Source: a virus
Taxonomy: Duplodnaviria > Heunggongvirae > Uroviricota > Caudoviricetes
Reading direction: 5' to 3' (one strand)
DNA: 64,000 nucleotides
IMG/VR virus record: IMGVR_UViG_3300028906_000002
The position numbers were made by a program, and so were the translations under genes. The notes beneath the pieces are model-generated. The model saw nothing but the letters and a program-made list of their open reading frames with translations, was not told the DNA's origin and ran no database searches. This document shows, piece after piece, positions 1-64,000 of the stretch (within the stretch, counting starts at the first letter, position 1; each line of letters opens with the position of its first letter).

Positions 1-261
1 GACGTTTTGGAAAGATGTTCAATCTCTAAAAAACTTGCGTGGGCCAATCCAGAATTGCGAGCAAGGGCCTCATTAGCTGCAAAAAATCGTCCGCCTGTTT
101 CGGCAGAAACGAGAGCCAAATTATCTGAATCTGGTAAGAGAAGGCCTCCTCAATCTATAGAAGATCGCGCTAAAAAATCAGAGGCAGCTAAACGCAGACC
201 TCCGATCTCAGAGGAAACGCGGGCTAAGTTGCGACTTCCGAAATCATATAAATCACGATAG
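1..261 (+). CDS. homing-endonuclease C-terminal fragment with NUMOD3-like DNA-binding repeats (5' partial, runs off window)
   Basis: Three tandem copies of a R-P-P-x-S-x-E-T/D-R-A-K-x-S-E motif resembling NUMOD3 modules of phage homing endonucleases. No upstream stop before window edge. Confidence 0.45.
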   Translation, partial: DVLERCSISKKLAWANPELRARASLAAKNRPPVSAETRAKLSESGKRRPPQSIEDRAKKSEAAKRRPPISEETRAKLRLPKSYKSR

Positions 262-316
262 CGCTGGAACCTTTGTCTCTCCACGGAATTGCCATATTCA
301 ACGGAGGACTACCCCT

Positions 317-562
317 ATGAGCTGCTTCAGTTTATCCTTCTGGGAAAATGTGTGCGTGCTCATCGTCATAATCATCGCTCTATGGTCGCTGATTCAATTA
401 CTACTTCCCTATTTGACCCAATTTCTGCCGGCGCTCGTCATCGCCATTATCCGAATCATCGTTTGGGCTGTGATAGCGATAATCTGTATCTACGTAATTT
501 TCGGATTGCTCTCATGCTTGCTGAGCGCTGGAGGTGGGCTCGGTTTGCACGGCTTTCACTGA
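317..562 (+). CDS. small hydrophobic membrane protein (81 aa, 2-3 predicted TM helices)
   Basis: ORF is almost entirely I/L/V/A/W rich. The alternative overlapping frame 289-648 is less protein-like. Confidence 0.3.
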   Translation: MSCFSLSFWENVCVLIVIIIALWSLIQLLLPYLTQFLPALVIAIIRIIVWAVIAIICIYVIFGLLSCLLSAGGGLGLHGFH

Positions 563-704
563 CAGCCAGACGCAAAACTGCCCGATTGAGGATCAGAACG
601 ATTCCGGCGAGTGCCCAAAGCCAGACCGGAATCGGCCATCAAATATAGACCAATTGCCGCCAGTACCGCGCGGTCCACGAAGCATATGTAGGAATTGTTG
701 AGCT

Positions 705-827
705 ATGAAACCGATGAAGTTCATCGAGAACAAGCTACGCGATTACGGTATCTGGATCGTGGTTGGGGTCGTGGTCCTGATTGCCGTTGCGCTCGTTTGG
801 TTCAATCCGGGTGTTCCAGTTGGCTGA
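705..827 (+). CDS. 41-aa single-TM peptide
   Basis: ATG ORF MKPMKFIENKLRDYGIWIVVGVVVLIAVALVWFNPGVPVG. Charged N-terminus then a single hydrophobic helix. Below the ORF-track size cut-off. Confidence 0.2.
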   Translation: MKPMKFIENKLRDYGIWIVVGVVVLIAVALVWFNPGVPVG

Positions 828-1053
828 TTATTCCGCGCAAATCGCCGATCTCCTCGCAGCGGCCGAAATATGCCAGCGGCACACCATCACAACGGCCGTG
901 AACGGAATATATCCGGAGTATCCGCGATGGCCTCAAGCTTGGGCTGCTTGCGAGATCGTATGGCGGAACTACCTCGACGCTCAAACGATGGCTGGCGTTG
1001 ACGATGAGGCTGAGCGGGAGACGGTTCTCAAAGAGGCACGTAAACTGCGATAA
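811..1053 (+). CDS. hypothetical protein
   Basis: ORF 781-1053 with a likely in-frame GTG start near 811. No recognisable motif. Confidence 0.3.
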   Translation: MFQLADYSAQIADLLAAAEICQRHTITTAVNGIYPEYPRWPQAWAACEIVWRNYLDAQTMAGVDDEAERETVLKEARKLR

Positions 1054-1238
1054 TGTGCGATGTTGCTTGTATGTGATGCAAAGGAAAGTCAGCACTTAGA
1101 AAAGTAACCAGAAGCACCACACCATATTGTTTTCTCTTGCGGATCGGGATTAGACCAGATCCACCAAAACAATGTGCCGAGTACGATGAAGAAGACAGCA
1201 ACCCGTATCATGTTTTCGTTTCCTGCTGATGACCGCAA

Positions 1239-1730
1239 CTAGCGGCCGGCGTGTGATGGCCAGCGCTCTTTGCCGTGAAGATGATACTGGACGCAACTGA
1301 GCGAAACTCCAAACCTCTTTGCGATCGAGGTCTTGGGCATCGTTCCCTTGAGAGATTTTATCTCCGCTATCTGATCTGGCAGAAGTTCCCGCTTCCCGGC
1401 TCGACCTTGAGAGCGGCCATGAAGGGACTTGTCTTGGCAATTCCCTTGGTTGTTCTTCCATTCGAGATGGCGCGGGTTGCAGCATCCGAGGTGTCCGTTG
1501 CCGCAATTGTGCGCGGCCTGGGGCCTTTCTGCTGGCGCTTGGCCATGGACCAATTCGCACATGAAGCGGTGCGCCCAATATAGCTTACCGCGATATCCAA
1601 GAACTCCGCGGCCGACGCGCTTGTCAGTAGAAAATGGCCACTTCAGGCAATCATCGCCCGCATAGTTGACGTGAGCGAAAACCCACTTCGCCGCTTTGCC
1701 ATTACCTTTGTTGTGTACGCCGCTCGGCAT
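1239..1730 (-). CDS. HNH homing endonuclease with C-terminal helix-turn-helix
   Basis: Canonical HNH motif HNCGNGHLGCCNPRHLEW. C-terminal IAEIKSLKGTMPKTSIAKRFGVSLSCVQYHL looks like an HTH. Confidence 0.8.
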   Translation of the reverse strand: MPSGVHNKGNGKAAKWVFAHVNYAGDDCLKWPFSTDKRVGRGVLGYRGKLYWAHRFMCELVHGQAPAERPQAAHNCGNGHLGCCNPRHLEWKNNQGNCQDKSLHGRSQGRAGKRELLPDQIAEIKSLKGTMPKTSIAKRFGVSLSCVQYHLHGKERWPSHAGR

Positions 1731-1748
1731 AGTTTCCCAATCTACCTA

Positions 1749-2168
1749 TTAAGAAACTTTTGGTCCGATGTTGGCGAGCACGCCAAGCGCTTGCGTCGCC
1801 TGAAGCCGGTCTGCGGAATTGGCTGCGATGACCTCCAGCGTCTTTCGCATCAGTTCGTGCTCATTTATCAATCGATCGTTGTCCGTATCTTTCGGCTCAT
1901 TCTCCCACGGGATAAGGGAGGCAAAGACCTCTGACGCGTGGTCTAATTCCCGGATTGCTTCGGCGCTCCGATCCTCAAATGCTACTTTCCGGGCGGCGAT
2001 AACGAGTCGGCTCAGGCCAATTATTGGGCGTTTGTTCCACAACTCCACAGTATCAGCCGTACCGGCGCAATCATCACATGCGGGTCCCGCGCGATCGGTC
2101 GATGCCCAACCTTCTGGGTCAATATTCTGGGAACCGCAAAATGGGCATGGTATAAGTTGCATCTTCAT
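1749..2168 (-). CDS. Lar-like restriction-alleviation protein (N-terminal zinc ribbon)
   Basis: N-terminus MKMQLIPCPFCGSQN matches the CPFCG zinc-ribbon signature of the Lar family. A second Cys pair follows (CDDC). Confidence 0.55.
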   Translation of the reverse strand: MKMQLIPCPFCGSQNIDPEGWASTDRAGPACDDCAGTADTVELWNKRPIIGLSRLVIAARKVAFEDRSAEAIRELDHASEVFASLIPWENEPKDTDNDRLINEHELMRKTLEVIAANSADRLQATQALGVLANIGPKVS

Positions 2169-2201
2169 TTCTCCTAACGACGCGCGGCTTCGAGCCTAAT
2201 A

Positions 2202-2558
2202 CTACTTCCCTTTCAGAAAGACATTCAGCATGGCCACAACCGCAACGGTATCTTTTCCCATCGCCGAATCAACATAGTCTCCATCCGTTTGCTTCATGTT
2301 ATGGTGCTTTAATAGAAGATTGCGAATTTGTTTTACGCCGCCAGTTGTTATCAGATGCTTATCCGGACCGACCGATATTTCCGGTGCTGGCTTTTGAACT
2401 TCGGTAGGCTTTTCGTCATGATCACCGAAGTAATTGTCCAGAATCTTGGCGACTGCGAGAATGGCAAGTAAATCAACGAAGCCGAGCGAATGTTGATCAA
2501 TAGCGGCAATAATTATGCCACATGCGGTAATCCATATCGCTTTGGATCGGACTTTCAT
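2202..2558 (-). CDS. hypothetical protein, probable membrane protein
   Basis: Hydrophobic N-terminal half. 4-nt overlap with the downstream gene in the same operon. Confidence 0.45.
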   Translation of the reverse strand: MKVRSKAIWITACGIIIAAIDQHSLGFVDLLAILAVAKILDNYFGDHDEKPTEVQKPAPEISVGPDKHLITTGGVKQIRNLLLKHHNMKQTDGDYVDSAMGKDTVAVVAMLNVFLKGK

Positions 2559-3061
2559 TTTATCCTGTGAGCGGCTTGGGCATAGTCGATGGCTTCACCA
2601 AGATCAGGCTGTTCCGTAAATTGCTCCTGTGCCAGTTCTTGCGTTACCTGCCTGCGCTCGGTTGCAGCAACCGTCAATGCCGCAACTCCGGATTCCTTGG
2701 CCTCACGATTCGCTGATTGTATCACCTCGACGATCGTTGCGAGCCTGGTATTGATGCTCGCACTATAGGCCGCCAGCATATCATTTCGGCGCTGCAGATA
2801 ACTGATCTCTTTTTGATAATATTCTCGGTCATCCATAATGGTGTTTTCCAGAGCTTCGTTCTTATGGGCAAGTTCCCGCAACATAGTCTGTGCTTCCATG
2901 AGTTGGTCACACGTGTTGACGTAGTTCCCGCGCATTGTCTCATAGTCATTTAAAGCAACTTCGATCGGATTTGGCCCCTGAGGTGGCGGTTCTGGCGGAA
3001 CTTGGCGTTGCAGGACGCGGAGCCATGATGGCGCGGTTTGGCGTAGGGCTTTCTCAGACAT
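2555..3061 (-). CDS. hypothetical coiled-coil protein
   Basis: 168 aa. Charged heptad-like segments (EISYLQRRNDMLAAYSASINTRLATIVEV). Confidence 0.45.
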   Translation of the reverse strand: MSEKALRQTAPSWLRVLQRQVPPEPPPQGPNPIEVALNDYETMRGNYVNTCDQLMEAQTMLRELAHKNEALENTIMDDREYYQKEISYLQRRNDMLAAYSASINTRLATIVEVIQSANREAKESGVAALTVAATERRQVTQELAQEQFTEQPDLGEAIDYAQAAHRIK

Positions 3062-3069
3062 GTGGGTTC

Positions 3070-3636
3070 CTAACTATATCGTTTTGCGTAATATTCTGCT
3101 CTTGAAATCATGGATGCTCCAAGAATCATGCCTGTATCGGCATTAACTTTGAGTCCATGAAGTGGGCAGGTGATTATGCCATTGATCGCTGGAGTTGATC
3201 CGAGCGGGAATTGTTGGTGGGGACAGACGAATCCGCGCTTTCCTTTCCAGCAAATGCGGCCCTTAAATCCATCATTCAGTTTTTGCATATTTCCGCCATC
3301 TGGACCGACGAATATGTGCTGCTTTCTGAGGCATTTGCGACGGCCGTAGAAGAGTTTTCCGAGCGGCTGCCAATCAACGTGGCGATTAACGGTTTCTGCG
3401 CCATGAAGTGGATTGCTATGAACGTCGTATAAAAGAGCTTTCCGAAGTCTCACAAACCGGTAATCCAAGTGGTAGTGCTTCAATTGAAAATTTAGAAACT
3501 CCTCGTCATCATGCTTGAGACCGATTACCGGCCAATCGCGAACGATATGGTTCCATTCGCCATGAACAAGCGGAACCAAATAGTGCTGCCCGACGATCGG
3601 CGGTTCCTTGAGGCGGTCCACACGTTGCAATTTCAT
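3070..3636 (-). CDS. Rieske [2Fe-2S]-domain protein
   Basis: C-terminal CPH-x16-CPLH matches the Rieske CXH...CXXH spacing (VCPHQQFPLGSTPAINGIITCPLHG). N-terminal 140 aa unassigned. Confidence 0.5.
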   Translation of the reverse strand: MKLQRVDRLKEPPIVGQHYLVPLVHGEWNHIVRDWPVIGLKHDDEEFLNFQLKHYHLDYRFVRLRKALLYDVHSNPLHGAETVNRHVDWQPLGKLFYGRRKCLRKQHIFVGPDGGNMQKLNDGFKGRICWKGKRGFVCPHQQFPLGSTPAINGIITCPLHGLKVNADTGMILGASMISRAEYYAKRYS

Positions 3637-4118
3637 GTCCGGAACTTTCTGCCCTTGGGGAACGATCGGCTCGGAATCCGTTTCTTTGGCTCCTGCGGCC
3701 GTTTTCTGTGCGGTTTGGCAGCTTTCTTGGGCTTGCGGGGCCGGGACTGCTTTGGTGCATCGGTGGCTTCGGCTGGCTTACTGGAGCGATACCGAGCATA
3801 GTTCCATGCCGCTATCACAAATGGGTCCATCCCGGCCCTATCCCAAAAATCACGTTCATTCATGGCGTGCTGCTCGGCGTGGCATCCGATCACGGCCGGA
3901 TATCGTCCAAGACGCGGCCCGCACAGAGGTGTGCACCACATATCGCTTGGCTTTTCTCGCATCCCGGTCGGTAATTTCTTCAGTGAAGCGTTTGCCATCC
4001 GGATATGAGCGGCCTGAGACATGCCGATTGTTCCGCAAACGCAGCACGGCAGAGTTTTGGTAAAAGCCAAGAATCCAGGATCGAGGATTCTTGGCTGCCG
4101 TTGTCGGAGTTCGGTCAA
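3633..4118 (-). CDS. HNH-like Cys/His nuclease-family protein (DUF968-like) with basic C-terminal tail
   Basis: CCVCG...AAHIR...W.TPLC...GCHAEQH pattern typical of HNH-like prophage proteins. K/R/P-rich C-terminus. Confidence 0.5.
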   Translation of the reverse strand: MTELRQRQPRILDPGFLAFTKTLPCCVCGTIGMSQAAHIRMANASLKKLPTGMREKPSDMWCTPLCGPRLGRYPAVIGCHAEQHAMNERDFWDRAGMDPFVIAAWNYARYRSSKPAEATDAPKQSRPRKPKKAAKPHRKRPQEPKKRIPSRSFPKGRKFRT

Positions 4119-4119
4119 T

Positions 4120-4821
4120 TTACTTACTTCCTAAAGTCTTGCCGACCCAATCGCTGATGCTGGACGGCAACCACCACAATGAGACGCTTGAAGGAACGAC
4201 GCCATTCCATTTGTTGGCGACAGTACGGGTACCCTCTGCCGTAGCTAGAGCTTGCAGAGTTACGGTATGCGGTGCCAAGGCCTGAGCGACCGCCAAATCT
4301 TGCGATGCGATATACCGACGATCAATGCCAGCCTGCACGGCGGGAGCAAATTCGAAAGTATCAGCCCAACCGATGAAATCGAGTGTGATTCCAACCGATG
4401 TCATATAGGCTTCTACCTTCTTCTGGATATCGGTCATAATCGCCGATGCCTGCTTGTTGTTGTCATCCAGCGTCCGGGACGTCATTTCGTCACAGACGAG
4501 GGATTGAACCCGAGACCTAACTGGACCATCCATCACTTGGGCAAGCGACTTTCTGTAATAGACCGAAGTAAATATTACGTTCGGATCGGCACGATCGCCA
4601 GTCGGCGGATTGACGCCAAATCTGAATAGAAATTTGGCGGCATTTTCTTCGAAAACTGACGCGCCGATCGCGATTCCGACCGTGATATCTAGGCCTTCCG
4701 ATGACTGGCACGGAAACGAGGGATTCTTAACTTCTTCTCGCAATGTTTCCTCAGACTTTTGAGGAAAACTGCCTTCGCGGATGTCTCTGGCAATTTGATC
4801 CATTAGAGATTTCTCGCTCAT
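4120..4821 (-). CDS. hypothetical protein (233 aa)
   Basis: ORF 4120-4875. Likely start is Met19 (4821), which sits 3 nt after the upstream gene's stop. No confident domain. Confidence 0.5.
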   Translation of the reverse strand: MSEKSLMDQIARDIREGSFPQKSEETLREEVKNPSFPCQSSEGLDITVGIAIGASVFEENAAKFLFRFGVNPPTGDRADPNVIFTSVYYRKSLAQVMDGPVRSRVQSLVCDEMTSRTLDDNNKQASAIMTDIQKKVEAYMTSVGITLDFIGWADTFEFAPAVQAGIDRRYIASQDLAVAQALAPHTVTLQALATAEGTRTVANKWNGVVPSSVSLWWLPSSISDWVGKTLGSK

Positions 4822-4823
4822 GC

Positions 4824-5036
4824 CTATAACCTTTCGATCAGATGCTGCACACGCGGACCGCGCACGATCTTGCATTGGAAAGCTTCATCCGGCGCATTGA
4901 GTATCTTCTCAGCGCGTTCTTTTTCGAATGCGGCCCATTCACGGGTTTTCTGTATGATCTCGGCACGCGTGAGCCGTCCCCAGTCTTGGTATCCGCCTGC
5001 GCCTTTGAGGCTGCAGACCGTCATGATTTCGCTCAT
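4824..5036 (-). CDS. hypothetical protein (70 aa)
   Basis: Stop at 4824 abuts the start of the next gene in the operon. Confidence 0.4.
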   Translation of the reverse strand: MSEIMTVCSLKGAGGYQDWGRLTRAEIIQKTREWAAFEKERAEKILNAPDEAFQCKIVRGPRVQHLIERL

Positions 5037-5187
5037 GCCACTTTCCGATCACCACGAATTTCCTGTTTCATCTGCTTGAGCACGAGCCATACTAGCCTTT
5101 CCTCAAGCACGGTGCGGCGGCGAGCGCGCGGCTTGAGGGTTTTCGATTGGAGTTCGTCGCGCGTGACGGTGATTTGCGCGGAAAGGA

Positions 5188-5427
5188 TCATTTCGGTGGT
5201 TCCAGCATCGGCATCCAGTGCGTGAAAGCATCATCAGGCCAAACCGTGCAGAGCGTCTTTTCTAGCCACGGACAATCCTCGCGGACATTCAGTTTATAGC
5301 TAACTGAAACGGGGCATTTCCAAACCCTGTGCCAAACTAAGATCGTTGTGCCATCCCTCGGTGCCGCTTCGATCGGTTGCCACTGAGGCAAGACGCCGAC
5401 CTCAAACTGAACTGATTCGTCGGTCAT
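5188..5427 (-). CDS. DUF551-like phage protein
   Basis: QWQPIEAAPRDGTTILVWH resembles the DUF551 core (W..IE..P.DG..ILV). Confidence 0.5.
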   Translation of the reverse strand: MTDESVQFEVGVLPQWQPIEAAPRDGTTILVWHRVWKCPVSVSYKLNVREDCPWLEKTLCTVWPDDAFTHWMPMLEPPK

Positions 5428-5680
5428 TTAGATTCCTCAGAATTGGTTGGCCCGCGCCTTCGAAGGCGGCTCCGTTAGCGCGGGCGTGCCGGGCCTATTT
5501 GGAACATCACCGGCGTTTACCGGCTCAATGGCCCGGAATCGGGGCTTTCGTCTTGAAAGTTTTTCTTCTTTCCGTTATAGCAGTCGAGGTCGTCATTCCC
5601 GGCAAGGAACGACGACCTCTGATTGTCGGGGCGGAATGTCGCCCTCTCGCTGGAGAAATCCCTATTATTTTGGGATGACA

Positions 5681-6187
5681 TTAATGGCCGGAATTTTGTT
5701 GTAGTTCATCGGGCGAAACCTTAATCATGTTGCTTACGATCTGGAGAATAGCATCCTTGGATTCCTGAAAGTCTTTCTTGTTCATTTTCCTGCGTGATTG
5801 GCTCTTTGCGGTACGGCGAACCACGAGAGGACCACGAACGATCACGAGGGCAAAATCACCCAAACCTTGAAATGCTGCCGCGACGCGCAGTGCGGCAGCA
5901 TTTGATCCAGCGTCGATAATAGTTTCATTAAAATAACCAGCGTCAATGAGGGCTCGTTTTCTAAGATGCTCTGGCGTCGGGTAGATGTCGGCTAAGTCCT
6001 CTGAAAGATGCTTCCATGCCTCACGCAAAAAAGCGAACTCATGACGGTGACTGGCTTCCGATCGTTCTTCTATCGGCGCAAGAAAATATTCCTCTCCGAC
6101 TGTGTAGATTTTGTCGGCATACTTTGGGCGTAGAGGGCGCATAACATCCCCCTCCCAAACAAAGGCCAGAGGTGGCTCACCACTCAT
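5681..6187 (-). CDS. DUF1367-like phage protein
   Basis: FVWEGD...HRHEFAFLREAW pattern and position directly downstream of RecT, as in lambdoid phages. Confidence 0.4.
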   Translation of the reverse strand: MSGEPPLAFVWEGDVMRPLRPKYADKIYTVGEEYFLAPIEERSEASHRHEFAFLREAWKHLSEDLADIYPTPEHLRKRALIDAGYFNETIIDAGSNAAALRVAAAFQGLGDFALVIVRGPLVVRRTAKSQSRRKMNKKDFQESKDAILQIVSNMIKVSPDELQQNSGH

Positions 6188-7170
6188 TTAGATGTCCTCA
6201 GTACTCCTGCGATCTTGTCCAATTCCTGGCGTACCTGCAGCGCATCATCTTTGTGTTTGGCCCAATAGCGTTGCAGTCCCTCTCGGTTGCGAACCATCAT
6301 GCTTTCCAACTCTTCCGGTTTGGTGCATTTGTGTGCCGCGATCAGGATATCATCCCCGTAACGACCGGCCGAAATAAACTTGAGCGTGCCTTCTGCATCG
6401 ACGAAGGGATATTCGTCATCAAGCATGGAAATCGTTTTCTTGCGGCGTTCCTCGCGCTCCTGTTCGACCATCTCGGAGGCGGTCAAATCCTGGGCGATGG
6501 CGCGGTCCATTTCTTCCGGTGCATAGACACCTGAGAATGTTTCGGGCCAGCCGCCGCGAAGCGCCTGCATCCTAGCGCATTTGTCGATTTGATTGCGGCC
6601 CATCTTGGCCCATAGGCCACTCGAATCTACCGCGAGCCCAGCATCTGCGCCCTCACGCAGAACCTTCTTTTTCTTCGGCTTCCCGCTGTCTTTCCACGTC
6701 TCGCCGGTATCGATCCAGTCGAACGCATCTGGATTGGTTTTTAGAGGAACAAATTCATCCCAATAGGCAGTTCCGTTGACGGGATGCCATATTGCCGAGC
6801 TGTCTTGCTTCCATAGCGTTACCGTCGATTTTATGATGCCAAGCGGATTTGTCGGACCCTTCAAAGTCGGATCGTATTCCTTGACTGGTTCGGTTTCCTC
6901 AGGGCGATAATCGCGGCAGCGTGCCGCAAGCACTCGGCAACCATCCTGCGTCGTGATGATCGTCATCTGCCGCTTGGCTTCATCGTTCTTCGAAAAGACG
7001 ATCGCAATCACCTGTTTCGAGAATGGATCAAGTTGCTTGACCCGCGCATACTCCAAAAAAAGATTGAATTCGTCATCGTTCGTATCCTTGGCGACGGTAC
7101 GCTTGATCGTATCAAGCTGGCGACCGGTCCATGGCATTGCCGATTGAGCGATGGAAACTAGATTATTCAT
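6184..7170 (-). CDS. recT: RecT-family single-strand annealing protein (phage recombinase)
   Basis: N-terminal 200 aa show the RecT/Bet-like pattern (LDPFSKQVIAIVFSKNDEAKRQMTIITTQDGCRVLAARCRDY) followed by an acidic C-terminal region. Adjacent to a Gp157-like gene. Confidence 0.6.
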   Translation of the reverse strand: MNNLVSIAQSAMPWTGRQLDTIKRTVAKDTNDDEFNLFLEYARVKQLDPFSKQVIAIVFSKNDEAKRQMTIITTQDGCRVLAARCRDYRPEETEPVKEYDPTLKGPTNPLGIIKSTVTLWKQDSSAIWHPVNGTAYWDEFVPLKTNPDAFDWIDTGETWKDSGKPKKKKVLREGADAGLAVDSSGLWAKMGRNQIDKCARMQALRGGWPETFSGVYAPEEMDRAIAQDLTASEMVEQEREERRKKTISMLDDEYPFVDAEGTLKFISAGRYGDDILIAAHKCTKPEELESMMVRNREGLQRYWAKHKDDALQVRQELDKIAGVLRTSK

Positions 7171-7171
7171 G

Positions 7172-7774
7172 TCAGGCTCTCCGAATCGTTAGTGAAACGC
7201 CACCGGTTTCCAAGTGGCACCCTGGTATCGCTGGCATTTCCCGATCTAGTGCCGCCATAGCCTCGCGGCGAGCGTCGATGTTTTTGATCTTATTGATGGC
7301 ATCGATCTTTTTCTGCCGCTCGCGTAGGACTTTTACGAGGCCAGCCTTATCCAGGCTAGGGTCCTCGCGGCGCCAAAACTGAGTTGGAATCTCGCTTTCG
7401 TTATCGACCTCAACCCGTGGCGTTGCTTTGCCAAGTGAGACTGTACCGATATCGTACTCCTTGGAAGGCCATTCGGCGATGGTCATAGCCTGCTCAATTA
7501 GGCCACGTGTTGCCTCGATTCGCTTCTCCAATCGTGAGCGCCGGCTTTTCAATTCGGCCTCGCGTGCTCTGCAGCCAGCGATCATGATTTCGTCATCCTC
7601 GATCGCAAGGAGCGCCTTACGGATTTCGACATCAAGCGTCGTCTCGCCCTCAAAGGTATCGGCGAAAGCTTCATGATCGATCTCGCCATCGGCGCCGGTG
7701 AGCAACCGAGCCAATTCAAGGCGCAAACTCTTTGCTGCCTCAATAGACCGATGCAGGGTATTCGGTTCAGTCAT
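7172..7774 (-). CDS. Sipho_Gp157-like protein
   Basis: Likely start is Met41 with an AAGGTG RBS. Charged alpha-helical protein with a C-terminal ...PRVEVDNESEIPTQFWRREDPSLDKAGLVKVLRE pattern typical of Gp157, which pairs with RecT. Confidence 0.5.
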   Translation of the reverse strand: MTEPNTLHRSIEAAKSLRLELARLLTGADGEIDHEAFADTFEGETTLDVEIRKALLAIEDDEIMIAGCRAREAELKSRRSRLEKRIEATRGLIEQAMTIAEWPSKEYDIGTVSLGKATPRVEVDNESEIPTQFWRREDPSLDKAGLVKVLRERQKKIDAINKIKNIDARREAMAALDREMPAIPGCHLETGGVSLTIRRA

Positions 7775-7784
7775 AAATTCACCT

Positions 7785-9023
7785 TCAAAATGGAATGGTA
7801 TCGTCGTCAGCAACGGGAGCACGAACGATCGGAGTGTGCTCAATATGTATCTTGTCCGATCTGTCCATGACGTGCAGGCGTTCGACCACCGCAAATAACT
7901 TCTCGAATAGGAGATTTTGCATATCTCGGCAACAATCAGCTAAGCCTTCGTTCTTGTGCAACCATTCCTCGTATAGGGTACTGGCAATGAACCGATGGCC
8001 CATATCCAAGGAACGGTGGGCAAGCAAAATGCGCTGATCCCGGACAGTGCCAAACACGCCCTCTCCAAGGCCATCAACGATCGTGAAATCCTGCCGTGAC
8101 AGTTTGACTCCTAGCCTCGCGATTAGAGCAATGGCTCGGTCAATCATCTCATTTTCGAACTCATCCGGTTCGATTTCATTGTACGCCATCTTGATATCAG
8201 CGTACTTTTCCCAAAGCTTGATTGCGGCCTGGTTGCAATGGATATTGGCCCGCAGACGGAAAGCAACCGACATGAAAGCCTCTGACGGCTTCTCGTAAAC
8301 GCCTGCGAAGTCGAATCCGTTTTCGAACGTACCTTTTGGCGCCATCAAAACGGCCTGGATCAAGCTTTCATCGTCGCAGCCCGCTACGGCAATCTCCGCA
8401 TTGTGCTCAAGCACAAATGGATATTTGACGGTGCGGTCTTCCGTCAGTTCCATTTTTGCCGTCACATTATAGGTAAACAGCGAATGGTTTCCGTGCTTAT
8501 GGGCACGAACGCCGCGATAGAAAGCCTTGTCACCACTTCCAGCATGGATTTCGCAACCCGTACTAGCCGAGATCGGCTTCGTTGCGAGGAAGGTATCATG
8601 CCGATTGCGATGGCATTGTTCGATGCCTTCACCGTCAACAGCAAAGACGGTGCCATACTCGACTTCTGGCGCGAAATCGTTGATGCTGCCTTCCTCATCA
8701 ATGCAGTTGCAGTATAGTTCTCGATAGGCCTGCCAGACTTCCCAGTTACGTCCCAACTTCGTCGTGAAGCCTAATCGTTCGGCACCCATGCAGATGCGGT
8801 CGAACGATTCTCCGCGAATGTTCTCGGTCGCAACGGAAAATGGTATCGTCTCGCCATTACGGATCAGCGTGACCTTGTGTCCGGTCCGCAGAAGCGTGGC
8901 GATTGAGAATTTCAGGCCAGTGCCAAAGAACCCGATAGGACTAGCACCGACCTTCACCGAAACGCCCATGAGGGCAATCGCGTTGAGATCAATCGGCTCG
9001 GCGTTGCAAAAATAGATGGTCAT
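7785..9023 (-). CDS. hypothetical 412-aa protein with GHKL-like Gly motif
   Basis: N-terminal NAxxxLNAIA plus GFFGTGLKFS resembles GHKL ATPase N and G2 boxes, but no DxGxG box. Occupies the slot where a RecT partner exonuclease would sit. Confidence 0.45.
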   Translation of the reverse strand: MTIYFCNAEPIDLNAIALMGVSVKVGASPIGFFGTGLKFSIATLLRTGHKVTLIRNGETIPFSVATENIRGESFDRICMGAERLGFTTKLGRNWEVWQAYRELYCNCIDEEGSINDFAPEVEYGTVFAVDGEGIEQCHRNRHDTFLATKPISASTGCEIHAGSGDKAFYRGVRAHKHGNHSLFTYNVTAKMELTEDRTVKYPFVLEHNAEIAVAGCDDESLIQAVLMAPKGTFENGFDFAGVYEKPSEAFMSVAFRLRANIHCNQAAIKLWEKYADIKMAYNEIEPDEFENEMIDRAIALIARLGVKLSRQDFTIVDGLGEGVFGTVRDQRILLAHRSLDMGHRFIASTLYEEWLHKNEGLADCCRDMQNLLFEKLFAVVERLHVMDRSDKIHIEHTPIVRAPVADDDTIPF

Positions 9024-9370
9024 GCCTTCACCTTTTGCTTGCTAGCTTCCATCATCTCGACTTTCTCCGCATCCGTCTCAAAGAAAGTCGGGCGCCGATC
9101 GTCCTCATTCTTCCAAACCGCGAGTGCGTGCTTCATACGCTTGCAGTTTGGACCAGCGATCTCGCGCGCAAAGGCATCACGAATGTGCTGTTCGGCGTAT
9201 TCTCGGCTATAATCAACGCCGATAAACATGCCATGTGTCGGATTGGCGTAGTTATGGACAATCTCGCCTGCAGCCAAAAGGCTGATAGCTTCCTCTGGAG
9301 TGAGAATGATTGGCGCATCGTCGGTCATATCGGCAACTCGACCCAAAGCGTGACGAAGATAGCGAGCCAT
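9020..9370 (-). CDS. hypothetical protein
   Basis: ORF 9020-9466. Likely start at Met33 (9370). Confidence 0.35.
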   Translation of the reverse strand: MARYLRHALGRVADMTDDAPIILTPEEAISLLAAGEIVHNYANPTHGMFIGVDYSREYAEQHIRDAFAREIAGPNCKRMKHALAVWKNEDDRRPTFFETDAEKVEMMEASKQKVKA

Positions 9371-9401
9371 ACGGATATGGCGAGAAGGTTCGCGGCGGTT
9401 C

Positions 9402-9824
9402 TCATTTCTGCTCCGATATCGGTTTGACGGCGAGAACAACGATTTGAAGCTGATCCAGCACCTCATCGGTCACCAAATCGGAGAACCTCTGCACGCTCAA
9501 TTGCTGGCAAAGTTTCTTGAATTTATGATAGCGATTATAGGTTCCAATAGCAGCGGCGATTTCAGCATCGTTTGTATCATCCCATATACGCAGAGTTCTG
9601 CTGGCACCCCAGCCACGATCTCCAGTTTGAGTCGCGGTCCAATAGTCTTGACCCTTCCAGCCTTTGAAGGGACTCCATTGCTGTTTCGGCTCGCTCTTTA
9701 GCGTAAAACGTCCGCTCTTATGAACTTTAAGAACAAAGTCCTCGCGGTATCCCATTGCAGAATGACGATCACCGATATGGATCGCGACGCGTGCGCCTTC
9801 TTTGAAGGGAGAAATATCGCTCAT
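9402..9824 (-). CDS. hypothetical protein
   Basis: ORF 9402-9836. ATG at 9824. Confidence 0.4.
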   Translation of the reverse strand: MSDISPFKEGARVAIHIGDRHSAMGYREDFVLKVHKSGRFTLKSEPKQQWSPFKGWKGQDYWTATQTGDRGWGASRTLRIWDDTNDAEIAAAIGTYNRYHKFKKLCQQLSVQRFSDLVTDEVLDQLQIVVLAVKPISEQK

Positions 9825-9954
9825 GGCTAATTCCACCCTATCAGGTCAATTCCAGTTGCGAGACTGACGGTTAGAGCAAATGCCGCGATCATGGCACCAG
9901 CGCCCGCTGTTGCGAACCACTGCACGCGCTCAAGGATTTGGATCGTGCGGACGG

Positions 9955-10170
9955 TCATTGGCCGCGCTCCAAAACGCCGACAATCGTATGGCGTCCCCAA
10001 ATAGATGATCTCCGGAGGCTGTCATACTTATCGAGTACAACGACCATCTTGCCAGGAGGCGTTCCGATGCCAGCCGAAACGCGAACGACAACTTCGCGGG
10101 TACCGGATAAAATATCGCCAGGCTGAAGGGCATAAACTGGGATTCTCTTAATCTGTGTGGTTGATGTCAT
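9955..10170 (-). CDS. hypothetical 71-aa protein, first gene of leftward operon
   Basis: PGDILSGTREVVVRV...GKMVVVL has a weak beta-barrel (S24 or KOW-like) flavour but no catalytic Ser. Confidence 0.3.
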   Translation of the reverse strand: MTSTTQIKRIPVYALQPGDILSGTREVVVRVSAGIGTPPGKMVVVLDKYDSLRRSSIWGRHTIVGVLERGQ

Positions 10171-10241
10171 GGCATCTCTCCTGCTGCCCGTCCCTATTAA
10201 TCGATCTCCACAGGCCAGTCAAGGGAAATTCCCGCAGCCTC

Positions 10242-10270
10242 TTGCGATTTTTTACGCGACGTGGCATAAA
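10242..10270 (+). promoter_or_regulatory. candidate rightward promoter in divergent region
   Basis: TTGCGA, 17 bp, CATAAA ahead of the first rightward ORF. Leftward and rightward operons diverge between about 10170 and 10277. Confidence 0.2.
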
Positions 10271-10276
10271 GTTGAT

Positions 10277-10687
10277 ATGCAACCATCCAAAATCGAACGT
10301 CGAACGCAATGGAACCTGATCCAGATAGCAGAGGCGTGGTGTACAGTCACAGGCGGTAATCTATCGTCGGCAGGGCGCCAGGCGGTGGGTGATTCACGCT
10401 TTTTCACCAAATTGATAGAACGGTATGCGGCTGGAGAACGTGAGCCCGGAGACCGCGAGGGTTCTATTACGACACGGGTTTACGATGAAACTATTTCATG
10501 GTTCTGTGATCGCAAGAACTGGCCGGATGGCAAAGTAAGACTTCCGGATATTGACGATCCATTCAGCAAACCGAAAGGAAAGAAAAATGGCAGGTCGGCC
10601 AAAAGGCTCGAAGAACAAGAATCCACGCAAATCCAAGCAGGAAGCGGCCTCGCCAGCGACCTCCTCGCAAAGCTTCGGGGCGGCTGA
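10277..10687 (+). CDS. hypothetical protein
   Basis: ORF 10157-10687, probable start at Met41. The extension upstream of that would overlap the leftward gene. Confidence 0.35.
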   Translation: MQPSKIERRTQWNLIQIAEAWCTVTGGNLSSAGRQAVGDSRFFTKLIERYAAGEREPGDREGSITTRVYDETISWFCDRKNWPDGKVRLPDIDDPFSKPKGKKNGRSAKRLEEQESTQIQAGSGLASDLLAKLRGG

Positions 10688-11087
10688 GTTTAAGAAGCCC
10701 ATTCCGTCTGAGATTGTATCTCTTACTGCTGCACTGGATGAGTTAGACGGCGACAAGAAAGCCCTCACGGACAGCGGCAAGGATTGGATTGATTCGCTTT
10801 CAGAAACAAAGGGACTCGACAAAAAAGCCTTTGGTTGGGTTCGGACAATCTGGAAATACGTGCAGAAGGAACCCGAGAAATCCGCGATATCCATTCCTCA
10901 TTTCCTGTCCTACATGGCGGATTTGAAAATCGCGGAGACGGCCGATGCGAATCGGGGCATGGAGATCAACGGCGAGCCAAATGAGCCCGATATCTCGCAG
11001 GAAACCACTGGCGCCGAGACAGCATGGCCAGACGATCAGCAAATCAGATCGAGGCTGTCGATTGTTCCGGGCAGCGACGCGGCGTGA
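10587..11087 (+). CDS. hypothetical protein with AT-hook-like N-terminus
   Basis: MAGRPKGSKNKNPRK N-terminus. Acidic remainder. Confidence 0.35.
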   Translation: MAGRPKGSKNKNPRKSKQEAASPATSSQSFGAAEFKKPIPSEIVSLTAALDELDGDKKALTDSGKDWIDSLSETKGLDKKAFGWVRTIWKYVQKEPEKSAISIPHFLSYMADLKIAETADANRGMEINGEPNEPDISQETTGAETAWPDDQQIRSRLSIVPGSDAA

Positions 11088-11434
11088 CCGTCATCTGCCT
11101 TCCTATGTGCCCATCTACGAACGGGCTATTCGCCGGCAACGGCAAGCGCCGCTACAAGACCAAGGAATACGCCGCTTGGATTGAGGAAGCCGGATATGCG
11201 CTCAATCGGCAGAGACCGGAACCGATTCGCGGAAAGGTCCGTCTTTTGATTGAGATTGCTGAGCCAAAAGACGCAAAATATCGTGATTGCAGTAACTTAA
11301 TTAAGGCCCCAGAGGATTTATTAGTTCGGCATGGCATCATCGAAGGCGACGACCAACGATACGTCCGATCGGTTACCGCCGAATGGTCCCGGCATATCGA
11401 AGGCGTGCGAATCACCATCAGTCCGGTCGTCTGA
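11084..11434 (+). CDS. rusA: RusA-like Holliday junction resolvase
   Basis: LPMCPSTNGLF...RYKTKEY...RDCSNLIKAPEDLLVRHGIIEGDDQRYV matches the RusA signature. GTG start overlaps the upstream stop (GTGA). About 116 aa. Confidence 0.65.
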   Translation: MTVICLPMCPSTNGLFAGNGKRRYKTKEYAAWIEEAGYALNRQRPEPIRGKVRLLIEIAEPKDAKYRDCSNLIKAPEDLLVRHGIIEGDDQRYVRSVTAEWSRHIEGVRITISPVV

Positions 11435-11497
11435 TCTCCTAGCCCAGCTTCGCAGCAAAATACGGCCAATGAATATCCCGAAATTGGAAAGCGGCAA

Positions 11498-12112
11498 ATG
11501 AGCCAATTAGCGTCAGGATCGGGCGATAAGCGGCATGCGCTGAAAGTGCGGAAGGATGATCTTTATCAAACCCCGCCAGAAGCGGTTACGGCGCTCCTGC
11601 GCGCGGAGAATCTACCCGAGGTGGTTTGGGAGCCGGCCTGCGGTCCGGGCTCAATCGTGCGCGTCCTGAGAGAGTCCGGGCGACAAGTCTACGCGACCGA
11701 TCTTGTGGACTACGATTCGCCCGATCAGGATTGCGCCGGGTGGGACTTTTTAATGGAAAAGCAGGTTCCAATCGGGGTTGAGGCGATTATTACGAATCCT
11801 CCTTTTAAAAATGCTGCTGATTTTGTCCGGAAAGGGCTTGAGCTTTGTCCATTGGTAATCATGCTCATGCGGCTTGCTTTCCTAGAAGGTGTAGGCCGCT
11901 CTGACATTCTCGATGGAGGCTCGCTCGCCAGAGTTCATGTCTTTAAAAACCGCCTCCCTTTAATGCATAGAGAGGGATGGACAGGAAACGTATCGACCAA
12001 CACCATAGCTTTTGCATGGTTTGTTTTTAATAGGTCTCATACTGGACCCACAGAGATACATCGAATCGCTTGGCGTCGTGAGGTTGACTCCTGTTCTGAT
12101 TCAGACCTATAA
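11498..12112 (+). CDS. DNA N6-adenine/N4-cytosine methyltransferase
   Basis: SAM motif I (WEPACGPGS) and catalytic motif IV (ITNPPF). N-terminal YQTPP motif. Confidence 0.75.
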   Translation: MSQLASGSGDKRHALKVRKDDLYQTPPEAVTALLRAENLPEVVWEPACGPGSIVRVLRESGRQVYATDLVDYDSPDQDCAGWDFLMEKQVPIGVEAIITNPPFKNAADFVRKGLELCPLVIMLMRLAFLEGVGRSDILDGGSLARVHVFKNRLPLMHREGWTGNVSTNTIAFAWFVFNRSHTGPTEIHRIAWRREVDSCSDSDL

Positions 12113-12120
12113 AACGAAAC

Positions 12121-12145
12121 AACCCGCCGGGGCTTGGGCGGGTTG
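12121..12145 (+). terminator. GC hairpin after the methyltransferase gene (weak terminator candidate)
   Basis: AACCCGCC-ggggcttg-GGCGGGTT stem-loop. No U-tract. Confidence 0.2.
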
Positions 12146-12275
12146 CACGTAGCTTAAGTCCGATGGTTGCTGCCAGGCGATTTCGGACAGGAATTGATTT
12201 AGGGCGTTATCCGTCCCCCGTCAACCCTGTATCCCAACCCCGCCCAAGTGCCATCGGTTCCTATAGGGGAATCGA

Positions 12276-12629
12276 ATGAGCCGCTGGTTTCGAATTTATG
12301 ACGATTTGGTCCACGACAGGAAGGTGCAAGACCTTCCTGGGCCAACGTTCAAAGGTTGGATAAACATTCTCTGTCTTGCCTCGAAGCACGAGGGCGTTCT
12401 TCCTCCGCTCAGAGATATCGCCTTTGCCCTTCGGCTTCCTGAAGAAAAAGCTTCCAAACTAATCGACGCTCTCACCGACGCATGTCTGCTAGATAGATTG
12501 CAGGATGGCAATCTAGCGCCGCACAATTGGGATTCCCGTCAGCATAAAAGCGATAGCTCAACCGAGCGCGTAAAAGCATTCCGGGAACGGCAGAAGAATG
12601 TTTCATTGAAACTAATTGAAACATCATGA
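12276..12629 (+). CDS. putative replication-associated winged-helix protein
   Basis: 117 aa. The N-terminal pattern resembles phage replication organiser N-domains. The 3' end runs into the iteron array. Confidence 0.3.
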   Translation: MSRWFRIYDDLVHDRKVQDLPGPTFKGWINILCLASKHEGVLPPLRDIAFALRLPEEKASKLIDALTDACLLDRLQDGNLAPHNWDSRQHKSDSSTERVKAFRERQKNVSLKLIETS

Positions 12630-12706
12630 AACAGTTTCGTAACCGTTTACGTAGCGGTTTCCCTCTGAGTCTGTTTCTGAGTCTGAGTCTGTATCTGCTT
12701 CTGTAT
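12603..12706. repeat. iteron-like repeat array (origin or operator candidate)
   Basis: 3x TGAAAC at about 11-bp phasing, then 4x GTTTC/GTTTA in inverted orientation at 11-12-bp phasing, then 3x CTGAGTCTG direct repeats and 2x TCTG(C/T)TT. Confidence 0.4.
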
Positions 12707-12791
12707 AGAGGCTATCCAGTAAAGATTCTTAGTAAGGGTACGTATGTGACCGACCGACGAAAGTACTATTATACCACAAGGAAATCAGACG

Positions 12792-13178
12792 ATGAAACTG
12801 ACGCTGGATGAGATCGAGGCAGGCAAATCCGAACGAGGGGGGTGGACTAGGACGACATTAGCGGGCTGGGGAGTGCCATGGCCGCCTCCGAAGGGGTGGA
12901 AGGACCAACTACTAGCTGGAACCGCACCAGCGCCCTCGCCAGCCTCACTGGAGGCCCATCTATTGCGCGAGGTAGTCATGGCGGTGATCAATGCGGGGCA
13001 AAATGACATCCTGAAGGGCTTGGAGGGCATGAATGCTTACTACGGAAGTTCCCTTCCGACCGTGGCGGATATCGTCGGCGGCCGACCCAAGACGGCGATC
13101 ATTGAAGGCGGCATCACGTGGGAGGACAAAGTTTATCGATTTTCGGTCGCACGGACGATCGGGGGAGACGGCCGATGA
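12792..13178 (+). CDS. hypothetical protein
   Basis: 128 aa. Stop overlaps the helicase start (ATGA). Confidence 0.4.
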   Translation: MKLTLDEIEAGKSERGGWTRTTLAGWGVPWPPPKGWKDQLLAGTAPAPSPASLEAHLLREVVMAVINAGQNDILKGLEGMNAYYGSSLPTVADIVGGRPKTAIIEGGITWEDKVYRFSVARTIGGDGR

Positions 13179-14701
13179 TCTCGGAACTTCGTCCGTACCA
13201 ACTGCAGGCCCTAGCTGACATTCGGGATTCGGTCAGGTCTGGGGTGAAAAGGCTGGTGGTCCAAGCGGCCACAGGCGCCGGAAAAACTAAGTTAGCCGCA
13301 GCGATCGTGGAAGGAGCACGCGAAAAACGTAATCGGGTAGCGTTCGTGTGCCCAGCAATTAGCCTGATCGACCAAACAGTCGAAAGTTTTTACGCAGAAG
13401 GCATTCACGATATCGGTGTGGTGCAGAGCAACCACGAAATGACTGATTCTGCTCAGCCGGTCCAGGTCTGTTCCATCCAGACAGTGCAGAGACGTGGATT
13501 TCCCCATTCTAATGTCGTGATATTCGATGAGATTCATCGGCTTCATGATGCGCATAAGACGTGGATCAAACATCCCGATTGGCAAGCTATACCGATGATA
13601 GGACTGTCGGCAACGCCGTGGACGAAAGGGCTTGGTAAATACTTTGATAGCCTCTTGATTGCTGCAACGACACAGGAATTGATTGAACAAGGATATCTTT
13701 CGCCATTCAGAGTTTTTAGCACGGGTCACCCTGATCTTTCTGGGGTTAAGATAGTTGCGGGTGACTATCAAGAAAATCAGCTTAGCGCTGCGATGCAAGG
13801 TGGCGAGTTAACAGCGGATATTATCCGGACGTGGCAGGAAAAATGGGGGAAAGACAAAACGCTGTGCTTTGGCGTCGATAAAGCCCACGCGAAATCGATC
13901 CAAGAACGATTCGAACATGCGGGTATCACTTGTGGCTATCAGGATGCTGAGACCACGGCTGATGAACGTCGTGAGATCAAACGCAAGTTCCACAACGGAG
14001 AATATCGGGTAGTTTCTAATATCCAGACGCTAACAACTGGCGTGGATTGGGACTGTCGGTGCTTGATCTTGGCGCGGCCGACCCGATCGGAAATGCTTTT
14101 CGTTCAAATTATTGGGAGAGCATTGAGGACAGCGCCAGGAAAATTGGAAGCGTTGATTCTCGATCATTCCGACACCACGGCAAAGCTTGGTTTTGTTACT
14201 GACATTCATCACGAGCATCTTGATTCCGGGAAGGCAAATACGAAAGCTGCACCGCAGGAACGCAAAGAGCCTTTGCCAAAGGAATGTGAATCCTGCACCT
14301 ATCTCATGCCGCCGAGGGTACCGATCTGTCCTAATTGCGGGCATCAGAGAAAGCCGGTCTGTTCGATTATGGAGCAAGACGGTGAATTGGTTGAGATCGT
14401 GCCAGGCCAACTTGGCAAGATCGGTAAAAAGAAGGATTGGACGTATAAAGAAAAGCACATCTTTTTGGCTGAGTTGAAGGGATATGCTCGTCAGCACGGG
14501 TATAAACCTGGGTGGGCCGGAATGAAATTCCGCGAAAAGTTTGGCGAATTTCCACCCCGTTATATGGATAAGATCGAACCTGCCACTGAGCTTTCACCCG
14601 GTGTTGCCCTGTGGATTAGAAGCCGAAATATTGCTTTTCATAAAGCCAGAGCAAAACAGAATGCCACGGTTGAACATTCGGTAAATACCGATGAGCAATG
14701 A
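13175..14701 (+). CDS. SF2 (DEAD/DEAH-type) DNA helicase
   Basis: Walker A AATGAGKT, DEIH box, SAT motif, and motif VI QIIGRALR. C-terminal Cys4 zinc ribbon (CESC...CPNC). Likely start is Met20 of ORF 13118. Confidence 0.75.
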   Translation: MISELRPYQLQALADIRDSVRSGVKRLVVQAATGAGKTKLAAAIVEGAREKRNRVAFVCPAISLIDQTVESFYAEGIHDIGVVQSNHEMTDSAQPVQVCSIQTVQRRGFPHSNVVIFDEIHRLHDAHKTWIKHPDWQAIPMIGLSATPWTKGLGKYFDSLLIAATTQELIEQGYLSPFRVFSTGHPDLSGVKIVAGDYQENQLSAAMQGGELTADIIRTWQEKWGKDKTLCFGVDKAHAKSIQERFEHAGITCGYQDAETTADERREIKRKFHNGEYRVVSNIQTLTTGVDWDCRCLILARPTRSEMLFVQIIGRALRTAPGKLEALILDHSDTTAKLGFVTDIHHEHLDSGKANTKAAPQERKEPLPKECESCTYLMPPRVPICPNCGHQRKPVCSIMEQDGELVEIVPGQLGKIGKKKDWTYKEKHIFLAELKGYARQHGYKPGWAGMKFREKFGEFPPRYMDKIEPATELSPGVALWIRSRNIAFHKARAKQNATVEHSVNTDEQ

Positions 14702-14921
14702 CGACGACCACAAGGATTTTGTGCTCTCGGCTCTCCGATCGGCAAGCCTGCGGGCAAGAATGTACGAGATCGAAATACAGAGCATCGGCATAGCGCTGAA
14801 AGGTGATATGGTTTCGGTAATTGAGGCTCTGAAATGGATAAAGGATATCGGAGCGTGGGAATTGATTGGTAAAATACCGGATGAAATCGTGGAGACGGCC
14901 GAAAAAAATGCCGGTGGATAG
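14691..14921 (+). CDS. hypothetical protein
   Basis: 76-aa ORF, small overlap with helicase end. Confidence 0.35.
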   Translation: MSNDDDHKDFVLSALRSASLRARMYEIEIQSIGIALKGDMVSVIEALKWIKDIGAWELIGKIPDEIVETAEKNAGG

Positions 14922-14992
14922 CGCGGAACCATATTTTTGTCGGCTAATAAGGCTGATACACACGGAGGAACTGATTCCCTGGGATAACGGCT

Positions 14993-15193
14993 ATGTGCGA
15001 CAGCGATCTATTCGACGCGACGATTCATTCTGGCATTGCGATGGGAACATGCGTCATGCTGGAAAATAACGATCTGGTTTATGCTGGACCGCTATGCGAT
15101 GCGAGGCGCCCTGATCCGGCTGGCAAAATGACGCTGTTGCACCCAGACGATTTTGCGCAATTGAAGCAGCATGTGGATTCGCGGAGGCATTAG
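14993..15193 (+). CDS. hypothetical protein
   Basis: 66-aa ORF. Confidence 0.25.
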   Translation: MCDSDLFDATIHSGIAMGTCVMLENNDLVYAGPLCDARRPDPAGKMTLLHPDDFAQLKQHVDSRRH

Positions 15194-15195
15194 CC

Positions 15196-15405
15196 GTGGC
15201 GCTGATTCTATCGCAATTGGATAAACTATCGCTTATGCGAAAAACTGGATGCATGCATGTCTGCGAGGAATGTGGCCAACGCTTTCGTCGGATGTCCGAT
15301 CCGAGGTATACCACCCCGATTTGTGGTGGGTGTTTCCCGCCGCCGAGCATTGCATTTCGGTGCGCGATCCCCTATTCTACGCAAACGTCCTCCAAGGGCG
15401 ATTGA
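15196..15405 (+). CDS. hypothetical zinc-ribbon protein
   Basis: CEECG...CGGC. Confidence 0.3.
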   Translation: MALILSQLDKLSLMRKTGCMHVCEECGQRFRRMSDPRYTTPICGGCFPPPSIAFRCAIPYSTQTSSKGD

Positions 15406-15549
15406 TCCTCCCTGGTCAACAGGGGTGCCCGATGCCCTGCTGCAACTCGGTTTCCGGGCACCCCTCATCATCCTGAAAATAATTCAAAATAGGGCTTGCG
15501 GGTTTTCCCGCTTCGTGTCATGATCTCTTTGCAGCAGGAGATACCGATC

Positions 15550-15723
15550 ATGCCCCTAACCAAATCGCAACTTTTCTCGCACGTCCATTCGATTTGCCGT
15601 ACCAAGAACGTCGCCTATTTCGGCGGCTATCAGAAGGCGTTCGGCCACTACCTGCGCATTTGCGCATCTGAGAAGCTGGGCTATGGTTTCCAGGTCGTCG
15701 AACCGGCGCGGGTGTGGGCATGA
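15550..15723 (+). CDS. hypothetical protein
   Basis: Internal Met19 of ORF 15496-15723. Confidence 0.3.
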   Translation: MPLTKSQLFSHVHSICRTKNVAYFGGYQKAFGHYLRICASEKLGYGFQVVEPARVWA

Positions 15724-15917
15724 AGACAGCATCAATTGAGTTTGAAAAGGCGCTTTCATTTCGTCCGCAAATCGCCCGGGAACGATATGGAAAAGAACCA
15801 TGTATTCGTGATTTGATTTTCCAATACTATCGGAATCAATTCAGGGCAGAAACTGCGGACGAATTGACCAAGGCATATACTGATCAGATATTTCAGATGC
15901 TTGGAATTGAGTCATGA
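15714..15917 (+). CDS. hypothetical protein
   Basis: 67-aa ORF. ATGA-coupled to a downstream 47-aa ORF (about 15914-16057). Confidence 0.35.
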   Translation: MGMKTASIEFEKALSFRPQIARERYGKEPCIRDLIFQYYRNQFRAETADELTKAYTDQIFQMLGIES

Positions 15918-16053
15918 CCGATCTCCGCACAGCGCTACAATCTCGCCTAGACCGCTACCGAGCGCAATACCGAGACGGGGCGATCTCGGCGGCAGAGTTT
16001 CGGCGGCGGCTGGTGATGCTGCCTTATGTGAAACTGGATGAGGAGATCGCTGA

Positions 16054-16296
16054 GTGAGCGATAAGATCAAGGCCATGGAGATGCGCCATGCGATTGACCA
16101 AATCGAATTGGCGGTGATGGGACTTGGTGAATTTGTCGCACTTCCCAAGATTTTCGATGGCGCGTCGGATGATCTTATCGTGATGCCAAAACTCAAACTG
16201 GCTGAGGTGCGGCGTGTCTGCAGAGCGTTGACGGAATGTACCAGAATTATAAATTCTCCGGAGTTTGATAAATTTATCGCCATCCAAAAGGTCTAG
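16054..16296 (+). CDS. hypothetical protein
   Basis: GTG start overlapping the upstream stop. Confidence 0.35.
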   Translation: MSDKIKAMEMRHAIDQIELAVMGLGEFVALPKIFDGASDDLIVMPKLKLAEVRRVCRALTECTRIINSPEFDKFIAIQKV

Positions 16297-16298
16297 CC

Positions 16299-16574
16299 AT
16301 GACGCGCGCTGCAATTCTCGCTCTCGCCCTGATCTCGATCGCCGCACCAGCAATGGCCGATCACACGACACAGCGGCCAATTCAAGAATGCGTGGTGATT
16401 CACCAAGTCGGCATGGTTCGAAACGCCACACCGGCCGAGGTGGCTAGTGGAATCAAGGTTCCATGCTATCTCAATGATGATGACGCGGTGCGATATTATT
16501 TCCGTAAGCTACAAGAGCGAGAGGAAGAGTTTTGTCAGCGCTGTTGCTGCGCTGTTGGATGGGAGGAACGATAA
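16299..16574 (+). CDS. secreted hypothetical protein (signal peptide)
   Basis: MTRAAILALALISIAAPAMA then a Cys-rich mature part. Confidence 0.4.
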   Translation: MTRAAILALALISIAAPAMADHTTQRPIQECVVIHQVGMVRNATPAEVASGIKVPCYLNDDDAVRYYFRKLQEREEEFCQRCCCAVGWEER

Positions 16575-16689
16575 TGCTGACATTAGCTCTGATCGGAGCC
16601 GCTACGGTCGCCGTCATTGTGATCCGTGAGGCGCGCTATCAGTGGAAAACACGCAACTGGAAGCCTACGCCCTGGCTTTGTTTGCCGCG

Positions 16690-16986
16690 ATGACCAGCAC
16701 CTTCTTCCTCATCGCCGCTCTCGGCGCGTTGATTATGCCGGCTGAAGCGCACGATTGGTATCCGCTTGAATGCTGTGGCGGCCATGAATGCCATCCTATC
16801 CCTTGTGAGGAAATCAAATCGGATGGCCCCGATATTGTCTGGAAGGGTTTCAGAACCAGGAGAGAATTTGCGTGGCATTCGCAGGACGATAAATGCCATA
16901 TCTGTCTCATTGATGAGAGCGACACTCGCACTCTTCCGCGATGTTGGTTTATGCCTCGCGATAAAACCCCGGACCCCACATCATGA
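16690..16986 (+). CDS. Cys-rich secreted protein
   Basis: Signal peptide MTSTFFLIAALGALIMPAEA. Mature part contains CCGGHECHPIPC. First 46 nt duplicated at 19496. Confidence 0.45.
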   Translation: MTSTFFLIAALGALIMPAEAHDWYPLECCGGHECHPIPCEEIKSDGPDIVWKGFRTRREFAWHSQDDKCHICLIDESDTRTLPRCWFMPRDKTPDPTS

Positions 16987-17081
16987 TCAGAACAATCCTT
17001 CTTTTTATCGCTCTCGGCGCGTTCCTGGTCGGCACCGTGATCCCGCTCGGCAGGATATTCTACATGTACAACATCGAGTAG
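16983..17081 (+). CDS. 32-aa membrane peptide
   Basis: MIRTILLFIALGAFLVGTVIPLGRIFYMYNIE. Paralog of the N-terminus of the 19652 gene. Confidence 0.25.
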   Translation: MIRTILLFIALGAFLVGTVIPLGRIFYMYNIE

Positions 17082-17140
17082 CATCCGCAGATGTGCGGAG
17101 TGCCAGGCGATTATCGGCCGTGCGAGGTGATGCCGTGAAA

Positions 17141-17395
17141 ATGTCCGAACTGATAGCAGCTGTCGGCGATGAGAACGTGCGGTTTCAAAACTTGGACCAG
17201 GATGCGCACACCGTGGACAAGACCAAGCATGGTACGAAAATATCGTTCTACACCGACGCCATCCAGGCCGAAGAACTGCTCGGTGGTGGCAAGACGGAGA
17301 AGATCGGATTGGTGTTGTGGCTGCCACGAGATCGTGTTGATGCGGCAATCGCAGCGGCAAAGGCCGGAACAACTGCTTATCGAAAGGACGAGTGA
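17141..17395 (+). CDS. hypothetical protein (84 aa)
   Basis: Internal Met of ORF 16766-17395. The upstream part of that ORF overlaps better-supported genes. Confidence 0.4.
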   Translation: MSELIAAVGDENVRFQNLDQDAHTVDKTKHGTKISFYTDAIQAEELLGGGKTEKIGLVLWLPRDRVDAAIAAAKAGTTAYRKDE

Positions 17396-17399
17396 TCCC

Positions 17400-17660
17400 G
17401 TGGATAGATTATCTAGCGCGCATCGCGATTTGCTCAATCCGTACGGCGAGATTTTCGGGCAAATGAACGAGAAGGTTTTTGATCTGCCCGACGCTGATTT
17501 GAAGGCGCTCGGCGAGGCTGTCGATGCTGTCGATAGCGGGAACTGTTGGTGCATGATCTATGACGCCGCGAAATGGCTCCGCGTTCAGATCGACGAAGAA
17601 CTCGCCCGCCGGATCGATAGGGATACAGCGTTAAAGGCCTCACAGGGAAAAGTCAGATGA
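17400..17660 (+). CDS. hypothetical protein
   Basis: In-frame GTG of ORF 17169-17660. C-terminus ...TALKASQGKVR shares a conserved 3' junction with downstream genes. Confidence 0.3.
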   Translation: MDRLSSAHRDLLNPYGEIFGQMNEKVFDLPDADLKALGEAVDAVDSGNCWCMIYDAAKWLRVQIDEELARRIDRDTALKASQGKVR

Positions 17661-17836
17661 CTAAGTTTAGCATTGGCGATTGTCGCTATGAAATCCGAGA
17701 GGACTTGAACGGCGCCTTCCACGTTCTTGATCTCGTAAACCATAGACGGCTAGCCACCTTCAATCAGTTCAAGGATGCCATGACGTTCGCGAAACAAGCA
17801 GCGTTAAAGACCGCACAGGGAAAATCCGATGAGTGA
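17657..17836 (+). CDS. hypothetical protein (59 aa)
   Basis: ATGA-coupled to the upstream gene. C-terminus ...AALKTAQGKSDE. Confidence 0.35.
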   Translation: MTKFSIGDCRYEIREDLNGAFHVLDLVNHRRLATFNQFKDAMTFAKQAALKTAQGKSDE

Positions 17837-18002
17837 TCTCGCTCAAGCCTTCTTCGCGCTCATCGGCCTCGTGATTGCGGTCGGTTGTTGCGGCGGCTCA
17901 TTCGCGTTCGGTGCCTGCCTGGTCTGCCGATGGATGGAGTGGTCACCGGTCAATACCACGATCAACGTCTTCACCGAGACCGCACAGGGAGAACAGAAGT
18001 GA
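17829..18002 (+). CDS. 57-aa membrane protein
   Basis: MSDLAQAFFALIGLVIAVGCCGGSFAFGACLVCRW... C-terminus TETAQGEQK. ATGA-coupled. Confidence 0.35.
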   Translation: MSDLAQAFFALIGLVIAVGCCGGSFAFGACLVCRWMEWSPVNTTINVFTETAQGEQK

Positions 18003-18265
18003 CTCCGGTTCAACGAAGAATGGTGCGCCATGCCCTTGGCCTCGGAGAGGATCGCAAGCGATCTTATCGCAATCGGTACGTCGCGGCCCTGGGCGGCCCT
18101 CAGGAAGATGAATGGAATGCGCTTTGCCGGGATGGGCTTGCGATGCGCGGTAGGGACCGCGCCGCCTCCGTCGGATTTTGTCTGACTGAGGCCGGCGCTC
18201 TTGAGGCGCTTGACCCCGGAGAAATCCTTGATTTCGAGGATTTTCCAGCTTTGTACACCACTTAA
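17999..18265 (+). CDS. hypothetical protein
   Basis: GTG overlapping the upstream stop. Rest of ORF 17885-18265. Confidence 0.3.
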   Translation: MTPVQRRMVRHALGLGEDRKRSYRNRYVAALGGPQEDEWNALCRDGLAMRGRDRAASVGFCLTEAGALEALDPGEILDFEDFPALYTT

Positions 18266-18275
18266 GGAATATCTC

Positions 18276-18551
18276 ATGAGCACCAAACTTGATGCAAAGT
18301 TCTCCGGCGTGATATTCAAAATCAAAAATGGTGCAATCGTTCCGGACGACGAATACATGGTGTTCCTCGCCAAGGACGCGGCTTTCTGGAACACGATCAA
18401 CTTTTACTATGAGGAATGCAAGCGGCTTGGCTCCGATGAGGAACAGCTCGCGGCGGTTAGCCGCGCGATCGAGCGGGTTCGCACATGGCGAGATGTGAAT
18501 CACAATCGCATCAAGGTACCTGACGCCAAAGGCGAGCGATTGGTCGGATGA
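18276..18551 (+). CDS. hypothetical protein
   Basis: ATG with AAGGAA RBS. Met26 of ORF 18201. Confidence 0.4.
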   Translation: MSTKLDAKFSGVIFKIKNGAIVPDDEYMVFLAKDAAFWNTINFYYEECKRLGSDEEQLAAVSRAIERVRTWRDVNHNRIKVPDAKGERLVG

Positions 18552-18564
18552 TTGCTCTAACGAG

Positions 18565-19002
18565 TTGTTAAAGCACATGACCAACGACGTTTTGATGACC
18601 GTTGATCGCGCGACGAGGCGCTCTCTTCTAAGGTCGGAAGAGTGCAACCGCGCGGCCGGCAAGTGGGGACCGTGGGAGATGTTGACGTTCCCTAAGGGAA
18701 CGATCGGAACAGGCTGGACCTATGGCTTTGCAACCGCGCACAAGAATATGGTTTTCTCAGTTCTAGATCGCACGCTTGAGAATGGCATTCGACATTTGGC
18801 TGTTTCGAGCTTGTCTGGAATCCGTCCGACCTGGCGCGAAATGCAGCGGATCAAGGACGAGCTTGCTGGCTGCGATAAGACTGCGGTCGAGGTTTATCCA
18901 CCCGCTACACAGATCGTCGATGAGGCCGACATGTTTCATATTTGGGTGCTCACCGAATCTCTGCCATTCGGCTTGCACAAATCAGCTTTAACCATCGGAT
19001 AA
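18565..19002 (+). CDS. hypothetical protein
   Basis: 145-aa ORF. Start may be ATG at about 18577. Confidence 0.45.
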   Translation: MLKHMTNDVLMTVDRATRRSLLRSEECNRAAGKWGPWEMLTFPKGTIGTGWTYGFATAHKNMVFSVLDRTLENGIRHLAVSSLSGIRPTWREMQRIKDELAGCDKTAVEVYPPATQIVDEADMFHIWVLTESLPFGLHKSALTIG

Positions 19003-19007
19003 CGAAA

Positions 19008-19223
19008 ATGACCCTTACGTGCCACGCCTGCGGTGAAGACTATTACGAGCCTCTTCCGCTCGAGACCACGGAACAGCAGGCGCGAAACGCGCTGCGAGCC
19101 GTCCTCCACTGGTATGCTGAGTGCCCTATTCGAGAAATCCAAATGGCTAACGCCGCCTGTGGTATCCGATTCCCTATCGATAAAATCGAAGCAGCGTTAA
19201 CCTCGGGCAAAAGCAACTCATGA
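19008..19223 (+). CDS. hypothetical protein
   Basis: Met23 of ORF 18942. Confidence 0.4.
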   Translation: MTLTCHACGEDYYEPLPLETTEQQARNALRAVLHWYAECPIREIQMANAACGIRFPIDKIEAALTSGKSNS

Positions 19224-19465
19224 GCCCTAAGTGGAAATGTGACGAATGCGGGTGGTGCGGAAGCGATGAGCAATTGCTTCGCGAACAAAATCCGTTCGCT
19301 GACGACATTGATACGATGGTGGGTTGTCCCGAGTGTCGCGAACCCAACAGCATGAGCAGAGCATGCGATCACGAAAGCTGTTGGCAGATTGCTGGCAATG
19401 GCACCTCGACGCCAGAGGGGTACAAGTGGACCTGTTTTAAGCATAGGCCAGATGCTGCGAAATGA
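19220..19465 (+). CDS. hypothetical zinc-ribbon protein
   Basis: CDECGWCG...CPECRE. ATGA-coupled. Confidence 0.4.
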   Translation: MSPKWKCDECGWCGSDEQLLREQNPFADDIDTMVGCPECREPNSMSRACDHESCWQIAGNGTSTPEGYKWTCFKHRPDAAK

Positions 19466-19499
19466 CCGACACTCTCGACCATGACACCCGCGAAACGCG

Positions 19500-19640
19500 A
19501 TGACCAGCACCTTCTTCCTCATCGCCGCTCTCGGCGCGTTCGTCAGTCTCAGCGCGCTGTTTTGGTGGGCCGGATCACCGCCTAATCCCAAGGATAAGGC
19601 GTCTTGGTGTGGCGCGTCCGGATATTTTTCGAAATGTTGA
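19500..19640 (+). CDS. 46-aa membrane or secreted peptide (duplicate of 16690 signal peptide)
   Basis: MTSTFFLIAALGAFVSLSALFWWAGSPPNPKDKASWCGASGYFSKC. The first 46 nt are identical to 16686-16731. Confidence 0.3.
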   Translation: MTSTFFLIAALGAFVSLSALFWWAGSPPNPKDKASWCGASGYFSKC

Positions 19641-19651
19641 AGGATCAAGCC

Positions 19652-19819
19652 ATGTGCCGAACCTTTATCATCGTTGCCGCTCTATGCGCATTTGCTTATG
19701 TCAAGATCGTTCCGTTCGCCGAGCTATACTATGTGTACAATATCCAGCCACATCCATGGTCCGACTTCTGCGGCTGGACGCCTGGTGGAGAGACCAAACC
19801 GTGCAAGGATATGCCATGA
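19652..19819 (+). CDS. 55-aa membrane protein (paralog of 16983 peptide)
   Basis: MCRTFIIVAALCAFAYVKIVPFAELYYVYNIQ... aligns with MIRTILLFIALGAFLVGTVIPLGRIFYMYNIE. Confidence 0.35.
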   Translation: MCRTFIIVAALCAFAYVKIVPFAELYYVYNIQPHPWSDFCGWTPGGETKPCKDMP

Positions 19820-19983
19820 ATATCCTCGATCTTTTCTTTGCGTTACGGCCAGAAAATCGCCCAGCTGTGCTTGATTCAGAGTATATTCCGAGGGGCGAGA
19901 AATTGCGGATTTCTGTGGCGAAACCTACAATAATTGAGCCAGAAAGACTCCCAGTGAGTTGGAATATCGGAGACCCGTTTTAA
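19816..19983 (+). CDS. hypothetical protein (55 aa)
   Basis: ATGA-coupled start inside ORF 19609-19983. Confidence 0.3.
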   Translation: MNILDLFFALRPENRPAVLDSEYIPRGEKLRISVAKPTIIEPERLPVSWNIGDPF

Positions 19984-19998
19984 CTGGAGGAATATGGA

Positions 19999-20160
19999 AT
20001 GTTTTATTGCGATAAATGCGCAAAGAAATATGATTGGCCCGAAGGATTTAGCCGGTCAAGGGGGCCGTGTGAGATGTGCGGTCGTCATGCCACATGCTAC
20101 AATGTTCCGTCAAGCGCTTTGCCTGATCGGAAAGAAAAAATTAGATCGAAAGAACAATAA
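19999..20160 (+). CDS. hypothetical zinc-ribbon protein (53 aa)
   Basis: GGAGG RBS 8 nt upstream. CDKC...CEMC. Preferred over the 19994 frame. Confidence 0.35.
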   Translation: MFYCDKCAKKYDWPEGFSRSRGPCEMCGRHATCYNVPSSALPDRKEKIRSKEQ

Positions 20161-20168
20161 GTTATGCA

Positions 20169-20510
20169 TTGGCGCAAGACAGAACGGCTAATGCCCGCTG
20201 CATGGCAGCCTTGGCTGATCGTGATTGCGCTATGGGTGCTAGCGGCGTGGTGGTTCTGGTGAGCAACTTGCACGATCGACGGAACTCGCCGCAGCGCCGA
20301 ATCAGGGGCGGCATTCATCCAGGATGGGCTTGCTTCCTGCTCGCATGGGGAAGCGGGATGTTTACGTTTGCTGGCGGATTGGCGACCATTCAGTATGGTC
20401 TTGGCCGAGCGACCGAGGGAGCTGCAATTATTTCCTTTGTGCTTGCTGCATTCTTATTTATTCTCGGCGGTAATAAAGCTGAAGGCCTGACCGACCGCGA
20501 GGGGAAATGA
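20169..20510 (+). CDS. hypothetical membrane protein
   Basis: Hydrophobic C-terminal half. Start uncertain. Confidence 0.3.
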   Translation: MAQDRTANARCMAALADRDCAMGASGVVVLVSNLHDRRNSPQRRIRGGIHPGWACFLLAWGSGMFTFAGGLATIQYGLGRATEGAAIISFVLAAFLFILGGNKAEGLTDREGK

Positions 20511-20740
20511 TAACGATACTAGCTTTGGTCTGTAAGCTCAGCGTGGCTGATGAGCCAGAAGTGTGCTACGAAAGGGTTGTAGCGCGGCAAGATTCGATGG
20601 TGACTGTAATGGTCGCGTGCGAGCTACCTCAGGCTGCGATAGCCAAATGGAAATCTGAATCAATTTATTCCGGTCCGGAGTGGTATATTTCTCGCATAAC
20701 ATGCCGATCGGGCGATTATCAGCCAAAGGACACGATTTAG
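20507..20740 (+). CDS. hypothetical protein
   Basis: ATGA-coupled. Confidence 0.35.
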   Translation: MITILALVCKLSVADEPEVCYERVVARQDSMVTVMVACELPQAAIAKWKSESIYSGPEWYISRITCRSGDYQPKDTI

Positions 20741-20743
20741 CTC

Positions 20744-20953
20744 ATGTGCCGCCCCTGCATTCATTTTGTCGGTTTCCGTGGCAACGAATATTGGTCCGCC
20801 GTCAAGGTATGGGGCAAGCCTGATTTCTTTCATCGCGGCTGGGACCATCGAGCGCAACGTGAGATTTATCATAGTGATACCGTGGTTTTTGCCAAGGGCG
20901 AATGGACGCAAGAACCGAGTAAATATAATTTCGACGACAGTTCCGTAATGTGA
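20744..20953 (+). CDS. hypothetical protein
   Basis: HFVGFRGNEYWSAVKVWGKPDFFHRGWDHRAQRE. No family assignment made. A coupled 58-aa ORF follows (about 20964-21140). Confidence 0.4.
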   Translation: MCRPCIHFVGFRGNEYWSAVKVWGKPDFFHRGWDHRAQREIYHSDTVVFAKGEWTQEPSKYNFDDSSVM

Positions 20954-21162
20954 GGATAAATTAATGCCTGCTCAGATAATTGCATTTCCGAAATCAGAAG
21001 GAAACGGAGCCCGCGAGGCGCTGATTGAGATATTGGCCGCCTCGGAGCAGCGCAATCCGGAGGGCAGAGCCGATAGCTTGTTGACGTTGCTATGGTTTCA
21101 CGGGTTTAAGGTGGTTCCATTGGACGGAACGGAAGAGTAAACTTAACAAAGGAAATATCGGA

Positions 21163-21429
21163 ATGAATGGATCAAATCAGTTATTTGGTGCCGTAAAATC
21201 CAACTCAAGGATTGAGAACGATGTTGAGTTGGTCAAAACCATGACGAATCAAGTCGAATCGACTACTGATCGAATTATTCGTCATGCCCGTTCTCTTGGT
21301 TATTTCGAGCCCCCATCTGATACGAAGGCATCCGCTCCAACGCCAGTTATTACGACATTAGCTGATGCTTTACTGGCTCTTAGCCGAGCGATTGACCATT
21401 GCTCGGGATCGCTCAACGTTTTCGATTGA
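21163..21429 (+). CDS. hypothetical protein
   Basis: 88-aa ORF. Confidence 0.35.
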   Translation: MNGSNQLFGAVKSNSRIENDVELVKTMTNQVESTTDRIIRHARSLGYFEPPSDTKASAPTPVITTLADALLALSRAIDHCSGSLNVFD

Positions 21430-21761
21430 GCTTCGGATATCCCCTACCGGCGGATATTCTGAGGGCATCCGGGGCCGGGATGGACCCCAGAATCTTGAAG
21501 GTCCCGGATGCAACCTTTCGAGGAACCCAGATGAAGCTTGGCAAAAAGAACAAAATCTATCTCCGTGAGGCTAGGCGCCGCACCAAAGACGATGCTTCCG
21601 ACATGGGCAAATTCGATATGCGACCCCGCGATCCCTACGAAATTCTCGGCTTGATCAGACCCAAGCGGGTGATGCCCGCAATAGGAGAAGGTCATGCGCA
21701 ATCGAGCATTTCGCCGAGCCAAAGCCGACAGCAAGATGTGGCGGCGGCTAAAAGAGGATAG
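21399..21761 (+). CDS. hypothetical basic protein
   Basis: Start uncertain. Internal Mets at about 21480 and 21531. Confidence 0.25.
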   Translation: MLGIAQRFRLSFGYPLPADILRASGAGMDPRILKVPDATFRGTQMKLGKKNKIYLREARRRTKDDASDMGKFDMRPRDPYEILGLIRPKRVMPAIGEGHAQSSISPSQSRQQDVAAAKRG

Positions 21762-21936
21762 AAATCAGCACTATAACGACCTGTCTTGCCCATGCTGGAC
21801 CGACAAGAAGGCGATGGCGCGGTTTAAGGAGCAGCCCAAGCGCGATATGCGCTGTATTTGCTGCGTAAATCAGCGTGCTCTATACGGTCCGACGATCGCC
21901 GAACTTCGTCAGTTCCAATGCGAGTTTGACGAATGA
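21694..21936 (+). CDS. hypothetical Cys-rich protein
   Basis: CPCW...CICC. Confidence 0.3.
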   Translation: MRNRAFRRAKADSKMWRRLKEDRNQHYNDLSCPCWTDKKAMARFKEQPKRDMRCICCVNQRALYGPTIAELRQFQCEFDE

Positions 21937-21989
21937 CAGGATTATTCATATCGTCCGGATAGAAAACGATAGATAGGAAATGTTCCATA

Positions 21990-22166
21990 ATGCCGCGCCC
22001 GGCTGGATTGCCAAAGACCGGTGGTCGCCGTAAAGGCTCGGCAAATCGGCCAAAACCCGTGATTCTATCGCCAGATGAGGCAGCCCAAAGCCGTGCGATG
22101 ACGATCGTGACGCCAGCAGAAGTGGACTCCGAAGGCGGTTATGCTCGATGCGATGATGTTCTTTGA
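21990..22166 (+). CDS. hypothetical basic protein (58 aa)
   Basis: MPRPAGLPKTGGRRKGSANRPKP. Overlaps the next ORF by 26 nt in another frame. Confidence 0.3.
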   Translation: MPRPAGLPKTGGRRKGSANRPKPVILSPDEAAQSRAMTIVTPAEVDSEGGYARCDDVL

Positions 22167-22614
22167 TCGAATGGCGCGTCAGAGTGCTGAGCAGCTTGAT
22201 TACGGAGCGGCGACCAAGTACATGGTGTCTGCGGTGCAAGTGGCTGAAAAGGTTGCACCTTTCATCCATGCGCGGCTATTAGCGGTCGAATCACGCACCG
22301 AAGACAAAGCCGCACCGTTTGTCGTGCGTGCGCCTGCGGTGATGGCGGACAGCTCGGCCTGGCAGGCTGCGGTAGGGGCGGCAGTGATTGACATGGAGGC
22401 AGCGCAATCGCCCAGCGCGGGCCGCACAGAGGTTTCGGCACATCCGGCGCAGCAACATGCCCCTGAGCCTCAAAACGCACCAGCGGCCACGGCTGTTGCC
22501 CTGATGAACGACCCGAAGACGAACCGGATTACGGTCATGCCGCCTGGGCCGAGGGTGGTGCAGCCGTCTGGCACGGAGCAGTGGCTCGCTAGCATTCAGA
22601 AAAAGGTTGGCTGA
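22141..22614 (+). CDS. hypothetical protein
   Basis: 157-aa ORF. Confidence 0.4.
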   Translation: MLDAMMFFDRMARQSAEQLDYGAATKYMVSAVQVAEKVAPFIHARLLAVESRTEDKAAPFVVRAPAVMADSSAWQAAVGAAVIDMEAAQSPSAGRTEVSAHPAQQHAPEPQNAPAATAVALMNDPKTNRITVMPPGPRVVQPSGTEQWLASIQKKVG

Positions 22615-22817
22615 TGGACAAGCAGCAACGAGCGATTCGTTCATGGCATGAAGGTCTGTGCGTTTGCCATAAGTGCTTGAAAGAACGCGATGAAGTCCGC
22701 GCTTTCATGATAGTATGTCCCGAATGTGGTAACAAGCGCTGTCCGAAGGCATCAGATCACGATTTGTCCTGCACTGGCAGCAACAAACCTGGGCAGTATG
22801 GGAGCGTCTACGCCTAA
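22614..22817 (+). CDS. hypothetical zinc-ribbon protein
   Basis: CVCHKC...CPECGNKRC. Confidence 0.35.
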   Translation: MDKQQRAIRSWHEGLCVCHKCLKERDEVRAFMIVCPECGNKRCPKASDHDLSCTGSNKPGQYGSVYA

Positions 22818-22919
22818 GGATGATTGCTGGACTGAAAATAATTGTGCCAAGGCTCTTGTAATCCGGTCAAAATCCTGCCAATAAGCGGACACCGTAATTA
22901 TGCAGCAGGAGATACTCCA

Positions 22920-23831
<912 letters not shown>

Positions 23832-23832
23832 A

Positions 23833-24252
23833 ATGGTTCTGAAATGTCCCGATTGCGGCGTGAGCGTCATGAGTTTGATGACGCATGTCTGCGGTCGGGC
23901 CAACAGTTCGCCGAAATCGGAGCGCATTTCCGATAGCGGCGTTCAACCCCGAGCGAAAGGAGGCAATCACAAACCAACCAAACCTTCCGCCAAAGATGAA
24001 GCAGCAAGAGTGGCTGATATTGATAATGCGAAGAATGTGATCAATGGACCGACAATGGAGAGCGGTGTCGGCCCCGCCGGTCGTGGCCCCGAGATCGTAA
24101 ATGAAAGTATCGGGGCACCTAATTCAAGGCGCGGACGCCCCCGAATCGGCGAGACCCGCGATAAGCCATGGCTGAGTTGCGAGCCTCCGATGAGTGAACG
24201 AACATGGCGGCGCCGGCTATCCGAGCAGCGATCTAAAGAGGGTGGGAAATGA
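23833..24252 (+). CDS. hypothetical zinc-finger protein
   Basis: MVLKCPDCG...HVCG. A coupled 56-aa ORF follows (about 24249-24419). Confidence 0.4.
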   Translation: MVLKCPDCGVSVMSLMTHVCGRANSSPKSERISDSGVQPRAKGGNHKPTKPSAKDEAARVADIDNAKNVINGPTMESGVGPAGRGPEIVNESIGAPNSRRGRPRIGETRDKPWLSCEPPMSERTWRRRLSEQRSKEGGK

Positions 24253-24415
24253 GCAAGCATCACGAAGAACATCCGGACTATGGCGCTCTCGGCATCTTTG
24301 CTGGGTATGGTGAATGCGATGATCCAGTCCCGGGTGAAATGTCTGATCTTGAAATTGAGCAGTTGAAGGCTCAAGCCAAGCGTCATAGGGCAGAGCAGCG
24401 ATCGAAGGAGCAGAA

Positions 24416-24637
24416 ATGAGCGAGCGGCCGGCGAATGACGAAATGGTCCAAGGCTTTCTGGACGGCTATGATCTGACAGCACCTGAACCTTCCGCAAATC
24501 GCTCGGCCTCCTATCGTCATGGGTTTATGTGCGCTCGCATAGACAAAGGCGTCGTGCCATATCAAGGACCGGCCGATCAACTTAGGCGATTGGCGGATCA
24601 GGCGATGAATGAGGATGATATCCGCGCGATTCAGTGA
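24416..24637 (+). CDS. hypothetical protein
   Basis: ATGA-coupled. Its RBS/start context CAGCGAyCGAAGGAGCAGAAATGAGC recurs at 24668. Confidence 0.35.
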   Translation: MSERPANDEMVQGFLDGYDLTAPEPSANRSASYRHGFMCARIDKGVVPYQGPADQLRRLADQAMNEDDIRAIQ

Positions 24638-24687
24638 TGTCGATAGTACCGACATCGTGTCCCTGAGCAGCGACCGAAGGAGCAGAA

Positions 24688-24870
24688 ATGAGCACAGTCA
24701 AGCTTCTGGCGCGGAGACGTTTCAATTACATTGATGTTACTGGGGTCTTGGCGCTGGTTGGATGTGTTTCGGGCGGAAAATATCTGATAGGAACAGCTAT
24801 TTGGCTTCTATCCATATTGTTATCGCTCGTGGCGGAAGGCTTGGCCGATCGGAAGGAAAAGAGCGCGTGA
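24688..24870 (+). CDS. 60-aa membrane protein
   Basis: Two hydrophobic helices. Confidence 0.35.
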   Translation: MSTVKLLARRRFNYIDVTGVLALVGCVSGGKYLIGTAIWLLSILLSLVAEGLADRKEKSA

Positions 24871-25052
24871 CCGACAAACTGACGAGCTTCGGCAACCAGG
24901 CCCCGATGAAGGTGCAGTGCGCGACGTGCCACTGGCTGGGGACGGCTGCCGATCTCGTAGGGCGTGATGAGAAACTGTGCTGCCCGATCTGCAACACGCC
25001 GTTTGCGCGGTATCCACAGCGGATCGAGCATCTGTGGAGCGACCCGTACTGA
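24867..25052 (+). CDS. hypothetical zinc-ribbon protein
   Basis: GTGA-coupled. CATCHW...CCPIC. Confidence 0.35.
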   Translation: MTDKLTSFGNQAPMKVQCATCHWLGTAADLVGRDEKLCCPICNTPFARYPQRIEHLWSDPY

Positions 25053-25053
25053 T

Positions 25054-25293
25054 ATGGCAAAGCAAGCCGCAGTCTTGTTCCGTAGAAAGGTCTTCGTGGT
25101 CGGGCCGAATCACAAAGACGCGATCGACGCTGCTTTCGCTAAGTTCACCGAGCATCAGGCGCATCGCGTGACGCTTCGGATCATGGACGGCAAAGAGGAT
25201 ATCGTATTCGGGTTTGCCTACATCGACGGAACGGACTTCAAACCATCCGATATGCAATCGGCACGCAAGCGAATGTACGGGTTTAATCCATGA
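25054..25293 (+). CDS. hypothetical protein
   Basis: Met31 of ORF 24964. Confidence 0.35.
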   Translation: MAKQAAVLFRRKVFVVGPNHKDAIDAAFAKFTEHQAHRVTLRIMDGKEDIVFGFAYIDGTDFKPSDMQSARKRMYGFNP

Positions 25294-25481
25294 TGGCCTT
25301 ATCTAATCCGCCCCTTCCTGAACGCCACTGGAACGGTGAGCAGTGGATTTATCCGCAAGATATTGACGACGCGCTGAACCAAGCGCTACTTGTGATAGAC
25401 GAATATTATAACGGCGACCGAGCATGGGCTGAGGCGTGGCTGCTCAAGGCGCACGAGGCGAATCAGGAGAAGCCGAAGTGA
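25290..25481 (+). CDS. hypothetical protein
   Basis: ATGA-coupled. Confidence 0.35.
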   Translation: MMALSNPPLPERHWNGEQWIYPQDIDDALNQALLVIDEYYNGDRAWAEAWLLKAHEANQEKPK

Positions 25482-25681
25482 CCGACGATGAGTTTATTTT
25501 CGCCATCAATAGGTTTGGCGTTGATATTCTATCTCGGAAGGCTGCGGAGTTGGTGAAGCGTCCGGCGACGCAAGCTCAGGTGACGGCCTATTATAAGGCG
25601 CTGAGTTTGCAGCGGGAGTGGAACCGAAACCACCGGAGGCTGATCGCGAAGGATCGAATGCAGGAGAAGGCGAGTAAGTGA
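25478..25681 (+). CDS. hypothetical protein
   Basis: GTGA-coupled. Confidence 0.3.
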   Translation: MTDDEFIFAINRFGVDILSRKAAELVKRPATQAQVTAYYKALSLQREWNRNHRRLIAKDRMQEKASK

Positions 25682-25857
25682 GATTCATATTTATTTTGTT
25701 GCTATTGACTGGTTGCGATAAAGTTGAAGTTACCACCACAAACACAGAGATTGAGTCGCCCATACAAAATACGTGCCAATCTGGTGATTTACTGCCTGAT
25801 TTTCCGAGATGCGGGTTTGTGGTGCCTGAGGTGAAGATAGCGAGGGGAGGAAGTTAG
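25678..25857 (+). CDS. small lipoprotein (59 aa) in AT-rich island
   Basis: VRFIFILLLLTGC gives a lipobox LTGC. Local GC is markedly lower. A coupled 55-aa ORF follows (25858-26025). Confidence 0.35.
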   Translation: MRFIFILLLLTGCDKVEVTTTNTEIESPIQNTCQSGDLLPDFPRCGFVVPEVKIARGGS

Positions 25858-26021
25858 ATGAGAGTATTTGTAGCCATTGGAGGATACGATTACGAAGGCT
25901 ATGCCGCGCCGATCGGGGTGTATTCAACTAAAGAATTGGCAGAGGAAGCCATTAAGAAGGCGTCGAGAGGATACGATGATCGAGAAATCTTTGAATATGA
26001 AATAGACGATGAGCCACGGAC

Positions 26022-26405
26022 GTGAGGATAGTTATAGCTCTTATCGTGACGCTACTAGCGGCCTTCCCCGCCCTAGCCTTCCCTGGTTGTATGACGCATA
26101 GCGAGGCAAAGCACGCATACGGCCGCGACACCTATTTGCATTGGCATGGCAATCATTGCTGGGGTATCCACCATGCAGCGTCTCGGCGATCGAAGGAATC
26201 AGCCCCAGTGCTTGTAGTCTCTCACAATCACGGTGAGAAACTACCTAACCGTGAGGCGGCAGGAACTGGGGCTGATACTGCTTCCATCTGGCCCGATACC
26301 CCGAGCGACTTCACCTGGGCAGATCGATGGCCGAATCAGGATAGGATATCGCCGGATAGGTGGCTGATGGAGTTGGTGCAGTTTGGAAGCAGCGGTAATA
26401 GGTAG
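26022..26405 (+). CDS. secreted hypothetical protein
   Basis: Signal peptide MRIVIALIVTLLAAFPALA. Confidence 0.4.
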   Translation: MRIVIALIVTLLAAFPALAFPGCMTHSEAKHAYGRDTYLHWHGNHCWGIHHAASRRSKESAPVLVVSHNHGEKLPNREAAGTGADTASIWPDTPSDFTWADRWPNQDRISPDRWLMELVQFGSSGNR

Positions 26406-26419
26406 TCAGGGAAAACATA

Positions 26420-26728
26420 ATGAAACGAAGCATCAAAGTTGACGATGTCATGCTAGGCATGGGCTTCGCCGTTGCTGATATCGGTCCAAATGTCACCAAA
26501 CTACGTTCCTTGATTGCGGGTCAGATCGAGAAAGGCTTGCGCTATCATAGTGCCGGCACATGGGCGCCGGAACATGGTCCTGCTGGAATGAAGCTATCGC
26601 CAGAAGAACGCGCCTCTTCCTTTATTGAAGTTCAGGAAGCGATCGATGCTGGCAACTATACTGAGTTGGACTTTGTCGATAGCTACCGAACGAAAAACAG
26701 CGTTGGTCAGCAGATAAGGACGGAATGA
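26420..26728 (+). CDS. hypothetical protein
   Basis: 102-aa ORF with upstream purine-rich RBS. Confidence 0.4.
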   Translation: MKRSIKVDDVMLGMGFAVADIGPNVTKLRSLIAGQIEKGLRYHSAGTWAPEHGPAGMKLSPEERASSFIEVQEAIDAGNYTELDFVDSYRTKNSVGQQIRTE

Positions 26729-26934
26729 TGCCGACCGAACAGGAAATTCAAACACTCGCAGAGGCGATGGATCAGCTCCTGGACGATATGGGCATAGCCG
26801 GGACCAACGTTTGCGTTGCTGCGAAAGCGCAAGCCCGTATCGCGTGGGAACCATTTCGAGACAAGGACGATCCGGCCCGTTGCTTGATGTCGCTTGAAGA
26901 TGCCAAGCGCATCCTTAAAGAATGCGACGGCTAG
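26725..26934 (+). CDS. hypothetical protein
   Basis: ATGA-coupled. Confidence 0.35.
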   Translation: MMPTEQEIQTLAEAMDQLLDDMGIAGTNVCVAAKAQARIAWEPFRDKDDPARCLMSLEDAKRILKECDG

Positions 26935-26978
26935 TTTCCTTTGCGTCACATTATCGCATATTTTACAGGTATTTTACC

Positions 26979-27155
26979 ATGCGACTAGCCCATTGCTTAT
27001 TGAACGAATATGGACCGCCAGCGACGTATATTCATGTAGAGGGCCACAGGTACGTGCTAGTGTCGCATGCGGCGGATCAGATGCTGGCGGCGATCGAGAG
27101 CGCTGAGATAGCGGAACGAGCGAGATATGTCGAAGAAACCGAAAGACGCTCCTGA
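26979..27155 (+). CDS. hypothetical protein
   Basis: Met20 of ORF 26922. An overlapping 57-aa ORF at 27127-27300 is an alternative. Confidence 0.3.
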   Translation: MRLAHCLLNEYGPPATYIHVEGHRYVLVSHAADQMLAAIESAEIAERARYVEETERRS

Positions 27156-27296
27156 GATCGGCGACCGCGTAGAGCGGCGCGGCTTTGGCGAGCGCGGGAC
27201 GCTGGTGCAGGTGGATACGGACGATCTCTGGAGTTGTGTGAAGTGGGACCGCACTGGTCCGGTACTGATCCATCTTTATGAACTGAGGAAGATATC

Positions 27297-27539
27297 ATGA
27301 TCTCGAACATCCCGTCGTTCGCGGTGCACCAGGACTACCAGGCGCGGCATAGCGATATGCTGGTGGCGGCTCGGGGAGAAGTGTTTCCGGATTGGTATGA
27401 GGGCCATCAGCGACCATCCGTAGTACGACCTGGCTGGTCTGTATGGCGTTCTTGTGCGCCAGCAGAGTTCTTCAACGAAACCAAAATAAGATGGATTGGC
27501 TGGGACCTTGCATCTCCTTGGGAAATATCGCAAGGATAG
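27297..27539 (+). CDS. hypothetical protein
   Basis: 80-aa ORF. Last gene before a strong terminator. Confidence 0.35.
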   Translation: MISNIPSFAVHQDYQARHSDMLVAARGEVFPDWYEGHQRPSVVRPGWSVWRSCAPAEFFNETKIRWIGWDLASPWEISQG

Positions 27540-27587
27540 CGCGCCTGGCGGTTCTCCGCTGAGCATTCCTCAGAACTCCCTAGACTT

Positions 27588-27625
27588 CGGCCGCTCGGTA
27601 ACACGGGCGGCCTTTTTATTATTTA
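27588..27625 (+). terminator. rho-independent terminator
   Basis: GGCCGCTCGG-taacac-GGGCGGCC stem followed by TTTTTATTATTT. Confidence 0.6.
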
Positions 27626-27642
27626 AAGTTTAAAAATAAAAG

Positions 27643-27671
27643 TTGACATCCTTAGATTGAGTGCTATTCTA
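27643..27671 (+). promoter_or_regulatory. sigma70-like promoter
   Basis: Perfect -35 TTGACA, 16-17 bp spacer, -10-like TATTCT. Sits in the only AT-rich intergenic spacer of the region. Confidence 0.4.
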
Positions 27672-28017
27672 CGGACATCATAGCAGAGTTGGGAATGCCC
27701 AAGACCCGGGTGAGACACGACCGGGGAGTGGCACAGAAAGAACTCCGGAAGGATTCAGTTCAGAGGGAGCCCCTCCAAGGCCAACTGGCCCGGCCCATGA
27801 AAACCTACTCGGCCTCTACCGAGAGACTGCATCGAGCAACGAAACGGATGCAGGTGGCGGTAACCTAAGTGAGACTTGCGATGCTCCCTCTGAACTGAAT
27901 CCTTCCGCTCTCTTTGTGGCCCAAACACAGACAAGCCCCGCCCCTCAAAAGGCCGGGTTTCTGCTGCTGTTGATTCGTTCTGCGATCTCGGCTAAAAACG
28001 CGAAACCCGCCGCAGGG
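27672..28017 (+). ncRNA. structured non-coding leader RNA upstream of HNH gene (intron-like or HEARO-like candidate)
   Basis: Perfect 24-nt inverted repeat GGAAGGATTCAGTTCAGAGGGAGC (27747-27770) / GCTCCCTCTGAACTGAATCCTTCC (27883-27906). Extra hairpins CCCGGG..CCGGGG and CTGCATC..GATGCAG. Motif GATGCAGG..GCGGTAAC resembles intron 3' tails at 51.5 and 52.6 kb. Confidence 0.3.
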
Positions 28018-28515
28018 ATGAATAAAATGGCAAAAGGCCGACCTGGGCGACAATGGCATCGAAAGAGAGTCGCGAACGGCCATTATGAAAATGGTGGTTT
28101 GGGCACCCTACTGCCAAGGCTTCGTGCCCTGGGTTTTAAGAAATATTCAGAATATCTTTCTTCGGCGCACTGGCAAAATTTGCGATCCGAATTGATGATT
28201 TTGCGCAGTGCACAATGTGAAATATGTTTGGCAACCGGAGTAAGGATTTCCCTCCATCACAGGACATATGAACGGCTCGGAAGTGAAAGACATGAGGATA
28301 TTATCCTTGTATGTCCCGAATGCCACGATCGAATCCACGCTAGCGAGCGGATGGGTGGGAAAGGAGGCTTAGAAGGTGCTCTGAAGCGCGTTCGTCGTCA
28401 TATTCTCAAAAAACAAGGTCGTATGGAAGAGCTTAGGATTGATCGAATAGCCTCGAAATTGGCCGCCAGAAGATCCAAAGACGAGTGCGTTGCCAAGGGG
28501 CGCGAAACCGCGTAG
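28018..28515 (+). CDS. HNH endonuclease
   Basis: CEICLATGVRISLHHRTYERLGSERHEDIILVCPECHDRIH is a canonical HNH zinc-finger nuclease motif. The rest of ORF 27661-28515 upstream of Met120 lies in the structured region and is not considered coding. Confidence 0.7.
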   Translation: MNKMAKGRPGRQWHRKRVANGHYENGGLGTLLPRLRALGFKKYSEYLSSAHWQNLRSELMILRSAQCEICLATGVRISLHHRTYERLGSERHEDIILVCPECHDRIHASERMGGKGGLEGALKRVRRHILKKQGRMEELRIDRIASKLAARRSKDECVAKGRETA

Positions 28516-28646
28516 GTTCCTCTTGATCTCGGCGAGCAAACAGCGCGCCAGAGTACGGAATGGGGGCGCTGCCTTAACCATCCGTCGCTTTATGCCGGTT
28601 GGGCCGGTGCCGAGATCGCGGGAATGATCGATCGGGGGTTTAGCCT

Positions 28647-28991
28647 ATGCGCAGAGTTTTGATGGCTTTGGCTGCGCTGCTGTGCAGCACGGCATTGGCG
28701 CACGCCAACTCATTCGATCAGACAGCATGCATCAATTCGCTCGGCTATCAGCAGATCACGAATCTATCGTCGGCGGTGGGATTTACGAGCGTTCCGAGTG
28801 GAACGAATTATGCCGTGATTACGGTAGAGACGGCCGGAATCAGATGGCGAGATGATGGAACGGCACCAACGGCGTCGGTAGGGATGCCAGTCAGTTCTGG
28901 CCAGTCTTTTTCATACACGACTAGTTTCAGCAAATTTCAGGCTATCCAACAGACATCTGGGGCTATCCTAGATGTTTATTTTTGCAGATAG
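28647..28991 (+). CDS. secreted hypothetical protein
   Basis: Signal peptide MRRVLMALAALLCSTALAHA. Confidence 0.45.
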   Translation: MRRVLMALAALLCSTALAHANSFDQTACINSLGYQQITNLSSAVGFTSVPSGTNYAVITVETAGIRWRDDGTAPTASVGMPVSSGQSFSYTTSFSKFQAIQQTSGAILDVYFCR

Positions 28992-29888
28992 GTGATGGCC
29001 ATGAAAACCCTCCTCGCAACCGTCCTCTCGTGGCTTGCGCTGTCGGGCGCTGTGATGGCGCAGGGACCGATAGTGCCGAATGGGGCAGCGTATCAGCCGA
29101 CGCAGCAATCGTTCTTTTGCACCACAAATGGTATTACGGTTACTTGCGGTGGTTCAGGTAATTTTACTTGCGTAGCTGGGTTTCCCGCGACCTGCACGGC
29201 CCCTCCATCAATAACGGGTCTCATTCAAGTTGATGGGTGCGCCGCCGGTGGTGGCAATGGCCTCGGTCAAGCCTCGGCGAGTACGGCTGGCGGTGGTGGT
29301 GGCGGTGCGGGTGAATGCATAGCGCCTCCTTACCCCATCTCAGTTGCTCCAGGTCAATCGCTCAGCATCACCGTTGGAGCCGGAATCGCTAATGCGAATG
29401 GTGGCAATACCGCGATGTCAGGTGCTTCAACTCCAATGAAAACTCTTGTGGGCGGTCTAGTAGGCGCGCCCGGAGTGACAGCTGTCGGCGGTACTGGAGG
29501 CAGCGGGCGAGGTCCCTCGACTTCAGGGTCAAATGCCGGCGGAACAGCCGGCAATCCAGGACTCCCGGCTGTTCTAAATACTCCATATGCATGTGCTGGT
29601 TCAGGTGGCGGCGGCGGTGCATCAACGGCGGGTGCCGCTGGCAGCGGTGGTTCCCCGGGCAATTCGGCTGGCGCTGGCCCGATGACCGGTGGCACTCAAG
29701 GTGGAACGGATGGCGGCGGCGGTGGCGGAGCTTCCTGCTTTGGCAATGGTGGGGCAGGCGGAGCTAACGGTGCTGCTGGAAGTACGCCAACCATAGGCTT
29801 TGGTGGGGGTGCTGGAGGGAATGGCAGCAATAGCGCGACGACCGTTCCCGGCGCGAATGGCTTCCTTCGGATTACCGGATATTGGTAA
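28992..29888 (+). CDS. secreted glycine-rich protein
   Basis: Signal peptide. About 40% Gly with GGxGG repeats and Cys-rich N-terminal segment. Compositionally paralogous to 45713-46666. Confidence 0.5.
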   Translation: MMAMKTLLATVLSWLALSGAVMAQGPIVPNGAAYQPTQQSFFCTTNGITVTCGGSGNFTCVAGFPATCTAPPSITGLIQVDGCAAGGGNGLGQASASTAGGGGGGAGECIAPPYPISVAPGQSLSITVGAGIANANGGNTAMSGASTPMKTLVGGLVGAPGVTAVGGTGGSGRGPSTSGSNAGGTAGNPGLPAVLNTPYACAGSGGGGGASTAGAAGSGGSPGNSAGAGPMTGGTQGGTDGGGGGGASCFGNGGAGGANGAAGSTPTIGFGGGAGGNGSNSATTVPGANGFLRITGYW

Positions 29889-31306
29889 TGCGGAAAATTG
29901 GAATCGCTCTCGTCCTGGCTCTTGCCGCCTCCAATGCATACGCGCAGAGTCCGCTGCGTCGATCTTCGCAGGTCTATGCCAATCTGTCCGCGACCGGCTA
30001 TACGATCCCATCTGGATTTGTAGGATTCAGTGCTGAAGCCGGTGATCTCATAGCCGGATTTTACCAAGGCGCGACTGGGGCCAATGGTTCATGGCTCGGT
30101 GTTGCAAATCTGCTTGGAAGCAATGGTGTATTGAGGATCGGAGGAAACTCATCCGATCAAGCGGCAACCGCCCCAGCGTTGACTGCTGGCATAGCGAGCG
30201 GCCTCGCAACCTTCGTGGCTGGCCTCGGGGCAGGATGGAAGCTGGTCTATGGACTAAATCTTCAGATCAACAACAGTGCGACAGCTGCGACACAAGCTGG
30301 ATTGATCGCAACAGCCATGGGCGGCGGAGCGAACGCTGTCTTTCAGTTTGGCAACGAAGCCATCGGCAATTATGTCACGAAGTCCCAATACGAAACCAAC
30401 TGGAACGCCTATTACACAGCAGTTTCTGGAACGGTGTCGGGGCTAAAGGTAGCAGCCACCGACACGGAAGATTTCGGAGACACTCAAGCTGTCATCGCGG
30501 CTCTCACGCCCGGTGCAGCGGGAATGACCTATGTCACCCAACACTGGTACGGCTCGCTGAACGGCGCGCCGTATACGGTCGCAAGTGCATCGCAGATGGT
30601 TTCGACCGTCGCGATAAATTATTATTTGAATTCAGGCACGGGAAACGCAGCACTCCCCTATTCAGGGTACGAGATAAATAACAACTGGGCCGCTGCCAAT
30701 GGCATTAAACTACGTCTCTCCGAGAGCAATAACATCAACAATCTCGGATTGTTGACCTACAGCGACCGAATGATGAGCGCGACGTGGTATATTAATGAGG
30801 CTATCGCGTTCTCGAACATGGGGTGGGACGGGATCAACACTCATGTTGCCTATGGCAATGGAGCGGGAAACGGCATAGGCAAATACAATCCAATCGTCAG
30901 CAAGGACGGCGGAACGACTTATCAGGCTGCGCCAGAGTTCTATGGTCAATATCTGTTCGCAAAGATTGAGGGACAACAGACGGTCGAAGTGTCGATAGGT
31001 GGCAACGCAAACCTCAACGCCATCGCGACGAAGGGCACTAACGGAAACGCAAATATCCTTGTTGTAAATAATGATCCGAATAATGTGGCTTACGTCTCAT
31101 TCGGGCAATCATTAGCATGGACAACGGCGAATGTTCTGCCGCTGTCGGGAACGAGTTGTTCAGATACTGCCCCAACGCTGGGGGGCTCGATCATCGGTCC
31201 AGGAGGTTCGTGGTCAGGATCGTCTACTGCCGTAAATAGCGTCGGAGGCATTGGCAGTACAGCCATTCTGCCCTGCGGCATAGTCCTGATCCAGATACAG
31301 CCATGA
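29882..31306 (+). CDS. secreted 474-aa protein, possible glycoside-hydrolase-like
   Basis: Signal peptide MVMRKIGIALVLALAASNAYA. Long N/G/S/T-rich globular body. No catalytic motif assigned. Confidence 0.5.
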   Translation: MVMRKIGIALVLALAASNAYAQSPLRRSSQVYANLSATGYTIPSGFVGFSAEAGDLIAGFYQGATGANGSWLGVANLLGSNGVLRIGGNSSDQAATAPALTAGIASGLATFVAGLGAGWKLVYGLNLQINNSATAATQAGLIATAMGGGANAVFQFGNEAIGNYVTKSQYETNWNAYYTAVSGTVSGLKVAATDTEDFGDTQAVIAALTPGAAGMTYVTQHWYGSLNGAPYTVASASQMVSTVAINYYLNSGTGNAALPYSGYEINNNWAAANGIKLRLSESNNINNLGLLTYSDRMMSATWYINEAIAFSNMGWDGINTHVAYGNGAGNGIGKYNPIVSKDGGTTYQAAPEFYGQYLFAKIEGQQTVEVSIGGNANLNAIATKGTNGNANILVVNNDPNNVAYVSFGQSLAWTTANVLPLSGTSCSDTAPTLGGSIIGPGGSWSGSSTAVNSVGGIGSTAILPCGIVLIQIQP

Positions 31307-31516
31307 TTGAAAGATAGCCTGATGCCAGTTCAATCCGCCAAACTCAAATCCTCATGGCTTACCGATGCGACCTATGACGACGCGACACAGACGCTAACGG
31401 TGACAACGGCGAGCGGGACGAAGCACGCGCACCAGGTTCCCCCGCACGTGTTTGCTGAACTGATGGCGGCGCCGAGTCCCGGTAAATTTTATAATGCTGT
31501 GCTGAGGCAGAAATGA
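31307..31516 (+). CDS. KTSC-domain protein
   Basis: PVQSAKLKSSWLTDATYDDATQTLTV...HQVPPHVFAELMAAPSPGKFYNAVLR matches the KTSC domain consensus. Confidence 0.65.
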   Translation: MKDSLMPVQSAKLKSSWLTDATYDDATQTLTVTTASGTKHAHQVPPHVFAELMAAPSPGKFYNAVLRQK

Positions 31517-31860
31517 CGGACGACGCCAAGCCAGCGAGCGATATAATCCCGCCCGGGCAGGCGATCGAATCTTCGCGCCGGCTGGATACGCATCTAACCA
31601 AGGCGATCCGTGACACGCGGCGCGGGAGCCTTGCCGGCAAGATCGCAGATATTACCGAGCAGATGGGCGATTTTGCTCAGGAAACCCACGTCGTTCTTGA
31701 TGGTATTTCCGACAAGATCGCAACTGCCAGAATGAAGCGTGATGAGGCGGCAGAGGCACAGCACGCACACTTCGACGGCTTGATTGGCGATTTCCAAGAT
31801 ACGATCGACGCGGTCGATAGGCTCTCAAATTTTCCTTTAGACAGAGGTGGCGAGAAATGA
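31513..31860 (+). CDS. hypothetical protein
   Basis: ATGA-coupled. Confidence 0.4.
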   Translation: MTDDAKPASDIIPPGQAIESSRRLDTHLTKAIRDTRRGSLAGKIADITEQMGDFAQETHVVLDGISDKIATARMKRDEAAEAQHAHFDGLIGDFQDTIDAVDRLSNFPLDRGGEK

Positions 31861-32189
31861 ATCCTCCTATTATTGACCGCCTGAACGCGCGGATTGCCGC
31901 CGAGCCGGCGCTGACCAGCCTCGACACGCTGTTTGTGGACTTGCAGGATGCCCGGGATGAGATCACGAGCCTGGACGCCAAGGTAACGACACTGGCGACC
32001 GCAGCGCTGAAGCCTATGACCATCCAGGCTGCACCACAACCGACTACAGCCACCGCTAGCGTAACCGAGGTCTATGCGCTAATGGTTGACGCCAAGGAAC
32101 GGCTGGCGGTCCATGCGTTATCAACGGTCGCGGACTATATTGACCGAGCCATCAAGCTTTTGGAGCCAACTCCCAAGGAGACGACATGA
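31857..32189 (+). CDS. hypothetical protein (paralog A)
   Basis: C-terminal EVYALMVDAKERLAVHALSTVADYIDRAIKLLEP aligns with C-terminus of the next gene. Confidence 0.4.
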   Translation: MNPPIIDRLNARIAAEPALTSLDTLFVDLQDARDEITSLDAKVTTLATAALKPMTIQAAPQPTTATASVTEVYALMVDAKERLAVHALSTVADYIDRAIKLLEPTPKETT

Positions 32190-32458
32190 CCGACGAAACA
32201 CAGCCGACCGTAGCAGCCACTCTGACGCCAGCGCCAACCACGACATTGGGACTATCTCCGTTCGCATCCAATAATCCGACCGCACTCGGCAATCAGCCGA
32301 AAGCCGCAAAGCAGCCAGCGGCAGGCGATGTTGCGGAAGCAATCACGCTCCTGCAGGACGCGAAGGAGCGGCTGGCCGTCAACTCGTTGTCCGATGTCGG
32401 GTATTTCATTGGGCGGGCGATTACCCTCCTCGGAGGTCCGAACGATGCCGGGCTTTGA
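32186..32458 (+). CDS. hypothetical protein (paralog B)
   Basis: C-terminal EAITLLQDAKERLAVNSLSDVGYFIGRAITLLGGP. Confidence 0.4.
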   Translation: MTDETQPTVAATLTPAPTTTLGLSPFASNNPTALGNQPKAAKQPAAGDVAEAITLLQDAKERLAVNSLSDVGYFIGRAITLLGGPNDAGL

Positions 32459-32744
32459 TGATCTGGTAGATTGTGCCCGAGTCGCTTCTAGCGACAAATT
32501 CAGTTGCGAGAAGTATTTGCGCCAGAAGGCAAAGGAAGCTAACTGCCGATTGATCGGACCTGACTTTAAGGTCAATCAAGATGCCCTTGTGTTCGTCCTC
32601 AAAAAGGATGGCATTAACGGTCATGCGGTGGTCTCACTGTCTGGATTGGAAATGCTCCAGAATGCGACTGAGGAGTCGATCAAGGATTTGATCAAAACTC
32701 GCTTTGGCAATGCACTCAAGACACTGCTCAAGATAGGAGACTGA
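32445..32744 (+). CDS. hypothetical protein
   Basis: Met40 of ORF 32328. Confidence 0.35.
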   Translation: MPGFDDLVDCARVASSDKFSCEKYLRQKAKEANCRLIGPDFKVNQDALVFVLKKDGINGHAVVSLSGLEMLQNATEESIKDLIKTRFGNALKTLLKIGD

Positions 32745-32745
32745 T

Positions 32746-33360
32746 TTGCCTGGCATCAAAGGTACGGTTAAGGAATTCGAGGCCGGAAAATTGCATAGCG
32801 GATCGAAACATGGTCCAGTCGTGAAGTCACTAGCGCAGGCCCGCGCCATTGGGCTGTCCGAAGAACGCAAGGAGGGCCATAAAGTGGCTAAGAAGCACGA
32901 ACCGCACCACGAAGCTACCGCCCCTGGTCATATGGGAAAAGTTCACAACCACCATGAGGAGCAAGGTCATATGACCAAAGCTCCGAGGCACGCTGAGCGC
33001 GACGGCGCCGGCCGTGGGGGCCATGACATGGACTACCATTCGGCAAGTGAGCACAAGGCTCCGCATCACCCTTCGAGGGGTGAGGCTGCAACGAACATGT
33101 CCCCGGGCTCGTTCGGCTATCCCGGCCAGAGCATGCGCCTCAATGAGGGCGACAAAGATCATGTGCTTGTCGGCGGGAACTACGACCAGTCGATGCACGA
33201 ACCGGCTAAACTGACGAACGTCAAGGGGCCTGCGGGCGGCATTGGCATGACGGCTGGCATGGGCAAGACGCCATCGGGATACGGGCACAAAGCATCGCAA
33301 CGCGACGGGGTGCATAGACTTTCTGGCCATAGTGGCGCGCATCGCCTCGGGAAAAGGTAA
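32746..33360 (+). CDS. histidine-rich protein
   Basis: N-terminus MPGIKGTVKEFEAGKLHSGSKHGPVVKSLAQARAIGLSEERKEG. Body has about 14% His (HHEATAPGHMGKVHNHHEEQGH...). Confidence 0.4.
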   Translation: MPGIKGTVKEFEAGKLHSGSKHGPVVKSLAQARAIGLSEERKEGHKVAKKHEPHHEATAPGHMGKVHNHHEEQGHMTKAPRHAERDGAGRGGHDMDYHSASEHKAPHHPSRGEAATNMSPGSFGYPGQSMRLNEGDKDHVLVGGNYDQSMHEPAKLTNVKGPAGGIGMTAGMGKTPSGYGHKASQRDGVHRLSGHSGAHRLGKR

Positions 33361-33362
33361 CG

Positions 33363-33548
33363 ATGTCAGACGGTTACGCGCCATGTATCTACCAACTGAT
33401 GGATGGCCGTTTCACCAAATGGTTCTGCCGTTCGCACAAGCGAGAAGCGGACCATATCTGTCTCAATCCTCGCGGTCGGATTACTGTCTCATGCTCGCCT
33501 AATCTCGGTGGGATAACTATTCCATGTCAGTGCGAACGGATTAAATAA
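33363..33548 (+). CDS. hypothetical Cys-rich protein
   Basis: 61-aa ORF. Confidence 0.3.
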   Translation: MSDGYAPCIYQLMDGRFTKWFCRSHKREADHICLNPRGRITVSCSPNLGGITIPCQCERIK

Positions 33549-33592
33549 CCGCGCTGGACGGCATCCAGCATAGCAGAAGTAGGAAGAAGCAG

Positions 33593-33997
33593 ATGTTTAC
33601 GATAAAGTTCTATAGCGGAGACGGTTGCCGGCAGATAATCCGAGAGGCCGAAAGCTTCACGATTTTGCGGTGTCCTCCCAGGCCTGACGATGATGGCTCG
33701 GCGGAAATCACGCTTCATCAGAAGGTTGGTTTTGAATCATGTCGGATTGATATTGGGGACGATAGCAAAGCTTCATTGCCAGAGGGATTTCCACCCCGAT
33801 TTGCCAAGGCCATCATCGAGAACTCGGCTGGCCGAACTACGGAAATCATCCAGATTAAGCCGAGCAGTCCAAAGGTTTCACAGCAAATCAAACAAGCCCT
33901 TGATACGATGAAGAAACAGCCCCTGAGGCAACCACAGCAATATTTCGAACAAGAGAAGGGCTATGCCAATCAGCCTGCTCAGGCTCAAGAATCATGA
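33593..33997 (+). CDS. hypothetical protein
   Basis: 134-aa ORF. Confidence 0.35.
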   Translation: MFTIKFYSGDGCRQIIREAESFTILRCPPRPDDDGSAEITLHQKVGFESCRIDIGDDSKASLPEGFPPRFAKAIIENSAGRTTEIIQIKPSSPKVSQQIKQALDTMKKQPLRQPQQYFEQEKGYANQPAQAQES

Positions 33998-34716
33998 AGA
34001 AACCTGAAGCCCGTTCATTGCGCGAGATCATTGAGGACGCCATCACGGGCGAGAGTTCTATCTATTTGGTCCGCCACGGATCGACCACCCTGAACCGTGG
34101 CGGCGCTGGCAAAGATTTGATTCGCGGATGGCGGGATGTTCCGCTTTCAAGCGAGGGAATCTCCCAAGCGCATCGCATCGCCAACGATCTCGAAGATTGT
34201 GACTTTCGCATCATCCGTACCTCAGACCTGATTCGCGCCGAGAAGACGGCGGACATCATCGCTGATGCAACCGGAGCAGAGGTCGAATCACTGCCTGAAC
34301 TGCGGTCATGGAACCTTGGACCTAAATTCGAGGGCAAGCTGACGAACGCCAAGATAGTCGATGAGATCAAAGACCTCGTGGAGAACGACGACAAGACGCC
34401 AGAGGGTGGAGAATCATTCAACGACTTTGTGCAGCGCGTCATTGATTGCGCAATGCCGATATTCGAGGATGCCAAGGGCGAGACGGCGATCGTGACGCAT
34501 GGTCGCTGCGTGCAGATAATTTCGCTGTGGATCGCGGCGGATTGCGATCTGGACTGCATGCGGCGGGAATATGCGACTGAACTGGCGTCGGAGCCTGATT
34601 CGATCTCGCCTGGCGGGTATCTGGAATTGAAGAAGATTGACGGCCGCTGGCGGTGTCTCCAGGAGGAAAATTACTCCGAGGATGGCGAGAAGCCTAAGGC
34701 TATAGTTGGATCGTGA
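33994..34716 (+). CDS. histidine phosphatase superfamily protein (phosphoglycerate-mutase-like)
   Basis: IYLVRHGSTTLN catalytic RHG motif at N-terminus. A second His motif is IVTHGRCV. Confidence 0.65.
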   Translation: MKKPEARSLREIIEDAITGESSIYLVRHGSTTLNRGGAGKDLIRGWRDVPLSSEGISQAHRIANDLEDCDFRIIRTSDLIRAEKTADIIADATGAEVESLPELRSWNLGPKFEGKLTNAKIVDEIKDLVENDDKTPEGGESFNDFVQRVIDCAMPIFEDAKGETAIVTHGRCVQIISLWIAADCDLDCMRREYATELASEPDSISPGGYLELKKIDGRWRCLQEENYSEDGEKPKAIVGS

Positions 34717-35152
34717 TATGGCCGCGCAACCACCATTTGCCGTACAGCCATCACAGAATACCCAGCTTCCCACGCTGCAGGAAATGCAGTTCCTCAATTG
34801 GCTCAAACAAAATAACGTCCCATTCAATCCAAACGCCCAGCAGTCCGATTATGATATGAGGGGATTCTATCGAGGTATGCAGCAGGGAAACCCGATGGCG
34901 ACGACCGGGATAAACCCGAATGACAACCTCATGCATTACACGGACTATTGGAAAACGCCATCGCATCAGTCTTTCTCTGCAGGTTCCCAGTGGGCAACCC
35001 CGAGCACTCCAGATTGGATCAATGATAGTCAGTTGGCGGCACCGAGCGGGAAAATCGTGTTTGACGAGAAGCTTGCGAATGCACCTACCACTCCCGATAA
35101 TCTGATGGACAAAGCCATGATGGGCCTAATGCAGTCTCCGACTGGACAATGA
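34706..35152 (+). CDS. hypothetical protein
   Basis: 148-aa ORF, Q/N/P-rich. Confidence 0.4.
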   Translation: MDRDMAAQPPFAVQPSQNTQLPTLQEMQFLNWLKQNNVPFNPNAQQSDYDMRGFYRGMQQGNPMATTGINPNDNLMHYTDYWKTPSHQSFSAGSQWATPSTPDWINDSQLAAPSGKIVFDEKLANAPTTPDNLMDKAMMGLMQSPTGQ

Positions 35153-35156
35153 TTAG

Positions 35157-35405
35157 ATGAGAACGGGAACGGCGATATTCATCCTCGGGATTATATTCCT
35201 AGCCATGAATTCGGCGGGGTTCCGGAATGCGCTGTTCGGGCTTGTGGTGATTGTCGGCGTCGCGGTTGAGGTGCTGATAGTTTACGGCTCCGACAAGCCG
35301 CAGACGATATTCTATGATCATGACGCGCATCCTGCATTTCTGCTGCGGGTGGGTGATTCGTGCCCGGGCGATCGGCATGTGTGGAATGGATGGTGTGTGA
35401 AATGA
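35157..35405 (+). CDS. small membrane protein
   Basis: Two TM helices. Confidence 0.4.
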   Translation: MRTGTAIFILGIIFLAMNSAGFRNALFGLVVIVGVAVEVLIVYGSDKPQTIFYDHDAHPAFLLRVGDSCPGDRHVWNGWCVK

Positions 35406-35409
35406 CTAT

Positions 35410-35486
35410 ACCTCGGTAGCTCAGTGGGTAGAGCGTCCGTTTGTTTAACGGAAGGTCGATGGTTCGAGCCCATTCCCGAGGTGCCA
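35410..35486 (+). tRNA. tRNA-Asn (anticodon GTT)
   Basis: Manual cloverleaf: D-stem GCTC/GAGC, anticodon stem TCCGT/ACGGA with loop TTGTTTA, T-loop TTCGAGC, encoded CCA. One-nt irregularity at acceptor/T junction. Confidence 0.55.
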
Positions 35487-35571
35487 CGCTCTTGCTAATA
35501 CCGGCCCATTGATCTAGAAACCTCCCATGAACGCGAACCGCCATATTTCCCCCGATCGACCGCGCCCATCT

Positions 35572-35647
35572 CAGGGCGTGGGGAAAATGGTATCCCGCCG
35601 CATCTGGAGTGCGGAGATTGTCGGTTCGAGCCCGACCGCCCTGACCA
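35572..35647 (+). tRNA. tRNA-Pro (anticodon TGG)
   Basis: Acceptor CAGGGCG/CGCCCTG, D-stem GGGA/TCCC, anticodon stem CCGCA/TGCGG with loop TCTGGAG, T-arm GTCGG-TTCGAGC-CCGAC, encoded CCA. Confidence 0.6.
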
Positions 35648-35669
35648 TAACGACCACACGCTAGCTTTT

Positions 35670-35746
35670 GCTGGCGTAGCTCAGATGGGAGAGCATCCGT
35701 TTTGTACTCGGAAGGTCGGGAGTTCGAATCTACCCCGCCAGCCCCA
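35670..35746 (+). tRNA. tRNA-Thr-like (anticodon TGT)
   Basis: Perfect acceptor GCTGGCG/CGCCAGC and D-arm. Anticodon loop TTTGTAC. T-loop TTCGAAT. Encoded CCA. One extra nt in T-arm region. Confidence 0.5.
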
Positions 35747-35905
35747 AGTTTACCGCAGGGTCGCCAAGTCTGGTTACGGGTGCGATTCCCCGGAATGCGA
35801 TGACTATGAGACAAACCGCGATTACGGTTAAAATGGCTTTCGTATATCGATCAACCATAGAAAAACCTCTTCTGCTATTATGGCCGCCTCAGTTGGCGAC
35901 CTCTT

Positions 35906-36733
35906 TCATTTGGCCTGTCCGCTTCGGTCACGTTGATTGGCGTCAGCAATATCGTCATCGGAGGGAGCGCCGTCTTCGTCGGCCAAAATCTCTTTATCGA
36001 TTTCGAGCTTCTGAATCAGCCGCTCGATTTCTTTCACGCCAATGTTGCCGCTCACGATCAAGCGGAAACTGGCATCTTTCGCCAGCATCCCCGTAGTTAA
36101 CTCTCGTTCTCCGGCCATAACCTTTACCTTTCCGCCAAGAGGGGGCGGCGGCGGCGGATTTTGCTCTTCCTGCGCCTCTCCTCCGGCATCCTCTTCCTCT
36201 GGCTGGCGGGCGCCAGCGATAGGGTCAGGTTTATCAGAACTAGTGAGTCCTGCATAGGATATAGTGGCGTCATAAACCTTCAAAAAGTCGCGCGCTCCAG
36301 CCTCTCCGAACTTGTGCTTAAACATCAGATCATCAAGACAGGCAGCGTCGGCGGGACGGTCAGTTCCCCACTGGCTCCAGAAAAAGGCGATTTGCTTCGG
36401 GAGTAGCGCCGCTTTCTTTATGACCGTTTGCTTGGTCTCCTCCTGCGCCGATCGCAGATATGCCTTTCCCCAATCGGACGTGACGATATAGCGATCTTTG
36501 CCGCCCCCTTGGTATTCTAACAATCCATAATAGCGCAGTGCCGCAGTGGTGCGATCAACGTATGCCTTCCCCTTGATACCCCAAGCCTCCCCGATCTTTT
36601 CAGGACGGGCCGGGCTTCGTTTGAAATGGGCATCAAACTCGACGAGCCGCTCAATAGCAGCCTTTAGCGGGATATTCGGATATGCCGGGCTTCGATCCCG
36701 TTGAACTGATGGTGGCGGCACTGCATCCGTCAT
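35906..36733 (-). CDS. hypothetical 275-aa protein with acidic Pro-rich linker
   Basis: Leftward gene with AGGAGG RBS and upstream TTGACA / CATATA promoter-like elements (36759-36787). Unknown function. Confidence 0.45.
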   Translation of the reverse strand: MTDAVPPPSVQRDRSPAYPNIPLKAAIERLVEFDAHFKRSPARPEKIGEAWGIKGKAYVDRTTAALRYYGLLEYQGGGKDRYIVTSDWGKAYLRSAQEETKQTVIKKAALLPKQIAFFWSQWGTDRPADAACLDDLMFKHKFGEAGARDFLKVYDATISYAGLTSSDKPDPIAGARQPEEEDAGGEAQEEQNPPPPPPLGGKVKVMAGERELTTGMLAKDASFRLIVSGNIGVKEIERLIQKLEIDKEILADEDGAPSDDDIADANQRDRSGQAK

Positions 36734-36889
36734 GGCTTTGCCCTCCTATGGCAAAGCGTATATGGAACCGAGGCGGATAAATGTCAACGACAATTTTATT
36801 TTTATCAGTTTTTTATCACAGATAGGCTTGACGGATAGATAGATAGTCCTCATGGTGGCTTCGGAACGGAGGTCGTCATGTTTAGGAGG

Positions 36890-38160
36890 GTTTGAGCCTT
36901 TCGGCGCGCTGGCCGAGCACCGAAGGGCAAGGAAAAAGGAAGGGCCGCTGCGTCAAACCTCGGGGGAGGAACGCAACGGCCCTGCAATCGGCTCTAGCTT
37001 CTCAGGGATCGTCTAATTGGCAGGACACCCGCCCCTACAAGTGTGGAGATGTCGGTCCGAACCCGGCTCCCTGAACCATCGAACTAGTGGGACCGACCGC
37101 GTTGGAGCGCTGCCGATCCCGAGTTACCAACCCCGGGATTGCGCCCCGAAGCGATAACCAGCCTGAATATACGCCTTGGAGGGCGTCTTTTCTAGGGTCG
37201 CTGACGGGCCATCCTTAACCAGAGGATTGCGCCCTCATGAACGTTCTTTCCCGCGAAAAGCAAATCGAAGTCATCGCCGCCCTCTGTGAAGGCGTCGGCA
37301 TCCGCACTGCCTCCCGCCTAACTGGCGTCAACCGTGGCACCGTTGGCAGCCTCGCCCTACGCGTCGGTCTTGGCTGCATGGAATTGCACGACCGAATCAT
37401 GGTCGGCGTTCGCACAGAGCGTCTAGAACTGGATGAGGCGTGGTCGTTCGTCGCGAAGAAGCAAAAGAACGTGCAGCGCCATGAAATCCACGCCAAGGGC
37501 AATCAGTACGTTTTCATCGCAATGGCCGGGACGCAAAAGGCCATCATCAGTTGGGGGGTCGGCAAGCGTAATGCCGAAAGCACCATGGATTTCCTGCACG
37601 ACTTGCGCGGGCGCGTCATCGGCCAACCCGAGATCAGCACGGACGGCTTTCACCCGTACCGCGTAGCGATCCGGGATGCCTTCGGCGATAGCGCATCGCA
37701 TGGCGTCATCGTAAAGACGTACAGCGTAACGCATCTGGTAAAGGAAGCGCAGGGCCGGTACTCGCCCGCCGCCGTAGTAGCTGTAAGCAAGGAAGTAGTA
37801 ACAGGCGATCCCGACCAATACATTTCGACCAGCTACGTCGAACGGCAGAACCTTTCGCTTCGCATGGGCAGCCGGCGCTTTACCCGGCTCACTAACGGCT
37901 TTTCAAAGAAGCTGGATAACCACGTTGCGGCGGTCGCGCTGTACGTCGCTCACTACAATCTCTGCCGGGTTCACGAAGCCCTGCGCACGACGCCAGCGAA
38001 GGCGCTGGGCATTGCCGATCGGACTTGGAGCATTGCGCAGCTTGTGGACGCGGCGCTTGCCGTTGCCCCTGCTACGCCCACCGAGACCCCGCCAGATCGA
38101 CGGCGAAAATTCACGGTAATTCAGGGGGGACGGGAGTGAACCAAGTCCCTCGGAGCGGGA
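36890..38160 (+). mobile_element. putative insertion sequence around the transposase gene (boundaries not resolved)
   Basis: Single transposase ORF flanked by about 350 bp and 20 bp non-coding. Terminal inverted repeats could not be identified by eye. Confidence 0.25.
37237..38139 (+). CDS. IS-type DDE transposase (IS1595/IS1-superfamily-like)
   Basis: N-terminal HTH. C-terminal FSKKLDNHVAAVALYVAHYNLCRVHEAL typical of IS1595-like transposases. Confidence 0.6.
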   Translation: MNVLSREKQIEVIAALCEGVGIRTASRLTGVNRGTVGSLALRVGLGCMELHDRIMVGVRTERLELDEAWSFVAKKQKNVQRHEIHAKGNQYVFIAMAGTQKAIISWGVGKRNAESTMDFLHDLRGRVIGQPEISTDGFHPYRVAIRDAFGDSASHGVIVKTYSVTHLVKEAQGRYSPAAVVAVSKEVVTGDPDQYISTSYVERQNLSLRMGSRRFTRLTNGFSKKLDNHVAAVALYVAHYNLCRVHEALRTTPAKALGIADRTWSIAQLVDAALAVAPATPTETPPDRRRKFTVIQGGRE

Positions 38161-38467
38161 CTAACTGCTGAGTCTTAGGTGCAACAGTCAAAAAAATAGG
38201 AACCGAACCGCTTGACACGCATTGACTCGCATGGGTCAGCACAAGCATAGATTGAATATGGCGAGTTTGCGATTCCACCTGAAATTTCAGCAGGATCAAA
38301 GATTCGTTAACTGTCAAGGGCTTTCTTGTTGACCATCTGTTAAATACCTATATCCTGACGGAAGCGGCTTGACAGGCGCGGATGGGCATCCGCGTCACAA
38401 TTAGTCGCGAATCAAACGTTAATACTTTTTTGCGAAGATAATAATGGCGAGAAACTGGAGCGTCCTA

Positions 38468-38625
38468 TGGCAAAAACATCGGAAAAGACAACGGCGCCGA
38501 CCCGGACGGGCGACGACTTCGTCCGTATGTATCCCTGTAACCGCCTAAATGAGCAAATCCGCGACCCGAAAGAAGGCCTGAGCGCCTTCACCGTGCTCAA
38601 AGAGACGTTTTTCGCGGAAAAATAA
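38468..38625 (+). CDS. 52-aa hypothetical protein
   Basis: GGAG RBS. Followed immediately by a strong terminator. Confidence 0.25.
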
Positions 38626-38652
38626 GCGGTTCCCTAGCAAATAGTTAACGGA

Positions 38653-38684
38653 AGGCCTTGCTAATTGCAGGGCCTTTTTTTATG
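38653..38684 (+). terminator. rho-independent terminator
   Basis: AGGCCTTGC-taat-TGCAGGGCCT stem followed by TTTTTTT. Confidence 0.5.
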
Positions 38685-38737
38685 GCTGAACGCTTGGTTT
38701 TTTGCAACTCCGCCGCGAATCGCGGCAAGGTAGTAAA

Positions 38738-39292
38738 ATGAACGGTATTTTCAAATCTCTCGAAGATCCGGCTTTTTTCAAAAAGTATGTAACGGAAAGC
38801 TTCGAGACTGCACCATCGGCCGTGATCGAGGATTTCCCCTGTGAGCACACGATCGATCCCGAGCGTGTTCAATTTTCGCATGGCGAATATGTCCAAAACA
38901 TCAAACAGTATGAGGTACTGCTCCATTCCGAGAACCCAGATCACTACAAGCGATCTGGCGCTATGCTGCACGCGCTTTACAAAAGCGACATCGTGACATC
39001 GGTAGAATTTCATGCAAGCCAATACGGCTCGCTGGAAGACGTCGAATGCGGTCATGTCTTGGGCGTTGATTATTCTCAGGCCCAGCAAATGATCCGCTTC
39101 CCCCTCTTTTATCAGTCATTTCACAATCAGATTTTGGCATTCAACTTGGCGTATCAATTGTGCTCTGCTTATGAGCCGTCTCCGCGCGGATATGATTTTG
39201 GGTATCTTTATAATGTGGCTCATTACCTGAGGAAGAACAGAGACACGACCGTCGATTCTCTGTCCATGCTCTTCAGGTCTCTCATGCATTGA
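38738..39292 (+). CDS. hypothetical 184-aa protein, low-GC (accessory or possible small terminase)
   Basis: About 48% GC versus about 58% in flanks. Sits immediately upstream of the large terminase. No recognisable motif. Confidence 0.45.
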   Translation: MNGIFKSLEDPAFFKKYVTESFETAPSAVIEDFPCEHTIDPERVQFSHGEYVQNIKQYEVLLHSENPDHYKRSGAMLHALYKSDIVTSVEFHASQYGSLEDVECGHVLGVDYSQAQQMIRFPLFYQSFHNQILAFNLAYQLCSAYEPSPRGYDFGYLYNVAHYLRKNRDTTVDSLSMLFRSLMH

Positions 39293-39363
39293 AAGCCATT
39301 AGTGGCCTATTTCGCATCTGCGAGTGGCCTATTTCGGCCAGTACCCACGGAGGCAAACCGGAA

Positions 39364-39702
39364 ATGCGCGAGGACATGACAAAAATCGGAAGCGGCCTTA
39401 ACAAAATCGCGAATCTTGCCTATCGGGGCCAATTCACCGTCTGGGCGATGAAAATCACCGGTCAGTTCAATCCGGTTGTTCTTACGGCGGAAGCGCTTTC
39501 GTTCCTCGTGCAGGAATCTGGCCTCGCTAGTGGTTTGGGCGAATGGCGAAATGAACGTCGCGGCGTTTTCGGCGCGTTCCATCTCGCTACCGCACAAGAA
39601 GAAAAAGAATGGGAATCCTATGTGAAGGGAAAGGGTCCGCTTCCCATGCCCGAAGGCTATCGGCAGCTTTGCTTGTCGCTGACAGGCAAATTCCGGTCCT
39701 GA
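39364..39702 (+). CDS. hypothetical protein
   Basis: Met26 of ORF 39289-39702, which has a TTG start overlapping the previous gene. Confidence 0.35.
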   Translation: MREDMTKIGSGLNKIANLAYRGQFTVWAMKITGQFNPVVLTAEALSFLVQESGLASGLGEWRNERRGVFGAFHLATAQEEKEWESYVKGKGPLPMPEGYRQLCLSLTGKFRS

Positions 39703-39786
39703 TCGGAACGGTAATAAAAGGAAAGCCTCCTCAGGAAAAATCTTGGGGAGGTTTTTCTTATGGTTATTCGTGCTAGTTAAGAGTGC

Positions 39787-41385
39787 ATGAATGCTCGTAC
39801 TGAAGCCGCCGCTTATCGTATTATATGGGAAGCATTGCCTGGCCCTCAGACGTGGCTTTTGTCGTGTCCGATATTTGAAGTATTTTTCGGAGGTGCTAGA
39901 GGTGGTGGAAAATCAGACGGAATGCTTGGAGATTTTGCATCGCATGCCGATGAATTCGGAGAGGATGCAATCGGTCTGATTCTCAGAAGAGAATTGACCC
40001 AACTTCGTGAACTTATTGAACGATCTAAACAAATTTATCGGCCGCTCGGCGCCGAATGGAATGTTCAAGAAAAGATGTGGCGTTTCCCGAATGGAGCGCG
40101 TCTCACATTTGCGTATATGGACAACGACGATGATGCTGACCGGTACCAAGGCAGCGCTTTTTCCAGAATATACATCGAGGAATTAGGCGGCTTTCCCGAT
40201 CCGAAACCCATTTTCAAACTCATGGCGTGTATTCGTTCACCCAACCCCAAAGTACGTTGCGGGTTCAGAGCGACTGGCAACCCAGGCGGTAGCGGTCACC
40301 AGTGGATTCGACAACGCTATATTTCTCCTGCTCCGGGCGGGATGAAAGTCATAAAATCGAAGTTTGTCAATCCGTTCACGAAAGAGGAATTTGAACAAGA
40401 AAGGGTATATATTCCTAGCAAGATAACGGACAATAAGTATAATAATACCCCTCAATATGTTGCCCGTCTGCAGATGGTTGGTAATGCCAATCTGGTTAAG
40501 GCATGGCTGGAGGGAAGTTGGGACATCATCGAAGGTGCCTATTTTGATGAATGGAACGAGCACCGCCATGTGATTCCGCAGTTTATAATCCCTGCACATT
40601 GGACGCGATACGTATCGATGGATTGGGGGAGCGCTAGACCCTCTGCGGTGCAATGGTGGGCCGTCGTTCCAGATAAATTCGATCCGATGCCAGATCATTT
40701 GCCCAGTACCTTTGACCCGCGATATGCTTATAAAAATAATCTGCCTCGGGGAGCGCTCGTCTGTTATCGAGAATGGTATACTTGTGCCACAGATGAAAAT
40801 GGCCAGAGTTTGCACAACAATACCGGTCAAAAGTTAACGGCTGAGCAATTCGCAAGCGGGGTGGCGGAACGAGAAAAGCGCGAACCGCGAGACGAGAATG
40901 GGCGTCCGAGGATGGCGTATCGAGTCGCTGATCCGTCAATATTCAAGGAGGATGGTGGCCCCTCTCTCGCTGAGCGGTTTGCGGCTGAACCTTATTTTCA
41001 TTTCTGGCGCCCAGCCGATAATGCTCGCGTCGCACGAAAAGGTGCTATGGGTGGCTGGGATTTGGTCCGCGCTCGGCTAATTGGGGAGGATGGCGAGCCA
41101 ATGATTTACTTTTTCCCCAATTGCGTTGATACTATTAGGACATTACCAGTGCTTCAGCATGACAAAGATAATATTGAGGATGTGGAAACCGACAATGTTG
41201 AAGACCATTGCGCAGATTCCACACGCTATAGTTGCGCAAGCCGCCCCTATTCCCGCCCGGAAGGCGATCCCGACAAAGGCCGCATCATGACGGTAGGCCC
41301 GGACAATCAGTTGCAGATCAAAGATGTCATGGGAGACTTCGAAGCACCGCGCGAGGCGAAGTTCATTCCGATTAAGAGGATTTAG
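39787..41385 (+). CDS. terL: terminase large subunit
   Basis: Walker A GGARGGGKSDG. Walker B-like YIEELGGF. C-terminal nuclease acidic residues (MDWGSARPS...EDHCADSTRY). 532 aa. Confidence 0.85.
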   Translation: MNARTEAAAYRIIWEALPGPQTWLLSCPIFEVFFGGARGGGKSDGMLGDFASHADEFGEDAIGLILRRELTQLRELIERSKQIYRPLGAEWNVQEKMWRFPNGARLTFAYMDNDDDADRYQGSAFSRIYIEELGGFPDPKPIFKLMACIRSPNPKVRCGFRATGNPGGSGHQWIRQRYISPAPGGMKVIKSKFVNPFTKEEFEQERVYIPSKITDNKYNNTPQYVARLQMVGNANLVKAWLEGSWDIIEGAYFDEWNEHRHVIPQFIIPAHWTRYVSMDWGSARPSAVQWWAVVPDKFDPMPDHLPSTFDPRYAYKNNLPRGALVCYREWYTCATDENGQSLHNNTGQKLTAEQFASGVAEREKREPRDENGRPRMAYRVADPSIFKEDGGPSLAERFAAEPYFHFWRPADNARVARKGAMGGWDLVRARLIGEDGEPMIYFFPNCVDTIRTLPVLQHDKDNIEDVETDNVEDHCADSTRYSCASRPYSRPEGDPDKGRIMTVGPDNQLQIKDVMGDFEAPREAKFIPIKRI

Positions 41386-41390
41386 CCTGC

Positions 41391-44003
41391 ATGTCCATGG
41401 TTGAGGACGATCGTGATCCGACAGAAGACGATGAGCCGGAAGACACTGGCCGCGATCCGATCATGGATGATCCGCAAGAATCCCAGCGGATGGCGAAGTA
41501 TTGGAAGGGCGAGATACATGCGGTCGAGCAGGCCAATGAGAATTGGTACAAGCGCGGCGAGGATATCCTAAAGCGGTACCGGGATGAGCGGAAAGCGGCT
41601 CAGAATGAACAACGACGGTTGAACCTGCTTTGGTCGTCGGTGCAGATTTTGAAACCGGCGGTTTACGCCAAGGTTCCCCAAGCAGTTTGTGAGAGGAAAT
41701 TCAATGATCGTGATCCTGTCGGGCGTGTATCTGCTACTATCCTTGAGCGCGCCCTTCGGAACGAACTACAGGAAAACGGTTTTCATCCGTCTATGCGCCG
41801 CGCGCGGGATGACTACCTCCTGCCTGGACGCGGGCAACTCTGGGTAAGATATGAGCCAGAAATCGGTGAAGGATTATCCGTCCCGACCTCAGTTGAGCCG
41901 GACGTTGCTGACGCTAGCGGAGAGATTGAGCCGCCAGACGAGAGCGAGGAGACCGAGAAACTTGAGGAGACAGGTTCCCAAATCCTGAGCGAATCGGTTC
42001 CGGTGGATTACGTCCACTGGAAAGATTTTATGATGTTTCCGAGCACGGCTCGGACGTGGGAAGAGGTTCAAGCGGTCGGCAAACGGATATTCACGTCGAA
42101 AACCTACAATATTGAGAGATTCGGCGAGGAGATCGGCCGCAAGATATTGGCTGATCCGCAGATGTCGATGCGCGATCGTATCGCAGGGGATACAGCCGCT
42201 TATACATTGGACGATCATAATACCCGGAAGCGGGTAATTTACGAGATTTGGAACAAGGCGGACCGGAAAGCCTATTGGGTTTCGACGGGGTATGATTCGC
42301 TGTGTGACTGTCGTCAGGACCCGCTAGAACTTAGGAATTTTTTCCCGTGCCCGGAGCCGCTTTCGGCCACGATGACGAACGAATCGCTGATTCCGGTCCC
42401 CGATTTCACGGAATATCAGGATCAGGCCAACCAAATCGACGAATTGACGCAGCGAATCAGCCTTTTGGCGAAGGCGTGTAAGCTTGCGGGCACCTATGAT
42501 GCTTCGAATAAGGGTTTGCGTCGTCTTTTGGATGAAACGGTCGAGAATGAACTGATTCCGGTAGAGAATTGGGCGATGTCGGCGCAAAAAGGCGGTGTTG
42601 CGGGCTCGATTTCGTTCCTGCCGATTAAAGAAGTCGCGGAAGTGCTCCAAATATTGATGGGAGTCCGCGATAAGGTCATGCAGGACTTTGATCGGGTCAC
42701 TGGAATGCAGGCATTGGTCAGCCAAACCGATGATGCGCGGGAAACCCTTGGCGGACAGCGATTGAAAGCTAATGGAGGGCAGACCAGGATTGAGGACCGG
42801 CGGGAGGAAGTCGGTCGATTTGCTCGTGATGTTGTCCGATTGGTGGCTGAGGTTATCGCCAAGCATTTCCAGCCGGCCACACTGATAGAAATATCCGGGA
42901 TTTTGTATGAGGAAGGCATTGATCCTGCCTCAATGCAGCCAGTGGCAACGGATGCGCCACCGATCGCGCCTCCAATGGCTCCTCCTGCTACGGGAATGGC
43001 CCCTCCGGGCGGACAGATACAGTTACCGCCGCCACAGCCCGGCGCGCCGATGGCCCCGCCAATGGTGCCCGGGCAGCCTCCTGGCACGATGCCACCGCCC
43101 GGAACCGGAATGGTGCCGTTTCAGCCTCCGATGGGTGGCGCACCTCCCGGAATGCCGATGCCCGGCCAGATGCCATCCCCGCCTGGAATTGGCATGCCGA
43201 CGCCTCCACCTGGGGCATCGCCGCTGCTGTCACCAAAGGTGATGCAGGTATTGCAGCGCATCAAGAAGGCGATAGACCTCCTAAAGCAGGATATCCCTCG
43301 CGGCTACCGGATTGATATCGAAACCGACACGATGATTGCGGGCGATGTCCAGCAAGAGCGGCAGGACGCGACTGAATTTATCACGGCGGTGACGAAATTC
43401 CTTGAGACGGCACAGATGTTGGGCGGACAAAATCCTGCCATCGTTCCGTTACTGGCCAAAATGCTGCAATGGGGTGTGCGGAAATTCCGGACCGGTCGTG
43501 ATCTGGAATCGGCGATCGACGAATATGCAGAGAAGGCGGAAAAGACGGCTACGGCCAACGCAGCGAATATGGGGGGCCATCAGAATCCGGAACAGATTAA
43601 AGCGGCAGCCGATGCGGCGCGAGGCCAAGCCGAGATACAAAAGGCCAAGATCGATCAGCAATCCCAAGCCCAGAACGATCAGAGAGACCAAACTATTGCA
43701 GCGCAAAACCATCAATGGGATGTCGAAAAGCTCCAGATGGAAATGCAGATGCAGCGGGAACGGCATGCATTCGAGATGCAGAAACTGGCCAGCGAGAGGA
43801 TGGCGCATGCGGCGCAGACTGGTTTACCGGTCCCGTCGATGGAGACGGCGACGGCGCAAGGCCACCAAGACAACGTGATGCATTTGGCGAATGCGGCTAA
43901 TCTTATCCACAAGGCAGCGACTACGAAAAAGAGGATAGTTCGCGACCCCAGCGGCCGTGCTATCGGTATTGAGCCTATTCCGGAAATAGAGAATCCACAA
44001 TGA
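41391..44003 (+). CDS. portal protein with Pro-rich tract and C-terminal coiled-coil (P22-like)
   Basis: 870 aa directly after terL. About 90-aa Pro-rich low-complexity insert. Long C-terminal helical segment as in P22-type portal barrels. Confidence 0.6.
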   Translation: MSMVEDDRDPTEDDEPEDTGRDPIMDDPQESQRMAKYWKGEIHAVEQANENWYKRGEDILKRYRDERKAAQNEQRRLNLLWSSVQILKPAVYAKVPQAVCERKFNDRDPVGRVSATILERALRNELQENGFHPSMRRARDDYLLPGRGQLWVRYEPEIGEGLSVPTSVEPDVADASGEIEPPDESEETEKLEETGSQILSESVPVDYVHWKDFMMFPSTARTWEEVQAVGKRIFTSKTYNIERFGEEIGRKILADPQMSMRDRIAGDTAAYTLDDHNTRKRVIYEIWNKADRKAYWVSTGYDSLCDCRQDPLELRNFFPCPEPLSATMTNESLIPVPDFTEYQDQANQIDELTQRISLLAKACKLAGTYDASNKGLRRLLDETVENELIPVENWAMSAQKGGVAGSISFLPIKEVAEVLQILMGVRDKVMQDFDRVTGMQALVSQTDDARETLGGQRLKANGGQTRIEDRREEVGRFARDVVRLVAEVIAKHFQPATLIEISGILYEEGIDPASMQPVATDAPPIAPPMAPPATGMAPPGGQIQLPPPQPGAPMAPPMVPGQPPGTMPPPGTGMVPFQPPMGGAPPGMPMPGQMPSPPGIGMPTPPPGASPLLSPKVMQVLQRIKKAIDLLKQDIPRGYRIDIETDTMIAGDVQQERQDATEFITAVTKFLETAQMLGGQNPAIVPLLAKMLQWGVRKFRTGRDLESAIDEYAEKAEKTATANAANMGGHQNPEQIKAAADAARGQAEIQKAKIDQQSQAQNDQRDQTIAAQNHQWDVEKLQMEMQMQRERHAFEMQKLASERMAHAAQTGLPVPSMETATAQGHQDNVMHLANAANLIHKAATTKKRIVRDPSGRAIGIEPIPEIENPQ

Positions 44004-44182
44004 ATGTCGATAAGGATGGCATTGTGCACCAGCCAAGCCGGAAGTGGTATTCCATGCGAGAGACGCTGGAAATTTATGCCAACGGCGGCCATGTTGTTTT
44101 GACATTGAAAGAACCGACGCCGCGCCAGAAGTCTTTGGCGGCGTTTAGGGCTAGAAAAGATAATGGAGATTCCAATAAATGA
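44000..44182 (+). CDS. hypothetical protein
   Basis: ATGA-coupled to portal. Confidence 0.3.
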   Translation: MNVDKDGIVHQPSRKWYSMRETLEIYANGGHVVLTLKEPTPRQKSLAAFRARKDNGDSNK

Positions 44183-44928
44183 AGGTTGCCCTTGTCGGCA
44201 CGTGCCCAAGCTCCCGCATGCTAGCCCCCTACGCTAACGGAGATTGGGAAATATGGGCATGTTCTCCCGGTAACGCCTATGGGTTACTGCCTCGGATAAC
44301 GCGGTGGTTTGAGATACACGGCGATCTTGGCTGGGCGGAATCGGGGAGATGGGGGGCGTCGAAATATGTGGATTGGCTGAATGAGCAAGAGTTTATGATC
44401 TATGCTCAGAGCCGAGAATATATCAAGCACGCAACGCCGTATCCGATTGACGAGATGATCGCGAAGCACAGTCTGTATTTCTTCACCAGCACGTTCGCCT
44501 ATATGATGGCGCTGGCGATTGCGGAGGGGGCAACAGAAATCGGGCTGTACGGCATCGATATGTCCGGGTCAACGGAATATCAGGAACAGCGTCCCGCAAT
44601 GCAGCATTTCATTGTCATGTGTATGGCGATGGGGATCAAGGTTGGCGCTCCGGACGAGAGCGATATCATGCGACCACCGCCACTGTATGGTTATGGCGAT
44701 GCCACACCGCACGGTAGGAAAATGTATGTCTACCAGAACGAAATCGAATCCAAGATCAAGGAAACCGAGAACTTCAAGCGGCAGTCCGAATTGGACATTG
44801 CCTTGCTCAAGGGTGTGAGTGAAGGAATCGATTATGCGCGCCGGATTTGGGGAAATGATCGGGTTCCGCTGCGACCATTGAACGTGGTAGAACCAAAACC
44901 GCTCAAGCTTGTGACGACGAACGAATAG
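44179..44928 (+). CDS. Maf/DUF115-like (MptE-like) putative glycosyltransferase, paralog 1
   Basis: ALVGTCPSS...WEIWACSPGNAY...GATEIGLYGIDMSG aligns with the paralog at 54575 (ALVGGGPSLKD...VMVCGSAHDW...GYTDLHFFGFDSCM). The GxGPS loop is the DUF115 hallmark. Confidence 0.45.
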   Translation: MKVALVGTCPSSRMLAPYANGDWEIWACSPGNAYGLLPRITRWFEIHGDLGWAESGRWGASKYVDWLNEQEFMIYAQSREYIKHATPYPIDEMIAKHSLYFFTSTFAYMMALAIAEGATEIGLYGIDMSGSTEYQEQRPAMQHFIVMCMAMGIKVGAPDESDIMRPPPLYGYGDATPHGRKMYVYQNEIESKIKETENFKRQSELDIALLKGVSEGIDYARRIWGNDRVPLRPLNVVEPKPLKLVTTNE

Positions 44929-44937
44929 GAGGCGACA

Positions 44938-45402
44938 CTGAGTTACTTTTTTATCAACGGCGCACTGACGGCATCAGCCGCGTTCAACCAATACGGTGCT
45001 CTTGTTTATGCTGGAGCGACGCCTCGACGCGGCAAGGTATATGAATTGCTGATGGGAGCGGCATCGGCACCAAGCGCGACCGATACGCCGATTCAGTATG
45101 ATCTTTCCCGGGTCACCAGCTCGGCGAGCGGCGGAACATCATATGCGCCTCAGGTTCTCGATCCTGCGGATATAGCGACGCCATCAGCGGTTGCTTACAT
45201 CACGGCATCGGGGGCGACGCTCACCGCATCAAGTTCGGTATTCAACGTCAACCTGAACCAGCGCAACTCGCAGCGATGGACGGCGGCGCAGGAAAGCCAG
45301 GCGCTGATTTATCCGGCTACAGCGAGCAACGGATTTGCGTTCCGGGCGCTGTCACCGTCCTACGGTGGTTCGGTTGGCACCGGATTATATTTCCAGGAGT
45401 GA
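44938..45402 (+). CDS. hypothetical protein with non-canonical (CTG) start or amber read-through extension
   Basis: Open frame from 44929 continues in the same frame as the upstream gene past its TAG. Perfect AGGAGG sits 5 nt before a CTG. First ATG/TTG only at 45046/45052. Confidence 0.3.
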   Translation: MSYFFINGALTASAAFNQYGALVYAGATPRRGKVYELLMGAASAPSATDTPIQYDLSRVTSSASGGTSYAPQVLDPADIATPSAVAYITASGATLTASSSVFNVNLNQRNSQRWTAAQESQALIYPATASNGFAFRALSPSYGGSVGTGLYFQE

Positions 45403-45406
45403 TTTT

Positions 45407-45709
45407 GTGTCGCTCCGTTACGGAAAATCAACTGGGTTTTTCGAAACGATCGGGCCAGAGGGCACGGTTCGCAAAAATACGTATAAGTGTCAACATTGCC
45501 AGTTCATTGTCAGTTTTGAACCGTTCTGCGATCCTGCGGACGCTGGCGGTCATTGCAAGCTTTGCGATGATTTGATCTGCAAGAACTGTGTCCGTCGCGG
45601 CGTGTGCATCACGGTTGAGGAGATGTTGGCCCACATGGAAGGCGGCTGGATAGATCGCGCCAAGCTTGAGGAATGGGAGAAAACTCCTGTGATCGCGATC
45701 GGAACGTGA
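45407..45709 (+). CDS. Cys-rich zinc-binding protein
   Basis: GTG start. CQHC...CKLCDDLICKNC. Confidence 0.35.
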   Translation: MSLRYGKSTGFFETIGPEGTVRKNTYKCQHCQFIVSFEPFCDPADAGGHCKLCDDLICKNCVRRGVCITVEEMLAHMEGGWIDRAKLEEWEKTPVIAIGT

Positions 45710-45712
45710 TGC

Positions 45713-46666
45713 ATGACATTGTTATTTGTTGATCTTGCCAGATTTAATCCGACACTTGGCGGCACAACGGATTGGGTAGTTTCATCAGCTGCTGCTGGTT
45801 GTCAGACACCAGCCTTGGGTGGAATTACGAATGGAATCACGGTTAAATATTATGCTGTCAGTGCTGATCTGACACAATGGGAAATCGGTCAAGGAGTCTA
45901 TAATACCGGTACAAGCACCCTTCCCCGCACCACAGTGCTTTATAACTCTTCGGGCACCGGGACTGCATCAGGCCAGTCTGGTGCTGGCACGAAAATCAAT
46001 TTTTCGACCGTGCCCCAAGTATCGCTTGTCGCACTCGCGGAGGATATGGCCTTTACGCCGGGTAGTTGGACACAAACCGTATTAACTTCCGGTTCCGGGA
46101 CGTACAACCGAAAAACAGGTTGCACAGCAATTCGGGTCCGACTTGTCGGCGGCGGCGGCGGCGGCGGCGGCTCTGGTACGACCCCTGGCGCGGCAACAGG
46201 CGGCGGCAACACGACGTTCGGAACGTCACTATTGACAGGCAATGGTGGCGCTCCCGGTACTACCGGGGGCGGTTCTGCGGCTGGCGGCACTGGCACTGGC
46301 GGAACTGTCAATGTTACAGGACAAAATGGCGGTTCAAGTCAAGGCGGCCTAAATCATGATGGTGGTTATGGTGGTAATGCGCCCTTCGGGCTTGGATTCG
46401 GTGGTCCAGGTGGTCCAGCGGGGGCAAATCAGGGATCAGCTGCGACTGGCTTTGGTGCTGGCGGCGGGGGCGCTGGTGATGCCGGTACCGGAAATACTGG
46501 TGGTGGTGGCGCCGCTGCCGGTGGTGTTGAAACTCTGATCGTAAGTCCTGCTGCAAGTTATTCCTATGTTGTAGGTGCAGCAGGAGCCGCAGGAACTGCC
46601 GGCACAGCGGGTGCTGCGGGCGGTGCTGCAGTTGGCGGAATTATCATAATTGATGAATACTATTAA
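45713..46666 (+). CDS. glycine-rich protein (tail-fibre-like)
   Basis: GGGGGGGGSGTTPGAATGGGNTTFG... C-terminal GGIIIIDEYY. Confidence 0.45.
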   Translation: MTLLFVDLARFNPTLGGTTDWVVSSAAAGCQTPALGGITNGITVKYYAVSADLTQWEIGQGVYNTGTSTLPRTTVLYNSSGTGTASGQSGAGTKINFSTVPQVSLVALAEDMAFTPGSWTQTVLTSGSGTYNRKTGCTAIRVRLVGGGGGGGGSGTTPGAATGGGNTTFGTSLLTGNGGAPGTTGGGSAAGGTGTGGTVNVTGQNGGSSQGGLNHDGGYGGNAPFGLGFGGPGGPAGANQGSAATGFGAGGGGAGDAGTGNTGGGGAAAGGVETLIVSPAASYSYVVGAAGAAGTAGTAGAAGGAAVGGIIIIDEYY

Positions 46667-46678
46667 AGGAGAGATTTA

Positions 46679-47452
46679 ATGCGTCTTCTAATCGCGATCG
46701 TTGTTTTTATGATGTTAGGTGCTCAAGCAGAGGCGCGTATCTGCACGGCTTCGCTGACTTTCACGGCCAACGCGCCCGTGACTAGCGCTTATGACGATCA
46801 TTGCATTTACGTTGACACCACGGCTGGCCCTATCACCTTGACGATTGATCCACCGACCACGTTCGGAGTAGGCGAGGTCACCATTAAGAAGATCGGCATC
46901 GTATCGAACCCCGTCATCATCAACGGCGCGTTCGAACAAAGCCAATCGCAACTGCGCGAGGCGCTTGAGGGCGATAGCCTCACACTCCACAGCGATGGCG
47001 TCAGTTCAAATTGGTTCATGGTAGCGCCTGGATTCGCTCTGCAGCGAGGTTGGTCGCACTGCCGTACCGAGCATGACATTTCGACCGTGAGCAATACGGT
47101 CAATGAGCAAGACGGTGGTTTCTGCTATGCCGTGGATGTTTGTTCGGCTGGCGCAAGCGTCATGGAAAACCTGCCAGCTATCTCGGCGGTGACCTTCGAT
47201 CATCAGAATTTCACCATCAAAATCATGCGGCTAGATAGCTGTTCAACCCCGCCTCCCGGAGCCGTCGTCAGCATCATCGCTAACTCGGTGCCCGATACGA
47301 TCAGATGGAACCACGTCGGCAGCGCTACTGGCGGGACATGCGGAACTGGCGGTCTATGCAAGATAGACTTGACCACAAATTATCAGGTCGTTGATCTATG
47401 GGCGCAAGGCGTTGGCGTTGGTTGGATCGTCACTGGTTCTCAGGGCTTTTGA
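46679..47452 (+). CDS. secreted hypothetical protein
   Basis: Signal peptide MRLLIAIVVFMMLGAQAEA. Confidence 0.45.
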   Translation: MRLLIAIVVFMMLGAQAEARICTASLTFTANAPVTSAYDDHCIYVDTTAGPITLTIDPPTTFGVGEVTIKKIGIVSNPVIINGAFEQSQSQLREALEGDSLTLHSDGVSSNWFMVAPGFALQRGWSHCRTEHDISTVSNTVNEQDGGFCYAVDVCSAGASVMENLPAISAVTFDHQNFTIKIMRLDSCSTPPPGAVVSIIANSVPDTIRWNHVGSATGGTCGTGGLCKIDLTTNYQVVDLWAQGVGVGWIVTGSQGF

Positions 47453-47660
47453 CGGATGGGATATCGGGGTCTCGTGTAGGCCACCATCACAATCACCAAA
47501 TAGAACGATGGTGCTGCCCAACAATAGGCACGCAGGCGATGCTGGAAGGTTAGAACGCTTGTAATGTTGTAGACTGGCGGTCACCGCTATGGACATCGTC
47601 GCGATGGCAATGATCAAGTAAAAAGGACGAACCATTTTCGGACTCCGTTAAAGGATTACG

Positions 47661-48509
47661 ATGTCGCTTCTCGGCTTTGATGCTATCGGTCGTGAGGCGA
47701 TTGGTCAAAATCCATTCCAAACGTCGCCATCAACCTTTGGTGGTCAGTTTGGGATATGGCCGCCAGCGCCGAAGCCAGTTAACTTTGCCAAAGACTGGAT
47801 AGCATTTTCCGGTAATGTTCAGGTTCAAATACCGCACGTCCTGCCGTTCTTTTCTCCGTTTGATCCAGCACCACGACCACGGAATTTCGCGAGGGATTGG
47901 GTAGCTTATTCGGAGACGGGATTTACGGTCGTCCCCGTCAATCAGATTGGCATTGATTTTACCCAATTTTCACCTGGGCAACATGCTCGGAACTTCGCTC
48001 GGGATTGGATCGCATATTCCGGCAGCATCCAGATCGAAGAATTTCCGCTCATCGGTATCGATTTTCTGCCGTTTGCGCTGGGACGAGCGGCCAAGCTATG
48101 GTCCGGTCAGGGGCCGCAATGGTGGCCGTACTACTTCAATGCGCCGTTCAAGCCATCCGGACGAGATACCCATGATGGCGGCCATCTGCGGCGGCATTGG
48201 CATCATCGGCGTCCCTCGGTTTATTCGCAGGAATATTACGACGAACTACGCAGACTCCAGAAGCTTCGCGAGTCCAAGGACGATGACGACGAGGAACTGA
48301 TCGAGGAAATCAAGCGGATCGTTCCGAATCTGCTGATTCCGATCAATCGGTTAATTCCGCCGCTAATGCTGCCATCGCTGAGACAATTACCCCCATTTCG
48401 GCCGGTCCCGTCATTGACGATGAACCCGCCAGCCTTTAGGCTTGCAACTCCAGAGGAAATAGCGGCGGATGATGAGCAGATTATAGCCATGATTCTCGCT
48501 CAAGAATGA
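47661..48509 (+). CDS. hypothetical protein with three tandem about 40-aa repeats
   Basis: NFAKDWIAFSGNVQVQIP / NFARDWVAYSETGFTVVP / NFARDWIAYSGSIQIEEFP. Confidence 0.45.
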   Translation: MSLLGFDAIGREAIGQNPFQTSPSTFGGQFGIWPPAPKPVNFAKDWIAFSGNVQVQIPHVLPFFSPFDPAPRPRNFARDWVAYSETGFTVVPVNQIGIDFTQFSPGQHARNFARDWIAYSGSIQIEEFPLIGIDFLPFALGRAAKLWSGQGPQWWPYYFNAPFKPSGRDTHDGGHLRRHWHHRRPSVYSQEYYDELRRLQKLRESKDDDDEELIEEIKRIVPNLLIPINRLIPPLMLPSLRQLPPFRPVPSLTMNPPAFRLATPEEIAADDEQIIAMILAQE

Positions 48510-48646
48510 TGATTGTGGAAATGTTTCTGCGCAACCTATGGTGTATGTTGTTTCACCGCCGAGCGGTCCACGAGATATCGGCGGTCGGGGATTACAAGAT
48601 CATGCGTTGCGATAAGTGCCAGATTACGTGGACGGAGCCGCGATAA
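48509..48646 (+). CDS. 45-aa Cys-containing protein
   Basis: Coupled at both ends (TGATG, TAATG). RCDKCQ. Confidence 0.25.
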   Translation: MIVEMFLRNLWCMLFHRRAVHEISAVGDYKIMRCDKCQITWTEPR

Positions 48647-48948
48647 TGGAGCGTATGTGCAAGGTTTGTCGCAAATGGCACGACCTCGACAAGCCATGGC
48701 CCGCCAAATGCGTCCGATTCACCAAATCCAGCGCTCCGAACGTCATTTCGGACAACCTCGGGACGCATCTGCGGCACATGGGGACGGGACAGATGCTGGA
48801 TAGTAAGTCGGCATTTCGAGCGGCGGATAAGGCCTGCGGTGCGGTATGCGTCGGGAACGAGGCGACGGCGAAACCACGGAAATTCATTGAACCGCCGCGA
48901 CCGGGGCCGGATATCAAGCGGGCTATTGATCAGTTGCGGGGACGATGA
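48646..48948 (+). CDS. hypothetical protein
   Basis: Met11 of ORF 48616. CKVCRKWH. Confidence 0.35.
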   Translation: MERMCKVCRKWHDLDKPWPAKCVRFTKSSAPNVISDNLGTHLRHMGTGQMLDSKSAFRAADKACGAVCVGNEATAKPRKFIEPPRPGPDIKRAIDQLRGR

Positions 48949-49139
48949 TGAGTGACGATCGTTTCGCAGAATTATCGAAGGAAGATCAGCGCCGCTATAT
49001 GGCACAAGCTCTCGGATGCAATCCTAATTCTCCAGGCGGATGGCCAAATTCAATTATTGATAAGTTGGTCAATATCAGGCTAGCGAAGGGATCGAAGGCC
49101 TATTACCAAGAACTCGGATATTTTCTTAGCCTAAATTGA
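48945..49139 (+). CDS. hypothetical protein
   Basis: ATGA-coupled. Confidence 0.3.
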   Translation: MMSDDRFAELSKEDQRRYMAQALGCNPNSPGGWPNSIIDKLVNIRLAKGSKAYYQELGYFLSLN

Positions 49140-49194
49140 ACATGCGTATAACGCCACAGTTGCTTAATCGAAAATCCAATGATATGACGGAACC

Positions 49195-50454
49195 ATGATC
49201 AGGCATCTTTTCCTAAATTCGGCTGCAACATTTTCTCCCCCGGATGCCCCCGGTGCCGATTCTGGAGGTACCGATCAGGTTGCCGATCTCGGCGGATCGC
49301 CCGAACCCGCAGGAGGCGCGCCAGATGGTGGTGAAGCCCCTGCGGGCGGTGCGGAACCTGCGCCGGCACCGAAGGAAGATCACGCCAAACCCCGCGTCGA
49401 GACGGTTGGAGAGAGCGTTAGACGCGCCACGGCCGAGACGAAGGAAAAGGCTGAGGCCGCCGCGAAGGCCAAAACGACTAAGGCGGCTACCTCGGCTAAA
49501 GACAATCAGCAGACTGATGGCGCCACTGCTGGCGACAAGACTGCGAAACCAAGCTCCGAAGACGGAAGTACGGCGCAAACCGATCCTAGCCCAAAAGCAG
49601 AGGACGGACCGCCTACCTCATGGACTGCGGCAGAAAAACAGCTTTGGACACAACTTCCAGACGCGGCCAAAACTGCAGTCTTGAGGCATGACCAGAACAC
49701 CTCAAAGGGTGTAGCTGAACTACGAACACGATACCAAGAAATCGATACAGCAGTCGCTCCATACAAAGCGGTAATGACGCAAAATAACGTCACTCCCGGA
49801 CAGGCCATTTCGCAACTATTCAAATGGCACATGGAATTGGCTGGCCCGAACAAAATCGAGGCCTTCCGACAGCTCGCGAAATCATTTGGTGTTGACCCAG
49901 CAACCATTGCTGCTGCTCCCGCAACGACGGAGAAGCAAGCCGATGCCAACCCCGACAATTCGATTCCTGAAAACCTCCGACCGGTAATCACCAATCTGGA
50001 AACGCGCCTCAAGACGTTTGAGGAACGCGAATCTGCCGCAATGCAAAACGCGGCAAAACAGACGTGGCAGAATTGGTCGAAAGACAAGCCGCATGCCGAG
50101 ACGGTACGTGGTTTGATGGCTAACTTGATCAATTCGGACCTCGCCCTTATTCAGGCAGGACAGCCGCAGATCAGCAACACCATCAAAAACGGATCAATCG
50201 ACATGGATGCCGCATACGAAGCGGCTAAATACGCACATAAAGAAGTGCGAGAGGCTTTGATTCAAGAGGATCAGGCAAAGCGTGACAAGGAAGCCAGAGC
50301 GGCTGCCGAGAAGGCCAGGAAAGCGGGCGCAAGCCTGAAATCTGGCGCCCCGGCAGGCCCGATCAGCGCCAGTTCGAACGCAGCGCCAAGGAACGAAACC
50401 GTCGCGGAAAGCATCAAGCGTGCTCTCGCCGAAGTTCGGGGAACGCAGCACTAA
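49195..50454 (+). CDS. scaffolding protein
   Basis: 419 aa, highly charged, Ala/Glu/Lys-rich with coiled-coil segments. Immediately precedes the coat gene. Confidence 0.55.
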   Translation: MIRHLFLNSAATFSPPDAPGADSGGTDQVADLGGSPEPAGGAPDGGEAPAGGAEPAPAPKEDHAKPRVETVGESVRRATAETKEKAEAAAKAKTTKAATSAKDNQQTDGATAGDKTAKPSSEDGSTAQTDPSPKAEDGPPTSWTAAEKQLWTQLPDAAKTAVLRHDQNTSKGVAELRTRYQEIDTAVAPYKAVMTQNNVTPGQAISQLFKWHMELAGPNKIEAFRQLAKSFGVDPATIAAAPATTEKQADANPDNSIPENLRPVITNLETRLKTFEERESAAMQNAAKQTWQNWSKDKPHAETVRGLMANLINSDLALIQAGQPQISNTIKNGSIDMDAAYEAAKYAHKEVREALIQEDQAKRDKEARAAAEKARKAGASLKSGAPAGPISASSNAAPRNETVAESIKRALAEVRGTQH

Positions 50455-50474
50455 CCCCACAGGGGAAATGTGCC

Positions 50475-50687
50475 ATGGCCTCTCCCGGCCTTTCCGAAAT
50501 TGTTACCACTACGCTGCGTAACCGCACTGGTTCGCTGCAGGATAATGTAAGCAGGAACAATGCCCTGCTTCATCGTCTCAACAAAAAGGGCAATATCAAA
50601 ACGTTTGACGGCGGTCGAACTATTGTCCAGGAGTTAGACTACAACAATAACTCCACCTTCGTCTGGTACTCCGGGTTAAGTGTTTGA
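50475..50687 (+). CDS. major capsid (coat) protein, exon 1 (gene interrupted)
   Basis: AGGGGAAA RBS. Capsid-like N-terminus MASPGLSEIVTTTLRNRTG...FVWYSG. Frame closes after 70 aa and resumes downstream. Confidence 0.5.
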   Translation: MASPGLSEIVTTTLRNRTGSLQDNVSRNNALLHRLNKKGNIKTFDGGRTIVQELDYNNNSTFVWYSGLSV

Positions 50688-51295
50688 GCCCCGGTTAATG
50701 CCTTAAGGGCGTAATAAAGAGGACGATCTACGTGTTTCATCTTCCATCGATTGCAGGGACCACAAAGCGTCTGGGCGTTTTCCCGGATATTAATGCCGCT
50801 GCACATCACTGGCAGGATGTGGTCAAGAACAAGTTCTTCGGTCGATTTGCACCATTTGCATTGTGGTTCGATCCATTCGGCTTTCTGTTCCTTCGTAAAG
50901 ATGAAGTGATGCCTCGGGGCGTTTTCTCTAAAATTATCCCAAGGTTTATTCTCTCCATTTCTACAGTATGCGATCATGTCAGCGCGATTGGTTCGCCAGC
51001 GCTCACGAAGGGCCGCCGACATTTTGGCGCGCGCTTCCTTAGTTTGCTTGAAGACACCTTTCTTCGGGCCTGTGCCTTTGGGCGGATTAAGTCTTCTGCC
51101 TTCGATAATACGTTGGCGAGATTCTGGAGAATGAGTTTTTCCGTAGAAAGGGTTATTTTTTCCTACGTTGTAGGCCGCTTTACAACCGACGTTGCAAAAC
51201 TTTTTTGTATCCGTCCGAATATTATGGATGGCTCGGTAAATAAGCGTTCCGCAATTCAGGCAAGGAAAACTCTCGCCAGTCTTTTTACGTCCCAT
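50639..51295 (-). CDS. HNH homing endonuclease with NUMOD3 motifs (in/adjacent to intron 1, opposite strand)
   Basis: C-terminal HNH motif CKWCKSTEELVLDHILPVMCSGINIRENAQTLCGPCNRWK. NUMOD3-like NPFYGKTHSPESRQRI and KQTKEARAKMSAALRERW. Confidence 0.7.
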   Translation of the reverse strand: MGRKKTGESFPCLNCGTLIYRAIHNIRTDTKKFCNVGCKAAYNVGKNNPFYGKTHSPESRQRIIEGRRLNPPKGTGPKKGVFKQTKEARAKMSAALRERWRTNRADMIAYCRNGENKPWDNFRENAPRHHFIFTKEQKAEWIEPQCKWCKSTEELVLDHILPVMCSGINIRENAQTLCGPCNRWKMKHVDRPLYYALKALTGAQTLNPEYQTKVELLL

Positions 51296-51539
51296 GGATT
51301 AACCTGCAAACTGGGTGAAAACGGTGAAAAACTTGTTACGGGGTAACTCGTACTAAGTCAATACCGTGCCAAGCTATCGATGTAAGGCGAAAGCCCGAGG
51401 GCGATAGAAGGTGTAACGACTAGATGCCGCGCGAAAGCAGTAATGCATCCACGAGTGCCCAGGCCGAAAGGCATGAGATAGTCTGGACTATGCCGTGAGG
51501 TATAGATGCAGGGGATAAAGAGCCTCTGCGGTAACATAG
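50688..51539 (+). mobile_element. group I intron 1 in coat gene (approximate boundaries)
   Basis: Core copy A at 51371-51536: helix CTATCG/CGATAG, GNRA hairpin GGC-GAAA-GCC, P7-like GACTA..TAGTC, tail GGGGATAAAGAGCCTCTGCGGTAACA-TAG. Confidence 0.5.
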
Positions 51540-51650
51540 TAGCGATCAAACGCTTAATATTTCGCCAAGCCAAACGTTCACGGCAGCGGAATTTCCAATA
51601 AGGCAGGCCGCGCTCGCGATTTCGATCTCGGGCTTGGAAGAAATTCAGAA
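51540..51650 (+). CDS. coat protein exon 2 (candidate, about 37 codons)
   Basis: Open frame ...SDQTLNISPSQTFTAAEFPIRQAALAISISGLEEIQNSG sits between the two intron cores, immediately after the conserved 3' tail of intron 1. Confidence 0.3.
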
Positions 51651-52615
51651 CAGTGGTTGGTAACTTGGCCACTTAATCGGGTGAAACGGGGGACGGTGAG
51701 AATCCCAATCCCGTAGGAAGCTATCAACGTAAGACGAAAGTCCCAGGGTGATAGAACCTCTAACGCATAGGCAGTGACGAAAGAATAATCTGCCCACGAG
51801 CGCCCGACAGGAAAGAAAGACGAAATGACTAAAGGCCACGCAAAAGACCTATCCGGAATGAGGTTCGGAAATATGGTCGTCGAGTATCGGAATGGTTCCG
51901 ATGCTAACTGCATGGCTCTTTGGATGTGCAAATGTGATTGTGGAAATTCAGCTTCAATTCGTGGCGCGTTTTTGCGTAAAGGTCAGATTTTCTGCTCTAA
52001 GCAGTGCAGCCTTTATACAAAGCCGATGCGGATTGATTTAACAGGCCAGAAATTCGGACGGTTGACCGCAGTGGAATATCTGAAGTCGACAAAATCCGGA
52101 AAGTCTGTGTGGCTCTTCTTGTGTGATTGTGGGGAGACGACGATTTGTCCCCATGACAATGTGACGAACGGACATACCATAAGCTGCGGGTGCCATGGCA
52201 TTCGTAGTCGTGTCCGGCACGGTCAAAGCAAGACGAGGGCGTATCAGAACGCCGCACATAGAAAATGGGTTGATGAAAACCCGGGTAAGTTTCTTGCGAA
52301 CGTCAAGAGACGGACTCCTGCCCTGAAGCTTAGAATTCCGCAATGGCTCACAGATGAGTATTGGTCGCAGATCGATGCCCATTACTCGGAAGCGAGGAGA
52401 CTGACGAAGGAAACCGGTATCATTCACCACGTTGACCACATCTATCCCCTTCGTGGGAAGACGTGCAGCGGATTGCATGTACCGTGGAATCTTCAAGTCA
52501 TCACTCGTACAGCGAACTTGCACAAGGCTAATCGTTTTCCTGAAGATGTATGCTGGACTAACGCGAATTAGATGAAGCGTTAGAAGTAGGGGATAAAAAG
52601 CCTCTACGGTAACAG
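51651..52615 (+). mobile_element. group I intron 2 in coat gene with embedded HNH ORF (approximate boundaries)
   Basis: Core copy B at 51717-51824 shows compensatory changes versus copy A (CTATCA/TGATAG, GAC-GAAA-GTC). P7-like CTAACG..CGTTAG straddles the HEG. Tail GGGGATAAAAAGCCTCTACGGTAACAG at 52588-52615. Confidence 0.5.
51825..52571 (+). CDS. HNH homing endonuclease (intron-encoded), two N-terminal Zn-ribbon modules
   Basis: HHVDHIYPLRGKTCSGLHVPWNLQVITRTANLHKAN HNH motif. Tandem G.RFG.L..VEY...W.C.CDCG..SCGC modules. Confidence 0.75.
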   Translation: MTKGHAKDLSGMRFGNMVVEYRNGSDANCMALWMCKCDCGNSASIRGAFLRKGQIFCSKQCSLYTKPMRIDLTGQKFGRLTAVEYLKSTKSGKSVWLFLCDCGETTICPHDNVTNGHTISCGCHGIRSRVRHGQSKTRAYQNAAHRKWVDENPGKFLANVKRRTPALKLRIPQWLTDEYWSQIDAHYSEARRLTKETGIIHHVDHIYPLRGKTCSGLHVPWNLQVITRTANLHKANRFPEDVCWTNAN

Positions 52616-53329
52616 GCCTCGGAAGAAGCCATTATCAACCTGCTTGAAGGCCGCGTCAAAAACGGTGAGCGCACTTTTTTGAACGGACTCAGCCAGGGGG
52701 CGTATGGGGACGGCACGGTTGCCAACTCGATTGGCGGCTTGCAGTTGCTTGTGGCGGCGTCGCCTAACACGGGTATCGTCGGCGGTATTGATCGGTCACA
52801 GTATTCGTTCTGGCGGAACATCACGTTCTCGGCGGCAACGAATGGTGGCGCACCGACATCGGCTGCGAATATCCAGGACTACATGGATCAGATGTACGTA
52901 CAGCTTGTGCGTGGCAATGACCATCCGGACCTGATCGTCGCCGACAACAACATGTATCGGTACTACCTATCGTCTCTACAGGCCATCCAGCGCTTGCAGG
53001 GAGACACCGACCTGGCGAACCTCGGATTTGAGACGCTGAAGTATCTCAACTGCGATGTCGTGCTCGACGGTGGCTACCAGGGCCAGTCAACCGATCCGTT
53101 GCCGTTCCAGACTAGCTCGGGAACGTCGGCAGTTGGTGGTTCACCAACCAACACGATGTTTTTTCTCAATTCGAACTATATTCACTGGCGCCCATACGCC
53201 GGTCGCAACATGGTCCCGCTTGATCCCGATCGGTTCAGCGTGAACCAAGACGCGATGGTCAGACTCGTGGGCTGGGGCGGGAATATGAGCCTTAGCTGCG
53301 CCTTCCTTCAAGGTGTTATTACGACCTAG
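52616..53329 (+). CDS. major capsid (coat) protein, exon 3
   Basis: The frame opens exactly after the intron tail ...GGTAACAG. 238 codons of capsid-like sequence (NYIHWRPYAGRNMVPL...). Listed ORF 52679-53329 is its TTG-started part. Confidence 0.55.
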   Translation, partial: ASEEAIINLLEGRVKNGERTFLNGLSQGAYGDGTVANSIGGLQLLVAASPNTGIVGGIDRSQYSFWRNITFSAATNGGAPTSAANIQDYMDQMYVQLVRGNDHPDLIVADNNMYRYYLSSLQAIQRLQGDTDLANLGFETLKYLNCDVVLDGGYQGQSTDPLPFQTSSGTSAVGGSPTNTMFFLNSNYIHWRPYAGRNMVPLDPDRFSVNQDAMVRLVGWGGNMSLSCAFLQGVITT

Positions 53330-53384
53330 TTTGTAATGCACTTTGTTTTATGTCATGTAGGTTTTCCCGAAATGGAGAACCAAA

Positions 53385-54011
53385 ATGACTGTAGATCGAA
53401 CTGGACAACGTTATGGCCGTCTCACGGTTATCGAAAGAACTACCAAGTCTAAGCCTGTCAATACGGTCTCAAATCAAAGGAGAACATATTGGCTTTGCCG
53501 CTGCGATTGTGGAAGCGTTATCGAGGCATCGGGAGAAAATCTAAGGTGTGGCAATACATCATCATGTGGCTGCTCTCGTATCAAACATGGCATGTCAAAA
53601 ACAAAAGTCCATCACGTATGGCGGGCTATGCTTTATAGATGCGATAATCCTAATGATCATGCTTATCACAATTATGGTGGCCGTGGCATCAAGGTTTGCG
53701 AGGAATGGCGTAAGTTTGAGGTGTTCTATAGTGAAATGGGTGATCCACCTCGTGGAGGAACAATAGAGCGTAAAGACACGAGTGGTCCTTACGCCAAGTG
53801 GAATTGCAAATGGGCTTCTATGAAAGAGCAACAGAACAACAAGCGGAATAACGTGGTGCTTGAAGCATTCGGAAAATCTCAGACCATGACACAATGGGCT
53901 GAAGAATATAGGATGCCGCTGAATACACTACGTAACCGCTTGTTTCGGGCTAAGATGCCTGTGGAAGATGCTCTGACGGCGAGAAGCATGTTAGGAAAAA
54001 ACAGGAGCTAA
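53385..54011 (+). CDS. free-standing HNH-family homing-endonuclease-like protein
   Basis: GQRYGRLTVIE...YWLCRCDCGS...SCGCSR Zn-ribbon. YHNYGGRGIKVCEEW...GTIERKD..GPYAKWNCKWASMKEQQNN core typical of phage HNH-family proteins. Confidence 0.6.
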   Translation: MTVDRTGQRYGRLTVIERTTKSKPVNTVSNQRRTYWLCRCDCGSVIEASGENLRCGNTSSCGCSRIKHGMSKTKVHHVWRAMLYRCDNPNDHAYHNYGGRGIKVCEEWRKFEVFYSEMGDPPRGGTIERKDTSGPYAKWNCKWASMKEQQNNKRNNVVLEAFGKSQTMTQWAEEYRMPLNTLRNRLFRAKMPVEDALTARSMLGKNRS

Positions 54012-54017
54012 ACGGCT

Positions 54018-54575
54018 ATGGCCACGATCATCACTAATTTCTACACTGTGGACAATCAGGTCGGAGCAAACCTGAACACTCCGCAGACGATCAATACGAC
54101 GACCAATCCGGAGGTGCCGGCACCGAACGATACTCTTGGCGACATCTGCCAAGGGATCAACGGTTCGCAGTGGTTGTTTGTGCAGGCATCGACGACAGTT
54201 ACCGCGTTCAATGTTGTTATGATCGACAATTTGTTCAAAGCGAACAATGTCAACTTCAGCGATCTCAGCGGCTCGTCTACCTTCTCGCTATCGAAGACGC
54301 TCGGGCTTGCTGAGTTCCAGACATCGGTTGCTAATGCCGGCGATTACTTCTGGGCTCAGTTGGCGGGTCGCGGCGGTTCGGCCGTCAACGTACTGAGCAC
54401 GGCGGCGGCGAATGCTCAATTGTATATTTCAAGTTCGTCTCCGGGATCGCTTACCACCACGGTAGCTTCGTCGGTTTCGAACGTTGCGGTATTCAATGCG
54501 GCTATTCCGTCATCTCTGACTGGTGCAACCGCTGCGGTTGAGTTGGTATTCGCCTATATGCGGGCATCCGCATAA
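54018..54575 (+). CDS. virion structural protein (Ser/Thr-rich)
   Basis: 185 aa, T/S/N-rich. Position after coat. Confidence 0.45.
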   Translation: MATIITNFYTVDNQVGANLNTPQTINTTTNPEVPAPNDTLGDICQGINGSQWLFVQASTTVTAFNVVMIDNLFKANNVNFSDLSGSSTFSLSKTLGLAEFQTSVANAGDYFWAQLAGRGGSAVNVLSTAAANAQLYISSSSPGSLTTTVASSVSNVAVFNAAIPSSLTGATAAVELVFAYMRASA

Positions 54576-55501
54576 TGGTCGTACACGAAATGCCGCCTCC
54601 GGAAATCCAGGAACAGGCTGAACACCTGTTCTGGAATAAACTCGGTGGGGTTACGACAACGGCTGCGACCTCGACGGATGAATCCATGGATAATGTTCGT
54701 GCCAATATCGGGCGTGGTTATCCATGGTTTCACGATGTTTGCTTGATTCGTGATGAGAACAAGATACCTGGGCGGCGGATTGCATTGGTTGGTGGCGGTC
54801 CATCGCTCAAGGATACGGTCGGGGAATTGTTGGATTTTACTACTGTCATGGTTTGTGGTTCTGCTCATGATTGGTTGCAGGAATATTCTCCGCGTATTCC
54901 GACCTATTGCGCGGTTTGTGATCCTGACCCTGTGATGGCGAATTATCTTCGGAAACCTGACAAGGATACAACTTATCTGATCTCAAGCCACGTCAATCCA
55001 GTGGTATATGATGCCCTTGAGGGGCATAATATTATTATGTGGCATTGCTGGCCGATCGGTGAGGGTAATGAGGAAGCGAAAGATTTCCTCCAAGAGCATA
55101 CCCCAGGATGGGTAGCTATTGGCGGTGGTTGCACGATTGGCCTTCGGGCAATTACTATAGCGATGATGATGGGATACACGGACCTTCATTTTTTTGGGTT
55201 TGATTCCTGTATGACAATGCAGGATGATCATCATGCTTATCAGTTTGTTGATCCTACGAAGGAATTTCTTGGCGATGTTTACGATGTCAAGATAGGGATG
55301 GGAGAGATAAACGGTCCGGAGATCAAGGCTTATCGCGTCGCCGGTTATCAATTAGCCCAGGCTGAACATTATAAGCAAAGTCTCATGGCATTCGGTCATT
55401 TGTTCAAGCCGACGTTTCATGGTCCTGGCCTACTTGCGGATATGCAGAGAATGATTGATCTCGAAACTAAACGACTAACAGCAGAGGAGAAGGCCGCATG
55501 A
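54575..55501 (+). CDS. Maf/DUF115-like (MptE-like) putative glycosyltransferase, paralog 2
   Basis: RRIALVGGGPSLKD...VMVCGSAHDW...YCAVCDPDP...HFFGFDSCM match the DUF115 core better than the 44179 paralog. Confidence 0.55.
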   Translation: MVVHEMPPPEIQEQAEHLFWNKLGGVTTTAATSTDESMDNVRANIGRGYPWFHDVCLIRDENKIPGRRIALVGGGPSLKDTVGELLDFTTVMVCGSAHDWLQEYSPRIPTYCAVCDPDPVMANYLRKPDKDTTYLISSHVNPVVYDALEGHNIIMWHCWPIGEGNEEAKDFLQEHTPGWVAIGGGCTIGLRAITIAMMMGYTDLHFFGFDSCMTMQDDHHAYQFVDPTKEFLGDVYDVKIGMGEINGPEIKAYRVAGYQLAQAEHYKQSLMAFGHLFKPTFHGPGLLADMQRMIDLETKRLTAEEKAA

Positions 55502-56337
55502 GCGGATATATCGGCGACGGACTTCCGGATAGTGGAAGATGGACTCGGGCACCGGACGGCAATGTTCAGACTGGCCCGTCTGATGATGCAATGCTGGTCA
55601 TCTTCTATAAGCGACCGGTTCACAATGAAATCAAGTCGGCTGCGGCTGGCATTCCGATTTATGAGGATGTGGATTTCGTCAAAATCCAAGCTCCTGGTGA
55701 AGGCAATCTTCAGGTTGTCGAGAAGCCGGTTGATCAGACCCACAAGCGCCGTTGGCCAGCGCAATGGGCTGCGTATGCGCAGGGCAAAGATCAGGTTGCG
55801 GACGGAACGCCGCTCGGTCTTCTCTTTCCCCGCCATCCATCGGCTATCGCCATGTTGCAGGGACTGGGCATCATGACGGTGCAGCACCTCGCTCATGCGA
55901 GTGCGACCGCAATTGATGCGATCGGCATGCACGGACAGGATTACGTCAACTATGCCCAGAAATATCTCAATGCCGGGGCTGGTGGTGCGGCATTCCATCA
56001 GATGCAGCGTGATCTTGAGGTGGCGACCCGTGAAAATCATCGTCTCAAGAAGGATGTTGACGATCTTCGGCATCAGATGACACAGGTTAATCAGACTTTG
56101 ATGGCTAATGCGGGAATGGGCATTCCGATGCCTGGTGTTCCGCGCAACCCTGCGCCAGCACCGGCTCAGCCGATGCCGGGTGGTGCGCCGATGCCTCGTA
56201 TGCCATCATTTGAAGGGCCGACGTTCGATGCGCAGACGGCGCAGATCAATGCAAATCACGCGATGGCCGACAATCAGCCCCAGCAGGAGCCAAAAAGGCG
56301 CGGTCGTCCTCCGGGATCGAAGAATAAAGCGGCCTAA
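55498..56337 (+). CDS. hypothetical virion-associated protein with C-terminal AT-hook
   Basis: ATGA-coupled. C-terminus PKRRGRPPGSKNK. Confidence 0.45.
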   Translation: MSGYIGDGLPDSGRWTRAPDGNVQTGPSDDAMLVIFYKRPVHNEIKSAAAGIPIYEDVDFVKIQAPGEGNLQVVEKPVDQTHKRRWPAQWAAYAQGKDQVADGTPLGLLFPRHPSAIAMLQGLGIMTVQHLAHASATAIDAIGMHGQDYVNYAQKYLNAGAGGAAFHQMQRDLEVATRENHRLKKDVDDLRHQMTQVNQTLMANAGMGIPMPGVPRNPAPAPAQPMPGGAPMPRMPSFEGPTFDAQTAQINANHAMADNQPQQEPKRRGRPPGSKNKAA

Positions 56338-56414
56338 CGGCCAAGGGCAAACCGTGCAATCCGTGCGGTCCCCTTTTTCTCTCCCCGCCAAATGCGGGCT
56401 AGGAGGATACTACA

Positions 56415-56804
56415 ATGGTTGAACCACGCGGACTTATTGGTGTTGGTATGCCATCGCAACTCGCTAAACGACTTGGTATTCCAGCAAGAACCACAGATTC
56501 CAACTTGAACGGCATCGGAACGACATTTGCTGGCGCTGCGGCTATCGGTCAATTTCAATTTTATGTTCGTGCCAACGCGCAATCTACAGCCATTGGCTAT
56601 GTAATGCCGAACAATGCTGAAGTCGGCAGCGATTATATGATCTTTAATACGGGGGCGGTCACTGCGGAAATTTGGCCGCCATCCGGTGGAACATTCAATG
56701 TAGCTGCTGGTGCGACGGCTACAGGGACTAGCCTCGCCGTAGGAAAGGGCATGTTCTTGATTGCCGTGACCGCAAGTACATTCGATGCTTTCCTGACTGC
56801 GTAA
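56415..56804 (+). CDS. small structural protein (tandem paralog 1)
   Basis: 129 aa. About 45% identical to the next gene (GMPSQ.AKRLG..., YVRANAQ..., MPNNAE.G...MIFN). Confidence 0.4.
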   Translation: MVEPRGLIGVGMPSQLAKRLGIPARTTDSNLNGIGTTFAGAAAIGQFQFYVRANAQSTAIGYVMPNNAEVGSDYMIFNTGAVTAEIWPPSGGTFNVAAGATATGTSLAVGKGMFLIAVTASTFDAFLTA

Positions 56805-56819
56805 GGGAGGAATGTCCAA

Positions 56820-57221
56820 ATGACTGCTCCAGGTTATCTCATGCGGTTAGGAATGCCGAGCCAACAAGCGAAACGTCTCGGCGTTGATTCAGGAGGTGGT
56901 GGTGCTAACCTCAATGGTGGGGCAGCATTTGCCAGTGCTACCGCCATCGGACAATTTGCGATATATGTGCGTGCCAATGCTCAAACTGGCGCGAATGTAT
57001 ATCAAATGCCGAACAATGCAGAAATTGGTACCGAATTTATGATTTTCAATATCGGAGGTACCACTGGTGGAGTCACCGCGAATGTTTACCCGCCAACTGG
57101 CGGAACGTTCAACATCGGCAGCGCTTCTGCTACATCGACATTGACAACTGTTGCGACAGGAAAGGGTATCTTTTTGGTCGCGATTACGGCGAGTACATTT
57201 GACGTGTTTCTGTCTGCCTAG
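56820..57221 (+). CDS. small structural protein (tandem paralog 2)
   Basis: 133 aa. Strong GGAGG RBS. Confidence 0.4.
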   Translation: MTAPGYLMRLGMPSQQAKRLGVDSGGGGANLNGGAAFASATAIGQFAIYVRANAQTGANVYQMPNNAEIGTEFMIFNIGGTTGGVTANVYPPTGGTFNIGSASATSTLTTVATGKGIFLVAITASTFDVFLSA

Positions 57222-57241
57222 AGGCTTCTGGAGCATGGTCA

Positions 57242-58243
57242 ATGCCAGTCACCGCGTTCACGCCAAAGACGTGTCTACAGATCGCTAACGCGGCACTGGG
57301 GGAGCTTGGCTTCCCTCAGGTCGCAAGCTTGAACGGAAATACCGACCCGACTGCGATACAGGTTCTCGCGCTGCTCAATGCGGAAGGCGAGGAACTGCGG
57401 GACACTGCGGAAGAGGGCTGGTCGTGTATGCAGACCGAGTTCAACTTGGTCGTGAACACGCCGATTATCACGACTGGTACAGTTAGCCTAAATTCTCCGG
57501 TGGTTTCTGCAATCCCAACCACTGCCGGCTTGAGTGCGGGCAACTGGGCTGTGTTTGGAGCGTTCCTGCCGAGCGCTGCCCGTATCCTCAATCTCGGGGA
57601 TCAGAGCGGCAACAATCCAACGACCACTGTTACGTTGACGATGGAATCGACCGGTGCGGTAGCGGGGACGCCGCTGACATTTGCGCAGGATACCTATGCT
57701 CTGCCGGCCGATTTGAAGGCCTATGTCGATCGAACATGGTGGGACCGGACAAATCGATGGGCATTGCTTGGCCCTGATAGTCCTCAATTAGATCAATGGC
57801 ACCGATCCGGCATCGTCCAAACTGGTCCGCGCCGGCATTTCCGCCAGATCGGAAACTCACTGAACAATACCTATCGGATTTGGCCCGCCCCAGCCGAGTT
57901 GGTTAACCCGATTCAGATCGTATTCGAATATCTATCAACGAATTGGGTCAATATGACCGGTTCGACCGTGAGCACGGGCACCAATTCGCTGTTCACGAAC
58001 GATCTCGACACGTCGTTCCTAGACGATCGCGCTCTGATCATGGGCCTGAAATGGAGGTTCAAGAAGATCAAGGGTTATGGCGGCTGGGAAGATGATCGCA
58101 ACGATTATGTCGATTTCGTTGATCGGCTGATGGCGCGAGATGGAGCCTCGCCAACGCTATCGTTCGTGAGAAGGGTGCATCCATTCCTGATCAATCCAGA
58201 ATTCGCGGTCCAAGACGGCAACTACCCCGGATTTGGAAACTAA
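57242..58243 (+). CDS. virion or tail structural protein
   Basis: 333 aa. No motif assigned. Position in tail/head-completion block. Confidence 0.45.
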   Translation: MPVTAFTPKTCLQIANAALGELGFPQVASLNGNTDPTAIQVLALLNAEGEELRDTAEEGWSCMQTEFNLVVNTPIITTGTVSLNSPVVSAIPTTAGLSAGNWAVFGAFLPSAARILNLGDQSGNNPTTTVTLTMESTGAVAGTPLTFAQDTYALPADLKAYVDRTWWDRTNRWALLGPDSPQLDQWHRSGIVQTGPRRHFRQIGNSLNNTYRIWPAPAELVNPIQIVFEYLSTNWVNMTGSTVSTGTNSLFTNDLDTSFLDDRALIMGLKWRFKKIKGYGGWEDDRNDYVDFVDRLMARDGASPTLSFVRRVHPFLINPEFAVQDGNYPGFGN

Positions 58244-58553
58244 GGAGAAGCAGATGGGATATCTTCAAACCACGACAGGTGTCACAACTGTTGGCCCAGG
58301 CGCAACATTGTCTTTTACTACGCCAATTTGCGCACAACTTGCTTTGCAAGTTTCAGGATCAGGGTCAGGAAATGTTGTCGTTGAAGCTAGTTTGGATGGG
58401 ACAAATTTTGTCCAAATAACCATGAGCGGAGGCGGAATTCTAAGTAGTAATTCCCAGTCTATCTGTCCGATTGCCGCTATCAGATATCACGTAATGAGTA
58501 TTTCAGGTACTCTCTCTATTTCAATAGCTGCTGCTCCACTAGGGTCTGAATGA
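58233..58553 (+). CDS. hypothetical structural protein
   Basis: 106 aa, Ser/Gly-rich. Confidence 0.35.
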   Translation: METKEKQMGYLQTTTGVTTVGPGATLSFTTPICAQLALQVSGSGSGNVVVEASLDGTNFVQITMSGGGILSSNSQSICPIAAIRYHVMSISGTLSISIAAAPLGSE

Positions 58554-58556
58554 TTC

Positions 58557-60203
58557 ATGCGAAAGCTTCAGGCCAGCAGACCCAAAGCGCCTTATGCGCA
58601 ACAGGAAACTGAAGCAGTTCAGATTCCGGCGCCCACGTCTGGCTGGAATGCCATTGACGCTTTGGCAAATATGGACCCGAAGTATGCGCCAATCCTAATC
58701 AACTGGGTGCCGAGAACATCATGGATAGAGCTTCGCGCTGGTTATAACGCTTGGGTACAGGGACTCGGTGCTAATAGTCCAGTCGAAACGTTGATGGCAT
58801 ACAAGCCAGTTAGCGGCACACAATTCTTGTTCGCGGCATGCGGCGGCAACATCTACAACGCAAGCAATCAGGCGGCTCCGGTTCAGGTTCTTAGCGGATT
58901 TGCTAGCAACCGTTGGCAATATCTCAATTTCGATGTTCCTGGCGGGTCAGATTATCTCTACATGGTCAACGGCAGCGATAATCCGCAGCTTTGGGATGGC
59001 ACCGTCTGGACATCGCCGACGATCACAGGTGGACCAGCACAGACGACTTTCTTCAATATCCACTCGCATCAGAACCGGCTTTGGTTCATCCCTAATAATT
59101 CGACGACAGTTTATTATTTGGCTGCCAGCGCGATTACTGGAGCATGTTCGCCGCTTGCTCTTGGCTCATTCATGACCGAGGGCGGCTTTGTCGTCGCCAT
59201 GGGGACGTGGACCTATAATGGTGGGACAGGCCCGCAAAATCTTGCTGTGTTTATCACCTCCCGTGGTCAGACAATTATTTATGCTGGCACTGATCCGACA
59301 AGTTCGAGCACTTGGACACTGGTTGGCGTATTCAATCTGCCACCTCCACTTGGTATCCGATGCTTTCAACAGATTGGCTCCGATCTCGGCATCATCACGC
59401 AACAAGGCGTCTTGCCGCTGTCCCAAACCATCCAGCTTGATACCGGTGCGGTGCGAGCAAATGCGATCACGGGACGCATTCAAAATGCGATGCTCCAGGC
59501 TGCAACATCATACGGAAGCAATTTCGGCTGGCAATTGATTAGCTATCCGGCACAAGGGCTGCTGTTCCTCAATGTGCCGCAGCAAACCAACACTTCTCAG
59601 GTTCAATTCGTCCAAAACTTTCTGAACGGCGCATGGACGCAATTCCAAGGATGGAATGCGAATTGTTTCGAGATTTTCAACGATCAATTATTCTTCGGTG
59701 GAAATAATGGGGTGGTGTCGAATGCCTACCAGGGGCCGGCCGATCTAGTCTCGCCGATAGTCGCCGATATGCAGTGTGCATTCAACTATTTCGGTGCGCC
59801 TGGTCGTATCAAACGCATGACTATGATTCAGCCGATGCTTGTGACGGGTGGCACGATCGTGCCGACAATTGGCGTTGATGTCGATTTCGGTTCTGTCTCG
59901 CCAACGGCCGCCGTCAGTTCGTTCGTGGCGACTGGTGGAATTTACGATACGTCACTTTACGATGCTTCGTTCTATGCGCAGGGGCCGTTACCGCAATCAA
60001 CTTGGCAATCCGTTCAGGCGGAAGGTCATGCACTCGCGGTTCGGATGAAAGTCAACGTTCTGCCGAGCGGCAGCGGCGCTGGTTCTGTATTTGATACGGG
60101 AACGTTCGACAATATGCTTTTCGATGGTTTCCAAGGGCAACAGCCATCGATACTCCAGATAAACGCGTTTAACGCAGTTGTGGAAATGGGCAACTGGGTA
60201 TGA
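58557..60203 (+). CDS. large virion structural protein (tail-hub-like)
   Basis: 548 aa. Aromatic and N/Q/G-rich beta-type composition typical of podovirus tail proteins. Confidence 0.45.
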   Translation: MRKLQASRPKAPYAQQETEAVQIPAPTSGWNAIDALANMDPKYAPILINWVPRTSWIELRAGYNAWVQGLGANSPVETLMAYKPVSGTQFLFAACGGNIYNASNQAAPVQVLSGFASNRWQYLNFDVPGGSDYLYMVNGSDNPQLWDGTVWTSPTITGGPAQTTFFNIHSHQNRLWFIPNNSTTVYYLAASAITGACSPLALGSFMTEGGFVVAMGTWTYNGGTGPQNLAVFITSRGQTIIYAGTDPTSSSTWTLVGVFNLPPPLGIRCFQQIGSDLGIITQQGVLPLSQTIQLDTGAVRANAITGRIQNAMLQAATSYGSNFGWQLISYPAQGLLFLNVPQQTNTSQVQFVQNFLNGAWTQFQGWNANCFEIFNDQLFFGGNNGVVSNAYQGPADLVSPIVADMQCAFNYFGAPGRIKRMTMIQPMLVTGGTIVPTIGVDVDFGSVSPTAAVSSFVATGGIYDTSLYDASFYAQGPLPQSTWQSVQAEGHALAVRMKVNVLPSGSGAGSVFDTGTFDNMLFDGFQGQQPSILQINAFNAVVEMGNWV

Positions 60204-60679
60204 TCCCGAACCCAATCAAAACAGAACGACAGACCGGCCTCTGCCTGCCGCATGGGCTGTTGTTCGGCCATGATATGCCTGTGGCGCATTGGGCATGGAA
60301 TGCGTTTTGCCTGACTCCTACGCATATAAACGCCGCAGTTGGTGTCGTGCGGGATAATCGCATTGTTGGGGCGGTCCTCTTCCAAGGATATTCCACCCAC
60401 AATATCGAATTGAGCTATTACGGGCCGATGACGCTTTCGGCTGGCATATTTAAAATGCTGGCTAAGTTCACCCTTGAAAGATTTAAGGTCGATCGATTAA
60501 CGGTCCGAACAAATCGCAAAAATATTAAACTGATAAGGTCTTTTCGCGGATTAGGTTTTAAGTTTGAGGGAGTCCAGCATCGTTTTTATGGGCCGTTTGG
60601 AGACGCTGCGGTTTTTGTGCTATTCAGGCAAGACCTTGAGCGGATTAGCGGTCTGGACAGGCAGGAGACGGCGCTATGA
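60200..60679 (+). CDS. GNAT-family N-acetyltransferase-like protein
   Basis: ATGA-coupled. C-terminal NRKNIKLIRSFRGLGFKFEGVQHRFYG resembles the GNAT motif A/B region (N..A..LY.K.GF..EG). Confidence 0.4.
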   Translation: MIPNPIKTERQTGLCLPHGLLFGHDMPVAHWAWNAFCLTPTHINAAVGVVRDNRIVGAVLFQGYSTHNIELSYYGPMTLSAGIFKMLAKFTLERFKVDRLTVRTNRKNIKLIRSFRGLGFKFEGVQHRFYGPFGDAAVFVLFRQDLERISGLDRQETAL

Positions 60680-61734
60680 GTTTCGATTCCCCATCCGTGC
60701 CGGCTGTTCCTAGCCCGCAGATCACGGCCGATCAACAGCAGCAACTCAATCTCCAGACGACGGAGCAGAATCAGGCTGCATCCAATGTCAATCAGGTCAC
60801 GCCGACTGGATCATTGACCTATGCGCAAACTGGTGTGGGTCCTAACGGGATTCCGACCTATACGGCAACACAAACGCTTTCGCCGCAAGAGCAAGCGTTG
60901 CTGACCACGATGCAAGGTACTCAGCAGACCGCTGGTACACAGGCCGGAAATCTGTTGACCAACGCCAACTATGGTGCTCCGGGTTCGAATCCAGCAACGA
61001 CGATTGGCAATTCGACCTCGGGTGAGACACAGGCGCTCTTGGGACAGGAGACCTCGTATCTCAATCCGCAATTCACGCAACAGACGAACCAACTCGATAC
61101 GCAGTTGCGCAGTCAGGGTATCTTTCCTGGATCGCCTGCCTATACGCAGCAGATGCAGAATTTGCAGCTTAACCAAAATCAGGCAATTACCGGATTTCTG
61201 GCGACTGCGGAGCCGGCTGCCTATCAGCAGGCAACCCAAAGCTATGAATTACCGCTCACGATGGCGGAAAGCGAAATGGGCGTAGCGCAGCCTTCTGGCA
61301 TCGGCACCACGAGTACACCACAGGCCACCGGATCGCCAGCAAATCTTGAGGGTGACGTGGCGTCTGCGAATAGTGCAAATATGGCGGCCTATAATGCACA
61401 ATTGCAGCAGCAAAACGCGATGATGAGCGGATTATTTGGGCTCGGTGCGGCCTCAATCAGTGGCGGCGCAGGTGGATTCGGAAATTCATTGCTCGGAAGC
61501 ATGGTTTCAGGCTCGGACCGTCGAATAAAGAAAAATATCGAGCAGGTTGGAACGCTGTTCGATGGCACACCGATTTATCGTTTCCAATACATTGATGGAC
61601 CTCCCGCTTATCAGCTTGGCGTCATGGCACAGGACATCGAACAATTCGAGCCGAATGCTGTGCATGAAATAGACGGCATCAAATATGTCGATTATCTAAT
61701 GGCTACAGAGAGGGCCGCGAAACATGCCATATGA
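60676..61734 (+). CDS. tail fibre or needle-like protein with C-terminal intramolecular-chaperone (peptidase S74-like) domain
   Basis: Q/T-rich N-terminus. C-terminus starts SDRRIKKNIEQVGTLFDGTPIYRFQY, the hallmark start of the auto-cleaving chaperone domain of phage fibres. Confidence 0.5.
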   Translation: MSFDSPSVPAVPSPQITADQQQQLNLQTTEQNQAASNVNQVTPTGSLTYAQTGVGPNGIPTYTATQTLSPQEQALLTTMQGTQQTAGTQAGNLLTNANYGAPGSNPATTIGNSTSGETQALLGQETSYLNPQFTQQTNQLDTQLRSQGIFPGSPAYTQQMQNLQLNQNQAITGFLATAEPAAYQQATQSYELPLTMAESEMGVAQPSGIGTTSTPQATGSPANLEGDVASANSANMAAYNAQLQQQNAMMSGLFGLGAASISGGAGGFGNSLLGSMVSGSDRRIKKNIEQVGTLFDGTPIYRFQYIDGPPAYQLGVMAQDIEQFEPNAVHEIDGIKYVDYLMATERAAKHAI

Positions 61735-62077
61735 TCCAAACTCAGGTGGCTGGTCGATGGGGCCTCTTGGCGGTTCGTCGCAGCCGACCATGGCACCAGC
61801 CGCGCCGGGCCAATTGACACCGGCCCAAGTCGCGCAAATTCAGGCTACTACTGGAGCGATGGGACAACCCACGACTTTAGCCTCGCCGCAACAGCAAACG
61901 ATGCTCGGTGGATTATTCGGCTCACAGAACAATATGGGTCAGAATCTTGGTAGCATGGGTAACACTTTATGGGGCAGCACCCCGGCCTATGGTGGCGGAA
62001 ACATGTTGAGTGGCGATGCGTTCGGCGGAAGTGCCGCTGCTCCGCTTGCTGGTCTTACGTCGGCTGATTACGGATGA
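61724..62077 (+). CDS. hypothetical Gly/Met/Gln-rich protein
   Basis: ATGA-coupled. Confidence 0.35.
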   Translation: MPYDPNSGGWSMGPLGGSSQPTMAPAAPGQLTPAQVAQIQATTGAMGQPTTLASPQQQTMLGGLFGSQNNMGQNLGSMGNTLWGSTPAYGGGNMLSGDAFGGSAAAPLAGLTSADYG

Positions 62078-62083
62078 TGAAAA

Positions 62084-64000
62084 ATGGCGCTTAATCCAGC
62101 GACGACAACTGGAACTGGCGGATGGGGTTTGGCCCCGGTCGGCACAGCATCGCAATCGACGATGCCGCTTGCGCCAACTCAACAGTCAATATTGACGCCG
62201 GAACAGATCGCGCAGTTGCGTCAGCAATCTGTGGCGATGCAGACACCGCCGACGCAAAACATTCAGAGTTGGACGCAGGGTGTTGCCGAGCTTGTCCGGG
62301 CCATGCAGGGCAATCGCGAGGCTGATTTCGCACGGCAACAGGAACTGCAGGGTCGCCAGCAAGGCGCAGATGCGATCGGCAAGATTTATGCGCCATACCT
62401 ATCCCAGGGCGGAAGTTCCCCTTCTGCTGCTGGAGCGGCGCCGGCTGGAACACTGGGGAGTGGCCCGGCCGGCGCTACTGCTTCGGCGGATAGTCCTACG
62501 CCGAGCGATGCGAACACGCCAGCGGCACTAGCGGCGACCGCAGATGCATCGGCTCCTCGCGGTATCCGGAATAACAATCCGCTGAATATTGAGGATGGCC
62601 AATTTGCACGCGGTCAACCCGGATATGCTGGTTCGGATGGACGATTTGCGAAGTTTGAGACACCGGAACATGGCGTTTCGGCGGCGGATAAACTGCTGAA
62701 CAGTTATCAAGCAAATCAGGGCCTAAATACGATCAATGGGATTGTCGGTCGGTGGGCTCCCTCAACTGATGGCAACAATACCAAGGCCTATGCGGCACAT
62801 GTCGCGGCTCAGATGGGGATCGGCCCCAACGACCCGATTCCGCCAGCAATGCGTCCGCAACTGATTGCGGCAATGGCTGCGCATGAAAATGGCATACCGT
62901 TGCCTCCTGCAGCCACGAAGGTACCGCAGGCGGCTCCGACTGGCCTTTTGGCGCCTATCCAGCCTCCCGCAACGCCTCCAGCGGCTGTGCCTCCTACCGC
63001 CGCTGCGCCAAGTCCGGCACCGACACAACTTGCCTATGCTGGAACTGGTCCAATTCCTCCCGGTATGGTCCCGAATCCTGTCACGCAAGCCTCGCAAGGC
63101 CCCGGAACACCTCCTGGTGTGGCCCCGATGGTCAATGCCATCGCTGGGCGACCCATGCCGCCTGCCGCACCGACAACTCCCCAGCCAATTGCGCCTTCCG
63201 CTGCTCCGATCGCTCCACCGGATTTTGTGAGACAGGCCGCCGCGATGGAAGCGGCTAAAGCATCCGCCCCACAGGCACCGTTACCGTCTCCCGGTGCAGC
63301 CATTCCGCCAGCGGACTTTGCGGCGCAAGTGGCGGCTATGGAGGCTGCTAAAGGTGCTCCGAATCAGCCTCCCATACCTGCATCAGGTGCGCCACCGATT
63401 GCGCCGGCTGATTTTGCCAAAATGGCAGCGACGATGGAAGCGATGAAGGCTGGAGCGCCAGCCTCCCCTCCAAGTGGATCGGCTGCGGTTGTGCCCCCGA
63501 CGCAAACGGCCGCTATTCCGCCAGCTCCGCCGATTGCGGCAGGAACGCCTCCCGCTGCACCACTACCGCCCGCGTTCCTACCTACTGGATCAGCAATTCC
63601 GGGTGCCGTAGGTCCGACCTCGGTCAATGGTGCTCCGCTAGCCATTCCGCCACCATTTGGGGCAACATCGGTAAACGGCGCTCCGCTACCGCAGCGCGGA
63701 ACCCCTCCGACCAATCCAGCGCTGGTTTCGTTCATTGCCGGACAAAATCTTCCGCCGAATGCCGCGCCAACGGCTGGCACCGGTTCGCCAATTCCTGGTG
63801 CCCCTCCCCAAGTGGCTCAGAATGGACCGCCAGCCGGCGCCGCTCCTAGCCCCGCTGGTGGCCCTGCGGGATTGCCTTCTCCGCTTACTTCTCCGACTGG
63901 ACAGGTGACACAGGCCCAACTGACCCAAGTTCTCGCGAATCCGTGGGTTTCGGAAAGCGCCAAGGCGTCCATGTTGCAGATGATTCAGCAACGTGGACAG
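62084..64000 (+). CDS. large Pro/Ala-rich virion protein with conserved RGIRNNNPLNI domain (3' partial)
   Basis: No stop to window end (639 codons), so absent from the ORF track. N-terminal domain RGIRNNNPLNIEDGQFARGQ...GRFAKFETPEHGVSAADKLLNSY...GIVGRWAP. Then tandem about 25-aa repeats P(I)APxDFxxxAAxMEAxK. Confidence 0.5.
   Translation, partial: MALNPATTTGTGGWGLAPVGTASQSTMPLAPTQQSILTPEQIAQLRQQSVAMQTPPTQNIQSWTQGVAELVRAMQGNREADFARQQELQGRQQGADAIGKIYAPYLSQGGSSPSAAGAAPAGTLGSGPAGATASADSPTPSDANTPAALAATADASAPRGIRNNNPLNIEDGQFARGQPGYAGSDGRFAKFETPEHGVSAADKLLNSYQANQGLNTINGIVGRWAPSTDGNNTKAYAAHVAAQMGIGPNDPIPPAMRPQLIAAMAAHENGIPLPPAATKVPQAAPTGLLAPIQPPATPPAAVPPTAAAPSPAPTQLAYAGTGPIPPGMVPNPVTQASQGPGTPPGVAPMVNAIAGRPMPPAAPTTPQPIAPSAAPIAPPDFVRQAAAMEAAKASAPQAPLPSPGAAIPPADFAAQVAAMEAAKGAPNQPPIPASGAPPIAPADFAKMAATMEAMKAGAPASPPSGSAAVVPPTQTAAIPPAPPIAAGTPPAAPLPPAFLPTGSAIPGAVGPTSVNGAPLAIPPPFGATSVNGAPLPQRGTPPTNPALVSFIAGQNLPPNAAPTAGTGSPIPGAPPQVAQNGPPAGAAPSPAGGPAGLPSPLTSPTGQVTQAQLTQVLANPWVSESAKASMLQMIQQRGQ

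What the first reader, a model, noticed from the sequence alone, without database searches (positions are those of the whole stretch)
27588..28515. Insulated locus: terminator, consensus promoter, about 350 nt of heavily structured RNA, then an HNH endonuclease
A strong intrinsic terminator (27588-27625) is followed by a perfect -35 TTGACA promoter (27643-27671). Downstream lies about 350 nt with a perfect 24-nt long-range inverted repeat (27747-27770 with 27883-27906, 113 nt apart) plus several local hairpins. Only then does the HNH ORF start (Met at 28018). The leader contains GATGCAGG..GCGGTAAC, echoing the 3' tails of the two coat-gene introns. That similarity is weak. The inverted repeat could also be the terminal repeats of a tiny MITE-like insertion (160 bp). 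The element could be a degenerate or free-standing group I intron, a HEARO/omega-RNA-like HNH-associated RNA, or a regulatory leader. None of these has been described for this lineage.
Basis: partly seen in the sequence, partly recalled or inferred. Interest (0 to 1): 0.7.

Follow-up and report, generated by a model that had tools for sequence, protein, structure and literature searches.

The report
Phage hairpin RNA beside HNH gene
The sequence features are real, but they look like a one-off non-coding RNA with a very long hairpin sitting next to an ordinary mobile HNH nuclease gene in a fast-changing slot of an uncultured phage, not a ribozyme, guide RNA or mobile repeat.

Summary
All the described features are in the sequence. 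There is a terminator, a near-consensus promoter and a perfect 25-nt inverted repeat (27746-27770/27883-27907), which extends to a 35-bp hairpin. An HNH ORF follows; its real start is about 28018/28027.

The exotic readings fail.
- No Rfam family matches the leader: no group I intron, no HEARO/omega-RNA.
- The 162-aa protein is an ordinary small stand-alone phage HNH.
- No second copy of the repeat turned up in any collection searched.
- The 112 nt inside the repeat are not unusually structured.

Related phages decide the case. L003 has the same HNH (89% aa) behind an unrelated leader. L006 has the same promoter and the same downstream terminator hairpin, but a different 89-nt body and no HNH. 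Others fill the slot with unrelated genes.

So the locus is a hypervariable accessory slot. It holds a lineage-specific promoter-to-leaky-terminator non-coding unit and, next to it, a free-standing HNH homing-type cassette.

The hairpin is most likely an RNase III-type processing or stability element. That step is inferred, not shown.

The "strong terminator" is the 3' end of an alphaR8/MmgR-like small RNA that is conserved in four related phages. This is the most interesting by-product.

Interest is low to moderate.

The parts
27546..27627 (+). alphaR8/MmgR-like small RNA. Its Rho-independent terminator (stem 27589-27612 plus T-run) is the 'strong terminator' of the finding.
   Evidence: RF00519 scores 36.9 bits (gathering 41), E=1.2e-5, over the full model. 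The same element is in L006 (37.9 bits) and L007 (33.1 bits) and in L003 by alignment. Terminator scan.
27643..27670 (+). Sigma-70-type promoter TTGACA-16-TATTCT with a TG extended -10. Predicted transcription start is about 27677.
   Evidence: It is conserved in L006 as TTGACA-16-TATGGT. Window/L006 identity of 95.7% runs from 27127 and stops at 27667, inside the -10 hexamer.
27668..27931 (+). Lineage-specific body of the transcript (264 nt). L006 has an unrelated 89 nt here and L003 an unrelated stretch of about 190 nt.
   Evidence: Alignment scores are no better than shuffles. No homologue in any of the six reading frames.
27730..27770 (+). 5' arm of the long hairpin: outer imperfect 10 bp plus the perfect 25-nt core 27746-27770.
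27771..27882 (+). 112-nt apical region with three small hairpins. It is not more structured than shuffles.
   Evidence: z -0.72 on the + strand, -0.15 on the - strand.
27883..27921 (+). 3' arm of the long hairpin: perfect core 27883-27907 plus the outer imperfect part.
27932..27965 (+). Terminator-like hairpin with a U-rich tail. It is intact in L006 (CCCCGCC/GGCGGGG) and weakened here by one C-C mismatch at C27954. L003 has a diverged 12-bp hairpin at the same place.
27970..28109 (+). Block that is nearly invariant between the window and L003. It holds a possible weak promoter TTGATT(27970)-17-TAAAAA(27993), the 5' UTR, the Shine-Dalgarno AGGGA (28014-28018), the start codons 28018/28027 and the first 28 codons.
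   Evidence: 1 mismatch in 140 nt, against 46 in the following 406 nt. The promoter was read by eye; the scan did not flag it.
28027..28515 (+). Small stand-alone HNH endonuclease gene, 162 aa (165 aa from ATG 28018).
28487..28525 (+). Right boundary of the cassette: the last 9 codons of HNH, the stop, and 10 nt beyond. It is conserved in relatives that lack the HNH gene.
   Evidence: 92-97% identity to L006 4554-4592 and L007 5244-5280.

Best explanation
The locus sits in a hypervariable accessory slot of a family of roughly 86-kb uncultured phages, probably infecting Alphaproteobacteria. The slot begins just after a conserved alphaR8/MmgR-like small RNA. It holds two units that are neighbours, not partners.

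Unit 1 is a strong sigma-70 promoter (27643-27670) driving a non-coding transcript from about 27677 to a terminator-like hairpin at 27932-27965. Its body is specific to this phage and is dominated by a 35-bp hairpin with a 25-bp perfect core.

Unit 2 is an ordinary free-standing HNH homing-type endonuclease cassette (about 27970-28486) with its own 5' UTR and Shine-Dalgarno sequence.

Shown here:
- The anatomy.
- The promoter and terminator persist without HNH in L006.
- The HNH persists with a different leader in L003.

Inferred:
- The transcript is made.
- The 25-bp perfect duplex is cut by host RNase III. That would release the apical 112 nt and separate the 5' part from whatever reads through.
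- The terminator hairpin, weakened by the C-C mismatch at 27954, lets some transcription run into HNH. Otherwise HNH depends on a weak promoter of its own.
For: Promoter and downstream hairpin:
- The promoter and the 27932-27965 hairpin are shared with L006. There the unit is about 120 nt long and is followed by a convergent gene, not by HNH.
- L003 has a promoter-like site and a 12-bp terminator-like hairpin at the same relative places. Its body is unrelated, but its HNH is 89% identical.
- The three bodies are not alignable.

Slot variability:
- L007 and L010-L016 fill the slot with other genes.
- The 3' boundary 28487-28525 is kept in the HNH-less relatives L006 and L007.

The HNH protein:
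- It belongs to a family with 20,309 representatives, mostly 100-250 aa.
- The N-termini of homologues align with Met 28027.
- In 79 IMG/VR loci of the family the median upstream gap is 31 nt, so an upstream RNA is not a family trait.

The hairpin:
- It is a real feature and unique in the window.
- An uninterrupted duplex of 20 bp or more is the established substrate requirement of bacterial RNase III (textbook knowledge, not tested here).
Against: - There is no expression data.
- The terminator-like hairpin in the window is imperfect and was not flagged by the scan. The RNA may therefore simply be the HNH 5' leader.
- Perfect Watson-Crick pairing over 25 bp, with no G-U pairs, points to a recent or DNA-level origin rather than long selection on an RNA.
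- No second lineage carries the hairpin, so covariation cannot be tested.
- The two nearest outgroup HNH homologues whose contigs could be read also have 520-660 nt of ORF-free sequence upstream. This hints that the adjacency may not be pure coincidence.
- The HNH reading frame stays open through the leader (p about 0.03).
Confidence: 0.5

Rival explanations
1. The RNA is the cis-acting 5' leader of the HNH gene. The long hairpin and the downstream attenuator hairpin limit or time HNH expression. This would resemble the free-standing and intron-borne homing endonuclease genes of T4-type phages, which are controlled by upstream terminators, dedicated promoters and RNA hairpins.
For: - No other strong promoter lies between 27670 and the HNH start.
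- Both HNH-bearing phages (window and L003) have promoter, long leader, terminator-like hairpin and then HNH.
- Multilayer control of homing endonuclease genes by terminators and hairpins is documented for mobE, segB, I-TevI-III and seg43(25) (PMC2988022, read).
- The near-invariant 27970-28109 block across the start codon suggests a constraint on the mRNA.
Against: - The hairpin lies 100 nt upstream of the Shine-Dalgarno sequence and does not sequester it.
- L003 expresses the same protein without this hairpin.
- L006 keeps the promoter and terminator with no HNH downstream.
Confidence: 0.25
2. The inverted repeat is a DNA-level feature with no RNA role. It could be a foldback or MITE-like insertion, a product of template switching (quasipalindrome correction), or the two recombination sites of a 112-bp invertible segment that, when flipped, would present a weak terminator to the promoter.
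For: - The 25 bp pair perfectly with no G-U pairs.
- CTC flanks both arms.
- A terminator-like hairpin lies on the minus strand inside the segment, at 27823..27808.
- The inner 112 nt are not structured.
- The segment lies inside a stretch that was swapped wholesale between relatives.
Against: - No second copy was found anywhere searched.
- Complementarity continues 10 bp beyond the perfect core into the flanks, which transposon ends do not do.
- The flanks do not join up into the L006 or L003 sequence, so this is not a simple insertion.
- No recombinase, integrase or convincing transposase is present among 61 ORFs of 120 aa or more.
- Both available assemblies have the same orientation.
Confidence: 0.13
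3. The stretch is protein-coding. Either the whole 284-aa frame 27661-28515 is one protein with a disordered N-terminal extension, or the 57-aa basic ORF 27695-27868 is a small gene.
For: - Gene callers called the 284-aa ORF in two assemblies.
- The frame is open for 85 codons (p about 0.03) and has a coding-like codon score.
Against: - The only start codon (GTG 27661) lies inside the promoter spacer, upstream of the predicted transcription start. There is no in-frame start until 27916.
- L003 has in-frame stops just upstream of its ORF.
- Homologues begin at the position of Met 28027.
- No protein in 5.8 billion clusters resembles any frame of the leader apart from the identical copy.
- The codon test is weak: the true HNH gene scores worse than the leader.
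Confidence: 0.04
4. The RNA is a functional partner of the HNH protein: a degenerate or free-standing group I ribozyme, or a HEARO/omega-RNA-like guide or scaffold.
For: - A structured RNA is adjacent to an HNH gene.
- The HNH domain is of the IscB/Cas type by weak profile matches.
- A block straddling the start codon is nearly invariant.
- Two outgroup homologues have long ORF-free upstream regions.
Against: - No Rfam hit at E<=10 in the leader, while the group I model finds an intron at 51211-51505 in the same window.
- The protein has no RuvC domain or other domains and is only 162 aa.
- The leader is not conserved with the protein in L003.
- The upstream regions of the window, L017 and L098 share no sequence.
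- The wider family sits tightly packed against upstream genes.
- The locus is not inside a host gene, so there are no exons.
Confidence: 0.03

Closest known systems
Free-standing HNH homing endonuclease genes of T4-type phages (mobE, and the seg genes as the GIY-YIG analogues)
   Same: A small stand-alone nuclease gene in an intergenic slot. It is present in some related phages and absent in others at the same place. It is flanked by terminators and has its own or a borrowed promoter and an RNA hairpin upstream (PMC2988022).
   Different: Here the hairpin is 35 bp, lies 100 nt upstream of the ribosome-binding site and does not sequester it. Homing activity and the target site are unknown. The host lineage is alphaproteobacterial, not T4-like.
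RNase III processing hairpins in phage transcripts (T7 early and late mRNA sites, lambda sib and N-leader); from my own knowledge
   Same: A long double-stranded stem within a phage transcript, between functional units, with no U-tract after it.
   Different: The known sites carry internal loops and non-canonical pairs and are conserved among relatives. This one is perfectly paired over 25 bp, encloses 112 nt and is unique to one lineage. Cleavage has not been tested.
HEARO RNA / IscB omega-RNA (Rfam HEARO; NCBIfam NF040563)
   Same: A structured RNA upstream of, and on the same strand as, an HNH-domain gene. The HNH domain shows weak similarity to that of IscB.
   Different: No covariance-model match. 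The protein lacks the RuvC, bridge-helix and PLMP parts. The RNA is not conserved with the protein.
Group I introns carrying HNH ORFs (RF00028)
   Same: The phage does carry at least one such intron in its structural region. Two octamers are shared with that intron's tail.
   Different: No ribozyme core is detectable in the leader. The locus is flanked by a terminator and a promoter rather than exons. The HNH is unrelated to the intron-borne one.
alphaR8 / MmgR / SisA-D small RNAs of Alphaproteobacteria (RF00519)
   Same: For 27546-27627 only: a weak 5' hairpin, a single-stranded CUCCCU anti-Shine-Dalgarno stretch and a Rho-independent terminator. The covariance-model match spans the full model length.
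   Different: The score is below the gathering threshold. The family 10-mer UUUCCUCCCU (PMC12559287) is interrupted (AUUCCUC-AGAA-CUCCCU). It is encoded by a phage, directly after an 80-aa ORF.

Membership tests
Group I intron (RF00028) | Conserved catalytic core (P3-P8) recognisable by the covariance model | tested here: not met
   No Intron_gpI match in 27400-28700 at E<=10. The same model finds 51211-51505 at 35.5 bits, E=2.9e-6, which serves as an internal positive control.
Group I intron (RF00028) | Inserted in a host gene, with exons that join on splicing | tested here: not met
   The stretch is preceded by an intrinsic terminator and a promoter, and followed by the HNH gene's own Shine-Dalgarno sequence and start. 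No split ORF is present.
HEARO / IscB omega-RNA system | RNA matches the HEARO/omega-RNA covariance model | tested here: not met
   No such hit among 4227 Rfam families at E<=10.
HEARO / IscB omega-RNA system | Protein of about 400-500 aa with a split RuvC domain plus an HNH domain | tested here: not met
   The protein is 162-165 aa. NF040563 scores 26.3 bits against a cut-off of 175 and covers only profile positions 183-255, the HNH domain.
HEARO / IscB omega-RNA system | RNA scaffold co-conserved with the protein | tested here: not met
   L003 has an HNH 89% identical in protein sequence, but its leader is unrelated upstream of 27916-27970.
MITE / foldback element | Multiple copies in the same or related genomes | tested here: not met
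   Only the two arms themselves are found in the window. There are 0 hits in IMG/VR and in 185,579 species genomes for the 20-mer. The gapped 12+12 pattern gave one chance hit in a coding region and none in viral contigs. Plasmids gave none. The JGI metagenome collection was not scanned for the repeat itself.
MITE / foldback element | Terminal inverted repeats that end at the element boundary, flanked by a direct target-site duplication | tested here: inconclusive
   CTC lies on both sides, but inverted complementarity continues for 10 more base pairs into the flanks. Removing the element does not restore the L006 or L003 sequence.
Free-standing HNH homing endonuclease | HNH catalytic motif with CxxC...CxxC zinc ligands in a small stand-alone ORF | tested here: met
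   Pfam HNH 21.4 bits, at its cut-off; PHROG HNH families down to 1e-7. C64, C67, H77, H78, C96 and H100 are invariant in the family alignment, and C99 is nearly invariant (90% or more of sequences).
Free-standing HNH homing endonuclease | Presence/absence polymorphism at one locus among related genomes | tested here: met
   Present in the window and in L003/L004. Absent in L006 and L007, which keep the flanking boundaries.
Free-standing HNH homing endonuclease | Site-specific cleavage of the endonuclease-less allele, with co-conversion of flanks | not testable with these tools
   Needs the enzyme and co-infection experiments. The 140-nt near-identical tract with L003 is compatible with this but not diagnostic.
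alphaR8 / MmgR sRNA (RF00519), for 27546-27627 | Covariance-model score at or above the gathering threshold | tested here: not met
   36.9 bits against 41. L006 scores 37.9 and L007 33.1.
alphaR8 / MmgR sRNA (RF00519), for 27546-27627 | Single-stranded 10-mer UUUCCUCCCU between a weak hairpin and a Rho-independent terminator (PMC12559287) | tested here: inconclusive
   The weak hairpin and the terminator are present and invariant in 4 phages. The 10-mer is split by a 6-nt insertion in the model alignment, leaving CUCCCU intact.
Retron non-coding RNA | Adjacent reverse transcriptase gene | tested here: not met
   No RVT family among 61 ORFs of 120 aa or more in the window. The adjacent gene is the HNH.
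Invertible DNA switch | A recombinase nearby, and both orientations present in the population | tested here: inconclusive
   No serine or tyrosine recombinase family was found in the window ORFs. Both assemblies (L001, L002) have one orientation.
RNase III substrate | Uninterrupted RNA duplex of about two helical turns (20 bp or more) | tested here: met
   A 25-bp perfect duplex within a 35-bp stem on the strand downstream of the promoter. Cleavage itself is not testable here.

The most novel reading that the evidence does not exclude
The small HNH proteins of this subfamily work with an RNA encoded just upstream. On this reading, the near-invariant block across the start codon (27970-28109) is a scaffold or control element, and the rapidly swapped upstream body supplies specificity or regulation. 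That would explain why the window, L017 and L098 all have hundreds of ORF-free bases before the gene. It would be a minimal RNA-associated HNH nuclease outside the IscB/Cas9 lineage.
Probability: 0.03. Interest if true: 0.8.

Novelty: new member of a known kind. Interest (0 to 1): 0.3.

Why it matters
If the best explanation holds, this is one more example of how phages pack promoter-driven non-coding RNAs and selfish nuclease genes into a recombination-prone slot. It is useful for annotation: the 284-aa ORF called by gene finders is an artefact, and the true gene is 162-165 aa. It does not change concepts.

Two by-products deserve more attention than the original claim.
- A group of uncultured phages carries a conserved look-alike of the alphaR8/MmgR family, host small RNAs that control carbon metabolism. 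It could be a case of phage manipulation of a host RNA regulon.
- The promoter and terminator are kept while the RNA body between them is swapped. This pattern would be worth a systematic search.

Tried and rejected
- **Group I intron remnant.** No covariance-model hit in the leader, although the model works elsewhere in the window. No alignment to the intron regions. The HNH is unrelated to the intron-borne nucleases.
- **HEARO/omega-RNA.** No hit, and only a domain-level match to IscB.
- **MITE.** Exact and gapped searches in viral and genome collections, plasmid BLAST, and a six-frame protein search all came back empty.
- **Simple insertion into a shared leader.** The flanks do not align with L006 or L003 better than shuffles.
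- **Retron or invertible switch.** No reverse transcriptase or recombinase among the window ORFs. The marginal IS1-like hit at 37237-38139 has no terminal repeats.
- **Long-range stem enclosing the HNH ORF** (27982-27992 with 28609-28619). An 11-mer pairing at this distance is expected by chance about 0.2 times, and the partner sequence is absent from L003.
- **Analogous hairpins in relatives.** None in the same slot.
- **Sponge for alphaR8.** Only 6 nt of complementarity, by eye.
- **Searches that gave nothing.** Phage GenBank BLAST of the locus and of 20 kb around it. Both metagenome-contig scans. IMG/VR scans with the HNH gene, with the upstream gene and with the conserved 5'-UTR block upstream of the HNH start.
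- **Calibration attempts.** A first background z-score script timed out. The shorter version showed that z-scores from few shuffles are noisy. I therefore do not lean on the z-scores of L017 and L098.
Full report
**1. What is in the sequence**

The region reads as the first stage described it, with small corrections.
- A 9-bp, GC-rich stem at 27589-27612 is followed by TTTTTATTAT.
- After an AT-rich tract comes TTGACA-16-TATTCT at 27643-27670, with a TG extended -10. It matches 10 of 12 consensus positions.
- The inverted repeat is 25 nt, not 24: 27746-27770 against 27883-27907. It is perfectly complementary with 112 nt between the arms.
- No comparable match occurs in shuffles, and nothing similar exists elsewhere in the 64 kb.
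- Folding shows the pairing continues imperfectly for ten more base pairs, giving a stem of about 35 bp (27730-27770 with 27883-27921).
- The predicted transcript is far more stable than shuffles (z -4.9 and -7.5). A rough scan of 49 background windows also puts it at the extreme.
- That excess is the long stem. The 112 nt inside it are ordinary (z -0.7 and -0.15 on the two strands).

**2. The gene**

The ORF contains an HNH domain. Pfam HNH scores 21.4 bits, at its cut-off, and several PHROG HNH families match.
- An exhaustive search places it in a very large family of small stand-alone proteins, with 20,309 representatives at E<=1e-3.
- An alignment of 17 members shows their N-termini coincide with Met 28027, and shows the zinc ligands and catalytic histidines conserved (invariant, or nearly so for C99).
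- AGGGA at 28014-28018 lies 8 nt before ATG 28027.
- The 284-aa frame that gene callers recorded starts at a GTG inside the promoter spacer. It has no other in-frame start before 27916. Its N-terminal part has no homologue, and the closest relative has stops at that position.
- I treat the 284-aa ORF as an annotation artefact. I do note that the frame is open for 85 codons (p about 0.03).

**3. Tests of the proposed identities**

Rfam, run permissively (E<=10) over 27400-28700, gives no group I intron, no HEARO and no other relevant family.
- The same group I model detects an intron at 51211-51505 in this window, so the negative result is meaningful.
- The shared GATGCAGG and GCGGTAAC octamers occur together in only one intron tail, with different spacing. 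No alignment supports homology.
- The HNH is unrelated to the two intron-region ORFs.
- NCBIfam's IscB model matches only the HNH domain, at 26 bits against a cut-off of 175.
- The repeat has no other copy in the window, in IMG/VR, in one genome each of 185,579 species, or in plasmids. The one gapped-pattern hit is a chance match inside a coding region.
- No reverse transcriptase, recombinase or RNase III is encoded by the 61 larger ORFs of the window.

**4. Relatives decide the matter**

The window is a metagenomic phage contig (ENA ERZ27256640), with an identical stretch in a Logan assembly.
- It encodes a terminase and a portal. The portal is at most 34% identical to those of Bradyrhizobium and Brucella phages.
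- Nineteen relatives were found through the conserved 57-aa gene upstream, and several contigs were read.

Three comparisons matter.
- *L003/L004.* The HNH is 89% identical in protein, and the alphaR8-like RNA is conserved. Everything between the terminator and about 27916-27970 is replaced by unrelated sequence. That sequence has its own promoter-like site and a 12-bp terminator-like hairpin, and no long inverted repeat.
- *L006.* It is 95.7% identical from 27127 up to 27667, that is, through the promoter into the -10 hexamer. It then has 89 unrelated nucleotides, followed by the 27932-27965 hairpin at 97% identity and with an intact stem. Next comes a convergent 203-aa gene in place of HNH.
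- *L006 and L007.* Both lack HNH yet keep the 37-39 nt that form the 3' end of the HNH ORF.

The three bodies cannot be aligned better than shuffles, and deleting the repeat does not recreate either relative's sequence. More distant relatives fill the slot with other genes and have no comparable hairpin.

**5. Interpretation**

The promoter and the downstream hairpin form a unit that exists without HNH. HNH exists without this RNA body.
- The simplest reading is therefore two adjacent cassettes in a hypervariable slot.
- The first is a promoter-to-(leaky)-terminator non-coding unit whose body has been swapped.
- The second is a free-standing homing-type HNH gene bounded at about 27970 and 28487.
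- In the window the terminator stem carries a C-C mismatch at 27954. Read-through into HNH is therefore plausible.
- A weak TTGATT-17-TAAAAA promoter at 27970-27998 is a second possible source of HNH mRNA. This was read by eye; the scan did not flag it.
- A 25-bp perfect duplex in a transcript is an RNase III substrate by the enzyme's known requirements. I therefore commit to processing or stability control as the most likely role of the hairpin. That step is inference.

The absence of any G-U pair or bulge over 25 bp, next to an imperfect outer stem, suggests a recent DNA-level origin such as template switching. This is why a purely DNA-level explanation keeps a non-trivial share of the probability.

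**6. What remains odd**

- Between the window and L003 there is 1 difference in 140 nt across the HNH 5' UTR and first 28 codons, against 46 in the next 406 nt. This could be a recent conversion tract, an RNA element over the start codon, or an antisense transcript. Minus-strand promoter-like and terminator-like sites lie at 28176..28149 and 28014..27999.
- The two nearest outgroup homologues that could be placed on contigs have 520 and about 660 ORF-free nucleotides upstream.
- However, those regions share no sequence with the window leader.
- Their z-scores fall within the noisy background range.
- In 79 viral loci of the wider family the median upstream gap is 31 nt.
- These points keep a small probability alive for an RNA-HNH partnership.

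**7. By-product**

The 'strong terminator' is the 3' end of an alphaR8/MmgR-like small RNA at 27546-27627.
- It scores 36.9 bits, just under the gathering score of 41, over the full model length.
- It is invariant in structure in four related phages.
- It keeps the weak hairpin, a CUCCCU anti-Shine-Dalgarno stretch and the terminator that define the family (PMC12559287). The family 10-mer is interrupted.
- Full-text searches for MmgR or alphaR8 together with 'phage' returned eight and three papers. From their titles and the passages I read, none describes a phage-borne copy.

**8. Verdict**

The features are real. The exotic interpretations are not supported. The locus is a new instance of known kinds of element: a free-standing HNH gene and a lineage-specific phage non-coding RNA with a long hairpin. 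Interest 0.3.

Noticed in passing
window 27546-27627 (+); L003 9722-9800; L006 3423-3504; L007 3772-3853: A phage-encoded look-alike of the alphaproteobacterial alphaR8/MmgR small RNA family. It scores just below the Rfam gathering score and sits directly after the stop codon of an 80-aa ORF. It is conserved in four related phages. The family's 10-mer seed is interrupted but CUCCCU is kept.
   Followed up: partly
window 27970-28109: Only 1 difference from L003 in 140 nt across the HNH 5' UTR and first 28 codons, against 11% divergence afterwards. The deficit at synonymous sites has p about 0.01.
   Followed up: partly
window 28487-28525; L006 4554-4592; L007 5244-5280: The last 9 codons and the stop of the HNH ORF are conserved in relatives that have no HNH gene. 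This may be a module boundary, possibly a recombination or homing junction.
   Followed up: partly
window 28176..28149 and 28014..27999 (minus strand): A promoter-like site inside the HNH gene and a terminator-like hairpin just upstream of its start. Together they could give an antisense RNA of about 150 nt over the HNH ribosome-binding site. The predicted fold is not unusual (z -0.7).
   Followed up: no
window 50639-51830: A group I intron hit below the gathering score (51211-51505, 35.5 bits), with a NUMOD3 + HNH_5 ORF on the opposite strand (50639-51295). A second intron-like stretch at about 51650-51810 precedes ORF 51825-52571.
   Followed up: partly
L017 1-540 and L098 840-1500: The two nearest outgroup homologues of the HNH (53% and 50% identity) are each preceded by 520-660 nt without ORFs. 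These regions fold somewhat better than shuffles but share no sequence with each other or with the window leader.
   Followed up: partly
window 23385-23725: A 341-nt (GCC)n tract inside ORF 22842-23831. Its length appears to differ from the ENA contig copy (L001).
   Followed up: no
window 37237-38139 (+): A 300-aa ORF with a marginal IS1 DDE transposase match (24.3 bits against a cut-off of 24.1). No flanking terminal repeats and no PHROG match.
   Followed up: partly
window 28527-31318: Three genes after the HNH are absent from L003, which resumes homology at 31319: a 114-aa signal-peptide protein, a 298-aa glycine-rich protein and a 474-aa protein. This is a second variable cassette directly downstream.
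   Followed up: no
window 35410-35746: A cluster of three tRNA genes (Asn-GTT, Pro-TGG, Thr-TGT).
   Followed up: no
window 27661-27915: The HNH reading frame stays open for 85 codons through the non-coding leader (p about 0.03) and has a coding-like codon score. This explains why gene callers report a 284-aa protein.
   Followed up: partly

What the first reader, a model, noticed from the sequence alone, without database searches (positions are those of the whole stretch)
50475..53329. Major capsid gene split into three exons by two group I introns, each carrying an HNH homing endonuclease
A capsid-like ORF starts with a good RBS at 50475 but terminates after 70 codons. Capsid-like coding sequence resumes at 52616 and runs to 53329. 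The intervening about 1.9 kb contains (i) an HNH+NUMOD3 ORF on the opposite strand, (ii) an HNH ORF on the same strand, and (iii) two copies of an about 110-170-nt RNA core, at 51371-51536 and 51717-51824. The two copies differ by compensatory substitutions that preserve helices. CTATCG..CGATAG becomes CTATCA..TGATAG. GGC-GAAA-GCC becomes GAC-GAAA-GTC, a GNRA tetraloop hairpin. Covariation of this kind is the signature of a functional RNA. Both copies have a P7-like GACTA/TAGTC or CTAACG/CGTTAG pairing. Both end in the shared tail GGGGATAAA(A)AGCCTCT(G/A)CGGTAACA followed by G. The coat reading frame reopens immediately after each tail. The first reopening is a 37-codon candidate middle exon at 51540-51650. 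The second is the long exon at 52616.
Basis: partly seen in the sequence, partly recalled or inferred. Interest (0 to 1): 0.85.

Follow-up and report, generated by a model that had tools for sequence, protein, structure and literature searches.

The report
Capsid gene split by two introns
A phage's major capsid gene is cut into three pieces by two related self-splicing (group I) introns, each carrying its own DNA-cutting "homing" enzyme; this is a known kind of selfish element, but it belongs to an intron lineage that sits almost only in capsid genes.

Summary

- **Gene structure.** Exon 1 is 50475-50676, intron A 50677-51544, exon 2 51545-51657, intron B 51658-52621, and exon 3 52622-53329.
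- **Spliced product.** Joining the exons gives a 340-aa protein. It aligns without gaps, at 95% identity, to an uninterrupted 340-aa metagenomic capsid protein.
- **Intron hallmarks.** Both upstream exons end in U. Both introns end in G. Both introns have the group I core, including the P3/P7 pseudoknot.
- **Covariation.** Across 29 family members, 92.5% of cells are paired, against 35-38% in shifted controls. The two window copies alone differ by 20 compensated pairs.
- **Covariance models.** Rfam's group I model scores intron A below threshold (35.5 bits; cut-off 50). ORF-less homologues pass it, including one at intron B's site. A model built only from other contigs hits exactly these two introns in the 64 kb.
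- **Homing endonuclease genes.** Intron A carries a NUMOD3+HNH gene on the opposite strand, between P1 and P3. Intron B carries an HNH gene in the P8 loop. A third, free-standing HNH gene follows the capsid gene.
- **Verdict.** This is a new member of a known kind.
- **Extra finding.** About 85-90% of this intron lineage's copies lie in major capsid genes, of four capsid families in all. They occupy at least nine sites in this capsid family.

The parts
50475..50676 (+). Capsid exon 1 (codons 1-67 plus the first base of Tyr68); it ends in U50676
   Evidence: ORF listing. Junction fixed by alignment to intron-less homologues. Unspliced reading stops at TGA 50685-50687.
50677..51544 (+). Group I intron A, 868 nt. 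P10 strand 50682-50687. IGS GCCCCGG 50688-50694. Candidate P2 50693-50699 / 51298-51304 enclosing the antisense ORF. Core P3-P9.1 51311-51529. Terminal G at 51544.
   Evidence: Rfam RF00028 35.5 bits, E 8.6e-7. Independent model R1 180.2 bits at 51304-51547. Covariation. Helix coordinates.
50639..51295 (-). Intron A homing endonuclease gene on the opposite strand (218 aa; NUMOD3 at residues 45-64, HNH at 146-193). Its last ~20 codons read antisense through P2, P1 and 38 nt of exon 1.
   Evidence: Pfam NUMOD3, HNH_5 and HNH above cut-offs. PHROG HNH families. Most homologues are ~202 aa and cover 90% of the query, so the tail is not conserved.
51545..51657 (+). Capsid exon 2, 113 nt (last two bases of Tyr68 through Gly105); it ends in U51657
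   Evidence: Homologue alignment. 23 nucleotide differences from the intron-less allele L172 and no amino-acid change.
51658..52621 (+). Group I intron B, 964 nt. IGS GCCACT 51668-51673 pairs with exon AGTGGT 51652-51657. No P2. Core 5' part runs to 51807. P8 51808-51814 / 52536-52542 encloses the ORF. P7' 52549-52553. P9 52558-52583. P9.1 52586-52607. Terminal G at 52621.
   Evidence: Model R1 116.6 bits at 51670-51872 and 27.8 bits at 52510-52625. Covariation on the ORF-deleted sequence. Helix coordinates. An ORF-less intron at the same site in L025 passes the Rfam gathering score.
51825..52571 (+). Intron B homing endonuclease gene (248 aa) in the P8 loop. Two N-terminal CxC-containing repeats and a C-terminal HNH motif (HHVDHIYPL...GLHVPWNLQ...N). 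Its stop codon lies in the P9 loop.
   Evidence: PHROG 374 HNH endonuclease E 1.8e-31 and PHROG 1035 endonuclease VII E 7.5e-11. No Pfam hit. 44% identical to the intron ORF of relative L170.
52622..53329 (+). Capsid exon 3 (Glu106 to Thr340, plus the stop codon)
   Evidence: The spliced protein matches PHROG 9953 'major head protein' at E 2.1e-105.
53385..54011 (+). Free-standing HNH endonuclease gene immediately downstream of the capsid gene. It shares the N-terminal repeat module with the intron B ORF.
   Evidence: PHROG 374 E 2.1e-61 and PHROG 3377 E 3.5e-47. 40% identity over 80 aa to the intron B ORF.

Best explanation
The late-transcribed major capsid gene of this tailed phage is interrupted by two homologous but diverged group I introns. 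It lies in a head module downstream of the large terminase, the portal and a 419-aa ORF of unknown function.

**Splicing (inferred mechanism).**
- In the pre-mRNA each intron folds into the group I core.
- The internal guide sequence pairs with the last bases of the upstream exon, placing a U.G wobble at the splice site.
- An external guanosine attacks after U50676 (intron A) or U51657 (intron B).
- The freed exon end then attacks after the terminal G (51544 or 52621).
- The product is a continuous 1023-nt reading frame for a 340-aa capsid protein.
- Unspliced RNA is not read through. In-frame stops follow each 5' splice site within 2-3 codons.

**Mobility (inferred mechanism).**
- Each intron carries an HNH-type homing endonuclease gene in a peripheral position. 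In A it lies on the opposite strand between P1 and P3. In B it lies on the same strand in the P8 loop, with its 3' end overlapping P8', P7' and P9.
- During co-infection the enzymes presumably nick or cut intron-less capsid alleles near the insertion sites.
- Repair from the intron-bearing genome then copies in the intron and flanking capsid sequence.

**Status of each step.** Shown here: the gene structure, the RNA fold and the endonuclease families. Inferred: splicing, cleavage specificity, and how the antisense gene is transcribed.
For: 1. **Collinearity.** The spliced product aligns gap-free to the uninterrupted P0001 at 95% identity. The first 153 residues are identical although the DNA is only 80% identical, so all three exons are under purifying selection.
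2. **Splice-site rules.** U precedes both 5' splice sites and G ends both introns. The same holds for related introns in L008, L025, L039, L130, L170 and L171.
3. **P1 and P10.**
   - Intron B: AGUGGU/GCCACU with U.G.
   - Intron A: G.U plus three G-C pairs, then a C.C mismatch, flanked by a 6-bp P10 (GUUUGA/UCAAAC) (and direct reading).
4. **Core fold.** 60 pairs including the P3/P7 pseudoknot are 92.5% paired, against 35-38% when the 3' partners are slid. 51 of 60 pairs have double changes. The covariation score is 0.544, against 0.084 or less in the slid controls. Intron A versus intron B gives 20 doubly compensated pairs.
5. **Covariance models.**
   - RF00028 scores intron A at 35.5 bits, E 8.6e-7.
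   - ORF-less homologues score 50.1-75 bits, at or above the gathering score.
   - The independent model R1 scores 180.2, 116.6 and 27.8 bits and hits nowhere else in the window.
6. **Endonuclease families.**
7. **Recent mobility.**
   - L170, 96% identical through exon 1, intron A and exon 2, keeps intron A.
   - L170 has site B empty. It has a related HNH intron after Gly127 instead.
   - L172 has neither intron.
8. **Precedent.** Capsid-gene introns with an oppositely oriented HNH, and two HNH introns in one phage gene, have been shown to splice (PMC3706429, PMC7344957).
Against: - No RNA or protein data exist for this phage, so splicing is inferred.
- The window's own copies do not reach Rfam's gathering score. 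A scores 35.5 against a cut-off of 50, and B is not reported at all. The ORF insertions plausibly explain this but do not prove it.
- P1 of intron A is short and contains a C.C mismatch. A competing register gives five G-C pairs but puts U.C at the splice site.
- The 7-bp P2 across the antisense ORF could be a chance match. My rough estimate is about 0.1 for two 40-nt windows.
- No sigma-70-like promoter was found for the antisense endonuclease gene.
- The intron B ORF has no Pfam match.
Confidence: 0.93

Rival explanations
1. The insertions are homing endonuclease genes that broke the capsid gene without being spliced out. The locus would then be a pseudogene in a defective phage, or a 'gene in pieces' whose fragments are translated separately and assemble, as reported for NrdA split by mobE in Aeromonas phage Aeh1.
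For: Splicing was not observed. The window's copies are below Rfam's gathering score. A non-splicing HNH insertion is discussed for phage CB7 and Aeh1 (PMC7344957).
Against: - Exon 2 is 37 codons with a split codon at its 5' end and has no start codon or ribosome-binding site of its own.
- All exons are under strong purifying selection: 205 nucleotide differences but only 17 amino-acid differences from L172, and none in the first 153 residues.
- The intervening RNA has a covariation-supported ribozyme fold with canonical U and G boundaries.
Confidence: 0.03
2. Both elements are genuine group I introns, but at least one no longer self-splices efficiently. Intron A is the likelier candidate, given its weak P1. 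It would then depend on a host or phage factor, or the contig would represent a non-viable variant.
For: P1 of intron A has only four consecutive pairs next to a C.C mismatch. Its P2 carries a 600-nt antisense insert (and direct reading).
Against: - The same P1 (GGGU/GCCC followed by the mismatch) is kept at this site in L025, L170 and L171.
- Intron A with its endonuclease gene is 96-98% conserved in an independent contig from another sample.
- The capsid protein is essential, so a splicing defect would be lethal.
Confidence: 0.04

Closest known systems
Mycobacteriophage LittleE capsid-gene intron (Cluster J; PMC3706429)
   Same: A major capsid gene is interrupted by a probable group I intron. 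That intron carries an HNH endonuclease gene transcribed in the opposite direction to the capsid gene. The upstream exon ends in U and the intron ends in G. Free-standing HNH genes lie nearby.
   Different: LittleE has one 819-bp intron, and its splicing was shown by RT-PCR and N-terminal protein sequencing. Here there are two homologous introns, in a different capsid family and a different phage lineage, with no experimental data.
Staphylococcus phage Twort orf142, with three group I introns (Landthaler and Shub 1999; title seen in the reference list of PMC6669764; details from my own knowledge)
   Same: Several self-splicing group I introns lie in one phage gene. Exon skipping between related introns is possible.
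   Different: I did not check the Twort host gene's function. The Twort introns were characterised biochemically and structurally. I did not compare their sequences with this lineage.
Pectobacterium phage CB7 DNA polymerase gene with two HNH-containing introns (PMC7344957)
   Same: Two HNH-bearing introns split one essential phage gene into three ORFs. Splicing was confirmed by RT-PCR. Many free-standing HNH genes sit in the same genome.
   Different: The host gene is a replication gene, not the capsid gene. No RNA structure analysis was given there.
Bacillus phage SPO1/SP82 DNA polymerase introns encoding I-HmuI/I-HmuII (my own knowledge, not checked here)
   Same: Phage group I introns carrying HNH endonucleases that nick DNA near the insertion site. 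This is the working model for how the two enzymes here would act.
   Different: Different gene, host and intron sequence. Cleavage chemistry was not tested here.
Cyanophage psbA intron with the adjacent free-standing endonuclease F-CphI (Zeng, Bonocora and Shub 2009; Bonocora and Shub 2009; titles seen in the reference list of PMC10448857; details from my own knowledge)
   Same: A free-standing homing endonuclease gene sits next to an intron-bearing gene. The same arrangement applies to ORF 53385-54011 directly after the capsid gene.
   Different: Nothing here shows what the downstream HNH enzyme cuts.

Membership tests
Group I intron (Rfam RF00028) | The upstream exon ends in U, paired with G of an internal guide sequence (P1) | tested here: met
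   Homologue alignment puts the junctions after U50676 and U51657. Intron B has AGUGGU/GCCACU with U.G. Intron A has G.U plus three G-C pairs, then a C.C mismatch (and direct reading).
Group I intron (Rfam RF00028) | The intron ends in G (omega G) | tested here: met
   G51544 and G52621 directly precede the exon sequence required by the homologues. The same holds in L008, L025, L039, L170 and L171.
Group I intron (Rfam RF00028) | Conserved core of P3-P8 and P4-P6 domains with the P3/P7 pseudoknot | tested here: met
   60 pairs are 92.5% paired, against 35-38% when slid. 51 pairs show double changes. No shuffle of 500 reached the observed values. 20 pairs are compensated between the two window copies.
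Group I intron (Rfam RF00028) | Score at or above Rfam's gathering threshold (50 bits) | tested here: inconclusive
   Window intron A scores 35.5 bits (E 8.6e-7). Intron B is not reported; its core is split by a 747-nt ORF. Homologues pass: L025 at intron B's site 50.1, L039 72.9, L007 75. The tool cannot take ORF-deleted sequences.
Group I intron (Rfam RF00028) | Guanosine-dependent self-splicing | not testable with these tools
   Needs an in vitro splicing assay or RNA-seq.
Subgroup IA introns of phages (T4 td, Twort type) | Extra P7.1/P7.2 helices between P7 and P3' (definition recalled from memory) | tested here: inconclusive
   There is one covariation-supported hairpin between P7 and P3' (A 51423-51449, B 51770-51794, helix 10), with a conserved GACGAAAGAAUAAU loop. 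No second helix was found. Subgroup not assigned.
HNH (His-Me finger) homing endonuclease | HNH catalytic domain recognised by a curated profile | tested here: met
   Intron A ORF: Pfam HNH_5 29.4 bits (cut-off 27.5), HNH 21.7 (cut-off 21.4), NUMOD3 43.9 (cut-off 20.4).
HNH (His-Me finger) homing endonuclease | The same feature, for the intron B ORF | tested here: inconclusive
   No Pfam hit even at E 5. PHROG 374 'HNH endonuclease' E 1.8e-31 and PHROG 1035 'endonuclease VII' E 7.5e-11. The motif HHVDH...N...N is visible in the sequence.
HNH (His-Me finger) homing endonuclease | Site-specific cleavage of the intron-less allele | not testable with these tools
   Needs purified protein and an intron-less target, for example the L172 sequence.
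Major capsid protein (PHROG 9953 / Pfam SU10_MCP) | Full-length match to a capsid family profile | tested here: met
   PHROG 9953 'major head protein' E 2.1e-105 over residues 2-340. tblastn matches annotated capsid genes of Bradyrhizobium phage ppBjS10J-1 (52%), Mx8 and Mx9. Pfam SU10_MCP is below its cut-off (17.6 against 24.1).

The most novel reading that the evidence does not exclude
The two window introns belong to one group I intron lineage that specialises in major capsid genes.

**What supports it.**
- I defined the lineage by the core motif GACGAAAGAAUAAY-N5-CACGARCGYCC.
- In IMG/VR, 106 of 116 copies lie next to capsid coding sequence. In metagenomes the figure is 131 of 156.
- The flanking capsids belong to four PHROG capsid families in IMG/VR (9953, 1328, 1357, 334) and to three of them in the metagenome sample (9953, 1328, 1357). 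I did not test whether these families are related to each other.
- In the window's own capsid family the lineage occupies at least nine sites, with up to four introns per gene.
- Introns at the same site are not each other's closest relatives. Endonuclease genes differ between copies and sit in P8 (same strand) or upstream of P3 (opposite strand).

**What it would imply.** The ribozyme spreads between sites and capsid families partly independently of any one endonuclease. Possible routes are reverse splicing guided by a 4-6-nt guide sequence, or repeated endonuclease swapping. Capsid genes would also have to be a preferred niche for some reason, for example late high expression or interference competition between co-infecting phages.
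Probability: 0.4. Interest if true: 0.7.

Novelty: new member of a known kind. Interest (0 to 1): 0.45.

Why it matters
**For annotation.** Gene callers will report this essential capsid gene as three fragments plus two "McrA-like" nucleases. The corrected exon coordinates give the true 340-aa protein.

**For biology.**
- The locus is a clean natural example of two related mobile introns within 1 kb of one essential late gene.
- One of them has an antisense endonuclease gene, and a third endonuclease gene sits next door.
- A 96%-identical relative has the second intron at a different site. An intron-less allele also exists. Together these give ready-made donor and recipient pairs for homing and competition experiments.

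**The wider observation.** This intron lineage sits almost only in capsid genes and has colonised many sites. If it holds up, it bears on how group I introns choose and reach new sites in phage genomes.

Tried and rejected
- **Rfam at gathering threshold over the whole window.** Only three tRNAs were found and no intron. A relaxed search found intron A only.
It has two stops in that frame. I replaced it with 51545-51657.
- **Provisional junctions.** My first choices (GGG TT|C and GGT|GCC) gave F-D and A-S insertions that are absent from all homologues, so I rejected them.
- **Megablast of the locus against cultured phages.** No match.
- **blastn of the intron cores against cultured phages.** Only short core matches appeared, to Aeromonas T4-like DNA-polymerase introns, Bacillus SP-15 and a Staphylococcus phage. 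No cultured carrier of this lineage was found.
- **PDB sequence search with the intron B ORF.** Only noise (cytochrome c, E above 0.1).
- **Pfam.** Nothing for the intron B ORF, the downstream HNH gene, the L025 intron-1 ORF or the L170 ORF. My by-eye GIY-YIG guess for the L025 ORF is therefore unsupported.
- **Promoter and terminator scan.** Nothing accounts for expression of the antisense endonuclease gene.
- **Exact-pattern scan of metagenome contigs for the exon 2/intron B junction.** No hits.
- **Recent-duplicate hypothesis for the two introns.** Rejected. They are 60% identical overall. They are 90% identical only in P9.1 plus the tail, 76% in the P6 domain, and 33-51% elsewhere.
- **Orthology of same-site introns.** Not supported. 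Window A versus L025 at the same site is 49% identical; window B versus L025 at the same site is 54%.
- **Minimum-free-energy folding of intron A alone.** It recovers P4-P5, P6b, P8, P9 and P9.1 (z = -3.2) but, as expected, not the pseudoknot.
Full report
**What is in the sequence**

- The window around 50-54 kb lies in a head-morphogenesis module on the plus strand. PHROG searches identify the large terminase at 39787-41385 and the portal at 41391-44003.
- An ORF with a Shine-Dalgarno-like AGGGGA starts at 50475 and stops after 70 codons.
- Capsid-like coding sequence resumes in two further stretches and ends at 53329.
- Between them lie a minus-strand ORF (50639-51295) and a plus-strand ORF (51825-52571).

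**The capsid gene and its exact junctions**

- A provisional exon concatenate found more than 7000 homologues. The top 120 are almost all uninterrupted proteins of 340-345 aa, and the best is 94% identical.
- Among cultured phages the nearest annotated capsid proteins are those of:
  - Bradyrhizobium phage ppBjS10J-1 (52%);
  - Stenotrophomonas phage BUCT555;
  - Myxococcus phages Mx8 and Mx9.
- The alignment shows that homologues read WYSGY-QTLNIS and IQNSG-EEAIINLL. Only one set of junctions reproduces this:
  - exon 1 50475-50676 (…GGG T);
  - exon 2 51545-51657 (AT CAA … AGT GGT);
  - exon 3 52622-53329 (GAA GAA …).
- These junctions put a U before each 5' splice site and a G at the end of each intron.
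- The spliced 340-aa protein aligns to the uninterrupted P0001 with 95% identity and no gap. The first 153 residues, spanning both junctions, are identical.
- P0001 is encoded by a contiguous 1023-nt gene in L172. At the DNA level the two genes are only 80% identical, with 205 differences. Exon 2 has 23 of these, and none changes an amino acid.
- All three exons are therefore under purifying selection as one protein.
- The spliced protein matches PHROG 9953 'major head protein' at E 2.1e-105. Pfam SU10_MCP is below its cut-off.

**The intervening sequences are group I introns**

- *Rfam.* At gathering threshold Rfam reports only three tRNAs. A relaxed search of 50400-52800 reports RF00028 at 51211-51505 with 35.5 bits and E 8.6e-7. 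That is below the 50-bit cut-off.
- *Relatives' capsid genes* carry related introns, several of them without ORFs:
  - L025 has three, including ORF-less ones at exactly the two window sites.
  - L008 has one after Ser26.
  - L039 has one after the first base of Tyr65.
- *Rfam on homologues.* The gathering score is passed by L039 (72.9 bits), by L025 at intron B's site (50.1 bits), and by more distant copies sharing the 3' tail motif (52.6-75 bits).
- *Covariation.* I aligned 27 non-redundant ORF-less family members with intron A and an ORF-deleted intron B. I then wrote a structure with P3, P4, P5, P5a, P6, P6a, P6b, P7, P7.1, P8, P9 and P9.1.
  - 92.5% of cells pair, against 35-38% when the 3' partners are slid by 1-3 columns.
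  - 51 of 60 pairs have changes on both sides.
  - The covariation score is 0.544, against 0.084 or less in the slid controls.
  - No shuffle of 500 reaches the observed values.
- *The two window copies compared.* Of 55 comparable pairs, 26 are identical, 2 changed on one side, 20 changed on both sides and still pair, and 7 are broken. All seven fall in P4, P5 and P9, where I suspect the alignment is off register.
- *Independent model.* A covariance model built from the 27 outside sequences alone, with an RNAalifold structure, hits the window at only three places:
  - 51304-51547 (180.2 bits);
  - 51670-51872 (116.6 bits);
  - 52510-52625 (27.8 bits).

**Anatomy (coordinates)**

*Intron A, 868 nt.*
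- The exon strand UCCGGGU (50670-50676) faces the guide GCCCCGG (50688-50694). This gives G.U at the splice site, three G-C pairs, a C.C mismatch and two more pairs.
- The same GGGU/GCCC plus mismatch is seen at this site in L025, L170 and L171.
- Directly 5' of the guide, GUUUGA (50682-50687) can pair with exon 2 UCAAAC (51546-51551) as P10.
- A 7-bp GGUUAAU/AUUAACC pairing (50693-50699 / 51298-51304) would form a P2 that encloses the antisense ORF. This pairing is suggestive only.
- The core runs from P3 (51311) to P9.1 (51529). GGUAACA and eight more bases follow, ending at G51544.

*Intron B, 964 nt.*
- P1 is AGUGGU/GCCACU, and there is no P2.
- The core runs to P3' at 51801-51807.
- P8 (CAGGAAA 51808-51814 / UUUCCUG 52536-52542) encloses the ORF.
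- P7 is GCAUA/UAUGC, P9 is CUAACGC/GCGUUAG, and P9.1 is GUAGGGG/CCUCUAC.
- The intron ends at G52621.

*Features common to both.*
- A covarying hairpin lies between P7 and P3', with the loop GACGAAAGAAUAAU (altered in intron A). It resembles the P7.1 element of subgroup IA introns. That comparison is from memory, and I did not assign a subgroup.
- In-frame stops follow each 5' splice site: TGA at 50685-50687 and TAA at 51661-51663.

**The endonuclease genes**

- *Intron A ORF.* It is on the opposite strand and has NUMOD3 and HNH domains above Pfam cut-offs.
  - Its closest relatives are 98% (P0121) and 80% identical.
  - Most homologues are about 202 aa and cover 90% of the query.
  - So the C-terminal ~20 residues are not conserved. 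These are encoded antisense to P2, P1 and 38 nt of exon 1.
- *Intron B ORF.* It has no Pfam hit but matches PHROG HNH and endonuclease VII families. It has an evident HHVDH…N…N motif.
  - Its candidate ribosome-binding site, AGGAAAG, is the 5' strand of P8.
  - Its stop codon lies in the P9 loop.
- *Free-standing ORF 53385-54011.* It lies directly after the capsid gene and is another PHROG 374 HNH endonuclease (E 2.1e-61). It shares the N-terminal repeat with the intron B ORF.
- *The antisense arrangement recurs.* HNH ORFs on the opposite strand, just upstream of P3, are found in:
  - L130 and L161, at the same capsid site in capsids only 28-30% identical;
  - L171, at the same site in a capsid 66-73% identical;
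  - L131 and L089.
- No sigma-70-type promoter for the antisense gene was detected.

**Evidence of mobility**

- L170 comes from a different sample and is 96% identical to the window through exon 1, intron A and exon 2.
- It has site B empty.
- It has a related intron after Gly127 instead. That intron has P1 AACGGU/GCCGUU and a 249-aa HNH ORF 44% identical to the window's.
- It also has the tail of a further intron before Arg27.
- L172 lacks both introns.

**The wider family**

- The core motif GACGAAAGAATAAY-N5-CACGARCGYCC hits the following collections:
  - 97 IMG/VR stretches;
  - at least 119 metagenome stretches;
  - only four bacterial genome contigs, one of them a 42.5-kb Sinorhizobium sp. 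CB7 contig.
- In IMG/VR, 106 of 116 cores lie within 1.5 kb, on the same strand, of sequence matching one of four PHROG capsid families: 9953, 1328, 1357 and 334.
- In the metagenome sample the figure is 131 of 156, from three of those families (9953, 1328, 1357). Sixteen of the other 25 have too little flanking sequence.
- One exception is a ribonucleotide reductase gene (L120, by eye).
- In the window's capsid family the introns cluster at about nine positions: near residues 26, 58, 65, 68, 105, 118, 128, 160-165 and 305. There are up to four per gene (L100, L116).
- Introns at the same site are not especially similar: 49% and 54% identity for the window introns against L025.
- The two window introns are mosaics. 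They are 90% identical in P9.1 plus the tail, 76% in the P6 domain, and 33-51% elsewhere.
- The seed motif came from capsid introns, so this bias needs an unbiased survey.

**Comparison with what is known**

Group I introns with HNH genes in phage genes are well established. Specific precedents are:
- A capsid-gene intron with an oppositely oriented HNH gene in mycobacteriophage LittleE. Its splicing was shown experimentally. The same paper cites a capsid intron in Tuc2009 (PMC3706429).
- Two spliced HNH introns in the CB7 DNA polymerase gene (PMC7344957).
- Three introns in one Twort gene. I saw only the title in a reference list.

My literature searches found no description of this lineage or of its capsid-gene bias. 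The library is limited, so this is weak evidence of novelty.

**Verdict**

The finding is real and correctly interpreted. It is a new member of a known kind. The mechanism (self-splicing plus endonuclease-driven homing) is inferred from strong comparative evidence, not observed.

Noticed in passing
window 53385-54011 (+): A free-standing HNH endonuclease gene sits directly after the capsid stop codon (PHROG 374, E 2.1e-61). Its N-terminus is 40% identical to the repeat module of the intron B endonuclease. It may target the capsid gene or a neighbour, as free-standing enzymes next to intron-bearing genes do in cyanophages. Its target is unknown.
   Followed up: partly
L170 1200-3460 (ENA sample ERZ27237485), compared with window 50475-53329: This relative is 96% identical through exon 1, intron A and exon 2. 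It has the window's intron B site empty. Instead it has a related HNH intron after Gly127, plus the 3' tail of another intron before Arg27. This shows recent intron turnover between near-identical phages.
   Followed up: partly
Loci L073-L169 (IMG/VR) and L177-L295 (metagenomes): I defined the intron lineage by its core motif. It lies next to major-capsid coding sequence in 106 of 116 copies (IMG/VR, four PHROG capsid families) and 131 of 156 copies (metagenomes, three of them). It occupies about nine sites in the window's capsid family, with up to four introns per gene. The seed motif came from capsid introns, so the bias needs an unbiased check.
   Followed up: partly
L039 4183-4445 and L163, compared with window 51652-51673: Introns inserted after the first base of Tyr65 use the same guide GCCACU and the same exon sequence AGUGGU as window intron B, which sits 40 codons downstream. 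The L039 intron is 72% identical to the L025 intron at the window-B site. This could reflect spread to a second site that matches the guide sequence, as expected for reverse splicing. I did not test this further.
   Followed up: partly
L120 about 10146-12297 (reverse-complement coordinates of the locus): One copy of the same intron lineage appears to interrupt a ribonucleotide reductase-like gene rather than a capsid gene. It carries an ORF with the same CDCG repeat module as the window's intron B endonuclease. I judged this by eye from the translations only.
   Followed up: no
window 35411-35743 (+): A cluster of three tRNA genes (Rfam tRNA, 48.8-54.4 bits).
   Followed up: no
window 22001-24000 and 62001-64000: Two 2-kb stretches have G+C of about 0.62, against 0.50-0.57 in the rest of the window. 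The cause is unknown.
   Followed up: no
L176 (Sinorhizobium sp. CB7, NZ_JAULLL010000031.1, 42.5-kb contig) 2649-3666: This is the only hit from a named bacterial isolate assembly. An intron of this lineage sits in a distant homologue of the window's capsid gene (28% identity) near residue 70. It hints at rhizobial hosts for part of the lineage.
   Followed up: no
L025 3434-3988 (+): The intron after Ser26 in L025, L009 and L010 carries a 184-aa ORF in the P8 loop. It has no Pfam match and is unrelated to the window's HNH genes. So the same ribozyme lineage hosts different ORF families.
   Followed up: partly
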